From an uncultured Gammaproteobacteria bacterium (lineage in GTDB: Bacteria > Pseudomonadota > Gammaproteobacteria > JACCXJ01): a DNA stretch of 64,000 bases. The notes beneath the pieces were generated by a model, which did no database searches, was not told the origin of the DNA, and saw nothing but the letters and a program-made list of their open reading frames with translations. Below, in pieces: positions 1-64,000 of the stretch (positions within the stretch are counted from its first letter, which is position 1; each line of letters starts with the position of its first letter). The position numbers and the translations under genes are program-made. Location of the stretch: NCBI GenBank assembly GCA_963764725.1, contig CAVXTM010000016.1, positions 320,001-384,000 on the forward strand, in the 5' to 3' direction.

Positions 1-137
1 ACCGAAACGGGCCGACGACTGCCGGTTGCGAGCCGATCTTCTGTCCTGGTTGCAGATCCTGCGAATAGAGTACGTTGCAACCGCTGGGCGACGCGGGGTT
101 AATGGTAGCCGCAAAGCGCAAACGGTAAACTTGGCCG

Positions 138-3026
138 ATGACCGCGCCTTCTCACGCCGCACCCGCGTTGACTCCGGAATTGGCTTCGGAGGCGAAGCGG
201 TATTGGGACCAATTCGCTGAGGCAATCCCAAGGTCACCGCTAGGCACCGTCGTTGAGGAGGCACACCGGCAGAACATCATCCGAGTGTGCGTGTGCAGTC
301 CGTTCGCCGCGCACTATTTCGCGAAGGATCCAAGCCGCCTCACGCAGCTTCTCGAGAGCGGCGATCTCGACCGCGGTTTCGGCGAACAAGAATATCCCGA
401 ACGGATCAAGCGTGCTGTCGCCGGCGCGCCGGACCAGGCGGCGCTCATGCGCGCTCTTCGCCAGGCACGTTACCGCGAATTCGTGCGCATCACCTGGCGC
501 GATATCACCGCAGCCGCCGATCTCGATGAAACGATGGGAGATCTCTCGCGCTTTGCCGATGCCGCACTCGATGGTGCGCTCGGCTGGCTTTACCGAAAAC
601 AAGTGGAAACCTTTGGCGCCCCGCGGGATATTGATGAGACGGCCCAGTCGCTGGTCGTGATCGCGATGGGCAAGCTCGGCGCCCATGAGCTCAATTTTTC
701 CTCGGACGTCGATTTCATCCTTGCTTATCCGCGCGCCGGGGAGTCGCATGGCGGAGCACGCTCGATATCCAACCAGGAATTCTTCAACCGCCTGGGCCAA
801 GCCTTGATCAAAGTGTTGTCGGAAGTTACCGAGGATGGATTCGTGTTTCGTGCGGACATGCGCCTGCGGCCGTTTGGCGACAGCGGGCCGCTGGTGTTGA
901 ATTTTGACGCCATGGAGGCGTACTACGTGACTCATGCGCGCGATTGGGAGCGCTACGCCATGATCAAAGCCCGCATCGCCGCGGGGGATAAGCCGGCCGG
1001 GGAGAATCTGCTGGAGCGGCTGAAACCGTTTGTCTATCGCCGCTATCTCGATTTCGGCGCGATCGAGGCCTTACGCGACATGAAACGATTAATCGATAGC
1101 GAGGTGACGCGCAAGGGGCTTGCGGAGAATATTAAGCTTGGGCGAGGAGGGATCCGCGAGATCGAGTTCATCGGGCAGACCTTTCAACTAATCCGCGGCG
1201 GACACCGGCCGGCGCTGCGCGACCGCCGCATTCTGGCCGTTCTCGAGTCCCTCGGGAACCTAAACTATCTGCCCGCGCCCGCCGTTGCCGAGTTGACCGA
1301 AGCTTACCGCTTTTTGCGCCAGACGGAACATCGCTTGCAGCAAGTCGAGGACCAGCAGACTCATGTCTTGCCGAGAGGGGAGATAACCCGGCAGCGCGTG
1401 GCCTTGGGAATGGGGTTTAACGATTGGCCGAGCTTTCATGCGGCGCTCACACGGCACCGGGAGCGCGTTCAAACCCATTTCGATGCGCTCTTGGTCGGGC
1501 CGCACGATCCCGCCGCCAACGGTCCGCCGCTCATGCTGGCGCCGCAGCCGTGGCAGGGGATGGCCGACACCGCATCTCTATTACGCTGGTTGGAAGGCGC
1601 GGGGTTCAGCGATCCGCCCTCGATACTCGCAAGCATCGAGAAGTTGAGTAAAAGCGGGGGCGTGAGGCGGCTCAGCAATACCGATCAAATGCGGCTGGAC
1701 CGGGTCCTGCCGAAGCTGCTTGAGGCCATAACGCGGGTAGCCGAACAGCCAACGGTGGCTGAACGCCTATTGACCATCGTCGAGGCGATAGCGCAACGCA
1801 GCGTCTATCTGGTTTTGCTCGATGAGCATCCCGGCGCGCTCGAGCAACTGGTGCGCCTGTGCGCGGCCAGCCCCTGGATCGCGAATCGTATCGCCCGCCA
1901 ACCGCTGCTGCTCGATGAGCTCATCGATCCGCGCACACTCTATGCGCCGCCGCGGGTGAGCGAGTTGAAGCGGGATCTCGCCGAGCAGTTAGCGCATTTG
2001 GCGCGCGGGGATCTCGAGCAAGCCATGGAGATTCTGCGGCATTTCAAGCATGCGCAGGTCCTGCGCGTCGCGGCGGCCGACGTGGCCGGAGTGCTGCCCG
2101 TGCGCAAGGTCAGTGATCACCTAACCGGGATCGCCGAAACCGTGTTGCAGGCGGCCTTGGAAATCGCGCGGGACACCATGGCGCAACGCTATGGTGAACC
2201 GATGTGTGGAGACGGCGCGGCGCGGCGCATCGCCGGTTTTGCGATCATCGCCTACGGTAAGCTCGGCGGCATTGAGCTCGGTTACGGATCCGACCTGGAT
2301 CTCGTCTTCTTACACGATAGCTGCGGCGATGAGCAGCAGCCTGGCGGGCCGGTGCATCACCAAGAATTCTTCACCCGCCTGGGGCAGAGGATCATTCACA
2401 TGATAACCACGGCCACGGCTGCCGGAAAAGCATATGAGATCGATACCCGGTTGCGGCCGAGCGGGTCGGCGGGGTTATTGGTTAGCAGCCTCGATGCGTA
2501 TCGCGAGTACGAACAAGCGCATGCGTGGACCTGGGAGCATCAAGCGCTCGTACGGGCGCGCGCAATCGCGGGAGATCCGAATACCGTACGCGAATTCGTA
2601 CACCTACGGCGTGCCATCCTCGGCCGGCCTCGCGATGAGGACCGGCTCCGGCACGATGTGCGGGAGATGCGCGAGCGGATGCGCCGGGAGCTGTCCCGCG
2701 ATGCGCCCGGGGACTTCGATATCAAGCACGGGCAGGGTGGTGTCACCGAGATCGAATTTGTGGTGCAATATGCGGTTTTACGCTGGTCTGCTCAGCACGC
2801 AGAGCTTGTGGATTTCACCGACAATCGCCGTTTGCTGGAACTCTTATCGCGCCTGCGGCTGTTATCGGACGAGGACTGCCAGGCTTTGCAAGAGGCTTAT
2901 TTCGCTTACCGTGCCAAGCTTCACGCCTTGGCGTTGCAGGAGCGGCCGGCCTTGGCCGACAATGCGGAATTCGGCGCCCAGCGTGCAAGGGTCGGTGAGG
3001 CGTGGCGCCGGGTGATCGGGGCATGA
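138..3026 (+). CDS. glnE: Bifunctional glutamine synthetase adenylyltransferase/deadenylyltransferase
   Basis: 962-aa ORF with two nucleotidyltransferase repeats (MGKLGAHELNFSSDVD and YGKLGGIELGYGSDLD), DMRLRPFG and DTRLRPSG motifs; upstream of ilvE as in many proteobacteria. Confidence 0.97.
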   Translation: MTAPSHAAPALTPELASEAKRYWDQFAEAIPRSPLGTVVEEAHRQNIIRVCVCSPFAAHYFAKDPSRLTQLLESGDLDRGFGEQEYPERIKRAVAGAPDQAALMRALRQARYREFVRITWRDITAAADLDETMGDLSRFADAALDGALGWLYRKQVETFGAPRDIDETAQSLVVIAMGKLGAHELNFSSDVDFILAYPRAGESHGGARSISNQEFFNRLGQALIKVLSEVTEDGFVFRADMRLRPFGDSGPLVLNFDAMEAYYVTHARDWERYAMIKARIAAGDKPAGENLLERLKPFVYRRYLDFGAIEALRDMKRLIDSEVTRKGLAENIKLGRGGIREIEFIGQTFQLIRGGHRPALRDRRILAVLESLGNLNYLPAPAVAELTEAYRFLRQTEHRLQQVEDQQTHVLPRGEITRQRVALGMGFNDWPSFHAALTRHRERVQTHFDALLVGPHDPAANGPPLMLAPQPWQGMADTASLLRWLEGAGFSDPPSILASIEKLSKSGGVRRLSNTDQMRLDRVLPKLLEAITRVAEQPTVAERLLTIVEAIAQRSVYLVLLDEHPGALEQLVRLCAASPWIANRIARQPLLLDELIDPRTLYAPPRVSELKRDLAEQLAHLARGDLEQAMEILRHFKHAQVLRVAAADVAGVLPVRKVSDHLTGIAETVLQAALEIARDTMAQRYGEPMCGDGAARRIAGFAIIAYGKLGGIELGYGSDLDLVFLHDSCGDEQQPGGPVHHQEFFTRLGQRIIHMITTATAAGKAYEIDTRLRPSGSAGLLVSSLDAYREYEQAHAWTWEHQALVRARAIAGDPNTVREFVHLRRAILGRPRDEDRLRHDVREMRERMRRELSRDAPGDFDIKHGQGGVTEIEFVVQYAVLRWSAQHAELVDFTDNRRLLELLSRLRLLSDEDCQALQEAYFAYRAKLHALALQERPALADNAEFGAQRARVGEAWRRVIGA

Positions 3027-3047
3027 CGATGCGGGGAGAAGACAATA

Positions 3048-3974
3048 ATGACAATGGCTGATCGCGACGGCCTCATCTGGATGGACGGGGAGATGCTGCC
3101 TTGGCGCGAGGCCAAGGTGCACGTCCTCACCCACACGTTGCATTACGGCATGGGGGTGTTTGAAGGCATACGCGCCTATAAGGCCGAGCGGGGAACAGCC
3201 ATCTACCGCCTGCGCGAGCACATCCAACGCTTGTTTCGTTCGGCGCACATCCTCGGGATGCCGATGCCTTACGAGCGATCGGCCTTGACCCAAGTGTGCC
3301 GGGAAGTCGTGCGCGCCAACCATCTGGAGAGCGCCTACCTCCGGCCCTTGTGTTTTTACGGCTCGGAGGGGATGGGCTTGCGTGCGGATAATCTAAAAAC
3401 TCATATTATGGTGGCGGCCTGGCATTGGGGCCCTTATCTCGGCGCCGCGGGTCAGGAGCAAGGGATCCGCATCAAGACCTCGTCCTTTACCCGCCATCAC
3501 GTCAATATCACGATGTGTAAGGCCAAGGCCAACGGCAACTACATGAATTCCATGCTGGCGCTGCAAGAGGCCCTGCAGGCCGGATACGACGAAGCCTTGT
3601 TGTTGGATGTCGAGGGCTACGTGACGGAAGGCAGCGGAGAGAATATCTTCATCGTGCGTGACGGCATCCTGTACACACCCGATTTGACTTCCGCATTGGA
3701 GGGAATCACGCGCGCCAGCATCATCACGCTCGCCGGAGAGATTGGGATCCCGGTGCAGGAGAAGCGCATCACGCGCGATGAGGTCTATATCGCGGACGAA
3801 GCGTTCTTTACCGGCACCGCCGCCGAGGTAACGCCGATCCGGGAGCTTGACGGGCGGCGCATCGGCGCCGGACAACGCGGCCCCATTACGGCTAACCTGC
3901 AGACCCTGTTTTTCGATCAGGTGCATGGCCGCCGGGCGGAACACTCCGAGTGGCTCACGCCCGTCGCTGATTAA
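3048..3974 (+). CDS. ilvE: Branched-chain amino acid aminotransferase
   Basis: LHYGMGVFEG, KAKANGNY (PLP lysine), EGSGENIF, LEGITR, FFTGTAAEVTP motifs. Confidence 0.97.
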   Translation: MTMADRDGLIWMDGEMLPWREAKVHVLTHTLHYGMGVFEGIRAYKAERGTAIYRLREHIQRLFRSAHILGMPMPYERSALTQVCREVVRANHLESAYLRPLCFYGSEGMGLRADNLKTHIMVAAWHWGPYLGAAGQEQGIRIKTSSFTRHHVNITMCKAKANGNYMNSMLALQEALQAGYDEALLLDVEGYVTEGSGENIFIVRDGILYTPDLTSALEGITRASIITLAGEIGIPVQEKRITRDEVYIADEAFFTGTAAEVTPIRELDGRRIGAGQRGPITANLQTLFFDQVHGRRAEHSEWLTPVAD

Positions 3975-3980
3975 GACGTC

Positions 3981-4190
3981 ATGATGAACGACGTTCGAAT
4001 CGAGCCCGAGCGGAATACGCCGAACGACCGGCGCTTGGTTGAGATCACCCCAGTCGATCTGCCCTTGCACTGCCCCCTGCCGAGCATGAGTCTGTGGAAT
4101 TCCCATCCCCGGGTGTATCTGCCGATCGAGGCCACCGGCAAGGCCAAATGCCCCTATTGCAGCACCGACTTCGTGCTCGTCGAACGCTAA
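3981..4190 (+). CDS. Zinc-finger (zf-CHCC) small protein
   Basis: LHCP...WNSHPRVYL...CPYC pattern; usual position directly after ilvE. Confidence 0.9.
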   Translation: MMNDVRIEPERNTPNDRRLVEITPVDLPLHCPLPSMSLWNSHPRVYLPIEATGKAKCPYCSTDFVLVER

Positions 4191-4383
4191 CCGTCCGCAG
4201 CCCCTCGCAGGATGGCAAGCGCCGGTGAGGTTGAAGGTGGTATCGGATCCACCGGTGCGGGGTGCTTAGTCGGGTTGCAGGATGTGGTTGGTCGGGTTGA
4301 CAGCGCTATACTTAGCTTGTAAACCCGATCCCGCGGCTAACACCGACAAACGTAACTGCGAATGGCAATTTTGGAGGTGGCCA

Positions 4384-4620
4384 ATGCAAGAATATAAATC
4401 GGACAAGCTTGTCGTGCGTTACGATCCTGAGATATGTATTCACGCGGGGAACAGTGTCCGTGAGCTTCCGGCAGTCTTCGACGTCGCGAAGGACCCCTGG
4501 ATCACTATACACGGCGCGCCCGTTGACGAGATCGGGAACCAGGTTAAGCACTCTCCCTCGGGGGCGTTAAGCTACGAGATCCTGGATAAGACAAGTAAGT
4601 CGCCGGACGTACACCCGTGA
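4384..4620 (+). CDS. Divergent 4Fe-4S mono-cluster (YjdI/Fer4_19-like) small protein, two Cys positions appear as Ser
   Basis: CIHAGNSV...PWI...HSPSGALSY resembles CxHxxxC...CPSGAL; GGAGG SD upstream of ATG 4384; stop overlaps next start (GTGA). Confidence 0.7.
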   Translation: MQEYKSDKLVVRYDPEICIHAGNSVRELPAVFDVAKDPWITIHGAPVDEIGNQVKHSPSGALSYEILDKTSKSPDVHP

Positions 4621-6554
4621 CACAAAAGCTGTGCAGACCCTACGGTTCCTGGACCTCGCCGATCACAAGTGATCTCATCGTTGCCAAGTCCATCGGCCTC
4701 GGCGGCATTCAGTCCGACGGCCGGAATCTTTATTGGCACGAGATGCGGCCCGAGGAGGGCGGCCGCGGCGTCATCGTTTGTTACGACGGGCAAGAGGCGG
4801 TATCAGCGCTGGTACCGCCGCCGTTCAATGCTCGTAGCCGTGTTCACGAGTATGGCGGCGGATCTTTCCTCGCGGCGGATGGGATCGTCTATTTCTCGAA
4901 CTTCGAGGACCAACGCATCTACCGCGTCATGCCCGGTGTTCCACCGGAAGCCCTGACGCCCGAAGGCGCGTTTCGCTACGCCGATACTGCCCTCGATCGA
5001 ATAAGGGAACGCCTGATCTGCGTGCGCGAAGATCATTCCGATCCCGGCCGGGAACCCATCAATACCGTAGTTGCCATATCGCTTGCGAAAACCACGGACG
5101 CAGAGGTGCTGGTTTCGGGCTCGGATTTCTATTCCAACCCGCGCCTGAGCCCCGATGGCCGGCACATCTGTTGGCTCTGTTGGTATCACCCGAACATGCC
5201 TTGGGACGGGACCGAGCTCTGGGTTGCAAGCGTCCGGGATGATGGTTCCTTGGGCGATGCGCGCCGCATCGCGGGCAGTCCCACGGAATCGATCTTCCAG
5301 CCCGAGTGGTCTCAGGACGGCCGCAGCCTTTTTTTCGTCTCCGATCGGAGCGGGTGGTGGAACCTTTATTGTTGGACCGATCTCGAGGTCAAGGGGCTGG
5401 CGCCGATGGAAGCGGAGTTCGGCCTTCCTCAGTGGGTGTTCGGAGAAAGCACGTATGCTTTTCTATCACCACGTGAGATCGCGTGCACGTATATACAAGG
5501 CGGATCCAGCCACTTCGCTTACCTCAATGTGGACTCGGGCAAGTTGCGCGCGGTTGAGTTACCCTATACCGCCATCGGTTCGCTGCGCGCACACGGGCGC
5601 GAGATAGCGTTTATCGGCGCCTCGCCCACGGAGTTTCCTTCCGTCGTTTCGATTAACCCGGCTTCGGGTAGCACGCGCGTTCTGAAGCGCTCCAGTGATC
5701 TCGATCTCGACCCCGGCTATGTTTCGGCCGGCGAGCCGATCGAGTTTCCGGTCGACGGCGGCCGTTGCGCACACGGGTTTTTCTATGCGCCCGTGAATAT
5801 GGACTTTACGGCCCCGGCGGACGAGCGCCCGCCGCTCCTCGTGACCAGCCACGGGGGGCCCACAGCCGCAACCAACAACGGCTTGAAGCTCATGACACAA
5901 TTCTTCACCAGCCGAGGATTCGCGGTCTTGGATGTCAACTACGGGGGCAGCACCGGGTTCGGCCGCGTCTATCGCGAACGGCTCTACGGCCAGTGGGGGA
6001 TCGTCGATGTCCAGGATTGCATCCAGGGCGCGCTGCATCTGGTCGGCCAAGGCAAGGTCGATCCCAAGCGGCTGGCCATTCGCGGCGGCAGTGCCGGGGG
6101 TTTCACGACGCTTGCCGCGCTCACGTTTCACGATGTGTTTACCGCCGGGGCGAGCCACTATGGCGTGAGTGATCTCGAAGCCTTGGTCCGCGATACGCAC
6201 AAGTTCGAATCGCGTTATCTCGACCAGCTCATCGGCGCTTACCCGGCGCGCGCTGATCTCTACCGCGCACGTTCACCGATCCACGCGCTGGAACGTCTGT
6301 CTTGTCCCGTGATCTTTTTCCAGGGCTTGGAGGACAAGGTGGTGCCGCCGAACCAAAGCGAGCGGATGGTCGCCGCCTTGCGGAGTAAAGGGTTGCCCGT
6401 GGCCTATGTCTGTTACGAGGGCGAACAGCATGGCTTTCGCCAGGCTAAGAATATCAAACGCACCTTGGATGCCGAGCTTTATTTCTACTCGCGCGTCTAC
6501 GGTTTCGATCTCGCGCAACCCGTCGAGCCAGTGACAATAGAGAACCTCCATTGA
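4617..6554 (+). CDS. S9 family (prolyl oligopeptidase/acylaminoacyl) peptidase
   Basis: PYGSWTSPI N-terminus, HGGP, GGSAGG nucleophile, D..VVP and EQHGF triad residues. Confidence 0.93.
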   Translation: MTQKLCRPYGSWTSPITSDLIVAKSIGLGGIQSDGRNLYWHEMRPEEGGRGVIVCYDGQEAVSALVPPPFNARSRVHEYGGGSFLAADGIVYFSNFEDQRIYRVMPGVPPEALTPEGAFRYADTALDRIRERLICVREDHSDPGREPINTVVAISLAKTTDAEVLVSGSDFYSNPRLSPDGRHICWLCWYHPNMPWDGTELWVASVRDDGSLGDARRIAGSPTESIFQPEWSQDGRSLFFVSDRSGWWNLYCWTDLEVKGLAPMEAEFGLPQWVFGESTYAFLSPREIACTYIQGGSSHFAYLNVDSGKLRAVELPYTAIGSLRAHGREIAFIGASPTEFPSVVSINPASGSTRVLKRSSDLDLDPGYVSAGEPIEFPVDGGRCAHGFFYAPVNMDFTAPADERPPLLVTSHGGPTAATNNGLKLMTQFFTSRGFAVLDVNYGGSTGFGRVYRERLYGQWGIVDVQDCIQGALHLVGQGKVDPKRLAIRGGSAGGFTTLAALTFHDVFTAGASHYGVSDLEALVRDTHKFESRYLDQLIGAYPARADLYRARSPIHALERLSCPVIFFQGLEDKVVPPNQSERMVAALRSKGLPVAYVCYEGEQHGFRQAKNIKRTLDAELYFYSRVYGFDLAQPVEPVTIENLH

Positions 6555-6557
6555 TAC

Positions 6558-7634
6558 TCAGAGCTTTGATCCTGCTCGGGGCACCCCGGCGGCCTGCCGG
6601 GCAAGGGCCCAGGCGACGTGCTCGCGGACCAATTCCGAGGGATGCGCGCGCCTTTGCTCCAGGGCCGCGACAACCTCGGGTGAGGCGGGCGCGTTTCCCA
6701 AGGCCACGGCGATATTGCGTAGCCACCCTTCGTAACCGATGCGCCGAATCGCGGAACCTTCAGTGTTTTTCAGAAACACCTCCTCGGTCCAATTAAACAG
6801 AGCAATGAGATCGGACGCATCCAATCCATGGCGAGGTTTGAAATCGGTCTCCCGGCTCAAGTGCGCGAAGCGGTTCCAAGGGCAGACCAGTTGGCAGTCG
6901 TCGCAACCGAAGATGCGGTTGCCGATCAAGGGCCGCAGCGGTTCCGGGATCGAACCGCGAAGCTCGATCGTGAGATACGAAATACAACGCCGAGCATCGA
7001 GCCGATAAGGCCCGAGGATCGCTCGGGTAGGACAGATTTCGATACACGCGCTGCAGCGGCCGCAATGGTTCGCAGCGTGAGGCGGATCGGTCGGCAGCGG
7101 CAGATCGGTATAGATCTCACCCAAAAAAAACCAGGAACCCGCCTGGCGATGAATCAGGTTCGTGTGCTTGCCGATCCAGCCAAGACCGCCGTTGCGCGCC
7201 AAGGCCTTCTCCAGAACCGGGGCGCTGTCGGAGAACACGCGATAGCCGTGGCGCCCGGCGCGCGCGCCGATGCGATCGGCCATGCGCCGCAGCCGTTGCC
7301 GGAGCACTCGATGGTAATCACGGCCGAGGGCATAGCGGGCGATATAGCCTAAGCGGGGGTTGTCGAGTACGGCTTGCGCTGAAGCGGCGCCGGACGGGAG
7401 ATAGTCCAGGCGTGCCGAGATCACTCGCAGTGTCCCCGGCACCAACTCATCCGGGCGGCTTCTTTTCGTGCCGTGCCGTGCCATGTAGCGCATCTCGCCG
7501 TGATAACCCGCGGCGAGCCAGTCGCGAAGGCGGTGCTCGTCGTCGCCGAGATCGATCCCGGCAATGCCGATCTGCTGAAAACCGAGATCTCGGCCCCACG
7601 CTTTGATTTCCGTTGCTAAGCGAGCGTAGTTCAA
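6558..7634 (-). CDS. queG: tRNA epoxyqueuosine(34) reductase
   Basis: RYALGRDYH, DSAPVLEK, CGRCSACIEICPT, CISYLTIE, GCDDCQLVCPWN; start probably TTG at 7634 rather than the extended ORF start 7763. Confidence 0.95.
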   Translation of the reverse strand: MNYARLATEIKAWGRDLGFQQIGIAGIDLGDDEHRLRDWLAAGYHGEMRYMARHGTKRSRPDELVPGTLRVISARLDYLPSGAASAQAVLDNPRLGYIARYALGRDYHRVLRQRLRRMADRIGARAGRHGYRVFSDSAPVLEKALARNGGLGWIGKHTNLIHRQAGSWFFLGEIYTDLPLPTDPPHAANHCGRCSACIEICPTRAILGPYRLDARRCISYLTIELRGSIPEPLRPLIGNRIFGCDDCQLVCPWNRFAHLSRETDFKPRHGLDASDLIALFNWTEEVFLKNTEGSAIRRIGYEGWLRNIAVALGNAPASPEVVAALEQRRAHPSELVREHVAWALARQAAGVPRAGSKL

Positions 7635-7638
7635 GGCA

Positions 7639-7827
7639 TTAGCCGTTGCCGAATAGGCGCTCAAACCGCTCCCGCGTCTCCCTGCTCGCGAAGCGCTCCG
7701 TGAATTTCTTACCGCTCTTGCGCAGTTCGTGCAGGGTTGCGCCGGGCGCGCCCTCCCCCGCATGGCGTCCCCCTGCCAGCGCCTTACGATAGCGTTTGCG
7801 GATGACGCGGCTCGCGAGCGTCATCAT
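7639..7827 (-). CDS. Small basic hypothetical protein (62 aa)
   Basis: ATG 2 nt after the djlA stop and TAA 4 nt before the probable queG start; fills the gap exactly. Confidence 0.55.
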   Translation of the reverse strand: MMTLASRVIRKRYRKALAGGRHAGEGAPGATLHELRKSGKKFTERFASRETRERFERLFGNG

Positions 7828-7829
7828 GG

Positions 7830-8642
7830 CTAAAATCCGCGCGCTTCGCGGATGCACTCATAGGCGGCGCGGATCTCGCGGGTTTTTTGCGTCGCGAGCT
7901 TGATCATCTCCTCCGGCAGCCCCTTCGCCACAAGCTTATCCGGGTGGTGTTGGCTCATGAGCCGGCGATAGGCTTTCTTGACTTCAGCGTTGGTCGCGGT
8001 CGCCGTCAGGTTCAGGATCGCGAAGGCATCCTCCACGCCATACTCTTCCCGCGCTTCCCGCGGGGCCTCGGCGCGCGAACGCCACCTGTGGCCGGCTTCC
8101 GCGCGCGCCATCGCTTCGAGACGCTGGTACTCCAGGCGCGAGAACCCGAGCCGGTCGGACACATACAATAGGAGCCGGTGCTCGGCGGGATCGAGCTGAG
8201 CGTCGGCCCATGCCGCCGCGAGCTGGATCTCGAGGAACATACGCATGAGGCTGTGCCGGTTGCGGATTTCGTGGCGAAGCTGCGCCAAAACCGCATCCAG
8301 GGGGAAGTCCTGGGACTTGCCTTCACTGAATAAGTGCATCGCAGTCCGCATCTGATCCGGGGCCAGATCCATCCGCCCCATCACGCTGCGCGCCAGGTTG
8401 ATCTCGCGATCCGTGACCCGTCCGTCGGCCTTGCAGATATGTCCCATCACGGCGAAGGTCGCAGTATAGAAGGCCGTCTGGACGCTCTCGCGGGCGTCGG
8501 GACCGTCGGGACGCCTGCCCTCGAAGGGCCGCGCGAGGCCTTCATCCACGTTGTGCCCGAGCGCCGCCCCGAGCATGGCCCCAAGGGGCCCCCCCAGCAT
8601 GTAGCCGAAGGCGCCGCCGATTATCTTGCCCCACCATGCCAT
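7830..8642 (-). CDS. djlA: Co-chaperone DjlA
   Basis: N-terminal WWGKIIGG..G..GA.LG..LGH anchor, TerB-like middle, C-terminal J domain with HHPDKL. Confidence 0.95.
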   Translation of the reverse strand: MAWWGKIIGGAFGYMLGGPLGAMLGAALGHNVDEGLARPFEGRRPDGPDARESVQTAFYTATFAVMGHICKADGRVTDREINLARSVMGRMDLAPDQMRTAMHLFSEGKSQDFPLDAVLAQLRHEIRNRHSLMRMFLEIQLAAAWADAQLDPAEHRLLLYVSDRLGFSRLEYQRLEAMARAEAGHRWRSRAEAPREAREEYGVEDAFAILNLTATATNAEVKKAYRRLMSQHHPDKLVAKGLPEEMIKLATQKTREIRAAYECIREARGF

Positions 8643-8771
8643 AGCGCCCCATTGTACCAATTCCGTCCGCCGCGGTTTGGGCGGCTTCGGATTACGCGGG
8701 CGGAATGAATCCGGTTAAACTAGGGACGGTTCACGCCGAAGCCGAACTCCGTACATCCAGTAGAAGGCACC

Positions 8772-9866
8772 ATGATCAACTTCATTCAAGACTGGTATCG
8801 CAGGAATTTCGCCGATCCCCAGGCGATGCTGCTGGCAGTGTTCATGGCCGTGACTTTCAGCGTCATTCTCGTCATGGGCGACATGTTGGCGCCGTTCTTG
8901 GCCGCGATCATTATCGCCTACCTCTTGGAAGGGCCGGTGCAGTATCTGCAAAAGGCGTCGGGCTCGCGCAGCATCGCTGTCGTGGTGGTGTTTCTCCTGT
9001 TCATGGCCGTCCTGCTGTTCCTGGTCTTGGGGCTCATTCCTCTCCTCTACCGCCAGGTCGCGGAATTTTTTCAGGAGCTTCCAAATCTCATCAACGACGG
9101 GCGCACGACCTTGCTGACCTTGCCCGAGTCCTATCCGGCTTTCGTATCCGTCGAGCACGTGGAAGAGCTGATGACGATGATGCGGCGGAGCATCGCAGCG
9201 TTCGGTGAAAACGTTTTGTCCGTCTCCCTGGCGTCCATCCCCACCCTCATCACCGCCCTGGTGTATTTGATCGTGGGTCCTCTGCTCCTGTTCTTCTTCC
9301 TCAAGGACAAAGCTCTCATTCTCGGCTGGGCGCGGGATTTCTTGCCGCACGATCGCAGGCTCTTGCTCAAGGTCTGGCGGGAGATGGATGATCAGATCGG
9401 CAATTACGTGCGCGGCAAGATCAACGAGATCCTGATCGTCGGTGTCGTCACCTACGTCATCTTCGCGCTCATGGGCTTGTCGTACGCCGCGCTTCTCGCG
9501 GTGCTTGTCGGGGTATCGGTGATCATCCCGTACATCGGCGCCGTGGCGGTGACCTTTCCGGTGGCCTTCGCCGGCTACGGCCAGTGGGGCTGGGGACCGG
9601 ATTTCGCCTGGTTCATGGTCGCCTATGCCGTCATCCAGGGCTTGGACGGCAACCTGCTCGTCCCACTGTTATTCTCGGAAGCCGTGAATCTCCATCCGGT
9701 GGCGATCATCCTTGCCGTGCTGGTGTTCGGCGGGTTCTGGGGGTTTTGGGGGGTGTTCTTCGCGATCCCGCTCGCGACCTTGGTCAAGGCATTGCTCAAT
9801 GCCTGGCCGAAAACTCCGGGCGAGGCGCCCGTTCAACTCCCGGAAATGCGCCAGCAAGCGCGATAG
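8772..9866 (+). CDS. perM: AI-2E family (PerM-like) permease
   Basis: Polytopic membrane protein with IPYIGA, QGLDGNLLVP, VNLHPVAII, GVFFAIPLA motifs. Confidence 0.88.
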   Translation: MINFIQDWYRRNFADPQAMLLAVFMAVTFSVILVMGDMLAPFLAAIIIAYLLEGPVQYLQKASGSRSIAVVVVFLLFMAVLLFLVLGLIPLLYRQVAEFFQELPNLINDGRTTLLTLPESYPAFVSVEHVEELMTMMRRSIAAFGENVLSVSLASIPTLITALVYLIVGPLLLFFFLKDKALILGWARDFLPHDRRLLLKVWREMDDQIGNYVRGKINEILIVGVVTYVIFALMGLSYAALLAVLVGVSVIIPYIGAVAVTFPVAFAGYGQWGWGPDFAWFMVAYAVIQGLDGNLLVPLLFSEAVNLHPVAIILAVLVFGGFWGFWGVFFAIPLATLVKALLNAWPKTPGEAPVQLPEMRQQAR

Positions 9867-9986
9867 CTGTTCCTGAGGCTGCAACCCGAAATCTTGCATA
9901 ATGCGTTCGATTTGTCCGCCTGCGGCCCAATTGCAGCCGGCACGTCGCCCGCACACGCTGCGGACGACGTCCTCAATCTTCAAGAC

Positions 9987-10142
9987 TTAAAGCTGCGGCT
10001 TCTCCGCACCGCTTCCCTTCATAATGATCTTCTTCGCCGTCTCGAACCAAGAATCTATCGTGGTTACCATCGGCATGAGCTTGGCGTAAAATTTAGCGCC
10101 TAGGTAGAGACCTAGGACGATACCTAGAATCAACCAGACCAT
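9987..10142 (-). CDS. Small single-pass membrane protein (51 aa, MVWLILGIVLGLYLGAKFYAKLMPMVTTIDSWFETAKKIIMKGSGAEKPQL)
   Basis: Translated by hand (below ORF-track cutoff); strong SD AGAGGAGGTG just upstream of ATG; hydrophobic N-terminal helix. Confidence 0.7.
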   Translation of the reverse strand: MVWLILGIVLGLYLGAKFYAKLMPMVTTIDSWFETAKKIIMKGSGAEKPQL

Positions 10143-10201
10143 AGAACACCTCCTCTAAATTATCTTTATAAACAAGCGATCGTGCGTCTATAAATATACC
10201 A

Positions 10202-10467
10202 GCCGGTCATCCCGCTGCACACCTCCTCGTACGCCGGTTTCGGCGTGGAACCGCCGGCGTAACCCACCGCCGTCGAGTAGACGCCGCTAGTTTGCCAGTA
10301 TTTTCGTTCCGCGCCCCAAAAGCATCCGAGTCCGAACAAAGCCCGCTCCAACCCCGCCGGAAAAGGTGGTTCTAACCGGCGTCCATTCACGAAATGAGTG
10401 GCCACCACCACCCGCGCCGCACGCCCTACAACACCTCGTGGGGGATGCTCGTGTGCCTGCCGAACAT
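10202..10467 (-). pseudogene. msrA: Truncated peptide-methionine (S)-S-oxide reductase
   Basis: GCFWGAE and [16 protein letters not shown] motifs; breaks off at TG|H; 5' part carries a stop codon. Confidence 0.88.
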
Positions 10468-10486
10468 GCCCTACCCCTTGAGTAAA

Positions 10487-10515
10487 TTCGCCTTTAATGC
10501 GTGTCTCATTATAAT
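10487..10515 (+). promoter_or_regulatory. Candidate sigma70 promoter for ettA
   Basis: TTCGCC - 17 nt - TATAAT, 36 nt upstream of ATG 10552. Confidence 0.45.
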
Positions 10516-10551
10516 TGGCCGCTTTTAATCAGTCTCGGGAATTGCTGCGCC

Positions 10552-12225
10552 ATGCCTCAATACGTTTATACCATGAATCGCGTCGGCAAGGTGGTTCCGC
10601 ACAAGCGGGTGATTCTACGCGATATCTCGTTATGTTTCTTCCCGGGGGCCAAAATCGGTGTGCTGGGACTCAACGGGGCCGGAAAATCGTCCTTATTGCG
10701 CATCATGGCCGGTATGGATAAGGACTATGACGGGGAAGCGATCCCGCAACCGGGGATCGCCATCGGTTTCCTTTCCCAGGAACCGCGGCTCGATCCCGGC
10801 AAGGACGTGCGCGGCAATGTGGAAGAGGCCATTGCGGGGAGCAAAGCGCTCCTCGACCGTTTCAATGCAATCTCGATGCGTTTCGCCGACCCGATGAGCG
10901 ATGAGGAGATGAACCGGCTGCTCGAGGAGCAGGCCACACTGCAAGAGGCGATCGACACGGCCGGCGCATGGGAGCTCGAACGCACACTTGAGATCGCCGC
11001 CGATGCGCTCAGGCTGCCGTCTTGGGACGCCGATGTGAGTCAGCTCTCCGGCGGGGAACGGCGCCGCGTCGCGCTTTGCCGGCTGCTGCTCTCACAGCCC
11101 GACATGCTGCTCCTGGATGAGCCCACCAACCATCTGGACGCAGAGTCCGTGGCCTGGCTCGAACGCTACCTTGCCGGCTATCCGGGAACGGTGATCGCGG
11201 TGACCCATGACCGTTACTTTCTGGACAATGTCGCCGGTTGGATCTTGGAGCTCGACCGGGGTTATGGGATCCCCTGGCAAGGGAACTATTCCTCGTGGCT
11301 GGAACAGAAACAGCAGCGGCTCGAACGCGAAGAGAAACAAGCGGAGGGCCGCCGCAAGGCCATGCTGCTCGAGCTAGAATGGGTGCGGACTAACCCAAAA
11401 GGACGGCACGCGAAAAGCAAGGCGCGGCTGCAACGCTTTCAGGAGCTTGCCTCACAGGAGTATCAGCACCGCAACGAGACCAACGAGATCTATATCCCGC
11501 CGGGTCCACGGCTCGGGGATTTAGTGATCGAGGTCTCGCATTTGCGCAAGGCCTACGGGGATCGGCTGCTCATCGATGATCTGAGCTTTAAATTGCCCCC
11601 CGGAGGTATCGTCGGCGTTATCGGCCCGAATGGGGCCGGCAAGACGACCTTATTTCGGATGCTGACCGGGCAGGAAGCGCTCGATGCGGGCGAGATCCGC
11701 ACAGGTGAGTCCGTGGTGCTCGCCTGTGTCGACCAGAGCCGCGATGCGTTGGCTGCCGAAAAAACCGTGTGGGAGGAGATCTCCGATGGACAGGACCTCC
11801 TACACGTGGGTAGCTACGAATGTCAGTCGCGATCGTACGTGGCCAGGTTCAATTTCAAGGGGGCGGATCAGCAAAAGCGGGTAGGAACGCTCTCCGGGGG
11901 CGAACGCAATCGCGTCCATCTCGCCAAAGTCCTGCGCCAGGGCGCGAATGTGTTACTCCTCGATGAACCGACCAACGACCTCGATGTCGAGACGCTCCGG
12001 GCCTTAGAGCAGGCGTTGCTGAATTTTCCGGGCTGCGCGGTGGTGATCTCGCACGATCGTTGGTTCTTGGACCGCGTGGCCACGCATATCCTGGCTTTCG
12101 AGGGCGACAGCCAGGTAATGTGGTTTGAAGGCAACTATGCCGGTTATGAAGCGGACCGGCATCGCCGGCTCGGCGGCGATGCGGATCAGCCCCATCGCGT
12201 CCATTATAAACCTCTCAAAGCGTAG
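10552..12225 (+). CDS. ettA: Energy-dependent translational throttle protein (ABC-F)
   Basis: [11 protein letters not shown] start, two ABC cassettes ([29 protein letters not shown]), PtIM linker ELEWVR..PKGR.AKSKAR. Confidence 0.96.
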
Positions 12226-12236
12226 ACCTCGGCGGG

Positions 12237-13271
12237 TCAGATCCCCAGCGCCCGGATCTGTGCGACGATCTGCTTGTGAAACCGCGGCGCGGCGCAAACG
12301 ATGCCGCGGTTGGCCGTAAGGCCCATCCCTTGTGAGAAGTCGAGGGGTTTGTTGTCGATGTCGGTGACGATTACGCCAGCCTCAACGGCGATTAACATCC
12401 CCGCGGCGTGATCCCAGATGTTTTCAACGTAATCGCCGCGCGTCGGCAAACGCAGATAGGCATCGGCTTGTCCGCGGGCGACGACGCCATATTTGCACTG
12501 GCTATCCAGCCGCGCGGCCGCGCCCCCGCCGCCGAGCGCGGCGATCACTCGCGCCGCGTCTCCCTGATTGGAATGCCCTGATTCGACCGATTCGCACACC
12601 CGCATTGGTCCTTGGTAGGCATTGGCCTCGAGGCGTTGGGGGGGTGCGTGAGCGGCGCTCGCCGGACGCACGAAGCAACCGCCGCCCGCGATGGCCGAGA
12701 AGATAAGGCCGCTCGGATCAGGTTGATCGAAGGGTCGGTCGAAATCGGCCGAGAGATTCGGGCATCCCATCACGCCCACCACCACTTTGCCGGCTTCGAT
12801 GTAGGCGAGGGAGACGGCGTATTGCCCGCGGCGTAGGAAGCCCTTGGTGCCGTCGATGGGGTCCACGGTCCAGTACGCCGAGGCAGTGGCATCGTGGTTG
12901 CCGAGATCGATGGCCGCGAGCACATCACTCTCGTGCGCCTCCGGCCACACCTCATGTACCGCGTGAATCACGGCGGCGCGCATCTCCGCGTCCGATCGCA
13001 ATAGCCCGCTGCTCTCTTCACCCACCAGGAGCGTATCCGGCAACGACTCCACCAGCCGCTGCGCCACGATCGACTGCACCGCGAAATCGGCTACCGTGAC
13101 AGGGCTCTTATCGCTCTTTAGGATCCTGCGCGTGGTTTCCAGCCGCGCTTGTATACTCCGGGCTACCCGGCACGCATCCCCGACGGCGGTGAGGCTGACT
13201 GAGAGGAGACGATTCAGGTCGCTCAAGGGGAGGGTGGTCGATGATCTCGTAGGAAGCACGGAGCGAAGCAT
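12237..13271 (-). CDS. 3'(2'),5'-bisphosphate nucleotidase, HAL2-like (inositol monophosphatase superfamily)
   Basis: KSDKSPVTVADF, GEE, DPIDGTKGFLR, ESVESGHS, DSQCKY, ENIWDHAAG; start uncertain. Confidence 0.88.
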   Translation of the reverse strand: MLRSVLPTRSSTTLPLSDLNRLLSVSLTAVGDACRVARSIQARLETTRRILKSDKSPVTVADFAVQSIVAQRLVESLPDTLLVGEESSGLLRSDAEMRAAVIHAVHEVWPEAHESDVLAAIDLGNHDATASAYWTVDPIDGTKGFLRRGQYAVSLAYIEAGKVVVGVMGCPNLSADFDRPFDQPDPSGLIFSAIAGGGCFVRPASAAHAPPQRLEANAYQGPMRVCESVESGHSNQGDAARVIAALGGGGAAARLDSQCKYGVVARGQADAYLRLPTRGDYVENIWDHAAGMLIAVEAGVIVTDIDNKPLDFSQGMGLTANRGIVCAAPRFHKQIVAQIRALGI

Positions 13272-13470
13272 AGTCCTCAATTCCTTAATAAAAAAATAAT
13301 CCGGCGGATGCGTGACGCTGAGCTTCCCCCGATGAGGAGTGCTCCACGGCGCGTCTCACATGAGCTTGAAAGATGTTACTGATCAAATCACGGATGCAAG
13401 AATCGCGTCAATCCTGAACACCCGGCTTTCTCGGCGCCAAGTCGTGGCCGCGGGCCTTCCCAAGAACCCC

Positions 13471-14409
13471 TTACGGCGCCTTTTCCAACCCCAGAAACGT
13501 ATTCAAGGTGTCGGTATTCTCCACGTTGTAGACCGTGGCATGCGTGGCGATCTCCCGCATCAGACCTTTCAACACCTTTCGAGGCCCCACCTCTACGAAG
13601 TTTGTGAGTCCGTCGTCGATAAGCCTTCTCATCGATGCGCTCCAGAGGACCGGCGCGGACACCTGCCGCTCGAGCGCCTCCCGGATCTCCTCAGGGGCCG
13701 AGACCCGCCCGGCGGTCGCGTTTGCCACCACCGGTAGTTCCGCCTTTTTGATTTCAGCGTCCGCGAGAGCTGCTCTCATCCTTCCACCGGCTGCGGCCAT
13801 GAACTTGCTGTGCCATGCACCGCTCACCTTGAGGGGGATAACCATTCGCGCCCCGGCTTTCTTCAAAAGCTCCACCGCCCTTTCGATCCCGCTAGCCTCG
13901 CCGGTGAGTATGGTCTGGAGAGGGGAGTTGAAATTCGCCGGGGCGACGTAGCCTGCCGTGAGTGCCTCCTCGCAGATCATGGTCACCTTCTCGGCCCCCA
14001 ACCCGATGACTGCCACCATGCCCCCAGGGTTTTTCTCGGCCGCTTCCTGCATGAAAAGCGCTCTTTTTCTTACCAGATCCATCATGGTCCCGAAGGTCAT
14101 CGCTCCCGCCGCGTATAAAGCCGTGTATTCACCCAGACTATGGCCTGCCAGCGCATGCGGCTCTATGCCTTGCTGCTTCAGAACGCATAGGCATGCGGCG
14201 TTCACCAAAGCAACCGCGGGCTGGGCCATCTCGGTACGCTTCAGCACCTCGTCAGGGCCGTTGAAGCAGAGATCTGTCATGTGCATCGCCGTGGTTTCCG
14301 ACGCCTCCTCGAACAAGGCTCGCACTTCCGGATGGTGCTCATAAAGATCCCTGCCCATGCCAGTGTATTGGGATCCCTGTCCGGGGAACAGAAAAGCTAT
14401 CTTGTTCAT
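13471..14409 (-). CDS. fabD: Malonyl-CoA:ACP transacylase
   Basis: FLFPGQGSQ, GHSLGEY nucleophile, VSGAWHS, EVGP; true start ATG 14409. Confidence 0.93.
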   Translation of the reverse strand: MNKIAFLFPGQGSQYTGMGRDLYEHHPEVRALFEEASETTAMHMTDLCFNGPDEVLKRTEMAQPAVALVNAACLCVLKQQGIEPHALAGHSLGEYTALYAAGAMTFGTMMDLVRKRALFMQEAAEKNPGGMVAVIGLGAEKVTMICEEALTAGYVAPANFNSPLQTILTGEASGIERAVELLKKAGARMVIPLKVSGAWHSKFMAAAGGRMRAALADAEIKKAELPVVANATAGRVSAPEEIREALERQVSAPVLWSASMRRLIDDGLTNFVEVGPRKVLKGLMREIATHATVYNVENTDTLNTFLGLEKAP

Positions 14410-14462
14410 CACGTGTTGGTCGTAAACGAGATCCTGTGGCCCATGGCCGCCGGCCCAAGCTC

Positions 14463-15752
14463 TCACAGCAGGATCTCCCGGATATCGCAGAGCACCTCGC
14501 TCAAATACCGGCAAAACTCCGCGGCGGCGACACCGTCGATCACGCGATGATCGTATGAGAGCGACAGCGGCAAGGTAAGCCGCGGTATGAAGCTCCCATC
14601 GCGGTACACCGGTTTCATCGTTGCGCGCGATACTCCCAAAATCGCAACTTCGGGGAAGCTCACGAGCGGGGTAAAGCCGGTACCGCCCATGGCGCCTAAG
14701 CTCGAGATGGTAAAGCAACCGCCTTGTAGCTCGCGCAAGTCGAGTTTTCCCTCACGCGCCCGCGCGCCGAGACCCTGAAGCTCTCCCGCCAATTGCAACA
14801 GACCCTTCTGATCGGCATCGCGTACGACGGGCACAAGTAAGCCCTGCTCGGTGTTGACCGCCATGCCGATGTGAAAGTATTTCTTAAGGACCAGCGCTTC
14901 GCCATCGGTCGTGAGCGAGGCATTGAATTCGGGGAAGCGCTTGAGCGCGGCTACCGCGGCTTTCACCAGGAAGGCAAGATAGGTCAACTTGATATTTTGC
15001 TTGGCGGCTTCCTGCAGCTTCGAGCGGCGAAACTCCTCAAGATCCGTGATATCCGCCTCATCGAATTGCGTGACCTGCGGGACGGTGATCCAACTGCGTT
15101 GCAGGGTTTGTCCCGTGCTGCGCTTGACCTTCGACAGCGGCCGCAATTCCGTCTTGCCGTATCTAGAAAAATCCACAGCCGTGACCGCCGGCATCACACC
15201 GGCCGCTCCGTCCAAGTGAGCGCCGGAGAGCGCCTTGCGGGTAAAGGCTTTAACATCTTCTTTCAGGATCCGGCCCTTGGGACCGCTGCCTTGGACGAGC
15301 CCAAGATCGACGCCCAGCTCGCGCGCGGCCCGCCGCACCGAGGGACTGGCATGGGAGCGGGCCGAACGGCTCCCGCGGACCATCTCCGCACCTTGCGGAA
15401 GCCCGGCCGGCGGTACCCGCGTTGCGGCGGCAGGGCGTGGATCTTCCTTGGGCGTCGGGCGTGAGGCCACTGGCGCCGGGGCATCCACGATGTCCGCGAC
15501 CGGAGCATCGTCCGCCGGACTCAATACCAGGATTGCCGATCCCTCCGATACCTTTTCACCGACTTTGACGCGGATGTCTTTAACGATCCCGGCATAGGGA
15601 GAGGGGACCTCCATGGCCGCCTTATCGCTCTCTACGGTGATGAGCGGCGTCTCCACCTGGATTGTATCGCCCGGTTTGACCAGAATTTCGATGACATCGA
15701 TATCTTTGAAGTCACCGATGTCGGGCACGAGGACTTCGCGTTCAGCCGTCAT
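14463..15752 (-). CDS. aceF: Pyruvate dehydrogenase E2 (one lipoyl domain)
   Basis: [11 protein letters not shown] lipoyl site, [10 protein letters not shown] subunit-binding domain, DHRVIDG catalytic motif. Confidence 0.95.
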
Positions 15753-15873
15753 GGATCCCAATGTACCCGATCGGCGCGCGGCTGTTAATGCGGCCGAGTT
15801 GAAATGATTGGCTTCTTGGCAAAATCTATGGGTATTCCGTTATCGCCCTTTCCCACCGGGAGAGCAACCGTGT

Positions 15874-15903
15874 TTGACAGCTAAATAGGTTCAGTCGTAT
15901 CTT
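15874..15903 (+). promoter_or_regulatory. Candidate sigma70 promoter for the hydrolase/META pair
   Basis: TTGACA - 18 nt - TATCTT in an AT-rich intergenic patch. Confidence 0.45.
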
Positions 15904-15984
15904 CCCTTTAGAAATAAGGGGTTTTGAAAATTCGTAGCGCGGCCTCTGGCCGCAACCAAATGGCAGGCGAAACTTCTTTGCCAA

Positions 15985-17922
15985 ATGCAGGCTGAAAAAT
16001 CTCCGCTAGCCCTTCTTTTTCAAAGCGGGGGACCTACGCCACGTCCCCTCTTACCAAGGGGGGACCGCAGGGGGGCTACCGTCGTCGCACTACTGCTCGT
16101 CTGCACCATCCTCTCCGCCTGCGCCGCCCCCGTCGGCGTGACGCGGATGGGTGCCCAAGACGTCAACCGCTCTCTGACCAGTAGTGTCGTGTCGAGCGGC
16201 GATCTCAGCGGCCCGACGCAGATCGCTCTGCGGCGCCACGATCTCACCGAGAGATTCGACGACGACCCGGAGGCAGCAATGCGCGCGCTGCACGCCGAGG
16301 TAGCAACCGGCGAGCTCGATCCGGGCGAGGCCTACGCCCTGGCAGAACTGTCCTACTACCATGCCGAAGCGACCGAGCAACGTCCTTACTATTTCGCCGC
16401 TGCCGCCTACGCCTACGCGTTCCTTTTCCCCGAACGCGAAGAGGATCAGGTCGACCGCATCGATCCGCGCGTACGCGTCGCCTGCGACATCTACAACATG
16501 GCCATCGCCCGTGCCTTCGCATCGGAGGACGGCGATCACGTCGAACTGCGCGGCGGGCACTTCCCGCTGCCGTTCGGCACGTTGACCGTAGCCTTCGATC
16601 CCGCCGACCTGATCTGGGGCAAGCGCAAACTGGTCGATCTCATACCTTCGGCCGAACTCGCCGTACGCGGACTGCAGAACCGCTACCGCCGCGGCGGCGT
16701 CGGCGCGCCGCTGGCGGCGCGCACCGAACCGATCGATCCGAGTCAACCGCTCGCCGACTTCATCGCGCCCGGCGTGCGCGTGCCGGGAACCGCCGTCCTG
16801 CGCTTCGAACCCCCACTGCTGCGGGGTTCCGAGCTAAACGCAACGCTCGATCTGTACACCGAAATCGAGACCGACACCGTGACCCTGGGCGGACAGGTGG
16901 TGCCGCTCGAATCGGAACCCAGCGCGGCGTTGGCAATGGCGCTGGCCGAATCGCAATTCTGGAAGCTGGAGCTGCAAGGCCTGCTCGGCAAGATGCTAAA
17001 CGTCTCGCGCGACAGCCGGCTGTTCGCGCGGTCACCGCATCGGCCCGGACGGATCCCGGTCGTCTTCGTCCACGGCACCGGCTCGAGCCCGGCGCGCTGG
17101 GCTGACATGGTCAACGACCTCAGCTCCGACACGGAGATCAGCAAGCGCTTCGAGTTCTGGTTCTTCACCTATGACTCCGGCAACCCCATCCCCTATTCGG
17201 CGATGATCCTGCGCCGATCGCTGCAGGACGCGGTGAAGAATCTCGACCCGAGCGGAACCGACAAGTGTCTGCGCGACATGGTCGTCATCGGGCACAGCCA
17301 GGGAGGGTTGTTGACGAAGATGACCGCCATCGATTCCGGCGACAAGTTCTGGGAGAACATCAACTCCAAGCCGTTCGATGAGGTGAATCTCTCCGACGCG
17401 ACGCGCAGTATCGTGCGCGACGCGCTGTTCATCGAGCCCCTCCCCTTCGTCAAACGCGTCATCTTCGTCGCCACGCCGCACCGCGGCAGCTACCTCGCCG
17501 GGCCGCAGATCATTCTCCGCCTTGCGGAACGGCTCATCAGCCTGCCGGGGGACGTCCTCGAGCTCGGCGCCGAGCTGATTCGGGTGAACGACGCGAGCGA
17601 CTCGTACCTCACGCTCGAACGCATCCCGACCAGCATCGACAACATGTCGCCGAACAACCGGTTTATCAAAACGATCTCGACCATCCCGATCGATCCCGGC
17701 ATCAAGGCGCACTCGATCATCCCGGTGGAAACCGACGGTTCGATCGAGGACGGCAACGACGGCGTCGTCGAGTACACGAGCGCAAATATCGAGGGCGTCG
17801 AGTCTGAGCTGGTGGTCCACTCGAATCACTCATGTCAGGCCAATCCGCATACCGTGGGAGAGGTCTGGCGGATTCTGCGCCTGCATGCCGAGGAGGCGTC
17901 ATGCAGTGCCGGTGCCCCGTGA
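15985..17922 (+). CDS. Alpha/beta-hydrolase (lipase/esterase-like) lipoprotein
   Basis: Lipobox LSAC, PVVFVHG, GHSQGG, ATPHRGS, DGVV, H.CQ; start codon uncertain. Confidence 0.82.
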   Translation: MQAEKSPLALLFQSGGPTPRPLLPRGDRRGATVVALLLVCTILSACAAPVGVTRMGAQDVNRSLTSSVVSSGDLSGPTQIALRRHDLTERFDDDPEAAMRALHAEVATGELDPGEAYALAELSYYHAEATEQRPYYFAAAAYAYAFLFPEREEDQVDRIDPRVRVACDIYNMAIARAFASEDGDHVELRGGHFPLPFGTLTVAFDPADLIWGKRKLVDLIPSAELAVRGLQNRYRRGGVGAPLAARTEPIDPSQPLADFIAPGVRVPGTAVLRFEPPLLRGSELNATLDLYTEIETDTVTLGGQVVPLESEPSAALAMALAESQFWKLELQGLLGKMLNVSRDSRLFARSPHRPGRIPVVFVHGTGSSPARWADMVNDLSSDTEISKRFEFWFFTYDSGNPIPYSAMILRRSLQDAVKNLDPSGTDKCLRDMVVIGHSQGGLLTKMTAIDSGDKFWENINSKPFDEVNLSDATRSIVRDALFIEPLPFVKRVIFVATPHRGSYLAGPQIILRLAERLISLPGDVLELGAELIRVNDASDSYLTLERIPTSIDNMSPNNRFIKTISTIPIDPGIKAHSIIPVETDGSIEDGNDGVVEYTSANIEGVESELVVHSNHSCQANPHTVGEVWRILRLHAEEASCSAGAP

Positions 17923-17928
17923 CTCCAC

Positions 17929-18732
17929 ATGAGAAGGTTGCTTTTTGCAATGGCTTTGGCGTCGCTGGCCGTTGTGTCGGGATGCACAGTGCCGAGCGAA
18001 GAAATGGCGAGCGAGAACGAACCTGCTGCAACGTCGCTACCGAAGGTCTACCAGGTGGATTCGGTCGCGATCAATCGGCCCGGGAAGCCTGGCCCTCTCA
18101 CGATATGTGTGGAGGCAACGGCCCAGACTCCGGGATACACGAATGTGAGGTTGGAGCCCGCCACCACTGCCACACCTCCTGACGGGATCTATGATCTGAA
18201 CCTGGTTGGGGACGCGCCCACCGAGTCTGTGCTCCAGGTACTTACGCCCATCACGGTGCGCCATTCCTGGCTAGATTTTCCGGCAGACTTGAAGGCCGTT
18301 CGCATCGTGGCTGCATCCAATGCGAGCATCGCCCGACTCGGCGAAGAGGCAAAAGGCTGTTCGCCCGATGCCGCCCGGCAGCCCGCAGGATCGAGCCAGA
18401 CCTTGATCGGCGGCACATGGCTCGCCGAGGACATCCGCGGAGGCGGCGTCATCGACAACGCCCAGTCCACCATCAGCTTCGCTCCAGAGGGAAGCGCTGC
18501 CGGCTCGGGCGGCTGCAACAGGTTCCGTGGACCGGCGAAGCTTGAAGGCACCACGGTTACGATTGGCCCACTCGCCGCCACCCGCATGGCCTGCGCCCCC
18601 GCCCTCATGGATCAGGAGCAGAAGTTCCTTGCCGCGCTCGAGGCCGCGAGGTCGTTTCGACTTGAGGGAACTCTCCTGAAGCTTCTCGACGAGGCCGGGA
18701 GTGAAATCATGAGCCTCACACGCCTGCCATAA
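17929..18732 (+). CDS. Lipoprotein with C-terminal META (HslJ-like) domain
   Basis: Lipobox VSGC; GSGGCNRF and LAATRMAC...QEQKFLAAL META motifs; extra N-terminal domain. Confidence 0.82.
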   Translation: MRRLLFAMALASLAVVSGCTVPSEEMASENEPAATSLPKVYQVDSVAINRPGKPGPLTICVEATAQTPGYTNVRLEPATTATPPDGIYDLNLVGDAPTESVLQVLTPITVRHSWLDFPADLKAVRIVAASNASIARLGEEAKGCSPDAARQPAGSSQTLIGGTWLAEDIRGGGVIDNAQSTISFAPEGSAAGSGGCNRFRGPAKLEGTTVTIGPLAATRMACAPALMDQEQKFLAALEAARSFRLEGTLLKLLDEAGSEIMSLTRLP

Positions 18733-18934
18733 TTGCTACAGCCGATTGAGGAGTGAATGCAGCGATGATGTACGGCGAATCGCCCCGATGAATATCCAAT
18801 GCGATCCTGTGTGGCCTGCACGGTTACCATGGCGCTTCGTGCGCGCCACTGCCTCACCTGGTCATGGAAATCCGAAGAGTCTACGTTACCGGCGCGAAAA
18901 AGCATGGCATTTTCCTTAAGGAGAGCTGCGTCGG

Positions 18935-19639
18935 ATGATTAGATTACATCAATTCAAACGCCAATGGGGGATTGCCAATCCCAGCCCCTTCTGCATGAAG
19001 GTCGAGACCTATTTGCGTATGACGGGGCTTGCGTACGAGGTCATCGAGGAAGGTTCTCCTTTAAACGCCCCCAAGAAGAAACTGCCTTACATAAACGACG
19101 GGGAGAAGGTGATCCCGGACTCGGGTTTCATCATCGACTACCTCAAGGTGAGCTACGGAAACCCCCTCGACGGCGGCCTGTCGCGCGCGCAGCAAGCCGA
19201 AGCACACCTGTTGCGGCGGTTATGCGAAGAAAGCCTGCTTTGGCCTGTCGTGTATTCGCGTTGGATCGACTCTAGCGGGTGGAGCGTCATCAAACCGGCC
19301 TTCTTTGGCGCCTTGCCTCCCGTGCTGCGGGAGGCCGTGCCCTGGCTCGCGCAACGGCGCGTCAAACGCATGCTGTGGCTGCAAGGCATGGGCCGTCACC
19401 GGCCCGAGGAGATCTATCGCCTGGGCATCGAGGATCTCGCGGCGATCGCCGCCTGCTTAGGAGACAAGTCCTTTTTCTTCGGCACGGCACCGACCTCGAT
19501 CGATGCCGCGGTCTATGCGACCCTCGCCAATATCATCGCTCCGCCGATCGCATCGCCTCTCAAAGACCATGCCTTATCTCAGGAGAATGTCATCGCCTAT
19601 TGCGAACGGATGCGTGAGCGCTACTACGGCGCAGTTTAG
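18935..19639 (+). CDS. Glutathione S-transferase family protein (metaxin/FAX-like)
   Basis: NPSPFCMKVETYLR, PKKKLPYI, DSGFII, FFFG..PT..DA. Confidence 0.88.
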   Translation: MIRLHQFKRQWGIANPSPFCMKVETYLRMTGLAYEVIEEGSPLNAPKKKLPYINDGEKVIPDSGFIIDYLKVSYGNPLDGGLSRAQQAEAHLLRRLCEESLLWPVVYSRWIDSSGWSVIKPAFFGALPPVLREAVPWLAQRRVKRMLWLQGMGRHRPEEIYRLGIEDLAAIAACLGDKSFFFGTAPTSIDAAVYATLANIIAPPIASPLKDHALSQENVIAYCERMRERYYGAV

Positions 19640-22287
19640 GCTTTAACGGGACTCGGTTTCTCAGGGTCAAGGCCGTATTTCCGCAGGGCCTCGATGACGA
19701 TGCTATGCGGCACGCCGCCTTCATCGGCCAGTGCGCTCAGCGCCGCGACGGTGATGTAGTAACGGCTCACCTCGAAAAACTCCCGCAGCTTGGCGCGGGT
19801 ATCGCTCCGGCCGTAACCGTCAGTGCCGAGCACGACGTACCGCCGAGGCACGAAGCAGCGGATCTGGTCGGCGTAGGCTTTCATGTAGTCGCTCGCGGCG
19901 ATCACCGGACCGGATCGTTCCTTCAGGCAGGCGCTGACATAGCTCACCTTGGGCGTGGCCTGCGGATGGTGTCGATTCCAGCGCTCGCACTCGAGCCCCT
20001 CGCGCCGCAACTCGGTAAAGCTGGTCACACTCCACACATCGGAGCCGATATTGAAATCCTGTTCGAGCAGCCGGGCGGCGGCGAGGACTTCATGGAGGAT
20101 GGCGCCCGAGCCCAGGAGTTGGACCTTGCCCTCAGTGCCGGCATCCTTAAACCGGTACATGCCGCGCAGCACGCCTTCCTCACTGCCCTCGGGTTTCCCG
20201 GGGTGAGCATAGTTCTCGTTGGTCACAGTGAGGTAGTAGAAGATGTCTTCCTGCAACTCAACCATGCGCCGCAACCCTTCTTGCACGATGAGTGCAATCT
20301 CGAACGCGAAGGTCGGATCGTAGCCGATGCAGCTTGGGAGACTGGCCGCGAGCAGATGGCTATGTCCATCCTGGTGCTGAAGGCCTTCCCCGGCCAAGGT
20401 GGTGCGTCCTGAAGTCCCGCCGATGAGAAACCCACGCGCGCGGCTATCGCCCGCGGCCCACAATAGATCACCGATGCGTTGAAACCCGAACATGGAGTAA
20501 AAGATAAAGAAGGGAACCATCTGCACGCCGTGGTTGCTGTATGAGGTCCCCGCGGCGATCCAAGACGAGATCGATCCCGCCTCGGTGATACCTTCTTCGA
20601 GGATTTGCCCGCCGCGGTCTTCACGGTAATACAGCAATTGACCGTAGTCCACGGGTTCGTAGAGCTGGCCCACGGAGGAGTAAATACCGAACTGCCGGAA
20701 CATGCCTTCCATGCCGAAGGTGCGCGCTTCATCGGCCACGATGGGAACGACGTGCCGGCCAATGGCTGGATCTTTGATCAAACCGGTCAACAGGCGCACG
20801 AAGGCCATGGTCGTGGAGATCTCTCGTCCCTCGGTCCCCTTGAGCAGAGGCTCGAAGGTACGCGCTTCCGGAAACTGAAGTGGCGGGGCCGCGCGCCGGC
20901 GCTGGGGGAGATCCCCGCCGAGGGCCTGGCGGCGCTCGGCGAGATAGCGCCGCTCGGGGCTGTCTTCGGGTGGTCGATAGAAGGGCGCCGCGGCTATGGC
21001 TTCATCCGAAATTGGGATATTGAAGCGGTCCCGGAAGCCTTTGAGCGCCTCCTCGCCCATCTTCTTCTGCTGGTGGGTGAAATTCTGTCCCTCGCCCGAC
21101 TCGCCCATGCCGTAGCCCTTGATCGTCTTGGCGAGGATCACGGTCGGCTGGCCGCTGTGCTTAACCGCCTGCGCATAAGCGGCGTAGACCTTATGGGGAT
21201 CGTGACCGCCGCGGTTGAGGCGCCACAGATCCGCATCGCTCATATTCGCGACCAGGGCCTTGAGCTCCGGATACTTGCCGAAGAAATGCGCGCGCACATA
21301 ATCGCCGCCCTTGGCGGCGTAGGCCTGGTAGTCGCCGTCCACGCACTCCTCCATCCGCTTGAGCAGAAGACCGCCGGTGTCGCGCGCGATGAGCGGATCC
21401 CAGTAAGAGCCCCAGATCACCTTGATGACGTTCCAACCGGCCCCGCGAAAAACCGCTTCGAGCTCTTGAATGATCTTGCCGTTTCCGCGCACCGGACCGT
21501 CGAGCCGCTGTAGATTACAGTTGATGACGAAGATGAGATTGTCGAGCCGTTCGCGCGCGCCGAGGCTGATCGCGCCCAAGGATTCCGGCTCATCCATCTC
21601 GCCGTCGCCGATGAAAGCCCAGACTCTACGATCGCTTCCGTCAACCAGCCCGCGATCGTGAAGGTAGCGCATGAAGCGGGCTTGATAGATGGCCATGATG
21701 GGCGTGAGCCCCATGGAGACGGTCGGGAATTGCCAGAAGTCCGGCATCAGCCGCGGGTGAGGATAAGATGAGAGCCCCTTCCCGGCGATCTCGCGGCGGA
21801 AGTAGCGCAATTGCTCCTCATTGAGCCTTCCTTCGACGAAGGCGCGCGCATAGAGGCCGGGCGCCGAATGACCCTGAAAATAAACCAGATCTCCGCCGTG
21901 GTGGGGGCTCGGCGCGCGAAAAAAATGGTTGAACCCCACATCATACAGCGTGGCGCAGGAGGCAAAGCTTGCGATGTGGCCGCCAATCCCTGGGTTGTCC
22001 CGGTTCGCTTGCACCACCATCGCCATAGCGTTCCAGCGGATGATGGATCGGATCCGCCATTCGATCGCCGCATCCCCCGGCGAGCGTTCCTCCTTCGAGG
22101 GTGGGATGGTGTTTAGATAGGCGGTGTTGGCCGAATAGGGTAGATAGGCTCCGGAGCGGCGCGCTTTCTCGACCAGCTTCTCCAGCAGAAAGTGGGCCCG
22201 CCCGGCGCCCCCGCGCTCGATGACAGCCTCGATCGATTCGATCCACTCTTGGGTCTCTTGGGGGTCCGGGTCGGGGTGATTTTCCAT
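19636..22287 (-). CDS. aceE: Pyruvate dehydrogenase E1 (homodimeric type)
   Basis: DPDPQETQEW start, GDGEMDEPES TPP motif, NLQRLDGPVRGNG, GEGLQHQDG. Confidence 0.97.
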   Translation of the reverse strand: MENHPDPDPQETQEWIESIEAVIERGGAGRAHFLLEKLVEKARRSGAYLPYSANTAYLNTIPPSKEERSPGDAAIEWRIRSIIRWNAMAMVVQANRDNPGIGGHIASFASCATLYDVGFNHFFRAPSPHHGGDLVYFQGHSAPGLYARAFVEGRLNEEQLRYFRREIAGKGLSSYPHPRLMPDFWQFPTVSMGLTPIMAIYQARFMRYLHDRGLVDGSDRRVWAFIGDGEMDEPESLGAISLGARERLDNLIFVINCNLQRLDGPVRGNGKIIQELEAVFRGAGWNVIKVIWGSYWDPLIARDTGGLLLKRMEECVDGDYQAYAAKGGDYVRAHFFGKYPELKALVANMSDADLWRLNRGGHDPHKVYAAYAQAVKHSGQPTVILAKTIKGYGMGESGEGQNFTHQQKKMGEEALKGFRDRFNIPISDEAIAAAPFYRPPEDSPERRYLAERRQALGGDLPQRRRAAPPLQFPEARTFEPLLKGTEGREISTTMAFVRLLTGLIKDPAIGRHVVPIVADEARTFGMEGMFRQFGIYSSVGQLYEPVDYGQLLYYREDRGGQILEEGITEAGSISSWIAAGTSYSNHGVQMVPFFIFYSMFGFQRIGDLLWAAGDSRARGFLIGGTSGRTTLAGEGLQHQDGHSHLLAASLPSCIGYDPTFAFEIALIVQEGLRRMVELQEDIFYYLTVTNENYAHPGKPEGSEEGVLRGMYRFKDAGTEGKVQLLGSGAILHEVLAAARLLEQDFNIGSDVWSVTSFTELRREGLECERWNRHHPQATPKVSYVSACLKERSGPVIAASDYMKAYADQIRCFVPRRYVVLGTDGYGRSDTRAKLREFFEVSRYYITVAALSALADEGGVPHSIVIEALRKYGLDPEKPSPVKA

Positions 22288-22378
22288 ATGATTCTCTCGG
22301 CTTCAACGTGATCTTAGTTCACCGGTCGGCGGTGTTACCAGGCGCACACCGGGATCCGCTTCAAGTATACTTAGGGCT

Positions 22379-23869
22379 ATGCCGTTCCCGCTTAAGCTCC
22401 AACAACATAAGACACTTCCCGGTAAAACGGCCCTCGATGCGCTAGAGCACTGGATCGCGTTGCTTCCGGCCGCGGAATTCGAGCAAACCTGCAAGACGCT
22501 GCCGTACGGTGATTTTATCCTGCGTGTATGCCGCCGAACCGAAAAGCCACAGCGGGATCGCGTGCCCGTGGTCTTGAATCTACCGAACGGTATCGCATCT
22601 CAACTATGTATCGCGGCCGCCGGGAATACGATGGCCGCTTTCGATCTACTGACGCTCGCACGCCGGTTGGTGGCGGACCCGCTACGCGGCGGGCCGTCCG
22701 AGATCGGTATCGTCATCGCGGGATTTCATGGCGCAGAGGCCACACGCATGGCCGAGGCGCTGCTGGCGGCCGTGCTGGCGGCGATCGCGGAGATGCCTCG
22801 CTACAAGCGTTCGCGGCAGGAGCGGCAGGCGCTCAAACTCGTACGCTTGTACGGTGCCGAGCCAAACGATGGGTATGAGCGGACCTTCGCGGAGGCTGAA
22901 GGTAATAATCTTGCCCGCTACCTCACCGGTCTGCCGCCTAATGCGTTGACGCCGCGCCTCTATCGCAAACGGGTAGCGGTGCTCGCCAAGGAAAACGGCT
23001 GGAGGATGGAATTCCTGGACAGTCGAGCGCTCATGAAAAAAAAAGCCGGTGCCTTCTTGGCCGTGGCCCAAGGAAGTCCCGAACCGGACGCGGGCATCAT
23101 CCACCTTCAATATCACCCAGCCCGCAAGCGCGAACGGGGCAGTGTCACGCTGGTCGGGAAAGGGATCTGTTTTGACACCGGGGGTGTGAATCTCAAACCC
23201 GCGAGCTTCATGCTCGGCATGCACAAGGATATGCAAGGCAGCGCGGTGGCGCTCGGGACCTTGCTTGCCTTGACGCGCTTGCAGGTCCCCTTTCCGGTGC
23301 ACTGTTGGATGGCGTTGGCGACCAACCACATCGGATCGCGCGCGTATAAACCCAATGATGTGGTGACGGCCTCGGACGGGACCACCATCGAGATCATCAA
23401 CACGGACGCCGAGGGACGCATGGTATTGGCGGATACGCTCGCGCTCGCCTCGGGCGAAAAGCCGGCCTTGGTAATTGATTTTGCGACTTTGACCGGAGCA
23501 TGCAAGCGCGCGCTCGGCAATGCGTACAGCGGCGTGTTTACCAATCGGCCCGCGTATCTGCCGGCCTTAATCGCGGCCGGAAGCGACAGCGGCGAGCGCG
23601 TATGGCCGTTTCCGGTTGATAAAGATTATGACGAATTCCTAGAAAGCACCGTGGCGGACACCAAGCAATGCCACGAAGAAGGCGTCGCCGATCACATCGT
23701 CGCGGCGCGCTTTCTACAGCGCTTCGTCAAGCGCGATATCCCCTGGATACACGTGGATCTCTCCAGCGGAACGCACAAGGGCGGCCTGGCGCATGTCCCG
23801 AGTGATATCACCGGCTTCGGCGTGAGGTTCGCGCTTAACCTCCTATTGGACAAAAAGCTGATCGGCTAG
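22379..23869 (+). CDS. M17 leucyl aminopeptidase family protein
   Basis: VGKGICFDTGG, KDMQGSA, NTDAEGR, DFATLTGA metal-binding motifs. Confidence 0.92.
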   Translation: MPFPLKLQQHKTLPGKTALDALEHWIALLPAAEFEQTCKTLPYGDFILRVCRRTEKPQRDRVPVVLNLPNGIASQLCIAAAGNTMAAFDLLTLARRLVADPLRGGPSEIGIVIAGFHGAEATRMAEALLAAVLAAIAEMPRYKRSRQERQALKLVRLYGAEPNDGYERTFAEAEGNNLARYLTGLPPNALTPRLYRKRVAVLAKENGWRMEFLDSRALMKKKAGAFLAVAQGSPEPDAGIIHLQYHPARKRERGSVTLVGKGICFDTGGVNLKPASFMLGMHKDMQGSAVALGTLLALTRLQVPFPVHCWMALATNHIGSRAYKPNDVVTASDGTTIEIINTDAEGRMVLADTLALASGEKPALVIDFATLTGACKRALGNAYSGVFTNRPAYLPALIAAGSDSGERVWPFPVDKDYDEFLESTVADTKQCHEEGVADHIVAARFLQRFVKRDIPWIHVDLSSGTHKGGLAHVPSDITGFGVRFALNLLLDKKLIG

Positions 23870-24048
23870 CCGTTTCTTATATATCAAGAGTTGATGTTAC
23901 TTACATGGGATCCGCCTCGGACCGGCCAGCAGCCGTTTGTCCCGCATGGAACCCCTGTTCGGAGACCCAGCGTTCGACCCAAAGCCTTTCGCAGCGCGGC
24001 TATCCGAACCGAGCTCCAGAGTTGGGTGTTTGAGCTTGCCGCATGTGT

Positions 24049-24261
24049 TCAATCCACGTGGTACTGGGAGAGCAAGTCTCTGCCCTTGCGTGTCAGGTAT
24101 CCATCCTCACTGATGTAGCCAAGATGGGTCGCCAGAGAATATACTTCTCTGGGCATGCCGGGGGGCAAATAGATAGTCCCGTCGCCGAACCGGTGACTGA
24201 GAAGTCGTGCAAGCTCAGCTGGAGTCGGTTCCACCTGCCGCCGAGCGGTTAACGCGTGCAT
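24049..24261 (-). CDS. Small hypothetical protein (70 aa)
   Basis: SD GGAGGTG 5 nt upstream of ATG; protein-like composition with GYISEDGYLTRKGR. Confidence 0.7.
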   Translation of the reverse strand: MHALTARRQVEPTPAELARLLSHRFGDGTIYLPPGMPREVYSLATHLGYISEDGYLTRKGRDLLSQYHVD

Positions 24262-24881
24262 GCGATCACCTCCGTTTCAATTTTCCCTCGTCACGGTCTG
24301 TGTACTGGATGATTGTCCCCAGCTACCCTCATATCCAAAAGGGGGTAACGGGGTCTCACGGGTTCCGAACAAACAATTCCGCGTTGAAGGTTTAAGCCGT
24401 CTTAACGTTGCATATGTGCGACAGAGTATATCAAGAATGTAGCTGAGACACAACAACCCGATTGTTGATGGGTCTCTCCACGTAGACCAAGGACGGCCGC
24501 AGTGCCAGCCGGCGGCGACGTGGATGCAGCGCTTTTAGTTGGTGTTTGTGAAACATGGGGTCTTCATCACGTTACATTTGTTCAACCGTCTAAGCCATAT
24601 AAAGCGTTGGTTTTGCGCTACTAAACAAACTCTTGCTTACAACATCGACATCCAAAAAACCCCACGAGTGTCCGCAAACCCGCGCCTTCCCGCAAAGAAA
24701 AAGGCCAACCGCGAGTGGATGGGTTGAAATGGTGGTGGGACGGCACCCGGCGTCCAACACCGCTCATAGTGCGGATGCGGCGTGGTGCTAGTCGGAGCGA
24801 ACTGCGTAGGAAGATAAGCGGGTTCCGCGTGGAAGGTGCAGGTCTCTGCGTGCGATAACCACTACACCTCGCCACCCTCGA

Positions 24882-24904
24882 TTCGATTCCCGTACGGGTA
24901 ACCA
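24882..24904 (+). other. Orphan tRNA 3'-end fragment (tRNA-Glu-like), possible att scar
   Basis: TTCGATTCCCGTACGGGTAACCA = T-loop, 3' acceptor strand and CCA; no 5' half upstream. Confidence 0.5.
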
Positions 24905-25103
24905 CATTAGACGGGCGCTGAACGACGACCTGCGGTTAGCTACGCTCCCCGATGCGCGCTGTCGCGGTTTGTGGTTCCAGGCTCTGTGAGCCCCGATTTC
25001 GCCGGCCCGCTTGGCCTGACAACCTACGGGTAGCGGTCGCGGTGCAATAGATAGCTCCGAACGCCGTCCCTAGGTCGGTATGCTACACTGGCTGTCGCAG
25101 CCC

Positions 25104-25186
25104 GCTTGACCACCGGCTCAAGCCGGGATCGCTCCTCGCTCTTGCGGGCGTTCGTGGTGCGCGCGGTTTGGCCGAAAGCCTTAGGC
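25104..25186 (+). repeat. Degenerate attC-like imperfect palindrome
   Basis: GCTTGAC-CAC-CGGCTCAAGCC ... GGTTTGGCCG-AAAGC-CTTAGGC: R''/L''/L'/R' layout with an extrahelical base, both R cores mutated. Confidence 0.4.
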
Positions 25187-25241
25187 ATAGGTTCGTTACT
25201 AAAAAGCTGTCGTAGGACTACATTTGAGTAGAGTCTTGCTC

Positions 25242-25781
25242 ATGAGCGTGACCAGCAGCAAGAACTTTGGGCCAATCCGTGATGATTACCTCTTTTTTGA
25301 AGAGCATGCCACGGAAGCCGCTGAGGATTTACGCGCCTGCATGCCCCACGTGCACGCCTTGGCGACGGAGAGTGGGCCAATTCGCGTGTTGGATTTCGGT
25401 TCTGGCTCGGGGCGATTCTCCTCCCAATTTCTCGCCCTGGCTAGATTTCCTCAGGAGCGATTGTGGCTCTCCCTGGTGGAACCGGAAGAGGCCCTGATTG
25501 GTAAACCTGTCCCTTTCCATACGGCCGAAGACCTTGAGGTTACCCTGGCCAAACAGCGAGAGGTTTACCGCAAACAGGATATACAGTACGAGCTGGTCTT
25601 TCCGGATTCGGAGGAGAATCGCTTGAAAATCCTGCGGTTCTTGTTGGGGAGCTATTTCGATGAAGTCCCGCGTCACGCCATGGTGGACCTCTTCAATCCT
25701 TATGCCCATGCCGACAGGATTGTAATACAGACTGCGCATGAGCAGTTTGTCATTCGGCACCAAGGAAAGAGGCCGGAATAA
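25242..25781 (+). pseudogene. Class I SAM-dependent methyltransferase with apparent internal in-frame deletion
   Basis: VLDFGSGSG motif I and LVEP strand then jumps to a C-terminal segment; central motifs are missing. Confidence 0.6.
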
Positions 25782-25813
25782 AGGGATATTTGTAAGTTAT
25801 TCTCATTGCGCCT

Positions 25814-25847
25814 GCTTCGCAGGGGTGCGTTACGCGCCCCGTGAAGC
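25814..25847. repeat. GC-rich REP-like hairpin
   Basis: GCTTCGCAGGGGTGCGT-T-ACGCGCCCCGTGAAGC imperfect inverted repeat between the two methyltransferase genes. Confidence 0.45.
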
Positions 25848-26008
25848 CGAGTAGGAGACGACGTAAATACAGCGCGTATCTGGATATTATGATGGCTTGC
25901 GCCGTACCATCGGGGCGCGCTCCTCGTGCTTTCGTGATCCGCCGAGATTGCAGCTTGAACAAAAACTCACGTATGCGTTTTTGGGAACCACACGCTACCA
26001 ATTCCATC

Positions 26009-26827
26009 ATGAGTTCGTACCAACAACCGCCGGCCAGCAAACAGTGGAACACCGCGCTCTACGATAGCAAAGCAAACTTCGTCTGGAAGTACGGACGCGG
26101 CGTTGTCGAGTTACTTGCCCCGCGGCCGGGAGAACGAATCCTTGACCTCGGCTGCGGGACTGGCCACCTGACGAACCTGATCGCTCAGGCGGGCGCTGAG
26201 GTCATCGGACTCGACAGATCGGAGTCGATGATCGCTCAGGCACGCTCGCTTTTCCCCCAGCTTCGCTTCGAACTCGGCGACGGCGCCGACTTTCATTTCG
26301 ACCAGTCGTTCGATGCCGTCTTCTCGAACGCGGCGATTCACTGGATGCTAGACCAAACTGCAGTTGCGCGCCGCATCTGGCAAGCGTTGAAGCCGGGCGG
26401 CCGTTTTGTCGCAGAATTCGGCGGTAAAGGAAACGTCGAGGCGATTCGCGCGGCCCTGCGCGAAGCTATTGAAGTGGCAGGCGAGCGCGTTGGGTTAGAA
26501 CCGTTCGCGCGCTACTATCCGAGCATCGCCGAGCATGCAGCGCTTCTTGAGGCGCAAGGCTTTCGCGTGACCTTCGCCTCGCACTTTGATCGGCCCACAC
26601 AACTCGACGACGGTGGGGCTGGACTTCGCAACTGGTTGTTCACCTTCGCGGATAATGTTGTTGAGTCGCTGCCCGCTAGCAAACGCGATCAGATCATCGC
26701 CGCAGTAGAAGACGGGCTGCGCTCGCGGTTGTTCAGGGACGGGAGTTGGTACGCCGACTACCGGCGGATCCGCATCGCGGCGACTAAATCAGAGGGTCGG
26801 GGGTTCGAGTCCCTCCGGGCGCCATAA
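26009..26827 (+). CDS. Class I SAM-dependent methyltransferase (Tam-like)
   Basis: ILDLGCGTG, FDAVFSNAAIHW, LKPGGRFVAEFGG, ADYRRIR; last codons run through a tRNA fragment. Confidence 0.88.
   Translation: MSSYQQPPASKQWNTALYDSKANFVWKYGRGVVELLAPRPGERILDLGCGTGHLTNLIAQAGAEVIGLDRSESMIAQARSLFPQLRFELGDGADFHFDQSFDAVFSNAAIHWMLDQTAVARRIWQALKPGGRFVAEFGGKGNVEAIRAALREAIEVAGERVGLEPFARYYPSIAEHAALLEAQGFRVTFASHFDRPTQLDDGGAGLRNWLFTFADNVVESLPASKRDQIIAAVEDGLRSRLFRDGSWYADYRRIRIAATKSEGRGFESLRAP
26787..26824 (+). other. Orphan tRNA 3'-half (tRNA-Arg-like), att-site scar
   Basis: AATCAGAGGGTCGGGGGTTCGAGTCCCTCCGGGCGCCA: 3' anticodon stem, T-arm, acceptor strand, CCA; no D-arm or 5' strand. Confidence 0.75.
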
Positions 26828-27075
26828 AATCCATTAGTTAGCGCGGTTTGATCAAAACAGCATTAATAGATTTCGTCCCGCAAGAAAATTCCTTCTGCAA
26901 GTCAATTACATTGGCCCAGTGACGTAGTTTCTTCTCACAAGACACGGAGAGCCGAAGGCGAAGCCCGCGATAGGCGCGGCAGTGTCGTCGTCCGAGAGAA
27001 CCCGGAGGATTCAGTTAGCCCGTCTAAGTTCCCTGTTGGATCTCAGGACACAACCTCGGTACGGAGGGCACAGCG

Positions 27076-27105
27076 ATGAGCATGCGACAGGTAGCACTCT
27101 ATGCA
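27076..27105 (+). mobile_element. Possible N-terminal stub of a serine recombinase
   Basis: GGAGGG SD then MSMRQVALYA, resembling the (V/A)A(L/I)YARVS start of resolvases; similarity is lost after 10 codons. Confidence 0.3.
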
Positions 27106-27214
27106 GCCTGCGACCGATTAAGAGACGCGGCACCCGCGAAGCCGAGTACCCCAGCGACATCCCGCAGTCATCCGTTTAGAAAAACGTCGGTTCGTTTGCC
27201 GGTGCACCGGTCGT

Positions 27215-27457
27215 TCAATTTACGGGGTGAGACCGAACCCAACGCACGATATCCTGCGCGCCCATCGCCCCCGGTTGCCGCGCGATCTCGCGTCCGCCTT
27301 TGAACAGCCCGAGCGTCGGGATACTGCGGATGTTATAGCGGATAGCGAGTGCTGGTTCGGCATCGGAATTTACTTTGGCCAAACGATAGTGCGGTTCGAG
27401 CAGTGCGGCCGCCCGCTCGTAAGCCGGCGCCATTGCCTGGCACGGACCGCACCACGG
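27215..27457 (-). pseudogene. Thioredoxin C-terminal fragment (TrxC-like)
   Basis: PWCGPCQAMAP...AKVN...IRSIPTL..FKGGRE read in frame upstream of the tracked ATG; N-terminus missing. Confidence 0.78.
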
Positions 27458-27893
27458 GGGAACGCTTTCGGAGATCGCTGCACAAGGCCGTAGGTCAGGG
27501 CCACCAGGCCGAAGAGTATAAAGACCGTAGTGATCGGGTGCTCCGCAATCACTGAACGATTTCGCCGGATTACGCAGTCACTTAAACCCCCCGCACTGCA
27601 GCTGGTTTAGTGACTAAGATTCGAGCGACCATTACAACATTCAAACTTCAAGGATGCGTCTTGCTTTCATATTTCAGCAAACTTTAGGACAACACCGTTG
27701 TCAGAGCGGCTACAACAAGGATTCGGTGTTACTCTAATCCACTGAACCATGAAGGAATCGCTCTGTTTAGCAATCACGATCAACGATTGTCAAGCGAGGG
27801 ATGCATGCTGGGCAACCACTATGTACTCCGTCACAAGATCTGGACTCTCCACTGATCGGATCAAGGGGATTAACGACTGGTGATTTCTAAAAC

Positions 27894-29333
27894 ATGAAAT
27901 CCACGTGTCCGATTAAGGTGAGTGGGTGGGTTCACAAATTAGCTCTTGTCTTAATGTTGGCGACATTTTGTATATCAACAGCGAGGATCACGGAGGCTGT
28001 TGAAACTCTCAGGTCTATTAACGTTAGTGAATTCGGCGAAGTAACTTTTTTTGGCCCGCAGCAGGTTGTCCCACGAGGCTTTGCCTTTCTGTTTTCTGGC
28101 GAAGACGGTCTTAATGTACACGATCAGACGGCAATTGATCGGTTAATGGAGAACGGTGTTGTAGTCGCCGCTATCAATTCACGTATCGCGCTCAAAAAGA
28201 TGGAGTCGCTCGAGGCGGGACAAGGGTGTATAGATTTGGCCCGTTCCTTACAAAGAGTGAGCCAAGGTGCGCAAACCGATTGGAAGTTCGGCCAGTATCA
28301 TCCACCTGTTCTGTTAGGTCGCGGGATTGGAGGGGCGCTGGTTTACGTTGCTCTCGCTCAAGCGTGGCCCTATTTGTTTGCCGGTGGGATAAGCGTCGAT
28401 ATCACCCCGACTATCAAGCTTGATCCAACACTGTGCGGTTTGATGACCAGCGCCGTTAATGCCGGACAGGGGTTAACCCCTCCATCGCGGCCGTTGCAGA
28501 GCATGTGGCAGCTCGGTAGTACAGGGCTAATCTCCCCAGACGTATTAGCATTGGCACTTGCTGTTACACGTGCTAACGATGCCGGAAAGGTACAAGTCGT
28601 TGGACCAAAAACGTTAGCAGCGCTCTATTACAACGCGGTTGATTTTTTCCTCAAACAAGCCACACCTGAAACAGGTCGACCGAGTTCTCTCGTCTCATTG
28701 CCGATCGCCGAGATTTCCAATGATGCTGCGGAAAACACGCTTGTAATTGTCTATTCCAACGACGCGGGGTGGCAAGTCATAGAACGCGGGCTCGTGGATG
28801 TATTTAAGAATGAGGGCTATGCGGTGCTGGGGATCGACGGATCACGTTATTTCTGGTCGCAAAAAACTCCAGCGAGTTTGGCGCAGGACCTCGCTCACAT
28901 TATGGAATATTACCAGTACAAGTGGGGTGTTGACCGCGTCGTCCTTGTTGGTTATACGTCTGGGGCTACTGTTCTACCCTTTGCGTACAATCGTCTCGCT
29001 GCCAAGTTTCAGAATTCAGTTAGTCTTATGGCGCTCGTTTCGCCAAAACGAGCTGCGCAGTTCGTTGTAGCTAGGGGCGGCTGGCTCAGCGACAAACCGC
29101 GACCGGTACTCTGGCCGCTGGAACCGGAGATACGGGAGCTCGATCTAGATCGGGTCCAATGTATCTACGCACACATTGAAGCGAATGATAGCCTCTGCAC
29201 AACAACGGCGATGCGCAAAGTGGAACTTATCGAGGAGCTCCGAATAGACCCCCGCCTTCCGGAGACGGGTAGCGCTCTTGCAGAGTTCATCATTTCACGT
29301 ATTGAGCGGAGTAGGCAAGGAGATTCGCAATAG
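27894..29333 (+). CDS. AcvB/VirJ family protein with degenerate catalytic motifs
   Basis: Signal peptide, two-domain AcvB layout; SNDAGW, RYFWSQKTP, GYTSGA in place of SGDGGW and GYSFGA; lower GC than flanks. Confidence 0.75.
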   Translation: MKSTCPIKVSGWVHKLALVLMLATFCISTARITEAVETLRSINVSEFGEVTFFGPQQVVPRGFAFLFSGEDGLNVHDQTAIDRLMENGVVVAAINSRIALKKMESLEAGQGCIDLARSLQRVSQGAQTDWKFGQYHPPVLLGRGIGGALVYVALAQAWPYLFAGGISVDITPTIKLDPTLCGLMTSAVNAGQGLTPPSRPLQSMWQLGSTGLISPDVLALALAVTRANDAGKVQVVGPKTLAALYYNAVDFFLKQATPETGRPSSLVSLPIAEISNDAAENTLVIVYSNDAGWQVIERGLVDVFKNEGYAVLGIDGSRYFWSQKTPASLAQDLAHIMEYYQYKWGVDRVVLVGYTSGATVLPFAYNRLAAKFQNSVSLMALVSPKRAAQFVVARGGWLSDKPRPVLWPLEPEIRELDLDRVQCIYAHIEANDSLCTTTAMRKVELIEELRIDPRLPETGSALAEFIISRIERSRQGDSQ

Positions 29334-29409
29334 AGTTGTGCCCCAAATTCCTTTCTGCCAAGTTCGCTGCCGCATTCTTAAATACTGTTTTGGCTAGGGC
29401 TAGGGGGAA

Positions 29410-29733
29410 CGCGTGTAGTTCGATAGCATTGGTATGATTACCGCCAAGATCCGGCACTTCGATGATCGTGCTGTGGTCAGGTGCCCTCTGAATCTCCCGC
29501 CCCTGCGGCGTGTCCATCTCTAGACCGAGGTGGGTTCGCCACCGATGGTAAAGTACCTCCTGAGGATCCTCTGTGGGGCCGTGATCACTTCTTTAATGAG
29601 GAGGCTCCGCACGCGGCGGCGGAATCGCTCACCATAGATGGCATCGCGATCGCGAAGCAGATAGCGCGGTGCGGTTTCCCACGGAAAGGCCTCGACCATT
29701 TTTTGTCCCACCGATTGGGCCGTTGGGTGCTCC
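29410..29733 (-). mobile_element. Integrase-core (rve) transposase remnant
   Basis: EHPTAQ...EAFPWETAPRYLLRDRDAIYG...EVITAP and EVPDLGG fragments with deletions and frameshifts. Confidence 0.8.
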
Positions 29734-30268
29734 GGGAAGGACAACACAAAACACAAATTCCAACCGCATCCTGGGCATGTATTACGGGCGGCCGATTTGA
29801 TGGCTCCCATTGAAATCGCGGAAGACTTCACGCTGGGCATGCTCATGGACGCTGTCTTCTTCGACCTCGCTGCGAAGAGCACCAGTAGGAATAAATTGAC
29901 TATTGAAGAAGAGACAGAAAGAATGACGAAGGAAACCCGAGACGGTTCTCAGGCTATTTAATTAAACTAAGGTATAAATAACATGATTCGAAAGATCGGT
30001 ATTGTTGGTGCACTTATTTTCGGGCACCAGCGTTACCGGCACGAGTCCGGCGATTGGGAACGCTGAGGCAGGACTCCAGGAAGGGCCGGGCAGTCCGGCC
30101 CTTCTAGTTTAGAATTGATGTGGTCTGGCGGCGTCACCATTGATGTGCTGAACGGAGTGGAGCGTGAGCCTGGTGAGGGGTATTTGATGCACCCCAACGG
30201 TCAGATAAACGATTCCCTCTGCACAAACTGAAAGCCCCCTGCATCGTGAATAGGGCCAATCCATTCCC

Positions 30269-31759
30269 ATGAGCACGACCCCAGGGACTGTATCGGGCCC
30301 ACATTCGCCGCACCCCGACTCACCGGCCAAGCGCGGAGAGTTCGGCGGGGCGATGCCGTGGTTATTGGTGATTACCCTGGTGCTGGCTGGAGGCAGCGGC
30401 CTTTGGCTGTGGAAGGCGCACGCGCCGGACGCCGCCGTTGCTGCGCCGCAGACCTCCGGTCAGCCGGGCGGTAGTTCGGACCAGCGTCGCTTCGATAGTG
30501 CTAAGGGCACACAGCCGGTATCCGTGCAGGCCGCGCGGCGGCAGGACATCCGGGTGACGGTCGACGCCATCGGCAGCATTGCCGCGTCGAACACGGCCAT
30601 AGTGCGCGCCCAGGTCAGCGGCGTGCTGCAAAGCCTGAACTTCAGGGAAGGCCAGCAGGTCCAGGCCGGCCAGCTGCTGGCGCAGATCGACCCGCGCGCC
30701 TTCCAGGCCAGTCTGGGCCAGGCTGAGGGCGCGCTGGCGCGTGACATGGCGCAGCTGGAAGGCGCGCGGGTCGATCTCGTGCGCTACCAGGACCTATTCA
30801 CCAAAGACGCTGTCGCCAAGCAGCAGGTGGACACCCAGGAGGCGCTGGTGCGGCAGCTCGACGGCACCGTCAAGCTCGACCAGGCCGCCGTGGACAGCGC
30901 GCGGCTTCAACTGTCCTACACCCGTGTCACGGCGCCGATTGCCGGCCGGGTTGGCCTGAAGCAGGCCGACCTCGGCAACGTGGTGCAGCCCACCGACGCC
31001 AACGGCATCGTCATCATCACGCAGACGCGGCCGATTGCGCTGACCTTCGCCGTACCTGCGGCTCATGTGCCGCGGATCACCGCGCGGCTGCACGCCAGCG
31101 AGCCGCTGCCGGTCGAGGCCTGGGACAGCGGCGGCAAGACGCGGCTGGCCGTGGGCCAGGTGGCAACGCTGGACAACGCGATTGATGCGAGCACCGACAC
31201 GATCAAGGTCAAGGCGCTCTTCGCCAATGACGATGACGCGCTGTTTCCCAACCAGGCGGTGAGCGTGCGGCTGCAACTCGACGTGCTGAAGGATGTGCTG
31301 GCGGTGCCGCAGGCCGCCGTGTTGCGCGGTGCGCAGGGTTTCTACGTCTATGTGGTCAAGGCCGACCACTCGGTGAGCACGCGCGTGGTCACGCCCGGCG
31401 CGGTGGACGGCGAGTGGATGGCCGTCGAAGGCCCGCTGCAAGCCGGGGAACCGGTGGTGATTGACGGCGTTGATCGCTTGCGTGAGGGCGCCAAGGTGGA
31501 GGTGATCGCCACCGATCCACAGCAGCGCGCCGGGGCCGCTGCGCCCGCCGGCAGTGGGCGGCACGGGGGGCACGCGGCCGCAGCCGACAGCGCCCCAGGC
31601 GAACACCCACACTGGATGGACCGCGTGCCGCCAGAGATGGCCGGGAAGCTGAAAGCGATGACGTCAGCGCCGCGCCTGGTTCCAGTAGCACCGCGAGGAG
31701 TTGGGCAAGCCCAGCGGCCCCACATCGAACTGACTGTCGAACTGAGCACCGCACCATGA
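30269..31759 (+). CDS. mdtA: RND membrane fusion protein, MdtA/MuxA family
   Basis: N-terminal [51 protein letters not shown]. Confidence 0.9.
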
Positions 31760-34700
31760 ACCCGTCCCGCATCTTCATCGAGCGCCCGGTAGCCACCTCG
31801 CTGCTGATGCTGGCGATCGTGTTGGCCGGGCTGCTGGCCTACCGGCTGCTGCCGCTCTCGGCGCTGCCGGAAGTTGACTACCCGACCATCCAGGTCACCA
31901 CGCTTTATCCAGGTGCGAGCCCGGATGTCATGTCCACCAACATCACCGCGCCGCTGGAGCGCCAGTTCGGCCAGATGCCGGGCCTGAACCAGATGACCAG
32001 TACCAGCTCCGACGGCGCTTCGCTGATCACCTTGCGCTTCTCGCTGGGCCTGTCGCTGGACGTGGCCGAGCAGGAAGTGCAGGCCGCCATCAATGCCGGC
32101 GCCAACCTTCTGCCCAGCGACCTGCCGGTGCCGCCGATCTATGCCAAGGTCAACCCGGCCGATGCGCCGGTGCTCACCATTGCGATCACCTCGCCGTCGC
32201 TGCCGGTGATCCAGGTGCATGACCTGGCCGAGAACCGGCTGGCGCCCAAGCTCTCGCAGGTGGACGGCGTGGGGCTAATCAGTATCGCCGGTGGCCGGCG
32301 GCGGGCGGTGCGCATCCAGGCCGATCCACAAAAACTCGCCTCGCTAGGCCTCGCGCTCGACGATGTGCGCAGCGCCATCGTCGCGGCCAACGTCAACGAG
32401 GCCAAGGGCAGCTTCGATGGCGCGCAGCGCGCCTCCACCCTCGACGCCAACGACCAGCTCAAGTCGGCGGCCGAATACCAGAATCTCATCATCGCCTGGA
32501 ACAACGGCAAGCCGCTGCGGCTCAAGGATGTCGCGCAGATTGTTGACGACGCCGAGAACCTGCGTCTGGCCGCCTGGTCCGACCGCGCGCCCGGCGTCAT
32601 CCTCAACGTGCAGCGCCAGCCCGGCGCCAACGTCATCGAGACCGTGGATCGTGTCAAGGCGCTGCTGCCCAAGCTGCAGGCGGGGCTGCCGGCCTCGGTG
32701 GACGTGCAGATCATCGCCGACCGCACCACCACCATCCGCGCCTCGGTGGACGATACCGAGTTCGAGCTGCTGCTGGCGGTGGCGCTGGTGGTCATGGTGA
32801 TCTTCCTGTTCCTGCGCAGCGCCAGCGCCACGGTGATTCCGAGCGTGGCGGTGCCGCTGTCGCTGGTGGGCACTTTTGGCGTGCTCTACCTGGCGGGATT
32901 TTCGATCAACAACCTGACGCTGATGGCGCTGACCATCTCCACCGGCTTCGTGGTGGACGACGCCATCGTGATGATCGAGAACATCGCCCGCTATGTCGAG
33001 AAAGGCGATTCACCGATTCAGGCCGCACTGAAGGGCAGCCAGCAGATCGGCTTCACCATCATCTCGCTGACGGTATCGCTGATCGCGGTGCTGATCCCGC
33101 TGCTGTTCATGGGCGATGTGGTGGGCCGGCTGTTCCACGAGTTCGCCATCACGCTGGCGGTGGCGATCCTGATCTCGGCCTTCGTCTCGCTGACACTGAC
33201 ACCGATGATGAGCGCGCGGCTGCTGCGCCCGGAGCGCGAGCGCCGCCAGACGCGCCTGGGCGCCTGGATCGGCCGCGCGTTCGAACGGCTGATCGCGTCC
33301 TACGGCCGCGCTCTCGACTGGGTGCTGGACCGGCGGCGCGCGACGCTGCTGGTTTTTGCCGTCACGCTGGGACTGACCGGGGTGCTCTACTTGGCGGTGC
33401 CCAAGGGCTTCTTTCCCTTGCAGGACACCGGGCTGATCCAGGTCATCACCGAGGCCACGCAGACCACCTCGTTCGATGCCATGTCCAGGCGCCAGCAGGC
33501 GCTGGCCGACGCCATTCTCAAGGATCCGGACGTTGACCACCTCGCGTCCTTCATCGGCGTGGACGGCGCCAACCCCACGCTCAACACCGGGCGCATGCAG
33601 ATCACGCTCAAGCCTTTCGCCGAACGCGATGCGTCGGCATCGGAAATCATCCGCCGTCTCGCCGAGGCGACCGCGCATGTGCCGGGCATCACCGCCTACA
33701 TGCAGCCGGTGCAGGACCTGACCATCGAAGATCGCGTGTCGAAAACGCAGTACCAGTTCCTGCTCAGCTCGCCCAGCTCGGACGATCTGGCTACCGCGAC
33801 GAACCGGCTGCTGGAACGTTTGAAGACGCTGCCGCAGCTGGCCGACGTTGCCAGCGACCTGCAGGACGAGGGCCTGCAAGCCTATGTGCAGATTGACCGC
33901 GAGGCCGCCGGACGGCTGGGTGTCACCGTCGCGGCGATCGACACCGCGCTCTACAACGCCTTCGGCCAGCGGCTGATCTCGACCATCTACACGCAAGCCA
34001 GCCAATACCGCGTGGTGCTGGAGGCGGCAGCAGAGTTCCGGCGCGGCCCGCGCGCGCTCGAAGGCCTGTATGTGCCCGGCAGCACGACCGCCGCCAACGG
34101 CGTTGCCACCACGGTGCAGGTGCCGCTGGCCTCGGTGGCGCAGATCGTCGAGCGGCCGGTGGCGCTGACGATCAACCATGTGGCGCAGTTCCCGTCGGCC
34201 ACCGTGTCGTTCAACCTGGCCCCCGGCGCTGCGCTTGGCCACGCCGTGGATGCGATCAAGGCCGAGGAGGCCAAGCTCGATCTGCCGCCCAGCTTGGAGA
34301 CCAGCTTCCAGGGCGCGGCCGAGGCCTTTCGCGCCTCCCTGTCCAGCACGCTACTGCTGATCCTGGCGGCGGTGGTCACGATGTACATCGTGTTGGGCGT
34401 GCTCTACGAGAGCTACATCCACCCGATCACCATCCTTTCCACGCTGCCGTCGGCGGGCCTGGGCGCGCTGCTAGCGCTACTGGTGGCGGGTCAAGACCTG
34501 GGCGTGGTCGGCATCATCGGCATCGTGCTCTTGATCGGCATCGTCAAGAAGAACGCGATCATGATGATTGACTTCGCACTCTATGCCGAACGCGAACAGG
34601 GATTGCCGCCGCGCGAGGCGATCCACCGAGCCTGTCTGCTGCGCTTCAGGCCGATCCTGATGACGACGATGGCCGCGCTGTTCAGCGCCTTGCCCCTGAT

Positions 34701-34896
34701 GCTCGGCACTGGCGTAGGCCACGAGTTGCGCCATCCGCTAGGCGTGACCATGGTCGGCGGCCTGATCGTCAGTCAACTGCTGACCCTGTTCACCACGCCC
34801 GTGATCTACCTCGGCTTCGCGCAACAGGCGCAGCGGCTCAAGGCCTGGCGTAAACGGCGTGCAGTGATTCGCACGGCTGGGGAAGGCGCGGCATGA
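31756..34896 (+). CDS. mdtB: RND efflux permease MdtB/MuxB
   Basis: [43 protein letters not shown]. Confidence 0.94.
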
Positions 34897-37800
34897 ACAT
34901 CTCGGCGCCCTTCATCGCGCGGCCGGTGGCCACCACGCTGATCACGCTCGGCGTGGCACTGGCCGGCGCGCTCGGCTACCAGTTGCTGCCGATCGCGTCG
35001 CTGCCGCAGGTGGACTTCCCGACCATCTCGGTCAGCGCCTCGCTGCCCGGCGCCAGTCCCGATACGATGGCGGCAACGGTGTCCGCGCCGCTGGAGCGGG
35101 CGTTGGGCAGCATCGCCGGGGTCAACGAGATCACCTCGCGCTCTTCGCTGGGCTCGACCAGCATCACCTTGCAGTTCGATCTGAGCCGCGACATCAACGG
35201 CGCGGCGCGCGATGTGCAGGCCGCGATCAACGCTGCGCGCACGCTGTTGCCCAGCGGGCTGCCGAGCAACCCGACCTACCGCAAGGTCAATCCGGCCGAT
35301 GCGCCGATCATGATCCTCTCGCTCACCTCGGTGACCTTGACGCGCGGCCAGATGTACGACGCCGCATCCACCGTGTTGGCGCAGCGGCTGTCGCAAGTGG
35401 AAGGCGTGGGCCAGGTCACGGTCGGCGGCGGTGCACTGCCGGCGGTGCGGGTGGAGTTGAACCCGGAAACTGGCAAGCAATGGCATCGCGCTGGACAACA
35501 TTCGCGTGGCGCTGACGGCCACCAACGCCAACCGGCCGAAGGGTTCGTTGGAACAGAACGGCCGCAGCTGGCAGATCGGCTCCAACGACCAGGCGCGCAG
35601 CGCCGCCGAATACGCGCCCGTTCTGCTGAGTTACCGCGACGGCGCGGCCGTGCGGCTGCGCGATGTCGCGCAAGTTACCGACTCAGTGCAGGATGTGCGC
35701 AACTACGGCGTCACCAACGGCGAACCCGCCATCGTGCTGCTGGTGCAGAAGCAGCCGGGCGCCAACGTCATCGAAACCGTGCAGCGTGTGCGCGCACTGC
35801 TGCCGCGCTTGCAGGCATCGATTCCGCAGGCAATTGACCTCGCCGTCATCAGCGACCGCACGCCCACCATCCGCGCCTCGCTGCGCGAGGTCGAACACGC
35901 GCTGGCGATCTCGGTGGGCCTCGTGATCCTGGTGGTGCTGCTGTTCCTGCGCAGTTGGCGCGCGACGCTGCTGCCGGCCATCGCCGTGCCGGTGTCGCTG
36001 GCCGGAACGCTCGGCGTGATGTATCTCTGCGGCTTCAGCCTGGACAATCTCTCGGCGATGGCGCTGACGGTGGCCGCCGGCTTCGTGGTGGACGATGCCA
36101 TCGTGGTGTCGGAGAACATCAGCCGCCACATCGAGCAGGGCCTCTCCCCGCGCGAGGCGGCGCTCAAGGGCGCACGCGAGATCGGCTTCACGGTGGTGTC
36201 CATCAGCCTGTCGCTGGTGGCGGTGTTCATCCCGATTCTGCTGATGGGCGGCATCGTCGGGCGGCTGTTCCGCGAGTTCGCGGTGGTGTTGTCGGTGGCA
36301 ATCCTGGTCTCCATGCTGGTGTCGCTGACCACCACGCCGATGATGGCGGCTACGCTCCTGAAGGAGCGCACAGAACAGCGTGCAAGGGGCCGTCTGGCGC
36401 GGGCACTTACCCGCGCGAGCCGCGCCGTAGTGCGCGGCTATCGCCGCTCGCTGATGTGGACGCTGCGCCACCAGCCGGTGGCCATCGCGGCACTGCTGGC
36501 GGTGGTGGCGTTGAACGTAACCCTCTACGCGACGATTCCTAAGACCTTCTTCCCGCAGGAGGACACCGGGGTGCTCACCGGCAGCGTGCAGGCCGACCAG
36601 GGCAGTTCGTTCCAGCAGATGCGCGAGCGGTTGGACAAGTTCATGGCCATTGTCCAGGCCGACCCGGCGGTGGCTACCGTCAGCGGCTTTACTGGCGGCG
36701 GCCAGCGTAATTCGGCCAATTTCCACATCACCCTCAAGCCGCTGGCCGAACGCAAGGTTTCCGCGGATGCTGTGGTGGCGCGCCTGCGCGCCGAGCTTGC
36801 GCACGAGCCGGGTGCGAACCTGACCCTGGTGCCGGTGCAGGACATCCGCGTCGGCGGCCGGCAGGCCGACGCCCAATATCAATACACGCTACAGGCCGAC
36901 GAAGCCGATACCCTGCGCAGCTGGGAGCCGCGCGTGCGCAACGCGCTGTCGCTCCTTTCCGAGCTGACTGACGTCAGCACCGACCAGCAGGACACCGGCC
37001 TGCAGACCTCGCTAGTGATTGACCGCGACGCCGCCGCGCGCCTGGACGTTACGGTGAGCAATCTCGACACCACACTGAACGACGCCTTCGGCCAGCGCCA
37101 GGTGGGCGTGATCTACAACCCGCTCAATCAGTACCGGGTGGTGATGGAGCTGGCCCCTGAGTTCCTGCAAGGCCCGGAGACGCTCAAGCGGCTCTACCTC
37201 ACTAGCACCGCGGGCGCGCAGGTGCCGCTTGCGGCCTTTGCACGGGTGGAGACCACCAACACGCCGCTCGCGGTCAACCACCAGAGCGGCACGCCTGCCT
37301 CCACCATCAGCTTCAACCTGCCGCCGGGGGTGTCGCTGTCGCAGGCCACCGGGGCCATCGACAACGCGCTGGCCGAGCTGGGACTGCCGCTGTCGGTGCG
37401 CGGCAGTTTTCAGGGTACCGCCCACGCCTTTCAGCAGTCACTGGACTCGCAACCACTGCTGATCCTCGCGGCCCTCGTCACGATTTACCTGGTGCTCGGA
37501 ATGCTTTACGAGAGCCTGATCCATCCCGTCACCATCCTCTCGACGCTGCCTTCGGCGGGCGTCGGCGCGCTGCTGGCGCTGATGCTGTTCAAGACCGATT
37601 TCTCGATCATCGCCTTGCTCGGCGTGATTCTCTTGATCGGCATCGTCAAGAAGAACGCGATCATGATGATTGACTTCGCCATCGTGCGGCAGCGCGCCGG
37701 TCATGCCCGCGCCGGCGCGGCGATCTTTCGGGCTGCCAATCTGCGCCTCCGCCCGATCCTGATGACGACCGCGGCGGCGATCTTCGGGGCGGTGCCGCTC

Positions 37801-37980
37801 GCTCTCGGCACCGGCGACGGCGCCGAGCTGCGCCAGCCGCTGGGCATCGCCATCGTCGGCGGGCTCATCCTGAGCCAGTTGCTCACGCTCTACACCACGC
37901 CGGTGGTGTTCGTGCTGATGGATCGCTTGCGCTGGCGCAGGCCCCGGCGCGGCGCTTTCGCCAAGCTTGCACCCGCGTAG
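34893..37980 (+). pseudogene. mdtC: RND efflux permease MdtC/MuxC with a single frameshift near 35466-35469
   Basis: ORF 34893 ([14 protein letters not shown]...VELNPE) continues in the frame of ORF 35506 ([12 protein letters not shown]...) after GAA-A-CTG. Confidence 0.88.
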
Positions 37981-37987
37981 GCCCTCC

Positions 37988-38113
37988 ATGAACTTCCCCA
38001 TCCAACGCACTTTGTTGCTACTGACGGCCAGCCTGCTGCTCACCGCCTGCGCCCTGACCCGTGTCGAACCGCCGCCGCCTGTGACAGCACCAACAGCGGA
38101 GGCCCGCGTATGA
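37988..38113 (+). pseudogene. 41-codon lipoprotein stub, probable remnant of the original outer-membrane factor gene
   Basis: MNFPIQRTLLLLTASLLLTAC lipobox and Pro-rich linker; stop overlaps the ATG of the next gene. Confidence 0.6.
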
Positions 38114-39603
38114 AAAACAACTATTCAATCGCGAACGGCAGGTGTCGGTTCGGAGTTCCTTTACTGCTTGTGAGTGCGCTGTTCACTGGTTGCGCCGTCG
38201 GACCGGATTACCATCGCCCATTTGCGCTGGCTGCGAATCCCATGCCCGCTGCGTTCGGGGACGCAACCATCACCAACGTCGGCAATTGGAAAACTGCCGA
38301 GCCGTCTGCGCACTTGCCGCGCGGCGCTTGGTGGAAGCTTTACGGCGACCCGGAGTTGAATCGGCTCGAAACGCTCGCCGCCACGAGCAACCAGCAGATT
38401 GCCGTCGCGCTCGCCAACTACGAACAGGCCCGCGCCTCAGTGACCGTCGCACGGGCGGATTTCTTCCCACAGATTTCCAGTCCGTGGTCCGCAACCCGTC
38501 AGCGCACGAGCGCGAACGCCTCGCCCACCAGCGCCGTAACCGGGAAAAGCACCACGTTCGACATGTTCAACGTCTCCGGGGATGCAAGTTGGGAGCTGGA
38601 TTTGTGGGGACGCATTCGCCGCGAAGTCGAAGGCGCGCGCGCCACATTCACCGCGTCCTCCGATGATCTCGAATCCGCGAAACTTTCCGTGCAGGCCCAG
38701 GTGGCGATTGATTACTTCACGTTACGCGCGCTCGACGCGCAATCGGATTTGTTCGCCCAAACCGTCGCCGCTTACCAACGGGCGCTCGAATTGACGCAAT
38801 ATCGCCACAAGGCGGGCGTCGCCAGCGGCCTCGACGTTTCGCAGGCGGAGACCCAGCTCAAGAGCACGAGAGCGCAAATCCCGGCGGTGGATCTGCAACG
38901 CGCACAATTGCGTCACGCCCTCGCTGTCCTGTGCGGTCAGGTGGCAACAACATTCGCGCTCGCCCCGAACACGGTCGCGTCAACGAACCTGCCGGCGATT
39001 CCCGTCGCTGTGCCAAGCGAATGGCTGGAGAGCCGTCCGGACATTTCTGCCGCTGAGCGCCGCATGGCCGCCGCCAACGCAAACATCGGTGTGGCCAAGG
39101 CGGCGTTTTATCCGCGCGTGTTGCTCATCGGCTCGGGCGGTTTTGAATCCATCAGCGCCAGCGACTTGTTCACTTGGCCCAGCCATCTGTGGGCCATCGG
39201 ACCGACGCTGCAATTGCCGATCTTCACGGGCGGGCGCAATCGTGCACAGCTTGCGTCGGCTCGCGCGGCCTACGATGGCACGGTCGCAACCTACCGGCAG
39301 ACGGTGCTCACGGCCTTTCAGGACGTGGAGGATCAGCTTGCCGCACAACTTCTGCTCGCACAGCAACTCGACGAGGAAAATGCCGCGCTGGCCTCGGCAC
39401 AGCGCACGCTGGACATCTCGAAACACCGCTACAAGGCAGGTGTGGAACAATACCTCGACGTCATCATCGCTCAGACCACTGAGTTGACCCTCAAGCAGAA
39501 CGTAGTTCAACTCAACGGGCAAAAGCTCGCCGCAAGCGTATCGCTCATCAAGGCGTTGGGCGCGGGTTGGCAACCAACTTCCACCACGAGCGCGGGGCGG
39601 TGA
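38110..39603 (+). CDS. RND outer-membrane factor lipoprotein (NodT/OprM family)
   Basis: FTGCAVGPDY lipobox, SWELDLWGR, RPDISAAERR, AFQDVED, LIKALGAGW. Confidence 0.93.
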   Translation: MKNNYSIANGRCRFGVPLLLVSALFTGCAVGPDYHRPFALAANPMPAAFGDATITNVGNWKTAEPSAHLPRGAWWKLYGDPELNRLETLAATSNQQIAVALANYEQARASVTVARADFFPQISSPWSATRQRTSANASPTSAVTGKSTTFDMFNVSGDASWELDLWGRIRREVEGARATFTASSDDLESAKLSVQAQVAIDYFTLRALDAQSDLFAQTVAAYQRALELTQYRHKAGVASGLDVSQAETQLKSTRAQIPAVDLQRAQLRHALAVLCGQVATTFALAPNTVASTNLPAIPVAVPSEWLESRPDISAAERRMAAANANIGVAKAAFYPRVLLIGSGGFESISASDLFTWPSHLWAIGPTLQLPIFTGGRNRAQLASARAAYDGTVATYRQTVLTAFQDVEDQLAAQLLLAQQLDEENAALASAQRTLDISKHRYKAGVEQYLDVIIAQTTELTLKQNVVQLNGQKLAASVSLIKALGAGWQPTSTTSAGR

Positions 39604-40441
39604 GCGCGCCCGCAGACCGATTGATTGTGGAGGATGGGTGATCTCCTTTCGCTCTACCATTGCCCTTCGGCCCAGTGCTCTTCTTAGAACGAACAAGGAT
39701 GCGCTGGTGCTTGCGGTCGAATGTGGGCTGCTGGCCGTACGGGTGGAATCAAAAAAGCTGGGACTTTGTGGGCGCTCCAGAGTTGAGTGGGTTTTGGGAA
39801 AACCTCATCTCGATTTCGAGAACGACGAAGCAAACTCCAGCGTCTGCTTAGGTTGAAGGAAGCATGCTCCGTTCTTGCAAACGCCTCTTTTGGGTGGTTG
39901 GCAAGCTAGAGAATCCGTCTCCACAGGGAAAACCACTTCGCAATCTTCCCGTCTGACTCCAGCGGCGGCAAGGACACGCGTCGGAATCCCCGCTCGCAGT
40001 GGACGAGCACGCACTCGTGGTCGCGGAGATTGCGGACTTTCGCGGTTTGATTTTGTGTTCTTCGATCTCGGAGTAATTGACGTTCCGCTTGCCGGCACTG
40101 AATCCCCATGAGCGTTTCGCCACCCGCTTCTTTGCTCCCCCCCTCGGCGTGTCTTCATTCTTCCTGAAGGACGTCCGCCTCATTAGCCGCGCTTAGGCGC
40201 GAAGGGCTAAACACCGGCACGCTGGCCATTGAGTTTGAACAGGCATTCCACGAACCAACTATTCGCTGGCGATGCGTGCGACGTGCCCGGCGGGGGAATT
40301 CCCTCCGCCGGTTTGTTTTGCCCGTTATTCGCGTTCGACATGAAAACTCCGCAGCCGCCGGCTGTAGGCAGTGCTGACGGATTTCACAGCACCGGCGCTT
40401 CAAGTAAACTCAGGGTTGTTCCCATCACCCAGAGAGCGCAC

Positions 40442-41011
40442 ATGAATCGATCCAAACCCCTGAACTACCTGGAGGCCGCGGCCCGCTGGTTCGGGCGCAG
40501 AACGGACGACCTCGACAGCGCTACACGCAAGGCACTCGACCGCGCCGCGCGCCGCCAGACGCTGACTGAAGACCCTAATCGCAAGCTAGACGAGCAGGCC
40601 ACCTTCGGCGAGCGGATGGCCGACCGCGTGGCTCAAATCGGCGGGTCCTGGACCTTTATCACGATCTTCGGCCTGTTCCTGCTCGGTTGGGCGGTGCTCA
40701 ATACCGAAATCCTCGGCAAGACCGCCTTCGACCCTTACCCCTATATTTTTCTCAACCTGATTCTGTCCATGCTCGCTGCCATCCAGGCGCCGATCATCAT
40801 GATGAGCCAGAGCCGTCTGGCGGTGAAGGACCGGCAGATGGCGGCCCACGATTACGAGGTGAATCTGAAAACCGAGATCGAGATCATGGCGCTGCACGAA
40901 AAGATGGATGCGATGCGTTCGGAGCATCTGATGACAATCGTTGCACAACAGCAGACGCAGATTGAGCTGATGACGCGGTTGCTGCAACAGTCCAATTCTC
41001 GCGACGCCTGA
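40442..41011 (+). CDS. DUF1003 family membrane protein
   Basis: ADRVAQIGGSWTFI, FDPYPYIFLNL, QAPIIMMSQ, DYEVNLK. Confidence 0.9.
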   Translation: MNRSKPLNYLEAAARWFGRRTDDLDSATRKALDRAARRQTLTEDPNRKLDEQATFGERMADRVAQIGGSWTFITIFGLFLLGWAVLNTEILGKTAFDPYPYIFLNLILSMLAAIQAPIIMMSQSRLAVKDRQMAAHDYEVNLKTEIEIMALHEKMDAMRSEHLMTIVAQQQTQIELMTRLLQQSNSRDA

Positions 41012-41261
41012 CAAGAGGGGACTGAACGATGGGCAAAAGACACTCCGACCGCCATTCGGGAAAACGCGGCGGCTGGTTGCGGGCAGCAGCCATGACCACG
41101 GTGCTGCTCGTCTTTCAGCTAGGTCAATCCAGAATCTTTTTTGCCATTCCGCTGCAGGCGACAAGTGCTGATTTCTCCGTCGCGATGGTCGCTCTTACCT
41201 AATCACGAACCGTTCCCCTGAAGACTTGAAGCAGCTTTGTTGGGACCGGATCTTCTGCAAA

Positions 41262-43859
41262 ATGAACGATGAGCGCAGAACCGGTATCGGCGAAGATGCG
41301 CCCGTAGCGAGTGGGCGTTTTCACCGTATCCTCATGCCGCTAATATCGCTAACCCTTTTTTTCGTTGCGATCGCAGCGATTCATCACTTATTGGCGGAGG
41401 TCAGTTATCCGCAACTGGTCGCGGAACTGAAGGCGCTGTCCTGGAACCAGTTGTTACTGGCGCTTTTATTCACTGCCAGCAGTTTCACGGCCTTGATAGG
41501 CTACGATTGGTCAGCGCTTGCTTATATTGGACGCAAGCTTCCCTTCCCGACGGTCGCGTTGGGTTCTTTTTGTGGCTACGCGATTTCGAATACCGTGGGG
41601 TTGAGCATACTTTCGGGAGGGTCTGTGCGCTACCGATTCTATCTCTCTGCAGGACTCGATGCGGCCGATATAGCGCGCGTGTCGGTGTTTTCGGTTCTGG
41701 CGCTGAGTCTCGGTATCTACCTGGTCGGTGCCGCGGCTTTGGTTATCCATCCAGACCTCGTCGACAGTTTCTTTGGGATCCCGCGGGGCGTGTTGCGCAC
41801 GATCGCGATCGCGGCTTTGGTCTTGCTGTTCGCGTTAGTGGTAATTACCTTTGTTCGACCTGCCCGCATCAAAATCGGTCCCTGGGATCTGCCGATCCCA
41901 AGTGGCCCAGTGACCGTTGTTCAGCTCGTGGTATCGGTGATCGATATCGTCTCGGCGGGTGCCTGCTTATACGTCCTAATTGACCATCCGCAGGTGCCAT
42001 TTCTCGCGTTCCTCGTGGTCTATGCGGTGGCACTCATGATCGGGGTCTCAAGCCACGTGCCGGGGGGTCTGGGGGTATTCGAAAGCGTTATGCTGCTCGC
42101 CCTGCACGATTCCGTATCGCCCGAAAACCTCGCGGCCGCGATGCTGGCCTATCGGGTGATCTATCACGTCATCCCGTTGGTGCTCGCAATCTTCGTGTTA
42201 GTCGGTCGCGAGCTAGCGGAACGGGCCTCCCCCATCGTTGGGGCGGTGCGTTACATCCATTCCTGGAGCTCGAAGCTGGTGCCGCCGTTGCTGGCCGGGT
42301 TGGCATTTTGCAACGGCATAGTATTACTCGTATCCACAGCGACGCCTGCCGTCCCGGAGCGGCTTAAGGCGATGAAAGCCTTCATGCCGCTTGCCGTTGT
42401 GGAGATATCCACGATCTCCGGCTCGGTAGTCGGTCTGGGACTGCTCCTAATCGCCCGAGGGCTCTATAGCAGGCTAAACGGCGCCTATGTCATGGCGTTG
42501 CTACTTTGCCTTGCCGGTAGTGTTTTTTCTTTAGCCAAGGGTATCGACTATGAAGAAGGCGTAATTCTGCTTGGGACCGCGTTGCTGCTATTCCTCTGTC
42601 GGCGTGAGTTTTATCGACGCACCGTGCTGATGAATTCGCCTTTTACAGCGGGTTGGATACTCTCCATCGTCAGTGCCGTAGGCGCTACCTACTGGATCAC
42701 CATATTCTCCTACAAGCACGTCGAATACGCTCATGAACTGTGGTGGCAATTCGAGTACAACGCAGAAGTGTCGCGTTCGCTTCGGGCCGGACTCGCCGTG
42801 ACCATTGCCTTGTTCATACTGGGAATAGACCGACTGCTGAAGCGGCCGCAACATGCGCCGAGTTTGTCCTCAACAGGCGATTTGGACAAGGCCGAAGCCA
42901 TCGTGCGAGCCCAGGACAACGTCGACGGCAACCTGGCCTTGATGGGCGACAAACATCTGCTGTTTTCCGACACCGGCGACGCGTTCATCATGTATGGAGT
43001 TAGGGGCACAAGCTGGATCGCGCTCGGTGACCCTATTGGACCGGCGCCGGTAGCGGATGAGCTGGCGTGGCGGTTTCGCGAATTGGCCGACCGTGAGGGC
43101 GGCCGGATCGCGTTTTATCAGACCTCTCCTGAGACCTTGCCCTTGTACTTGGATATGGGATTGGTGCCGTTGAAGGTTGGGGAGGAAGCGCTAGTGCCAC
43201 TTGAGACGTTTTCCCTCCAGGGTGCGAAGCGTAAAGGCCTTAGGCACGCAATGAATCGCGGCGAACACGACGGGCTCAGCTTCGAGATCCTGCCCCGCGA
43301 GACTGTTCCCGCACATATGGAAGAGCTGGCTGCGGTGTCGGCGAACTGGTTGGCGCTGAAGAACACGCGGGAGAAGCGGTTTTCACTGGGTGCCTTCGAT
43401 CCCAATTACATCAAGCGCTTTGCTGTTGCCGTCGCGCGGCACGGGACCCGGATCGTGGCGTTTGCGACCGTGATATCGACCGATACGAAAGCCGAAGCCT
43501 CCATCGATCTGATGCGGCATACGCACGAGGCGCCAAGCTCAGCGATGATGTTCCTGTTCATCAATCTGATTCTGTGCTTCAAGGCACAGGGATTTCGGCG
43601 TTTTGCCCTGGGTTTGGCACCGCTATCGGGATTGGAAACTCATCCCTTGGCGCCGGTGTGGCATCGCTTTGGTCACCTCATCTACAACCGTGGCGAGAGG
43701 TTCTACAATTTTCGTGGCCTCAGAGAATTCAAGGATAAGTTTGATCCCGTGTGGGAACCTCGCTATCTTGCAACATCCGGAGGTATTAGTCCGTTGCTCG
43801 TGATCACGGACGTGGCGACGCTGATTGGGGGGGGTATCACCGGCGTGTTCAAAAAATGA
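41262..43859 (+). CDS. mprF: Bifunctional aminoacyl(lysyl)-phosphatidylglycerol flippase/synthase
   Basis: Multi-TM flippase (SGGSVRYR, HVPGGLGVFE, YRVIY) plus C-terminal synthase (GDK, GDPIG, KVGEEA, IDLMRH, APLSG, FYNFRGLREFKDKF). Confidence 0.95.
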   Translation: MNDERRTGIGEDAPVASGRFHRILMPLISLTLFFVAIAAIHHLLAEVSYPQLVAELKALSWNQLLLALLFTASSFTALIGYDWSALAYIGRKLPFPTVALGSFCGYAISNTVGLSILSGGSVRYRFYLSAGLDAADIARVSVFSVLALSLGIYLVGAAALVIHPDLVDSFFGIPRGVLRTIAIAALVLLFALVVITFVRPARIKIGPWDLPIPSGPVTVVQLVVSVIDIVSAGACLYVLIDHPQVPFLAFLVVYAVALMIGVSSHVPGGLGVFESVMLLALHDSVSPENLAAAMLAYRVIYHVIPLVLAIFVLVGRELAERASPIVGAVRYIHSWSSKLVPPLLAGLAFCNGIVLLVSTATPAVPERLKAMKAFMPLAVVEISTISGSVVGLGLLLIARGLYSRLNGAYVMALLLCLAGSVFSLAKGIDYEEGVILLGTALLLFLCRREFYRRTVLMNSPFTAGWILSIVSAVGATYWITIFSYKHVEYAHELWWQFEYNAEVSRSLRAGLAVTIALFILGIDRLLKRPQHAPSLSSTGDLDKAEAIVRAQDNVDGNLALMGDKHLLFSDTGDAFIMYGVRGTSWIALGDPIGPAPVADELAWRFRELADREGGRIAFYQTSPETLPLYLDMGLVPLKVGEEALVPLETFSLQGAKRKGLRHAMNRGEHDGLSFEILPRETVPAHMEELAAVSANWLALKNTREKRFSLGAFDPNYIKRFAVAVARHGTRIVAFATVISTDTKAEASIDLMRHTHEAPSSAMMFLFINLILCFKAQGFRRFALGLAPLSGLETHPLAPVWHRFGHLIYNRGERFYNFRGLREFKDKFDPVWEPRYLATSGGISPLLVITDVATLIGGGITGVFKK

Positions 43860-45340
43860 CTATAGTCTCGCGTTACGGGACGTTGGATTCTCGAGTGCAC
43901 CGCTACCTATTCCCGACTATCGTGGCTTTCTTCATACTGTGCTCGCTGGCGCAGTCCGGTTGTACCGAATCCAGCCTAGAGCCCATGAGTATCGAGGAGT
44001 TTGGGCACATTGAGGTCTACCGCCCAAAGGACCCACCCAAAGGTCTCGTAATGCTGCTCTCCGGTGATGCCGGCTGGGACAAAAACATGGCGGAGCTGGC
44101 TATTAAAGTCATGGAGCTGGACTATTTGGTCGCCGGCATCGATACGCGCAATTACCTTCGCCGATTGACGACCGAAACCCAAGCTTGCAGCAACCCAGGA
44201 TTGGATTTTGCCGCCCTGGGTAAACACCTGCAAAAGGACGCCGGTCGCGGCAGCCTCAAGCCACCGATCCTGGTCGGCGTGTCATCGGGTGCCAGCGTGG
44301 CTTATGCCGCCGTCGCCCAGGCTTCCGCTCGGACTTTCCACGCTGCCGTTAGCCTGGACTTTTGTCCTACACTTCCTTCAAAACTACTATTCTGCAAGGG
44401 GCAAGGCCTCAAAGCCTCAACTGGCTCCGACAGCAAGGGGACGGTATTCTCGCCCAACAAGCAACTACAGACGCCGTGGTTCGTCTTTCAAGACCCACAC
44501 TATCACGGTTGCGACATGGATAGCGCGAACGGGTTTATTCGACAAATCGATAACGTCAAACTGGTTGTGGGGTCATTCAGGCCGGAAGCGGACTCACAAC
44601 CGGATTTACGCCAACAATTCCTGGCATTGATGGAATGGTTGGATCCAGGGATTGCCAACCAGGCTGAATCCACAACCGATTTATCCGGCGTGCCGCTCGT
44701 GGAGGTACCTGCCACGGTCGGCGGTGAGTACCTAGCGCTGATCCTGACCGGTGATGGCGGTTGGGCGGCACTGGACAAGGCCGTTGCTTCCCGGCTCGTG
44801 CGCGGGCATATCAGCACGCTGGGTTGGGATTCTCTGAGCTATTTCTGGCGCGCTCGCACACCGGACGAAGCGGGCGCCGATCTGGAGCGGAGTTTGCGCC
44901 ATTATCTTGTAGCCTGGGAAAAACAACGGGTCTTATTGATCGGCTATTCATTCGGTGCCAACGCGCTACCGTTTATGGCCAATCGCTTGCCGCCGGATCT
45001 GCGTGGGCGCATCGAGCTGGTAGTGCTCCTCGGTCCCGGGCCAAGCGCTTCATTTGAGTTCCATTTGACGGATTGGCTAGGGAGTTCGAGTTCAGCTAAG
45101 CGATATCCGATCCTCACGGAGTTGCAGAAACTAACGTGGACCAAAGTGCTTTGTCTGTCGGGTCAACAGGATGAGTACAGCATTTGTCCGACGCTTAACC
45201 TCCCCAACGTTACCGTAGAACAAATGCCGGGCGATCATCATTTCAATGACGACTATGGCAGCCTCGTGTCGAGGATCCTTGCGCTGTTACCCGAACATGC
45301 CCTTGGCAGCACAACACCGAGCGTTACGGAATCGCAATAG
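43856..45340 (+). CDS. acvB: AcvB/VirJ family aminoacyl-phosphatidylglycerol hydrolase
   Basis: TGDGGW, SYFW...TP, GYSFGA nucleophile, PGDHHF; start overlaps mprF stop (ATGA). Confidence 0.9.
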   Translation: MTIVSRYGTLDSRVHRYLFPTIVAFFILCSLAQSGCTESSLEPMSIEEFGHIEVYRPKDPPKGLVMLLSGDAGWDKNMAELAIKVMELDYLVAGIDTRNYLRRLTTETQACSNPGLDFAALGKHLQKDAGRGSLKPPILVGVSSGASVAYAAVAQASARTFHAAVSLDFCPTLPSKLLFCKGQGLKASTGSDSKGTVFSPNKQLQTPWFVFQDPHYHGCDMDSANGFIRQIDNVKLVVGSFRPEADSQPDLRQQFLALMEWLDPGIANQAESTTDLSGVPLVEVPATVGGEYLALILTGDGGWAALDKAVASRLVRGHISTLGWDSLSYFWRARTPDEAGADLERSLRHYLVAWEKQRVLLIGYSFGANALPFMANRLPPDLRGRIELVVLLGPGPSASFEFHLTDWLGSSSSAKRYPILTELQKLTWTKVLCLSGQQDEYSICPTLNLPNVTVEQMPGDHHFNDDYGSLVSRILALLPEHALGSTTPSVTESQ

Positions 45341-45350
45341 GTGGGTATCC

Positions 45351-48300
45351 ATGCACCACACTGACGTCCTGTCTGTCGCGCAGGGACGCTTTTGGCGTCT
45401 TGGTTTGAGCGCTGTGGGCGTGGCGCTAGCGCTGGGCTCGGTGCTTTGCGTCTACACCGGTGCCTTAGTCGATGGTGTTCAGCCTTGGTTGCTGGGGGCT
45501 CTCGCTGGCCTATTTTTGGCGTTTGCCTTAGGTGACCGTTGGTCGCCTATCGCCGTGCCAGTCGCGGCGGCGATCGTGACCGGCTTGTTCAGCGCCTCCG
45601 TCAGTCCGGAGGCAAAGCTATGGCAGGCTCCCGCCTCTTGGGCTGAGTTAACTGTACTGACTCCGCAGGGGGCGGTGTTAGGCTGTCTCTTGTATTTCGG
45701 CGTTGCGCTGTGGTGTATGGTCCGCTTCGGGCGGTCGCTGTCACTCATCGCCAATCTCTCGCTGCTCGCCACACCTTATCTCTTCAATCTGCTGCTGGTG
45801 CTGGCCGCTCACGGTATCACGCTTGGGCTCGGACGTACCGTTCTGGGTACCGGTTTGCCCGATGCGATCGCCTCTGGTCTGGGCCGCACGATGATTCTGT
45901 TTGTCTTCAACGAAGCCCTGATGCTGGGTCTGGGTTTGTTGATGGATCGGCGCTGGACCCGATCCTGGCGTCTGCATCTGCTCGTCCTGGGCAGTTCCGC
46001 TTTGGCGGCCTTCTCGCCGGTCGTCGCGGACTTAGGCTCCACCGAAACGCTCTCGCGCTGGGCTGTGGTTGCGCGCCTGGGTCCGATGGTGTTAACCGGG
46101 GCCCTGGCGCAGGCAGGATTGTGGGCGCAAGTTTTTCTTGTCACCGGCATGCTGCTCGATACGCTGCGTGGACGGCGCCCAACCTGGGCCGCAGGCTATG
46201 GCCACTGGTATGCCGGCGCGGTGCGGGGGGCAGTCTACGGCGGCCTGTTCGTGCTGCTGGTGCAGTTGGGTGCGCTCATTTGGGGTTCCCCGGCAGTTGT
46301 CGGCTGGCTGCGCAGCTACCCTGTGCTCGGGGGCGCGCTTCTGGGCCTACTGCTATTTCCACTGGCCAAAACTATCCTCGAAAGTTTCGACGGTAGCGCG
46401 CCTTTCTTCGCCCGCTTTGCGGGAGCGATGCGCGAGCCGATCAACTATCTGCGCGGCTTGATTGCCGGCTTAGGGCTCGGGATAGCCTTGACGCACGATT
46501 TGCCGACGCTCTCTGGCGGTTTACGCTTTGCGCTCGGCTTTGTGATCGGAGCAGCAGCGTATGCTGGGGCGGACGCGCTGCGGGATATCCATTCAGTGCT
46601 CGCCCATCAGCGCCAGCGAATGCAGTCTTGGCGGGTGTACGGGTTGGGCGCGGTGCTCGGGGGATTCGTGGGTGGGGCGCTCGCGTGGTATTTCGATGCC
46701 GCCCAATTACAGGTAGTCGCCGAGAAATTTGTCACCTACGCCATGGCCTATTTCCCGGCAGTCGGCAAGGCTACTACGAGCTATGTGACTTATCCGCTGT
46801 TCAGCAAGTGGGGTGCAATCGATCTGGGAAGCGTCTCGGGGGGCGTCAAACTCCTGTATGCGGAATCCCTGTCGGGCGTGATCAACTGGTCGATCGCCGC
46901 GCCGCTGTTCAGCATCAATCTGGTGCTGCTTACCGCACTGTTCGAGCGCAGCTTCCGCCCGCTCAAGGCCTTGTTCAGCGCTGCCGGATTAGCGACTGTC
47001 GTGGAACAGGCGGTGCGCGTTCTGCGCTGGGGCCTGTGGATGGCACCGATCATTTATACATTCCTGCGCCTTGCCGCAGACCCGAGCTGGTACAACCAGG
47101 ATGGCGCGGTGCGCAGCGCGTTGGCGAGCGTACAGTCCGTGCGGTTTTCACCGGATGAGTTCCGCGCCTGGAGCCTCGAGTTGTTTCTTGGGCTGCTCGC
47201 CTATGATTGGTTGCGGGTGCTGATCTGGTTCGACCATATGGGCCTCCGGGTGGCGACGCTGGTCAATCTTTCCTTCGTTGGCGGCGATGCGCTGGATGAA
47301 AAAGCGTCGCGATTTCTAGGCCACTCGGCGCGCACGCGCTGCATACCAGAAGCCATACGCCGTTTTCTCACTTGGGCACCGCTGTTGATTCCTTTCTATA
47401 TACCGCGCGGCGGCGAGTGGGACTATGTATGGGATCGGGCGGCATCTCTGCAGACTGCTCCGCAATCCCTGCTGCCCGCGGTTGCATCTTTGCTGCTCGT
47501 TTATCAGTTGGCCGCTGTTGGCGCGATTTTGGGGGTGGCAGCCGTGTGGCTGCTGCGCCGGAGCAAAAAGGAATTGGTGCCGTCGCCAGCCGCGACCGAC
47601 CCTTACTTCGTACTCGGCAACGGGCAATACACGGCGGAGTACGGCTGGGATGGCCGCGGCTTTAGCCACGTGACCAGCACGGTGCGCCCCGGCTTCGAGC
47701 TCGACCTCTCTCGAAGGCCGGACGATCCGTTGCAGTTGCGAGGCAAGTTTTTCTTTCTGCGCGAACTGGACACCGAAGGCAAGGCCGCCGGTGAGCTCTG
47801 GTCACTCGGGTCCGAGCCCATGCAGAAGCGAGGCTCCGACTATTCGGTGACGCAGCCCTCTCCTAGTACGCTGCGTATCGTCAACAGCTACGGCAGGCTG
47901 CGCGCGGAAGCTCGGGTGACTCTCGATGCCCGCGACGCCGTGGAAAACTGGGCCATCTATCTAACCAACCTTGAGCAGCGTGCGCGCATCGTCGAAATTA
48001 CGAGTTACCAAGAGCTCGCTGTGGGGCCAATCGATGCCTACCGCCGCTCGCCCTTCTTTGCGGCAATGCACGTGGGTACCTGCTTCGCGGCCCCATTGAG
48101 CGCGATCATCGCGCGCAATCGCCTCATGCGAAACAATGCAAAAGATCCCGCCTTGCAGCGCATGTGCCGCGAAGTCGGTTTTCATGCGGTGCGCGCGAAC
48201 GAAGGCGTGCGCCTTGTGGGATACGAGGACTCCCGCACCCATTTCATCGGCTTAGGCACATTGAGGCAGCCGGCCGTATTCTCTGGCCAGGCACTGCGCG

Positions 48301-50825
48301 ATCCTGCCGATGAAGGGTTGCTCTATAGCTTCGATCCGGCGGCAAGCTTGAGACTTAGGGTGGAGTTGCCGCCAGGTGCGACCGTCGAGGTACCCTTCCT
48401 GGACGGTTATGCCGAGGACGAGCATCGAGCGGCGGCTTTGATTGCTCGGCATCTCGAGGTTGCGAAGCCAGATGAGGCCACTCTAAAAGCGAGCTTCGCA
48501 CGCAGACGTAGACTGCACGCCGCTCCCAGGCGCACCACAGAGCACAGCGGTTTCTCTGAGGATGGGCGTGAACTTTCGGTGCCTTGCGACGCGCAGCGTC
48601 CTTGGGCGCATCTCGTCGCCAATCCGCTGGGCCAAGGCTTTATCGCGGGTAGCGATGGAGAGATCTTTTCCTTCGCCGGCAATGCGCAGCAGAACGCCCT
48701 GTCGCCTTTCAGTCTGGACAGCATGCCGGCGCAGCTCCCTGGGCAGGCGATTTATGTCTTTGATATCAAAACTGGGGTCGCCGAGACTGCGGGCTTCGTG
48801 CCTTACCGCAACCAGGATGCCAAACACGAGGTTTTCTTCGGGCTGGGTTATGCGCGTTACCGCAAAGAGAGCGTTGGACTTAAGCTCGATCTGACCGCCT
48901 TTGTCCCGCTGGACTGCGCAGTGGAGATCAAACTGCTGCGTATCCGCAATTTGGGCACGACAGCGAGGCGCTTTAGGGTCGTCCCTTACGTGGAAATGGT
49001 GTTGGCGGAAGTGCCGCCGGACAGCTGTGGTCGTGTGCACGCCTGGGCGGACCCGACGCCCGGCGTGCTCTATTTCGAAAATGCCAGTAACGATTTTCGC
49101 AAGGGTGTGGCTTTCGTCGCCGTGAACCTTAGATGCCAGACACACGAGACCGTCCGCGAGCGCTTCGTGGGCGGCGAGGGGCGCGATCTCGCGCGACCGT
49201 ATATGGTCGAGCATGGCCAACCCGATAGGAGGCAGGTTGATGACGGACGCCGCATAGCGAGCTTTGTCGTCGAGCTGGAGATTGCCGCGGGAAAGGAGGT
49301 GACGGTGGTGCTCGCGCTCGGTCAAGCCGCCGACCAGGCGCAGGCGACTGCGCTCGCGCGCGCCTATCTCGAACCGCGGGCGGCAGAACTAGCGCTGGAA
49401 AAAACTAAGGCGTGGTGGAACGAGACGCTATCCGTCGTGCGCGTCGAGACCAATGAACCGGCTTTTGACCGCTTGGTGAACGACTGGCTGCCGTACCAGA
49501 TCCTGTGCGCACGGTTATGGGGGCGCACCGGATCCAGCCAGCGCAGCGGCGCCTACGGCTTCCGCGACCAGTTGCAGGACGTTCTGCCACTCACCTTCCT
49601 CAAGCCCGAGTGGGCGCGCAGCCAGATCGTGCTACACGCGGCGCAGCAATTTATCGAGGGCGATTGCGTCAAGTGGTGGCATCCCTCGTGGGAAGGCAAG
49701 ACCGGAATCGCGGTTCGCACCCGCGCGTCCGATCCGCATCTTTGGTTACCCTATGTGGCGGCTCGCTACGTAGAAGCTAGTGGCGACACCGGCGTTCTGG
49801 AAGAGCAAGTCGCCTTCCTGGAAGGCAGGCCGGTGCCGAAGGGTCATGAAGGATTCGTGTTCGCGCCCAGGCCCTCGCGCGATACCGGTTCGGTTTACGA
49901 GCATTGCCGGCGCGCGGTGGAATACACTCTCGCGCGGCGCGGCGCGCATGATCTCCCGCTCCTCGGCTCTGGCGACTGGAACGATGGCCTCGATGTGCCC
50001 GGCATCAAGGGCACGGGGGAAAGCGTATGGCTGGGCTTCTTCTTGCACGATGTGCTTGTCAGGTTCGCGAGTCTCGCCGCACGCTGCGAAGGTCAAGAAG
50101 CCAAACGACGCTACCTCAAGGAAGCGAGAAACCTATCTGTGGCGCTTGGGGCGATGTGGCGCGAGGACGGGTATCTACGCGCGATTACCGATGAGGGCGA
50201 AGAATTCAAACTGTGCAGCGCGCTCACGACCGCTTGGCCACTCCTATCCGGGGCAGTGGATGCGACGCGCGCCCACGCAGTGCTTGAGATGGGAATCGAG
50301 CGTCTGGAGAAAAGCAACCGCGTGCTACTGCTGACCCCGCCTTTCACGGAGCACTCGCTGCCTTATCCTGGGCGTATTGCAGAGTATCCGCCCGGGGTGC
50401 GCGAAAATGGGGGGCAGTACTCGCACGGCGTCTCGTGGCTAGTGGATGCGCTGCTGCGCTGCGCCGAAGAAACGCCCGAACTAGCCGAACGCTGCCGCGC
50501 GTACGCCGTGGATTTGTGGATCAAGATATCGCCGCTAAGCAAGAGCGATCAGACAGACCTCTACGGACTGCCGCCGCATCAGCAGCCGGCGGATGTTTAC
50601 GACGGTCCGGGCTACGAAGGTCGCGGTGGCTGGAGTTGGTACACGGGCGCAGCTGCGCGCATGCTCTCCACCGCCTACGAAATCATCGGACTGCGGATCG
50701 AAGGCGGCAAGCTCAAGCTGCTTCAAGATCTTTTCCTGCGCAAGGGGCGTTTGCAGGTCAAGCGCCTCTGCTATCGCGGGCAGCAGATCGAGGGGAGAGA
50801 GAATGAAGGCGGATGGCGGAACTAA
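45351..50825 (+). CDS. 1824-aa fusion: polytopic membrane domain plus GH94 glycoside phosphorylase (Cgs/NdvB C-terminal type)
   Basis: Hydrophobic N-terminal ~750 aa; VLGNGQY...GRGFS and GFSEDGRE...PWAHLVAN sandwich domains; SGAYGFRDQLQD, GDWNDG, RENGGQYSH, GRGGWSWYTG catalytic-domain motifs. Confidence 0.85.
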   Translation: MHHTDVLSVAQGRFWRLGLSAVGVALALGSVLCVYTGALVDGVQPWLLGALAGLFLAFALGDRWSPIAVPVAAAIVTGLFSASVSPEAKLWQAPASWAELTVLTPQGAVLGCLLYFGVALWCMVRFGRSLSLIANLSLLATPYLFNLLLVLAAHGITLGLGRTVLGTGLPDAIASGLGRTMILFVFNEALMLGLGLLMDRRWTRSWRLHLLVLGSSALAAFSPVVADLGSTETLSRWAVVARLGPMVLTGALAQAGLWAQVFLVTGMLLDTLRGRRPTWAAGYGHWYAGAVRGAVYGGLFVLLVQLGALIWGSPAVVGWLRSYPVLGGALLGLLLFPLAKTILESFDGSAPFFARFAGAMREPINYLRGLIAGLGLGIALTHDLPTLSGGLRFALGFVIGAAAYAGADALRDIHSVLAHQRQRMQSWRVYGLGAVLGGFVGGALAWYFDAAQLQVVAEKFVTYAMAYFPAVGKATTSYVTYPLFSKWGAIDLGSVSGGVKLLYAESLSGVINWSIAAPLFSINLVLLTALFERSFRPLKALFSAAGLATVVEQAVRVLRWGLWMAPIIYTFLRLAADPSWYNQDGAVRSALASVQSVRFSPDEFRAWSLELFLGLLAYDWLRVLIWFDHMGLRVATLVNLSFVGGDALDEKASRFLGHSARTRCIPEAIRRFLTWAPLLIPFYIPRGGEWDYVWDRAASLQTAPQSLLPAVASLLLVYQLAAVGAILGVAAVWLLRRSKKELVPSPAATDPYFVLGNGQYTAEYGWDGRGFSHVTSTVRPGFELDLSRRPDDPLQLRGKFFFLRELDTEGKAAGELWSLGSEPMQKRGSDYSVTQPSPSTLRIVNSYGRLRAEARVTLDARDAVENWAIYLTNLEQRARIVEITSYQELAVGPIDAYRRSPFFAAMHVGTCFAAPLSAIIARNRLMRNNAKDPALQRMCREVGFHAVRANEGVRLVGYEDSRTHFIGLGTLRQPAVFSGQALRDPADEGLLYSFDPAASLRLRVELPPGATVEVPFLDGYAEDEHRAAALIARHLEVAKPDEATLKASFARRRRLHAAPRRTTEHSGFSEDGRELSVPCDAQRPWAHLVANPLGQGFIAGSDGEIFSFAGNAQQNALSPFSLDSMPAQLPGQAIYVFDIKTGVAETAGFVPYRNQDAKHEVFFGLGYARYRKESVGLKLDLTAFVPLDCAVEIKLLRIRNLGTTARRFRVVPYVEMVLAEVPPDSCGRVHAWADPTPGVLYFENASNDFRKGVAFVAVNLRCQTHETVRERFVGGEGRDLARPYMVEHGQPDRRQVDDGRRIASFVVELEIAAGKEVTVVLALGQAADQAQATALARAYLEPRAAELALEKTKAWWNETLSVVRVETNEPAFDRLVNDWLPYQILCARLWGRTGSSQRSGAYGFRDQLQDVLPLTFLKPEWARSQIVLHAAQQFIEGDCVKWWHPSWEGKTGIAVRTRASDPHLWLPYVAARYVEASGDTGVLEEQVAFLEGRPVPKGHEGFVFAPRPSRDTGSVYEHCRRAVEYTLARRGAHDLPLLGSGDWNDGLDVPGIKGTGESVWLGFFLHDVLVRFASLAARCEGQEAKRRYLKEARNLSVALGAMWREDGYLRAITDEGEEFKLCSALTTAWPLLSGAVDATRAHAVLEMGIERLEKSNRVLLLTPPFTEHSLPYPGRIAEYPPGVRENGGQYSHGVSWLVDALLRCAEETPELAERCRAYAVDLWIKISPLSKSDQTDLYGLPPHQQPADVYDGPGYEGRGGWSWYTGAAARMLSTAYEIIGLRIEGGKLKLLQDLFLRKGRLQVKRLCYRGQQIEGRENEGGWRN

Positions 50826-50850
50826 ATCCTTAGGAAGGAGGCCAACAAAA

Positions 50851-52395
50851 ATGTGGTTTGAGCTCATCTCTTTTAAAACGCGGCCAGATGTAAATTACTG
50901 GATGCCTATGACCATTGTTCTCACAAGCCTGATTTCGACACCAGTCTTCGCTTTCGGGCTCGAAGACGTTACCGGCATGGCCCACGGGCTTGCGGAAAAG
51001 GATTATGAGATGCCCAGTGACAATCTGCCGCCCGCACTCAAGGAAATCACGTACGACCAGTTTCGAGACATCCGCTTCAGGGATGAAAAATCGCTGTGGC
51101 GATCCGACAAGCTACCTTTCGAGGTCAAGTTCTTCCACGCAGGGCTTTATTTCCGTCACCGAATCAGGGTCAACCTGGTCGAAGCGGGAAACGTGAAGCT
51201 GCTTCGCTTCGATTCCAAAGACTTCCACTACGGCAAGAACACCTTTGACACCAGCAAGTTCGGAGATGTCGGCTTCGCGGGTTTTCGCGTGCACTACCCG
51301 ATTAACACCAAGGAGTACAAGGACGAGGTTGCGGTGTTTCTGGGCGCGAGCTATTTCCGCGCCGTGGGCAAAGGCCAGCGCTACGGACTTTCGGCGCGCG
51401 GGCTCGCGATGGATACGGCGGAGGACGCGGGTGAGGAATTCCCTGCCTTCAGAGAATTCTGGCTCGAGCGTCCGGCAGCGAATGCCAAACACCTTGTCGT
51501 GTACGCGCTGCTCGATTCCAAACGCGTGACCGGGGCGTATCAGTTCACTATCTACCCGGGTGAGACGACACACATGGATGTACAGGCGCATATCTTCCAG
51601 CGCGTTAAGGGCGCCAAGCTGGGCATCGCTCCGCTGACCGCGATGTTCTATTTCGCAGAGAACCAGCCCGCGCCTTCCGACGACTACCGTCCTGAAGTAC
51701 ATGATTCTGACGGGCTGCTCATCCAGACCGATCACAGCGAGTGGATCTGGCGTCCGCTGCTGAATCCGCGAAGGCTGTTGGTGACGAGCTTCGGGCTGCA
51801 TAATCCGCGCGGCTTCGGGCTTATGCAACGCGACCGCGATTTCCGAAACTACCAGGATCTTGAGGCGCGCTACGAGCTGCGGCCGAGCGCATGGATCACG
51901 CCCAAAGGCAACTGGGGACCGGGTCGCGTGGAGCTCGTGCTCATCCCCACGCCGGACGAGACCCACGACAATGTCGTTGCCTATTGGGTACCTAAGGAGG
52001 TGGCGGAACCCAAGCAGGCCATGAGTTTTCAGTACCGCCTGTCCTGGCAGCACGACGAGCTTGCCGAGCCTCCGCATGCCGCAGTAGTGCAATCGCGCGG
52101 CGGGCACGGCTGGCGTGAATATTCCGATGATTCCCAATTGTTCATGATCGACTTCGAGGGGCCTGCGCTAAAAAACCTCAAGCCGGACACCGCACTCGAG
52201 AGCGCGGTATGGGTAGGTGATACGGGTGAGCTTCTCGAGCACCAGGTGTTTCGCAACGATGCGACCGGAGGCTGGCGGGTGTCGCTGCGCATGCGCCGCA
52301 AACAGAGCGACCAGCCGGTCGAGATTCGCGTCGGGCTGCGTAGCGACGGCAAAGATATCTCTGAAACCTGGAGTTATCTGCTGCCCCCGCCGTAA
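50851..52395 (+). CDS. opgG: Periplasmic glucan biosynthesis protein G (OpgG/D, GH186)
   Basis: AGGAGG SD; YDQFRDIRF, FLGASYFRA, YGLSARG, EEFP.F.EFW, RPEVHDSDG, ETHDNVVAYW, SETWSY. Confidence 0.92.
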   Translation: MWFELISFKTRPDVNYWMPMTIVLTSLISTPVFAFGLEDVTGMAHGLAEKDYEMPSDNLPPALKEITYDQFRDIRFRDEKSLWRSDKLPFEVKFFHAGLYFRHRIRVNLVEAGNVKLLRFDSKDFHYGKNTFDTSKFGDVGFAGFRVHYPINTKEYKDEVAVFLGASYFRAVGKGQRYGLSARGLAMDTAEDAGEEFPAFREFWLERPAANAKHLVVYALLDSKRVTGAYQFTIYPGETTHMDVQAHIFQRVKGAKLGIAPLTAMFYFAENQPAPSDDYRPEVHDSDGLLIQTDHSEWIWRPLLNPRRLLVTSFGLHNPRGFGLMQRDRDFRNYQDLEARYELRPSAWITPKGNWGPGRVELVLIPTPDETHDNVVAYWVPKEVAEPKQAMSFQYRLSWQHDELAEPPHAAVVQSRGGHGWREYSDDSQLFMIDFEGPALKNLKPDTALESAVWVGDTGELLEHQVFRNDATGGWRVSLRMRRKQSDQPVEIRVGLRSDGKDISETWSYLLPPP

Positions 52396-52416
52396 CGGCC
52401 GGGGGGCCTCTGTCCT

Positions 52417-52457
52417 CGAACCAGATGGTCGGGGTTCGAGTCCCTCGAGGCGCGCCA
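52417..52457 (+). other. Second orphan tRNA 3'-half (tRNA-Arg-like), att-site scar
   Basis: CGAACCAGATGGTCGGGGTTCGAGTCCCTCGAGGCGCGCCA, followed by AATCAATAGGTTA and an AT-rich tract. Confidence 0.72.
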
Positions 52458-52672
52458 AATCAATAGGTTAAAGAAGTATCTAGAATAGTTTTAGATTTTT
52501 GTACGATTCCTTGTCGTGCCCATCCTCGTAGCGCTGTAGCAGTGTATGACTAATCCAGCGGTTACATTCAATCGAATATCTGGTTTCCACCGGCTATTTT
52601 CAGCGTGAAGTTGGACGAATCAAATACTCGGCAAGCCAGGCGCGGTCCGGGTGTGGCGACTCTCGCTACCAA

Positions 52673-54307
52673 TCAGCCCTGGCAGATCACCTCTCCCAAG
52701 GCTCGACCTAGCTTTTCGTTCTCATGGTAGTCGATAGGGCAGTCGATGAGTGACGGCGCTTTGTCTTGCAGGGCTGATTTGAGGGCGGGCAGCAAGTCTT
52801 CGGCACGCTCGATGCGATAGCCTCGCACACCGAAGCTCGCGGCATAGGCCACTAGATCGGGATTGCCGAAGTCGACGCCGAAGTGACGCCTAAGCCGCGT
52901 GTCCATGTGGTGTTGGATCAAGCCGTATTTGCCGTCGCGCAGCACCAGCACAGTGATGGCGACGCCTAAACGCACAGCGGTTTCCAACTCTTGCGAGTTC
53001 ATGAGAAACCCACCATCACCGCTCACCGCTACCACGCGCCGTTCGGGCAGGGCCAGCTTGGCGGCAAGTGCGCCCGGCAGCGCGATGCCCATGGCGGCGA
53101 AGCCGTTGGAGATGATGCAGGTGTTGGGGCGCTCCGCCGGGAACAGACGCGCTACCCAGAGTTTGTGCGCGCCCACGTCGCACACCAGTACGTCCTCGTC
53201 AACCATGGCGCGGCGCAGGTCGGCGATGACGCGTTGCGGCTTGAGCGGGTAGGCCGTGTCATCGGCACCCTGTTGCGCTACCTGTACCAGGTCAGTATGC
53301 AGGTGTTTCCCCGTCCCTTCAGGTTTGGGCGTGGCCTGATTTGCGATGCGGTCCAGGGCATCGGCGATGTCGCCCACGATGCCAGCGGCCAGCATGTAGT
53401 GTGCGTCCACTTCCGCCGGTGCCGAGTCTATGTGCCCTATGCGCTTATCGCGCTTCGGATTCCAGCGCGCCGGGTCGTACTCCACCATGTCGTAGCCGAT
53501 GCACAGCACCAGGTCGGCACCATCCAGCCCGAAGGCCACGGGGTCCCGTGCCTGCAGGCCGATAGTGCCCAGGCATAACGGGTGCGAGAAGGGCACCGCT
53601 CCCTTGGCCATGAAGGTGGTGACCGCCGGCAGGTTGAGCCGCTCGATAAATGCCACAACGGCAGCGGAGGCGCGCTGGCGGACGGCGCCGTTACCCACCA
53701 GTACCAAAGGCGCCTCGGCCTCGTCGATCAGGCGCGCGATCTGGTCTACCTTGGCTTGGGGTGCGCGCGGTGTCGCCGGTGCCTGCACCTTGAGCGGCGC
53801 GCAACCCTGAGCCGCCATCTGTGCCACGTTTTCCGGCACCTCGATGAAGCTGGCGCCGGGCTTTTCCGTCTGGGCCAGCTTGAACGCCTTGCGCACCACT
53901 TCGGGCACGATCTCCGGTTCCAACACCCGGGCGCTGAACTTAGTGCAGTGGCTGAACAAGGCCGCCAGATCCAACACCTGATGGCTCTCCTTGTGCATGC
54001 GCGTCGTTGCCGCCTGCCCGGCGATGGCCACCAGCGGAGCGCGGTCCATGTTGGCGTCGGCCACGCCCGTGATCAGGTTGGTGGCGCCCGGTCCCAGGGT
54101 AGCCAGGCACACGCCGGCACGTCCGGTGAGGCGACCGTAGACGTCGGCCATGAAGGCCGCGCCCTGTTCATGGCGTGTGATAACAAAGCGGATGCGGCTT
54201 TGCGCAAGCGCGTCCATGATGTGGATGTTCTCCTCCCCCGGAATGCCGAAGACATAGTCCACGCCCTCGTTCTCCAGGCAGTGCACCAAGAGCTCGGCTG
54301 CGTTCAT
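52673..54307 (-). CDS. Acetolactate synthase large subunit-like TPP enzyme
   Basis: FGIPGEEN, RHEQGAAF, TLGPGATN, GDGGFLMN TPP motif; start ATG 54307; no small subunit next to it. Confidence 0.92.
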   Translation of the reverse strand: MNAAELLVHCLENEGVDYVFGIPGEENIHIMDALAQSRIRFVITRHEQGAAFMADVYGRLTGRAGVCLATLGPGATNLITGVADANMDRAPLVAIAGQAATTRMHKESHQVLDLAALFSHCTKFSARVLEPEIVPEVVRKAFKLAQTEKPGASFIEVPENVAQMAAQGCAPLKVQAPATPRAPQAKVDQIARLIDEAEAPLVLVGNGAVRQRASAAVVAFIERLNLPAVTTFMAKGAVPFSHPLCLGTIGLQARDPVAFGLDGADLVLCIGYDMVEYDPARWNPKRDKRIGHIDSAPAEVDAHYMLAAGIVGDIADALDRIANQATPKPEGTGKHLHTDLVQVAQQGADDTAYPLKPQRVIADLRRAMVDEDVLVCDVGAHKLWVARLFPAERPNTCIISNGFAAMGIALPGALAAKLALPERRVVAVSGDGGFLMNSQELETAVRLGVAITVLVLRDGKYGLIQHHMDTRLRRHFGVDFGNPDLVAYAASFGVRGYRIERAEDLLPALKSALQDKAPSLIDCPIDYHENEKLGRALGEVICQG

Positions 54308-54768
54308 TCGCGTGGCCACCGTGTTACTCAGCGAGGCCTGCGATGAACTCGCCGGTGGTTGCCGATGACCTTGAGTCTCGGATCCGCCGGGAACCATAAA
54401 ACGGATAACGTAAACGCATTTCGTCAATCAACCGCATTAGCCTGAGGACCTACCTACCGCGATAATACACCCAGAACGCGAGATCCGAGGCAACGAACAA
54501 TGCCGAACCCGCTACAGCCCAGACGCCTCTTCGCCTGCAGCGCTTGAGCACCATGATGAGCAGATGGGCGATGGGCGATGGGCATAAACAGTTCTCGCAT
54601 GGCGCCCTACCTTATCGGTCCATCCAGTATTCTCAAGACTGCGATTCCGGCATGAATTCTCCTACAATGAACAATTGGCGACAGACACGAAGAAAACATC
54701 GTGCAGACCGATCCAAAGTCGAAGGATCTGCAGGAGCAGCTCACATGGTGGATCGAAAGGCCGAGCAA

Positions 54769-55212
54769 ATGAGCGGCAATAGCCCCCACAAGAATCCGAA
54801 ACCGACGGTCGATGTCTTGATCGAGCTCGACGGTCGACCGGGCGAGCTGGTCTTCATCGAGCGGCTGAACGATCCGAAGGGCATTGCGCTCCCCGGGGGG
54901 TTTGTCGACGAGGGCGAGTGGATTGCCGACGCCGCCGTGCGCGAGGCGAAGGAAGAGACCGGCCTCGACGTCGAACTCCTCGAGCTGTTTCACGTCTACT
55001 CGGATCCGTCGCGCGACAAGCGCACGCACACGATCTCGACGGTGTTCATCGGTCGCGCGCGAGGCACGCCGGTCGGCGGCGACGACGCGGCCGGCGCTAT
55101 CGCCTGCCGACCCGACGCGCTGGCGCAGCCACTGGTATTCGACCACGCGCGGATCGTCGCCGACTACCTCGCGTACAAGCAGCGTGGTGTGCGCCCACCG
55201 CCGCGGCGCTAG
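54769..55212 (+). CDS. NUDIX hydrolase
   Basis: NPKPTVDVLIE, ALPGGFVDEGE...AAVREAKEETG Nudix box, YSDPSRD, GDDA, FDHA. Confidence 0.9.
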   Translation: MSGNSPHKNPKPTVDVLIELDGRPGELVFIERLNDPKGIALPGGFVDEGEWIADAAVREAKEETGLDVELLELFHVYSDPSRDKRTHTISTVFIGRARGTPVGGDDAAGAIACRPDALAQPLVFDHARIVADYLAYKQRGVRPPPRR

Positions 55213-55236
55213 ACTCGACCCGGAGAAAGAGGAAAG

Positions 55237-55869
55237 TCATGAGTGCGTTATCAGCTCTAAGAATTCAGCGCGCGTTCGGGTATCTTCCCGGAATTTGCCA
55301 AGCATCGCGCTCGTTACCGTTAGGCTATTTTGTTTTTGCACCCCTCGCATGACCATACAAAAGTGGCTGGCTTCCATCACCACGCCCACGCCTGTTGCTT
55401 TGAGCACCTCCATTAGCGTCATGGCGACCTGGCTAGTGAGCCGTTCTTGGAGCTGCAGGCGACGCGCGAACACATCGATAACGCGAGCAATCTTCGAGAG
55501 GCCGATCACTTGCCCATTAGGAAGATAACCGACATGAGCTCTGCCTGCAAAAGGGAGCATATGATGTTCGCAGAGGGAATAGAACTCGATATCCTTGACC
55601 ACGATCATATCATCGCAGTCTTCGGAAAACAGGGAGTCCTTAACAACCTCGGTGGCTGACATGCGGTAGCCGCTGGTAAGGAAGTTCATCGCCTTGGCTA
55701 CGCGTTGCGGCGTACGGTCAAGGCCTTCGCGGTTTGGGTCTTCACCTAAGTGGAGCAGCATCTTCCGCACGAGGGACTCGAATTTTGTGTCATAGCTCTC
55801 GCCCGGTGTTGCATCCAAATTGGCGGCATAGTGACCCTCGGCTAATACATTCATCAGTGGCTTATTCAT
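55237..55869 (-). CDS. folE: GTP cyclohydrolase I
   Basis: [47 protein letters not shown]. Confidence 0.95.
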
Positions 55870-56288
55870 TCCTTGTGCTCCGCTCTTGGTTTTAACAGAA
55901 AGGGGTGTATCACAATAGACGAATAAGTTTAAACGCTCTTTTTCGTTGAACAAGAAAATTACTGCTGGGTTTGTGAGTTGTCAAACAGGCTCGTCCTGGA
56001 TTTGTCATCGGGAAGTTTTCGGGCCATTCATGGGCCAGAGGTGCCAACTTTCGAGACCGCTCCCCTTATCCGGACGTTATCAGAAGGTCAGCGAGCGCTA
56101 CCTGCCTTGCAAAGGCCTTGGGAACCCTTTGACGATAGCCTATTTGGCGGCCATCGAGCCATAGATGCACGGCAATTGTTGCGCCATGACCGCTCTTCCC
56201 TGTCAAGCTTGCATAACCAAAACGGGTGCGTCCTTGGGACATTCTTGGTAATCTGTAACCTCGACAAAATGTGAAGGAGCTAAAAACG

Positions 56289-56864
56289 ATGGGTATCTTA
56301 GATCGGATATTCGGAAGCGATAAAGCGCCAAAGCAAGGACAGGCGACACAGCAACGCGGACCGCTCTCCGATGATCAGGCCATCGCCCGTTACCGCTACC
56401 TGCTCAAGACTGCACCGCCGGAAACAATCGAGCAGGCGCACGCCGAAGCCTTCGCGCGACTCACGCCGGAGCAGCGGCGGATGGTGCTGCAACAATTAAG
56501 CGCGAGCGCGCCGGAAGCGGAGCCAGCAGCCGTGGCTCCGGGCGAGGCCGATCCACAGGCGCTGGCGCGTATGGCGACGCGCGCCGAAGTGCGGCAACCC
56601 GGCACTATGGAGCGGACGTTCGGCCGTATGGGCGGCGGCGTAGGATTAGGGGGACTGATGGCGGGCAGCTTTTTGAGCACCATCGCCGGTACGGTCATCG
56701 GAAGTATGATCGCACAACAATTTTTTAGTCACGAAATCGGCTTCGATGCGGACGGTGTTGATAGTGGGCACCCGTCTGGCGTAGACGTGAATCAAGACGC
56801 CGGCGACTATGCGGCTGACGATGCGAGCGGCGAGATGGATGCCGGCGACTGCGGCGACGTGTGA
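56289..56864 (+). CDS. Hypothetical protein with helical core, Gly-rich hydrophobic segment and acidic tail
   Basis: AAGGAG SD; AIARYRYLLKTAPPETIEQAHAEAF...LARMATRAE core. Confidence 0.75.
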   Translation: MGILDRIFGSDKAPKQGQATQQRGPLSDDQAIARYRYLLKTAPPETIEQAHAEAFARLTPEQRRMVLQQLSASAPEAEPAAVAPGEADPQALARMATRAEVRQPGTMERTFGRMGGGVGLGGLMAGSFLSTIAGTVIGSMIAQQFFSHEIGFDADGVDSGHPSGVDVNQDAGDYAADDASGEMDAGDCGDV

Positions 56865-57555
56865 GCTAACTTGGTCGGCGGCGACTAAGCGGCCGCGCTT
56901 ATAGGGAAAATATTACAAAAAAGGCGGTCGAGCGAACCGTGTGGAGTACGTGGGACGGTGATTACTGAATTCGATCTAGCGGAGGCCTTCAAATTCCAAT
57001 TTGGACAACCGGAGATTATTTTAACCTCTTCCTGAATGCTCCAAGGGAATCAATTCGAGGTCGAGCAGTCCCAGCCTAGAGTCCAGGCGTTAAAGGCAAG
57101 TTCCCGGCACAGCAATTGGTTCATCCTCAGCATGCCGTCGGAACTCCATCGCTGTCAAGAAAAGTTAAAGCATGACTACGCTGAAAGGCGCAAAAACCCT
57201 ATTCTGCTAAGCTGCAAGTGGCGCGGCCGGACGGGCGTGATTTCACGGCTGACTTCAAAAAGGCAAGCGGCTTGGTTACAAAAAAGCTGGGAATTGCTCG
57301 TGGGTACTCTGAGTTTCGTCATTGCGGGCGAAGCGAGGCAATCTGACGTGCGGCGCCCATCCTGGAATGCTTTTGATCCAGGATCCTGGAACCCGAAGAG
57401 CCTGGCTGCTGTGCGGTAAAGACACTCCAGGATGCCTTCGTCACCAGTGGACTAGGATGAACCCAACAGATTTCTCGAACGAACCTGTTTCCGTCACTTC
57501 GAGCGACGGCGCGAAGGTAGGCGCTCTTGCAGCAAGGCGCCGGGAAGCTCGCCCC

Positions 57556-59076
57556 ATGCGTCGGTCCTGGACGTTGTTTCTCGCCGTCACGTTCGGCTGT
57601 GTCACAGGCGCGGCCGCGACACGGACCGAATCCCAGTCGAAATCCGCGACGCAGCCAGCGTTTACCACGAATACGGTGATTGAAGCCGCGCGCAGCGCGG
57701 CGGCGAAGCCCTGGGCGCCGAAGAACCTGGATGGCTCACCGGCGCTGCAACAACTGACTTACGACCAGTATCGGGACATCCGCGTCAACGCGGACGAAGG
57801 CATCTGGCGAAATGAGCGGGTACCGTTTCGCGTCGAGATCCTGCCGGCGGGCTTTATCTTCAAGATCCCAGTCAAGGTGTCGGTCGTGGAAAACCGGATT
57901 GCCCGGAGTGTTCCCGGCGCGCCCGGAATGTTCTCTCTCGGCCCGCTGGTTGCCAAGCAACTCGCCAATCAGTCGTTGCCGCTCTCCGGTTTTCGCATGC
58001 GTACGCGCCTGAACTCACGCTCCGTCTGGGACGAATTCCTGGTGTTTCAGGGCGCCTCCTACTTCCGCGCGATCGACAAGGGCGGGGCGTACGGGCTGTC
58101 GGCGCGTGGGCTTGCAATCCGCACGGCCCACGCGATGGGCGAGGAATTTCCGGCGTTCACAGAGTTCTGGATTGAGCGGCCCGCAGCGAACGCCTCCGGT
58201 ATCGTGGTGCACGCGCTGCTCGACAGCGAATCGACGACCGGCGCCTACCGGTTTTCCATCATTCCCGGCAGCGAGACGATCATAGACATCGACGTCACGC
58301 TGTTTCCCCGCACAGCGCTCGACCATGTCGGCATTGCGCCGCTCGCGTCGATGTTCCTGTTCGATGAATCTGAGCGCACGCGCATCGACGATTATCGCGA
58401 TGAGGTCCACGACTCCGACGGTCTGCAAATCCTGCTCGCTTCCGGCGAACGCGTATGGCGGCCGCTGCGCAATCCGACGCAGTTGCAGGTATCGAGTTTC
58501 ACTTCCGAAGCGCCGAAAGGGTTCGGCCTGATTCAGCGCTCACGCAGCGCTTCCGACTATCACGATCTCGAAGCGCACTACGAGGATCGGGCGAGCGCCT
58601 GGATCGAACCGACGAGCCAATGGGGCGAAGGTTCGGTGCAGCTGGTCGAGATTCCGACCGACAACGCGGCGAACGACAACATCGTCGCATTCTGGCGTCC
58701 GAAGCACGTGATACCGGCGGGCAAAGCGTGGCATACCTCGTATCGCATACGCTGGAATTCACAGCCAAAGCTGACGCTGGCACTCGGCAAGGCGACGGCG
58801 ACGCGCACCGGCCCGAGCTTCGACGGCAAGCGGCGTATCTTCGTCATCGACTTCAGCGGCACCGGCCGTTCGATCGAGGGACTGAAGCTCGACGCCAGCA
58901 CGTCGGCGGGCAAGCTCTCGAACCTGGTGTTGCAACCGAACCCGCTCACAAAGGGTGTGCGTGCGAGCTTCGAGCTCGACCCGGGCGACGCTGGGGTCGC
59001 CGAACTGCGTCTACGTGTATTGCGAGGCAATCGTCCCGCGAGCGAGACCTGGCTGTATCGATGGACAGCCAGCTGA
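57556..59076 (+). CDS. Second OpgG/OpgD family (GH186) periplasmic glucan protein
   Basis: Signal peptide MRRSWTLFLAV; YDQYRDIR, FQGASYFRA, YGLSARG, EVHDSDG, NDNIVAFW, SETWLYRW. Confidence 0.92.
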   Translation: MRRSWTLFLAVTFGCVTGAAATRTESQSKSATQPAFTTNTVIEAARSAAAKPWAPKNLDGSPALQQLTYDQYRDIRVNADEGIWRNERVPFRVEILPAGFIFKIPVKVSVVENRIARSVPGAPGMFSLGPLVAKQLANQSLPLSGFRMRTRLNSRSVWDEFLVFQGASYFRAIDKGGAYGLSARGLAIRTAHAMGEEFPAFTEFWIERPAANASGIVVHALLDSESTTGAYRFSIIPGSETIIDIDVTLFPRTALDHVGIAPLASMFLFDESERTRIDDYRDEVHDSDGLQILLASGERVWRPLRNPTQLQVSSFTSEAPKGFGLIQRSRSASDYHDLEAHYEDRASAWIEPTSQWGEGSVQLVEIPTDNAANDNIVAFWRPKHVIPAGKAWHTSYRIRWNSQPKLTLALGKATATRTGPSFDGKRRIFVIDFSGTGRSIEGLKLDASTSAGKLSNLVLQPNPLTKGVRASFELDPGDAGVAELRLRVLRGNRPASETWLYRWTAS

Positions 59077-61187
59077 AGTCGGCGATTCCGCCGGAAGGCG
59101 GCGACGTAGTGCGCGGCGGCATGCCTTTCGAGCGCCCGCTCGACATGCCAGTGCAGAATCTGCGTCGCGCGCCAGCGTCGCTGCAGATGGAAGCCACGCC
59201 GGCGCGCGCGATTCTTGCGCGCGCATTGACTATCCTCGGTGCACTTGCCATCACCGGCTACGGCGTCTACGAGATGCTCGGCATTGTGAGCGTCGCGAAC
59301 ATGACGTTTCTGCAAGGCGTTATGATCCTGTTCTTCGCAGTCACGCTCGCGTGGATCGCTTTCGCAGCCGCATCGACGATCACTGGCTTTCTCGTGCCTC
59401 CGCCGCGCGGCAAGCCGGACACGCCGATCGCGGGCAGTCGCACGGCGCTCGTCATGCCGATCTACAACGAAGATCCCGCGCGCACGACAGCAGGCTTGCA
59501 GGCGATGGCGGAAGCACTTGCGCAGAACGACGCCGCCCAACATTTCGAAATCGTCATCATTTCCGATTCGACGAACGTCGACGCCTGGATCAACGAATCA
59601 CTCGCGGCCGATGAACTGCGTCGCACACTGCGCGAAACCGTTCCGGTCTGGTATAGGCGGCGCTGGCACAACGCCGCGCGCAAGGCTGGCAACGTCGAAG
59701 AATTCCTGAAGCGCTGGGGCGGGCGTTACGACTACATGATCATGCTCGACGCCGACAGCCTGATGTCTGCTTCGACGCTGGTCGAGCTCGTGCGCCGCAT
59801 GCAGGCGGATCCGCGTCTGGGCATTCTGCAAACCGTACCGATGCTGATCGGCCATACGAGCGTGTTCGCACGCATTCAACAATTTTCAGGCCGCGTCTAT
59901 GGCGCACTTATCGCGCGCGGCGTCGCCGCGTGGTCGGGTAATGAAGGAAACTACTGGGGCCACAACGCGATCATTCGCGTTGCCGCGTTCGCGCAGGCCT
60001 GCGGTTTGCCGCAGCTGCCGGGGCGCCGACCATTCGGCGGCCATGTATTGTCACACGACTTTGTCGAAGCGGCGTTGATTCGGCGCGCCGGCTGGAAAGT
60101 GCGCATGGCGCCGGAGTTGGACGGTTCGTGGGAAGAAAGTCCGCCATCGCTGGTCGATGTCGCAATCCGCGATCGTCGCTGGGCGCAGGGCAATCTGCAG
60201 CATTCAAAGATCATCGGCGCGGACGGCCTTGCGTTTACGAATCGCGCGCACTTCTTCATCGGCATCATGAGTTATCTCTCATCGCCCTTATGGCTGATGC
60301 TGCTAATCGTAGGCTTTGCGCTGACGCTGCAGGCGAGGCTGATTCGTCCCGAGTATTTCAGTCATACGTTCCAGCTCTTTCCCGACTGGCCGCAATTCGA
60401 CGCCGAGCGCATGATCGAACTCTTCATCTTCACGATGATCGTGCTGTTGACGCCGAAGGTGCTTGGGCTAGTCCGGACGCTGTTCACACCGAAGGTCCGC
60501 AAGGGCTGCGGCGGCTTCCTCGGCGTGACCGCAAGCACGGCGCTCGAGACGATCATTTCTGCGCTGTATGCACCGATCATGATGCTCCTGCAAACGCATC
60601 ACGTACTCGAAATTCTCACGGGGCGCGACTCCGACTGGAATTCGCAGCGCCGGCACGCCTCGATGACCGCCTGGGCCGAAGCGTGGAGCGTGCATTGGCC
60701 GCACCTCATCATGGGTGTACTGATCGGGGTGACGGCGTATCTGATTTCGCCGATATTGCTCGCCTGGCTCTCGCCGACGCTGGTAGGCCTGGTGCTCGCA
60801 GTACCACTGTCGAAACTAAGCGGCAGCGTCGCGGTCGGAAAGTTGTTCGCCTGGTTCGGCCTTTTGCGCACGCCGGAAGAAAAGCACACACCACCAGTGG
60901 TGCGCCGGCGCGATGAATTATTGGGCCACGCAGCGGCGCCGCAGAAAGACGGCCTGCGCTACCTCGCGCGCAATCGCCAGGCGCGCTACGCCCACATTTC
61001 CGGCAATCTGCCGCGCCCCGCTGAATCGCGCGGTCACCCTGATCCGCACCGCCTCACAGCAGAATGCAAAGTGCTGGATGCAAAAACGCTCAATGAAGTT
61101 CTTGCATGGTTGGGCCCCGCCGAACGGGTGCACGTCGCCGGGGATCCGCGATTGCTGGAGCGGATTGCGGAATTGCCGGATAGCTAG
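59061..61187 (+). CDS. opgH: Glucans biosynthesis glucosyltransferase H (GT2)
   Basis: MPIYNED, RKAGN, LDADS, YWGHNA, SHDFVEA, RDRRWAQGN; start overlaps the upstream opg gene. Confidence 0.95.
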   Translation: MDSQLKSAIPPEGGDVVRGGMPFERPLDMPVQNLRRAPASLQMEATPARAILARALTILGALAITGYGVYEMLGIVSVANMTFLQGVMILFFAVTLAWIAFAAASTITGFLVPPPRGKPDTPIAGSRTALVMPIYNEDPARTTAGLQAMAEALAQNDAAQHFEIVIISDSTNVDAWINESLAADELRRTLRETVPVWYRRRWHNAARKAGNVEEFLKRWGGRYDYMIMLDADSLMSASTLVELVRRMQADPRLGILQTVPMLIGHTSVFARIQQFSGRVYGALIARGVAAWSGNEGNYWGHNAIIRVAAFAQACGLPQLPGRRPFGGHVLSHDFVEAALIRRAGWKVRMAPELDGSWEESPPSLVDVAIRDRRWAQGNLQHSKIIGADGLAFTNRAHFFIGIMSYLSSPLWLMLLIVGFALTLQARLIRPEYFSHTFQLFPDWPQFDAERMIELFIFTMIVLLTPKVLGLVRTLFTPKVRKGCGGFLGVTASTALETIISALYAPIMMLLQTHHVLEILTGRDSDWNSQRRHASMTAWAEAWSVHWPHLIMGVLIGVTAYLISPILLAWLSPTLVGLVLAVPLSKLSGSVAVGKLFAWFGLLRTPEEKHTPPVVRRRDELLGHAAAPQKDGLRYLARNRQARYAHISGNLPRPAESRGHPDPHRLTAECKVLDAKTLNEVLAWLGPAERVHVAGDPRLLERIAELPDS

Positions 61188-61228
61188 TTTGACGGAACGG
61201 ACTACTAGGCCCTCACGATGTTATTTTT

Positions 61229-61996
61229 GTGAAAGAAAACCCTCTCATCGCGCTCATTGAATTTCTGCGCGATGCAAGCAACATCTTCGTGTTCACCGGG
61301 GCCGGTATTTCAACCGCCAGCGGCATCCCCGACTATCGGGGACCCCAAGGGGTGTGGACTCGACGAACCCCTGTCTACTACCAGGAGTTCATGGGCTCGG
61401 TGACGGCGCGCATCGAGTATTGGGACTACAAGTTGGAGGGCTGGGAGGCGTTTCGCGATGCCCGACCGAACCGCGTGCATCAGGCCATCGTCAAACTCGA
61501 GCGGGCAACCAAACTGTGTAAGCTCGTGACCCAAAACGTGGATGGCTTGCATGCTCGTGCCGGCACGCCTCCGGAGCGGCTCATAGAACTGCACGGTACC
61601 AACCGCGCGGTGGAATGCCAGCGCTGCCATGAGCGCAGCGATCCAGAGCCGCATTTCGATTATTTCAGACAGACGCGCAAGCCACCGATCTGCCGCTGCG
61701 GGGGATATCTCAAACCGGCCACCGTCAGCTTTGGACAAAGCCTTCGCGAGCAGGATCTGGAGGATGCGATCACGGCAACGAAAAAAGCCGATCTCGTCAT
61801 CGCGCTCGGCTCCACGCTGTCCGTGTATCCGGCCGCCTCGCTTCCTTTGCTCGCTGCACAGCGCGGGCTCCCCTATGTGATCATAAATCGCGGGGCGACC
61901 GAGCATGACGGGCATCCGTCGGTGAGCCTGCGAATGGAAGGCGATGTCCTCGACACTTTCCCGCCAGCCGTCGAACGAGCCCTTAAGGCCGGTTGA
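61229..61996 (+). CDS. cobB: Sir2 family NAD-dependent deacylase
   Basis: GAGISTASGIPDYRG, TQNVDGLH, ELHG, two Cys pairs, GSTL.VYPAA. Confidence 0.88.
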   Translation: MKENPLIALIEFLRDASNIFVFTGAGISTASGIPDYRGPQGVWTRRTPVYYQEFMGSVTARIEYWDYKLEGWEAFRDARPNRVHQAIVKLERATKLCKLVTQNVDGLHARAGTPPERLIELHGTNRAVECQRCHERSDPEPHFDYFRQTRKPPICRCGGYLKPATVSFGQSLREQDLEDAITATKKADLVIALGSTLSVYPAASLPLLAAQRGLPYVIINRGATEHDGHPSVSLRMEGDVLDTFPPAVERALKAG

Positions 61997-62061
61997 TGCG
62001 GGCCGTCACCCCGATGCCGTGACGCAGAGCAGTTAACCGTCAGGGCAAAGATACAGATTTT

Positions 62062-63444
62062 TTATCTCACCTCGGACAAGGTGACAGAGCTGACAGAGCC
62101 TAGTTTTTTACTCAGAATGCTAGCCCCTACAATGATAGGTGAGAGGACTGGGCTGAACGGGGGTGCGTAAGCAAGGTCGGCGTTTTCTAGGTCATAGCAT
62201 GTGAGGTTTCCAAGTAATGCCGTTGCGGCGATGTCTATTATTTTGTCCACGGAGCCCTGTCCGACGGCCTGGGCACCCAATAAGCGCCCGCTAGGGGATT
62301 CGGCCACGAGCTTCAGTGTAAGCTCGCGGGCGTTCGGATAGTAACGCGCCTTATCTCTCGCCGTAATGGTCGCGGCGATCGGTTCAAACCCAGCCTCCCG
62401 AGCCGCAGCCTCGCTGAGCCCCGTTAAAGCCGCATTGAGCTCAAAGGTTTTAACAATAGCCGTCCCCAAGATCCCTGGAAACCGCGCATTCCCGCCGGCT
62501 GCATTCTCCCCAGCGACGCGCCCCTGGAGATTTGCGATATCGCCGAGCGGTCCCCATGTCGGCGATCCCGTCAAGCGATTAAAGCTCTCAACACAATCGC
62601 CGGCAGCAAATACTCCCGGTATGTTGGTCTCCATCCGCGTGTCTACGACAATCGCACCGGTCGACCCGAGACGGATATGACCCTTCGCTGCCAATTCAAC
62701 GTTTGGGCGGATGCCGATGCCAAGGGCCACCAGATCGGTCGGCACCTGCCGACCCGATTCCGTGATGACGGCAGCGACCCGCCCGGTTTCCCCCACGATC
62801 TCGGCTATGCCCTCGCCAAGTACGATACTCACCCCTCTCGAAATTAGATAATCGCGGATCCGCTGACTTAGCTCCGGATCGAGCCTTGGAAAAATCCGAT
62901 CCAACTTGTCAATCAAAGTCAGCGTCATACCCAATGCATATAGGCTCTCTGCGACCTCTAGACCGATATATCCACCTCCAACGATGACTGCTCTTTTTGG
63001 TTTCAATCGTTCGAGTGTGGACGCGAATCGATCCAGATCCTCCATCGTACGCAGAGCGACTACACCGTCCAAATCGATCCCATTAATAGCGGGTACCACA
63101 GGGCGCGCCCCGGTCGCAAGGATCAGGCGATCGTAACTCACAGGCTCGCGAGTGCCGTGATCAAGGTCTTCGACCTCGAGCACCCGATCCCGAGTGTTCA
63201 AGTCCGTGACACGGTGCCGTACCCGTACCGTGATCCCTTCCGCCGCAAATTCAGCGGGGTTACGTATGATGAGCGCATTGCGGGTAGCCACTAGGCCACT
63301 GAGATAGTACGGTTGCCCGCAGGCCGTATAAGAGATCTCGGCCTCCTCTTGATAAAGAGTGATCCCGATCGCTTGATTGAAACGGCGCGCCCTTGCAGCC
63401 GCCTTGGCTCCCGCGGCAACGCCGCCCACGATTACAAGATGCAT
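62062..63444 (-). CDS. FAD-dependent oxidoreductase, CoA-disulfide reductase/NADH oxidase family
   Basis: GGVAAG, SYTACG redox Cys, GGGYIGLE, AAGDC, DLAYAPPFS. Confidence 0.9.
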   Translation of the reverse strand: MHLVIVGGVAAGAKAAARARRFNQAIGITLYQEEAEISYTACGQPYYLSGLVATRNALIIRNPAEFAAEGITVRVRHRVTDLNTRDRVLEVEDLDHGTREPVSYDRLILATGARPVVPAINGIDLDGVVALRTMEDLDRFASTLERLKPKRAVIVGGGYIGLEVAESLYALGMTLTLIDKLDRIFPRLDPELSQRIRDYLISRGVSIVLGEGIAEIVGETGRVAAVITESGRQVPTDLVALGIGIRPNVELAAKGHIRLGSTGAIVVDTRMETNIPGVFAAGDCVESFNRLTGSPTWGPLGDIANLQGRVAGENAAGGNARFPGILGTAIVKTFELNAALTGLSEAAAREAGFEPIAATITARDKARYYPNARELTLKLVAESPSGRLLGAQAVGQGSVDKIIDIAATALLGNLTCYDLENADLAYAPPFSPVLSPIIVGASILSKKLGSVSSVTLSEVR

Positions 63445-63459
63445 GATGCTGCCTCCCGA

Positions 63460-64000
63460 TTAGCCGATCGAGCGCCCCATCGCCACGCGCATTCTGGCGT
63501 CGACGACGTGAAAGCCATGCTCATTGAAAATGACGGGATTGAGGTCTAGCTCCCTCAACCAAGGAACGGACGAGACCCAGACAGACAGCCTCGCGAGTAA
63601 CCCCGCAAGCGTCTGGCGATCGACCGGCGCGGATAACCCCAAACCATCAAGAAACAACGGGCAACGAATATTCATGATCATGCTCAATGCTTCGTCCTCC
63701 CCGAAGGGTGCCAGGCGCATGGTCACGTCGCGAAGCGCGTCGGCCCAGACACCCCCGGGTCCAAAGAGGACCACGGGACCGTAATCCAGGTCTTGGATCG
63801 CCCCCAGCAGCCACTCGCTACCCGCGCTTACCTGCGTTTGGATCAGGTAGGGGCCTGATGTCAAGCCGCGTTCCAGCCGAAGGAGCGTTTCGCCGAGTGC
63901 GTCGTGGTCGGATATGTTTAAGACAACCGCGCCGGCCGTGGACTTGTGCACCAGCCCAGGTCGGATTGCCTTGACAACCACGGGGAACCCAAGCGCAGTG
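63460..64000 (-). CDS. ATP-grasp domain of an NDP-forming acyl-CoA synthetase (5' end outside window)
   Basis: GFPVVVK...HKS..GAV, GPVVLFGPGG, ELDLNPV, VVDAR. Confidence 0.85.
   Translation of the reverse strand, partial: TALGFPVVVKAIRPGLVHKSTAGAVVLNISDHDALGETLLRLERGLTSGPYLIQTQVSAGSEWLLGAIQDLDYGPVVLFGPGGVWADALRDVTMRLAPFGEDEALSMIMNIRCPLFLDGLGLSAPVDRQTLAGLLARLSVWVSSVPWLRELDLNPVIFNEHGFHVVDARMRVAMGRSIG

Follow-up and report, generated by a model that had tools for sequence, protein, structure and literature searches.

The window analyzed here (the whole 64,000-nt stretch of DNA) carries a string of four co-oriented ORFs on the forward strand with intergenic gaps of -4, 10 and 25 nt as calculated from the coordinates, exactly as the original prediction had described (Table 1). 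Profile matches also confirmed the domain calls made there for the four products (MprF, AcvB, a membrane/GH94 protein and OpgG). MprF scores above the equivalog cut-off for the bifunctional flippase/synthase (NF033480), and the second product contains a VirJ domain (PF06057). The opgG product is a full-length MdoG domain (PF04349, profile positions 1-477 of 478) that matches the E. coli OpgG structure 8ip2 with 534 bits and the OpgD structures with 330-364 bits. The start of the membrane-GH94 gene at 45351 is supported by the homology with its relatives, which begins exactly at this position. Candidate separating sites among the four genes did not exceed chance expectation, either for sigma-70-like promoters (2 versus 4.7 expected) or for terminator-like sites (15 versus 15.7 expected).

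Table 1. Coordinates and supporting matches of the features described in the window
Feature	Position	Strand	Evidence
mprF (lpiA-type aminoacyl-phosphatidylglycerol synthase/flippase)	41262..43859	+	NF033480 925.7 bits (cut-off 600); Pfam LPG_synthase_C and LPG_synthase_TM
acvB/virJ-type hydrolase gene	43856..45340	+	PF06057 VirJ 197.3 bits; 4-nt overlap with mprF
membrane-GH94 fusion gene (1824 aa)	45351..50825	+	PF06165 (two matches) and PF17167; residues 1 to ~780 without Pfam family
polytopic membrane domain of the fusion (residues 1 to about 735)	45351..47555	+	~14-16 hydrophobic segments
putatively cytoplasmic GH94 phosphorylase part, Cgs-type	47556..50825	+	two supersandwich domains and catalytic barrel
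opgG (GH186, E. coli OpgG type)	50851..52395	+	PF04349 654.1 bits; Sec-like signal peptide
two-gene module (membrane-GH94 gene and opgG), 7.06 kb	45350..52407	+	92-93% DNA identity to near relatives
tRNA-Arg(tcg)-like 3' fragment	52416..52457	+	91% over 43 nt to C6:21913-21955
second tRNA-Arg 3' fragment	26795..26822	+	28 nt, 100% to C6:21917-21944
second opgG/opgD-family paralogue	57553..59076 (ORF open from 57322)	+	PF04349 572 bits
opgH (mdoH), GT2 glucan synthase	59091..61187 (about)	+	NF003956 881.8 bits (cut-off 864); NF003958 787 bits

The membrane-GH94 protein combines two supersandwich stretches (PF06165, 216.8 bits) and a catalytic (alpha/alpha)6 domain (PF17167, 243.7 bits) with a long N-terminal membrane domain. 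Its GH94 part is most similar in the PDB to residues 2051-2777 of A. tumefaciens Cgs (8rf0), with which it aligns over ~725 residues at 373 bits, against at most 172 bits for cellobiose phosphorylases; all other GH94 enzymes in this search scored about half as high as Cgs or lower, and SOGP chains gave no match to the fusion protein at E 0.01. Both active-site aspartates of Cgs are kept in the fusion: D2393 (GFRDQ) aligns with D1406 and D2528 (DWND) with D1545, and the two residues are invariant in 31 homologues. In the published description of Cgs, D2528 is given as the catalytic acid and D2393 as a second active-site Asp (PMC10901819).

Like the fusion, Cgs is an inner-membrane protein with a large C-terminal GH94 part, but it has six TM helices and soluble N-terminal domains, whereas the fusion has an unrelated polytopic domain of ~735 residues and no Rossmann-like insert, and is ~1000 residues shorter. 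Pfam searches found no GT84 (GT2-like) glycosyltransferase in the 1859-aa ORF or in 36 membrane domains of the family, and no match was obtained to the cyclase region of Cgs (CY/GH189-type, residues 979-1535), the alignment spanning only Cgs residues 2032-2777. Therefore, the fusion cannot polymerise glucan from UDP-glucose. It also matched no NCBIfam family and thus lies below the MdoH equivalog cut-off (GT2 with flanking TM helices).

Pfam assigned no family to the membrane domain in the 36 members searched, and a profile search of the PDB returned a single match (E 0.94). The AF2 model of the domain (783 residues) is confident (pLDDT 84.6, pTM 0.85); searched whole, it had no Foldseek match at E<=1e-3, and the best VIA-align hits (Z 8.1) were generic helical bundles, within noise for helical models. 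About 70 residues of the domain are invariant, many of them aromatic, and every full-length representative checked that has this domain also carries GH94. In long variants of the family, the N-terminal end consists of a signal peptide and 1-4 beta-sandwich modules that match CBM11, CBM22 and CBM27 (Foldseek; E 7e-5, target TM 0.59-0.63), so that these proteins have a glycan-binding part on the extracytoplasmic side. Judged by its sequences, the family is a membrane-bound phosphorylase, in which this membrane domain is fused to a Cgs-type GH94, and it appears to be undescribed.

The mprF-acvB pair has the gene order and domain content of the lpiA(mprF)-acvB operon of Agrobacterium and Rhizobium, which is described as a known operon controlling the Lys-PG levels (PMC13197417). 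It is the well-known pair making and hydrolysing aminoacyl-phosphatidylglycerol; while the pair itself is ordinary, a GH94-module neighbour was found only here. The genome encodes four full-length mprF paralogues; that of the window is an accessory copy with 37-38% identity to the other three. It has no DNA match in the four nearest genomes (G001-G004), and the pair was likewise not found in them. The module formed by the membrane-GH94 gene and opgG is present in the nearest relatives (blastn against loci L003 and L004; L003, L004 and L005 are loci in the unpublished genomes G001-G003), where it occupies other genomic contexts (G001, G002), and junction alignments show that the upstream region it has in these relatives was lost in the window strain. 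Across 80 homologous loci of the membrane-GH94 gene, neither MprF nor AcvB was found in the neighbourhood. The linkage of mprF and acvB with the GH94-opgG genes is thus not conserved, and the proposed partnership of MprF and AcvB with a glucan system finds no support in these comparisons.

At the joint between acvB and the membrane-GH94 gene, the stop codon and the start codon are both intact, and the 10-nt spacer between them carries a Shine-Dalgarno-like AGGTGG motif. The joint (45341-45350) was seen in this assembly alone, and none of the contigs from four metagenome runs of four studies bridges it, with at most 0.47 of the sampled words present in any one run. The acvB-like contigs diverge at 45336-45345, and the module contigs stop at 45350 and 52407, starting at 45350 with the upstream sequence of the relatives. 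The parting of the two contig types at this point could reflect an assembly chimera, in which case the four-gene string exists in no cell, and the source reads lie outside the comparison. However, the two source types do not overlap at the joint and hence lack the shared k-mer from which graph misjoins arise, the surrounding contig is 513 kb long, and the translation signals are intact on both sides; we consider a chimera rather unlikely. On balance, we favour the explanation that two independent two-gene units came to lie side by side in an island-like, accessory part of this one genome, and that the second unit has a role in the OpgH pathway. As a conserved unit, the four-gene string does not merit further pursuit.

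The 'tRNA scar' reported after the last gene corresponds to a fragment matching the 3' end of the genome's own tRNA-Arg(tcg). It is not a recognizable tRNA, as ARAGORN found none anywhere in the window and Rfam gave only a sub-threshold tRNA-like match at this position (13.7 bits, E 4.6). A second fragment lies 25.6 kb upstream in the same orientation. The fragment at 52416-52457 forms an att-like scar that borders the module on its right.

A canonical opgG-opgH pair is located 5-9 kb downstream of the module in the same window, with opgH 6.7 kb downstream; the opgG/opgD paralogue of this pair is 41% identical to the module opgG and has 94% DNA identity with G001. The description 'without opgH' is thus true of the four-gene string itself, but not of its surroundings. 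To assess the distribution of OpgH, we considered 45 family-holding genomes, namely 40 holders, two each from samples of 300 Pseudomonadota and 200 Thermodesulfobacteriota genomes, and the window genome. OpgH is present in all of them (40/40, 2/2, 2/2 and the own genome), against a background of 64/300 (21%) in Pseudomonadota and 6/200 (3%) in Thermodesulfobacteriota. In the latter, the family was found in two of the six OpgH-positive genomes and in none of the 194 OpgH-negative ones. Many holders are related Hyphomicrobiales, so that the co-occurrence is partly phylogenetic. A Cgs-sized GH94 protein is present in only 6-9 of the 40 holders.

The only functionally coherent recurrent neighbour of the membrane-GH94 gene among 76 loci is opgG, which is adjacent on the same strand, upstream or downstream, in 12 loci from three lineages (3/6 in Gamma/Burkholderiales, 8/18 in 'delta' lineages and 1/52 in Alphaproteobacteria). 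This recurrence supports a functional link of the membrane-GH94 protein to OpgG. In most holders opgH is encoded at a distance; it lies within 10 kb of the family gene in 4 of 80 loci, and in two loci (L007, L050) the membrane-GH94 gene forms one gene string with opgG-opgH.

These distributions bear on the claim of a single four-gene envelope system, in which OpgH is replaced by the fusion, which would build glucan from Glc-1-P and export it, and MprF/AcvB would donate aminoacyl groups or be co-regulated. The tight packing of the ORFs on one strand, the lack of an excess of separating sites and the lost upstream region of the module, which may therefore be read through from mprF-acvB, are in line with such a system, as is the established reversibility of GH94 reactions. 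However, OpgH is encoded in the window and in every holder, beside the family gene itself in L007 and L050, MprF and AcvB were found in none of the 80 loci, the pair was not found in G001-G004 and its joint to the module is unbridged in the four runs, and phosphorolysis is favoured by the excess of phosphate over Glc-1-P in the cytoplasm. Replacement of OpgH is thus highly improbable. The alternative offered with it, import and phosphorolysis of OpgG-cut oligomers, is retained below as a part of our proposal, while building and export in the place of OpgH is abandoned.

Our best reading is that the membrane-GH94 protein is no OpgH substitute but an accessory phosphorylase that trims or recycles the beta-1,2-glucan made by OpgH, and we propose that the second unit works as part of the OpgH-dependent route to osmoregulated periplasmic glucan and does not replace it. 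In this scheme, OpgH would make and export linear beta-1,2-glucan, OpgG (GH186) would act on it in the periplasm, the membrane domain would hold the chain or pass it across the inner membrane, and the cytoplasmic GH94 domain would phosphorolyse it from the non-reducing end to glucose-1-phosphate, with glucan trimming or retrieval (turnover) as the net role. To our knowledge, the described OpgG-OpgH pathway lacks any phosphorylase, GH94 or otherwise, and none is present in E. coli; the fusion would add a cytoplasmic phosphorolytic step. The module carries an E. coli-type OpgG and its family is found only with OpgH, which links it to the OpgG-OpgH (MdoGH) system with OpgD, where OpgG and OpgD are reported to be GH186 beta-1,2-glucanases and OpgD to adjust the chain length (PMC10514313).

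The beta-1,2 specificity of the GH94 part is suggested by its nearest solved homologue, and specificities vary within GH94. The GP part of Cgs is described as resembling LpSOGP (PMC10901819). SOGP, which is reported to phosphorolyse beta-1,2-oligomers to Glc-1-P, has like the fusion a GH94 with an extra N-terminal sandwich domain, but is soluble and encoded in catabolic sugar-uptake clusters with ABC transporters, whereas here the phosphorylase is joined to a membrane domain. The membrane topology and the passage of the chain through this domain are likewise predicted, as are phosphorolysis over synthesis and import over export in vivo. A conduit role of the membrane domain is a conjecture, since the profile search and the searches with the whole 783-residue model matched the domain to no known transporter or channel. 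The catalytic Asp of the Cgs GH94 part is described as nearly dispensable (PMC10901819), so that a scaffold role is possible.

The homology to the GP domain of Cgs, whose role is length control, and the strict co-occurrence with OpgH would also suit a protein that controls chain length in the cytoplasm without transport, docking to OpgH and trimming the nascent chain by its GH94 part, with the membrane domain as an anchor or docking platform. This is unlikely, as a domain of this size and number of invariant residues far exceeds an anchor, the long variants carry extracytoplasmic CBM-like modules, and the recurrent partner is periplasmic OpgG and not OpgH. It can further be speculated that the family acts on another glycan (e.g. 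cellodextrin, beta-1,3-glucan or a chitin-type oligomer) and is mechanistically unconnected with periplasmic glucans, in which case shared ancestry and lifestyle would account for its co-occurrence with OpgH. In favour of this are the 64 of 76 loci that have no opgG neighbour, the several specificities of GH94 enzymes in the PDB list, and the resemblance of the CBM-like modules to CBM11, a binder of mixed-linkage and beta-1,4 glucans according to the entry titles. Given the restriction of the family to OpgH-positive genomes in the Thermodesulfobacteriota sample, the adjacency of opgG in three lineages and both gene orders, and the margin of the Cgs score over other GH94 enzymes, we regard this as improbable.

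A more specific form of the trimming and recycling role is offered tentatively, as possible but doubtful. The membrane-GH94 protein may be a glucan 'retro-translocon', in which a membrane domain of novel fold returns periplasmic beta-1,2-glucan to the fused cytoplasmic phosphorylase. The periplasmic CBM-like modules of long variants would capture the glucan beforehand, and in many lineages OpgG would cut it first. In the window strain, the module may have been captured behind mprF-acvB, so that lipid-charge and glucan remodelling would be co-expressed. If true, OpgH-bearing bacteria would gain an energy-saving means to respond to changes in osmolarity or pH by lowering or remodelling their pool of periplasmic glucan.

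We know of no cytoplasmic degradative step in the described pathway (OpgH, OpgG, OpgD and the substituting enzymes), and the membrane-GH94 family is a concrete, testable candidate for it. The family is widespread (at least 554 confirmed stretches among species-representative genomes; 552 sequence-cluster representatives) and was found only where OpgH is present. Automatic annotation labels it 'cyclic beta-1,2-glucan synthetase', a label that is corrected here, since the family proteins are phosphorylase-type proteins without the synthase and cyclase domains.

The four co-oriented ORFs of the original prediction, separated by gaps of -4, 10 and 25 nt, were recovered by ORF calling at window positions 41262-52395, and their assignments are listed in the table together with other features of the region. 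Promoter- and terminator-like sites in this gene string were no more numerous than expected from shuffled sequence. In the product of the third gene, Pfam domains cover only the C-terminal ~1080 residues. Below, the homologues of this fusion protein are referred to as the family, the genomes that possess them as holders, and the membrane-GH94 gene together with the downstream opgG (7.06 kb) as the module.

Features of the window and related genes on other contigs of the same genome
Feature	Location	Strand	Evidence or remark
tRNA-Arg(tcg) 3' fragment	26795-26822		same orientation as the fragment at 52416-52457
Second VirJ-domain gene	27894-29333		24% identical to the acvB copy
AcrB-family RND pump gene, intact	31756-34896		ahead of the split copy
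AcrB-family RND pump gene 2, first ORF	34893-35837		profile positions 3-191
AcrB-family RND pump gene 2, second ORF	35506-37980		profile positions 206-1020
mprF	41262-43859	+	NF033480, 925.7 bits (cut-off 600)
acvB/virJ-type gene	43856-45340	+	PF06057
Membrane-GH94 gene, 1824 codons	45351-50825	+	PF06165 twice, PF17167
opgG-family gene	50851-52395	+	PF04349, 654 bits
tRNA-Arg(tcg) 3' fragment	52416-52457		43-nt copy, 91% (blastn)
Second MdoG-family gene	57322/57553-59076		directly followed by opgH
opgH	~59091-61187		NF003956, 881.8 bits (cut-off 864)
mprF paralogue, full-length	C7:42920-45412		
mprF paralogue, full-length	C11:130360-132843		
mprF paralogue, full-length	C1:75218-77749		
mprF paralogue, truncated	C7:56420-57355		N-terminal copy with in-frame TGA

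[quoted passage not shown] The Cgs residues D2393 and D2528, mutated as GP active-site residues by Sedzicki et al. (PMC10901819), correspond to D1406 and D1545, which are both invariant in 31 homologues. The GH94 part is common to the two proteins, whereas the GT84 domain, the cyclase domain and the Rossmann-like insert of Cgs are all absent from the fusion protein; therefore it is not a cyclic glucan synthase, the type by which automatic names label the family. The GH94 part is predicted to reside in the cytoplasm, because the last TM helix is followed by RRSKK and a phosphorylase needs cytoplasmic phosphate.

The membrane domain (residues 1 to ~735) contains ~14-16 hydrophobic segments and, across 36 homologues, ~70 invariant positions, of which many are Trp, Tyr or Phe. 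It could not be assigned to a family: Pfam searches with the 36 domains (E<=1) returned only noise, PDB sequences searched by profile yielded a single match at E 0.94, and the ESM Atlas contained no usable matches. Comparison of four parts of the domain by hhalign showed no internal repeat, the sole match being the deliberate overlap of the parts. The AlphaFold model, although confident (mean pLDDT 84.6, pTM 0.85), yielded nothing at E<=1e-3 with Foldseek (best TM ~0.1) and generic helical bundles with VIA-align (best Z 8.1); because it was searched only as a whole, a known sub-fold may still be contained in it. In the accessible portions of the literature, supplements excepted (PMC11842490, 10.1101/2025.04.21.649730 and PMC10901819 among them), no description of a membrane GH94 architecture without GT84 was found. 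What is new appears to be a Cgs-type GH94 phosphorylase borne on a new membrane module.

The operon had been described as lacking opgH, with the membrane-GH94 fusion proposed as a substitute synthase. The absence holds for the gene string alone and neither for the locus nor for the genome, since a canonical opgH is present within the same window. The genome possesses two MdoG-family genes, both in the window, whose products share 41% identity. The GH94-adjacent OpgG belongs with E. coli OpgG (8ip2, 534 bits) rather than with OpgD, whose structures score 330-364 bits, and the OpgG paired with opgH is the more divergent of the two. In an OpgG tree with 19 rows and long branches, the GH94-adjacent OpgGs fall into several clades.

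The 1824-aa protein has at least 554 confirmed relatives in a pattern scan of species-representative genomes, of which the best 80 loci were retained. Within 10-kb flanks of these 80, tblastn with the proteins of the window detected OpgG in 17 loci, OpgH in 4, and MprF and AcvB in none, so that the expected linkage of mprF/acvB to the GH94 gene was not found among them. All flanking ORFs were also clustered, with no families preselected, in 76 loci, four loci without a called full-length anchor ORF being left out. The commonest neighbour is again OpgG, which lies next to the GH94 gene and is co-oriented with it in 12 of the 76 loci (7 downstream, 5 upstream), and the remaining recurrent neighbours are lineage-specific and functionally unrelated. 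Same-strand OpgG adjacency occurs in 3/6 loci of Gamma/Burkholderiales, in 8/18 of the 'delta' lineages (Thermodesulfobacteriota and Myxococcota labels) and in 1/52 of Alphaproteobacteria and others. All three genes stand together in locus L007, in the order opgG-opgH-GH94, and in locus L050, in the order GH94-opgG-opgH. Many of the cultured or named holders belong to acidic or peat-type lineages (Methylocapsa acidiphila, Rhodoblastus acidophilus, Methylovirgula, Roseiarcus, Lichenihabitans, Methylocystis), and Immundisolibacter cernigliae is a further cultured holder. The metagenome runs in which the module recurs carry cave and soil labels; a habitat signal is possible.

OpgH exceeded its NCBIfam cut-off in every one of 40 holders, which span at least three phyla. 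In an even sample of 300 genomes from the phylum of the window, OpgH is present in 64 (21%), including both family holders; in 200 genomes of Thermodesulfobacteriota, the phylum of genome G010, it is present in 6 (3%), again including both holders, and the family occurs in 0 of the 194 OpgH-negative genomes. In total, OpgH accompanies the family in 45/45 holders including the genome of the window, a count given without a P-value as the holders are partly related and hence non-independent. A Cgs-sized GH94 protein was found alongside the family in only 6-9 of the 40 holders and is absent from the genome of the window. The proposed substitution for OpgH is contradicted, and the family appears to be an accessory component of the OpgH pathway. 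OpgG and OpgD are described as GH186 beta-1,2-glucanases, OpgD adjusting chain length, in PMC10514313. On the best-supported reading, the fusion protein would be a membrane-embedded phosphorylase that trims or retrieves the beta-1,2-glucan made by OpgH, often together with OpgG. Inference underlies both the direction and the role assigned to the membrane domain. Phosphorolysis is the likelier direction in vivo, because cytoplasmic phosphate far exceeds Glc-1-P.

Near relatives were compared through three homologous loci (L003, L004 and L005) in the unpublished genomes G001-G003. Homology of L003 and L004 to the window, at 92-93% identity, starts at 45350 and goes no further than 52405-52407. 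The flanks of L003 are syntenic with contig C15 of the window's own genome, those of L004 match C11- and C5-like sequence, and all right flanks diverge from ~12 nt past the opgG stop codon. An integron-cassette origin of the sharply bounded module was considered and rejected, because these ~12 nt are too short for an attC site. The spot is variable: where G001 carries the module plus 1.5 kb (L003:9816-18633), the window's genome has 3.2 kb of different genes (C15:229903-233130). On the 5' side, L003 and L004 have in common ~60-90 nt ahead of the start codon that are absent from the window, where only 10 nt separate the end of acvB from the ATG.

We aligned contigs of four metagenome runs from four studies (X1, X2, X3, X8) to window positions 42000-54000; the share of sampled words reached at most 0.47 in any run, and the source sample is probably not among them. 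Module contigs start at 45350 (X2, X3), with loose ends resembling the upstream sequence of L003, and end at 52407 (X1) or have loose ends at 52398-52407 (X2, X3). The same sharp borders delimit the module in at least four contexts: the window, L003, L004/X3 and X2. The acvB-like contigs (X1, X8) diverge at 45336-45345, and none of the contigs in these runs, each covering at most 0.47 of the sampled words, spans the acvB|GH94 joint (45341-45350). The joint is either private to the strain of the window or, less likely, a chimera; the acvB-type and module-type sources do not overlap in sequence there, an argument against a graph misjoin. The suggested partnership, in which MprF and AcvB would modify the glucan or be co-regulated, has adjacency in one assembly as its sole support. 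At most, loss of the upstream region may have placed the module under the mprF-acvB promoter in this strain.

The tRNA scar reported at the end of the string is real, as it copies the 3' end of the genome's own tRNA-Arg(tcg). ARAGORN found no tRNA genes in the window, and the fragment was recovered solely by blastn against this tRNA-Arg. A second fragment lies 25.6 kb away, and further copies are present on contigs C5 and C10. The two fragments in the window bracket RND efflux genes, DUF1003, mprF-acvB and the GH94 module, a stretch for which the nearest genomes offer no close DNA match. No integrase was seen with it, and its appearance is that of a decayed integrative island or of islands in tandem. 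Between 25400 and 45349, matches above 71% to relatives are absent except for scattered fragments below 300 nt (longest 268 nt, 89%); the second opgG-opgH region, by contrast, is 94% identical in G001. The 3' half of mprF and acvB have no DNA match in G001-G004, which possess only mprF paralogues at 39% identity, counterparts of the other mprF copies of the window's genome. Lacking a match in relatives, mprF-acvB and the RND efflux genes to their left, located between the two fragments, are therefore accessory.

The mprF set of the genome is unusually large, comprising the window copy, three full-length paralogues (37-38% identical) and a truncated one. VirJ homologues number only two, the second being located where GC content is low (0.52-0.56 over 24-30 kb). 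A frameshift or assembly error probably explains the two overlapping ORFs of the second AcrB-family gene.

A profile of the membrane domain matched 552 cluster representatives among 1.84 billion, many of them fragments. GH94 domains are present in 7/7 scanned representatives of at least 1690 aa, and shorter ones show partial GH94 matches or none. A long subgroup of ~2000-2250 aa (P0147, P0150, P0151, P0157, P0144) has a signal peptide, 1-4 tandem repeats of a ~170-residue module and extra TM helices ahead of the conserved domain. Pfam matched nothing in the repeats, including 300 residues of one N-terminal extension. The model of one such N-terminus is a beta-sandwich (pLDDT 80.5) with Foldseek matches to CBM11, CBM22, CBM27 and CIA30 (E 7e-5 to 1e-3, target TM 0.47-0.63), and language-model leads agree with this CBM-like assignment. 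Some members therefore present a glycan-binding module on the extracytoplasmic side.
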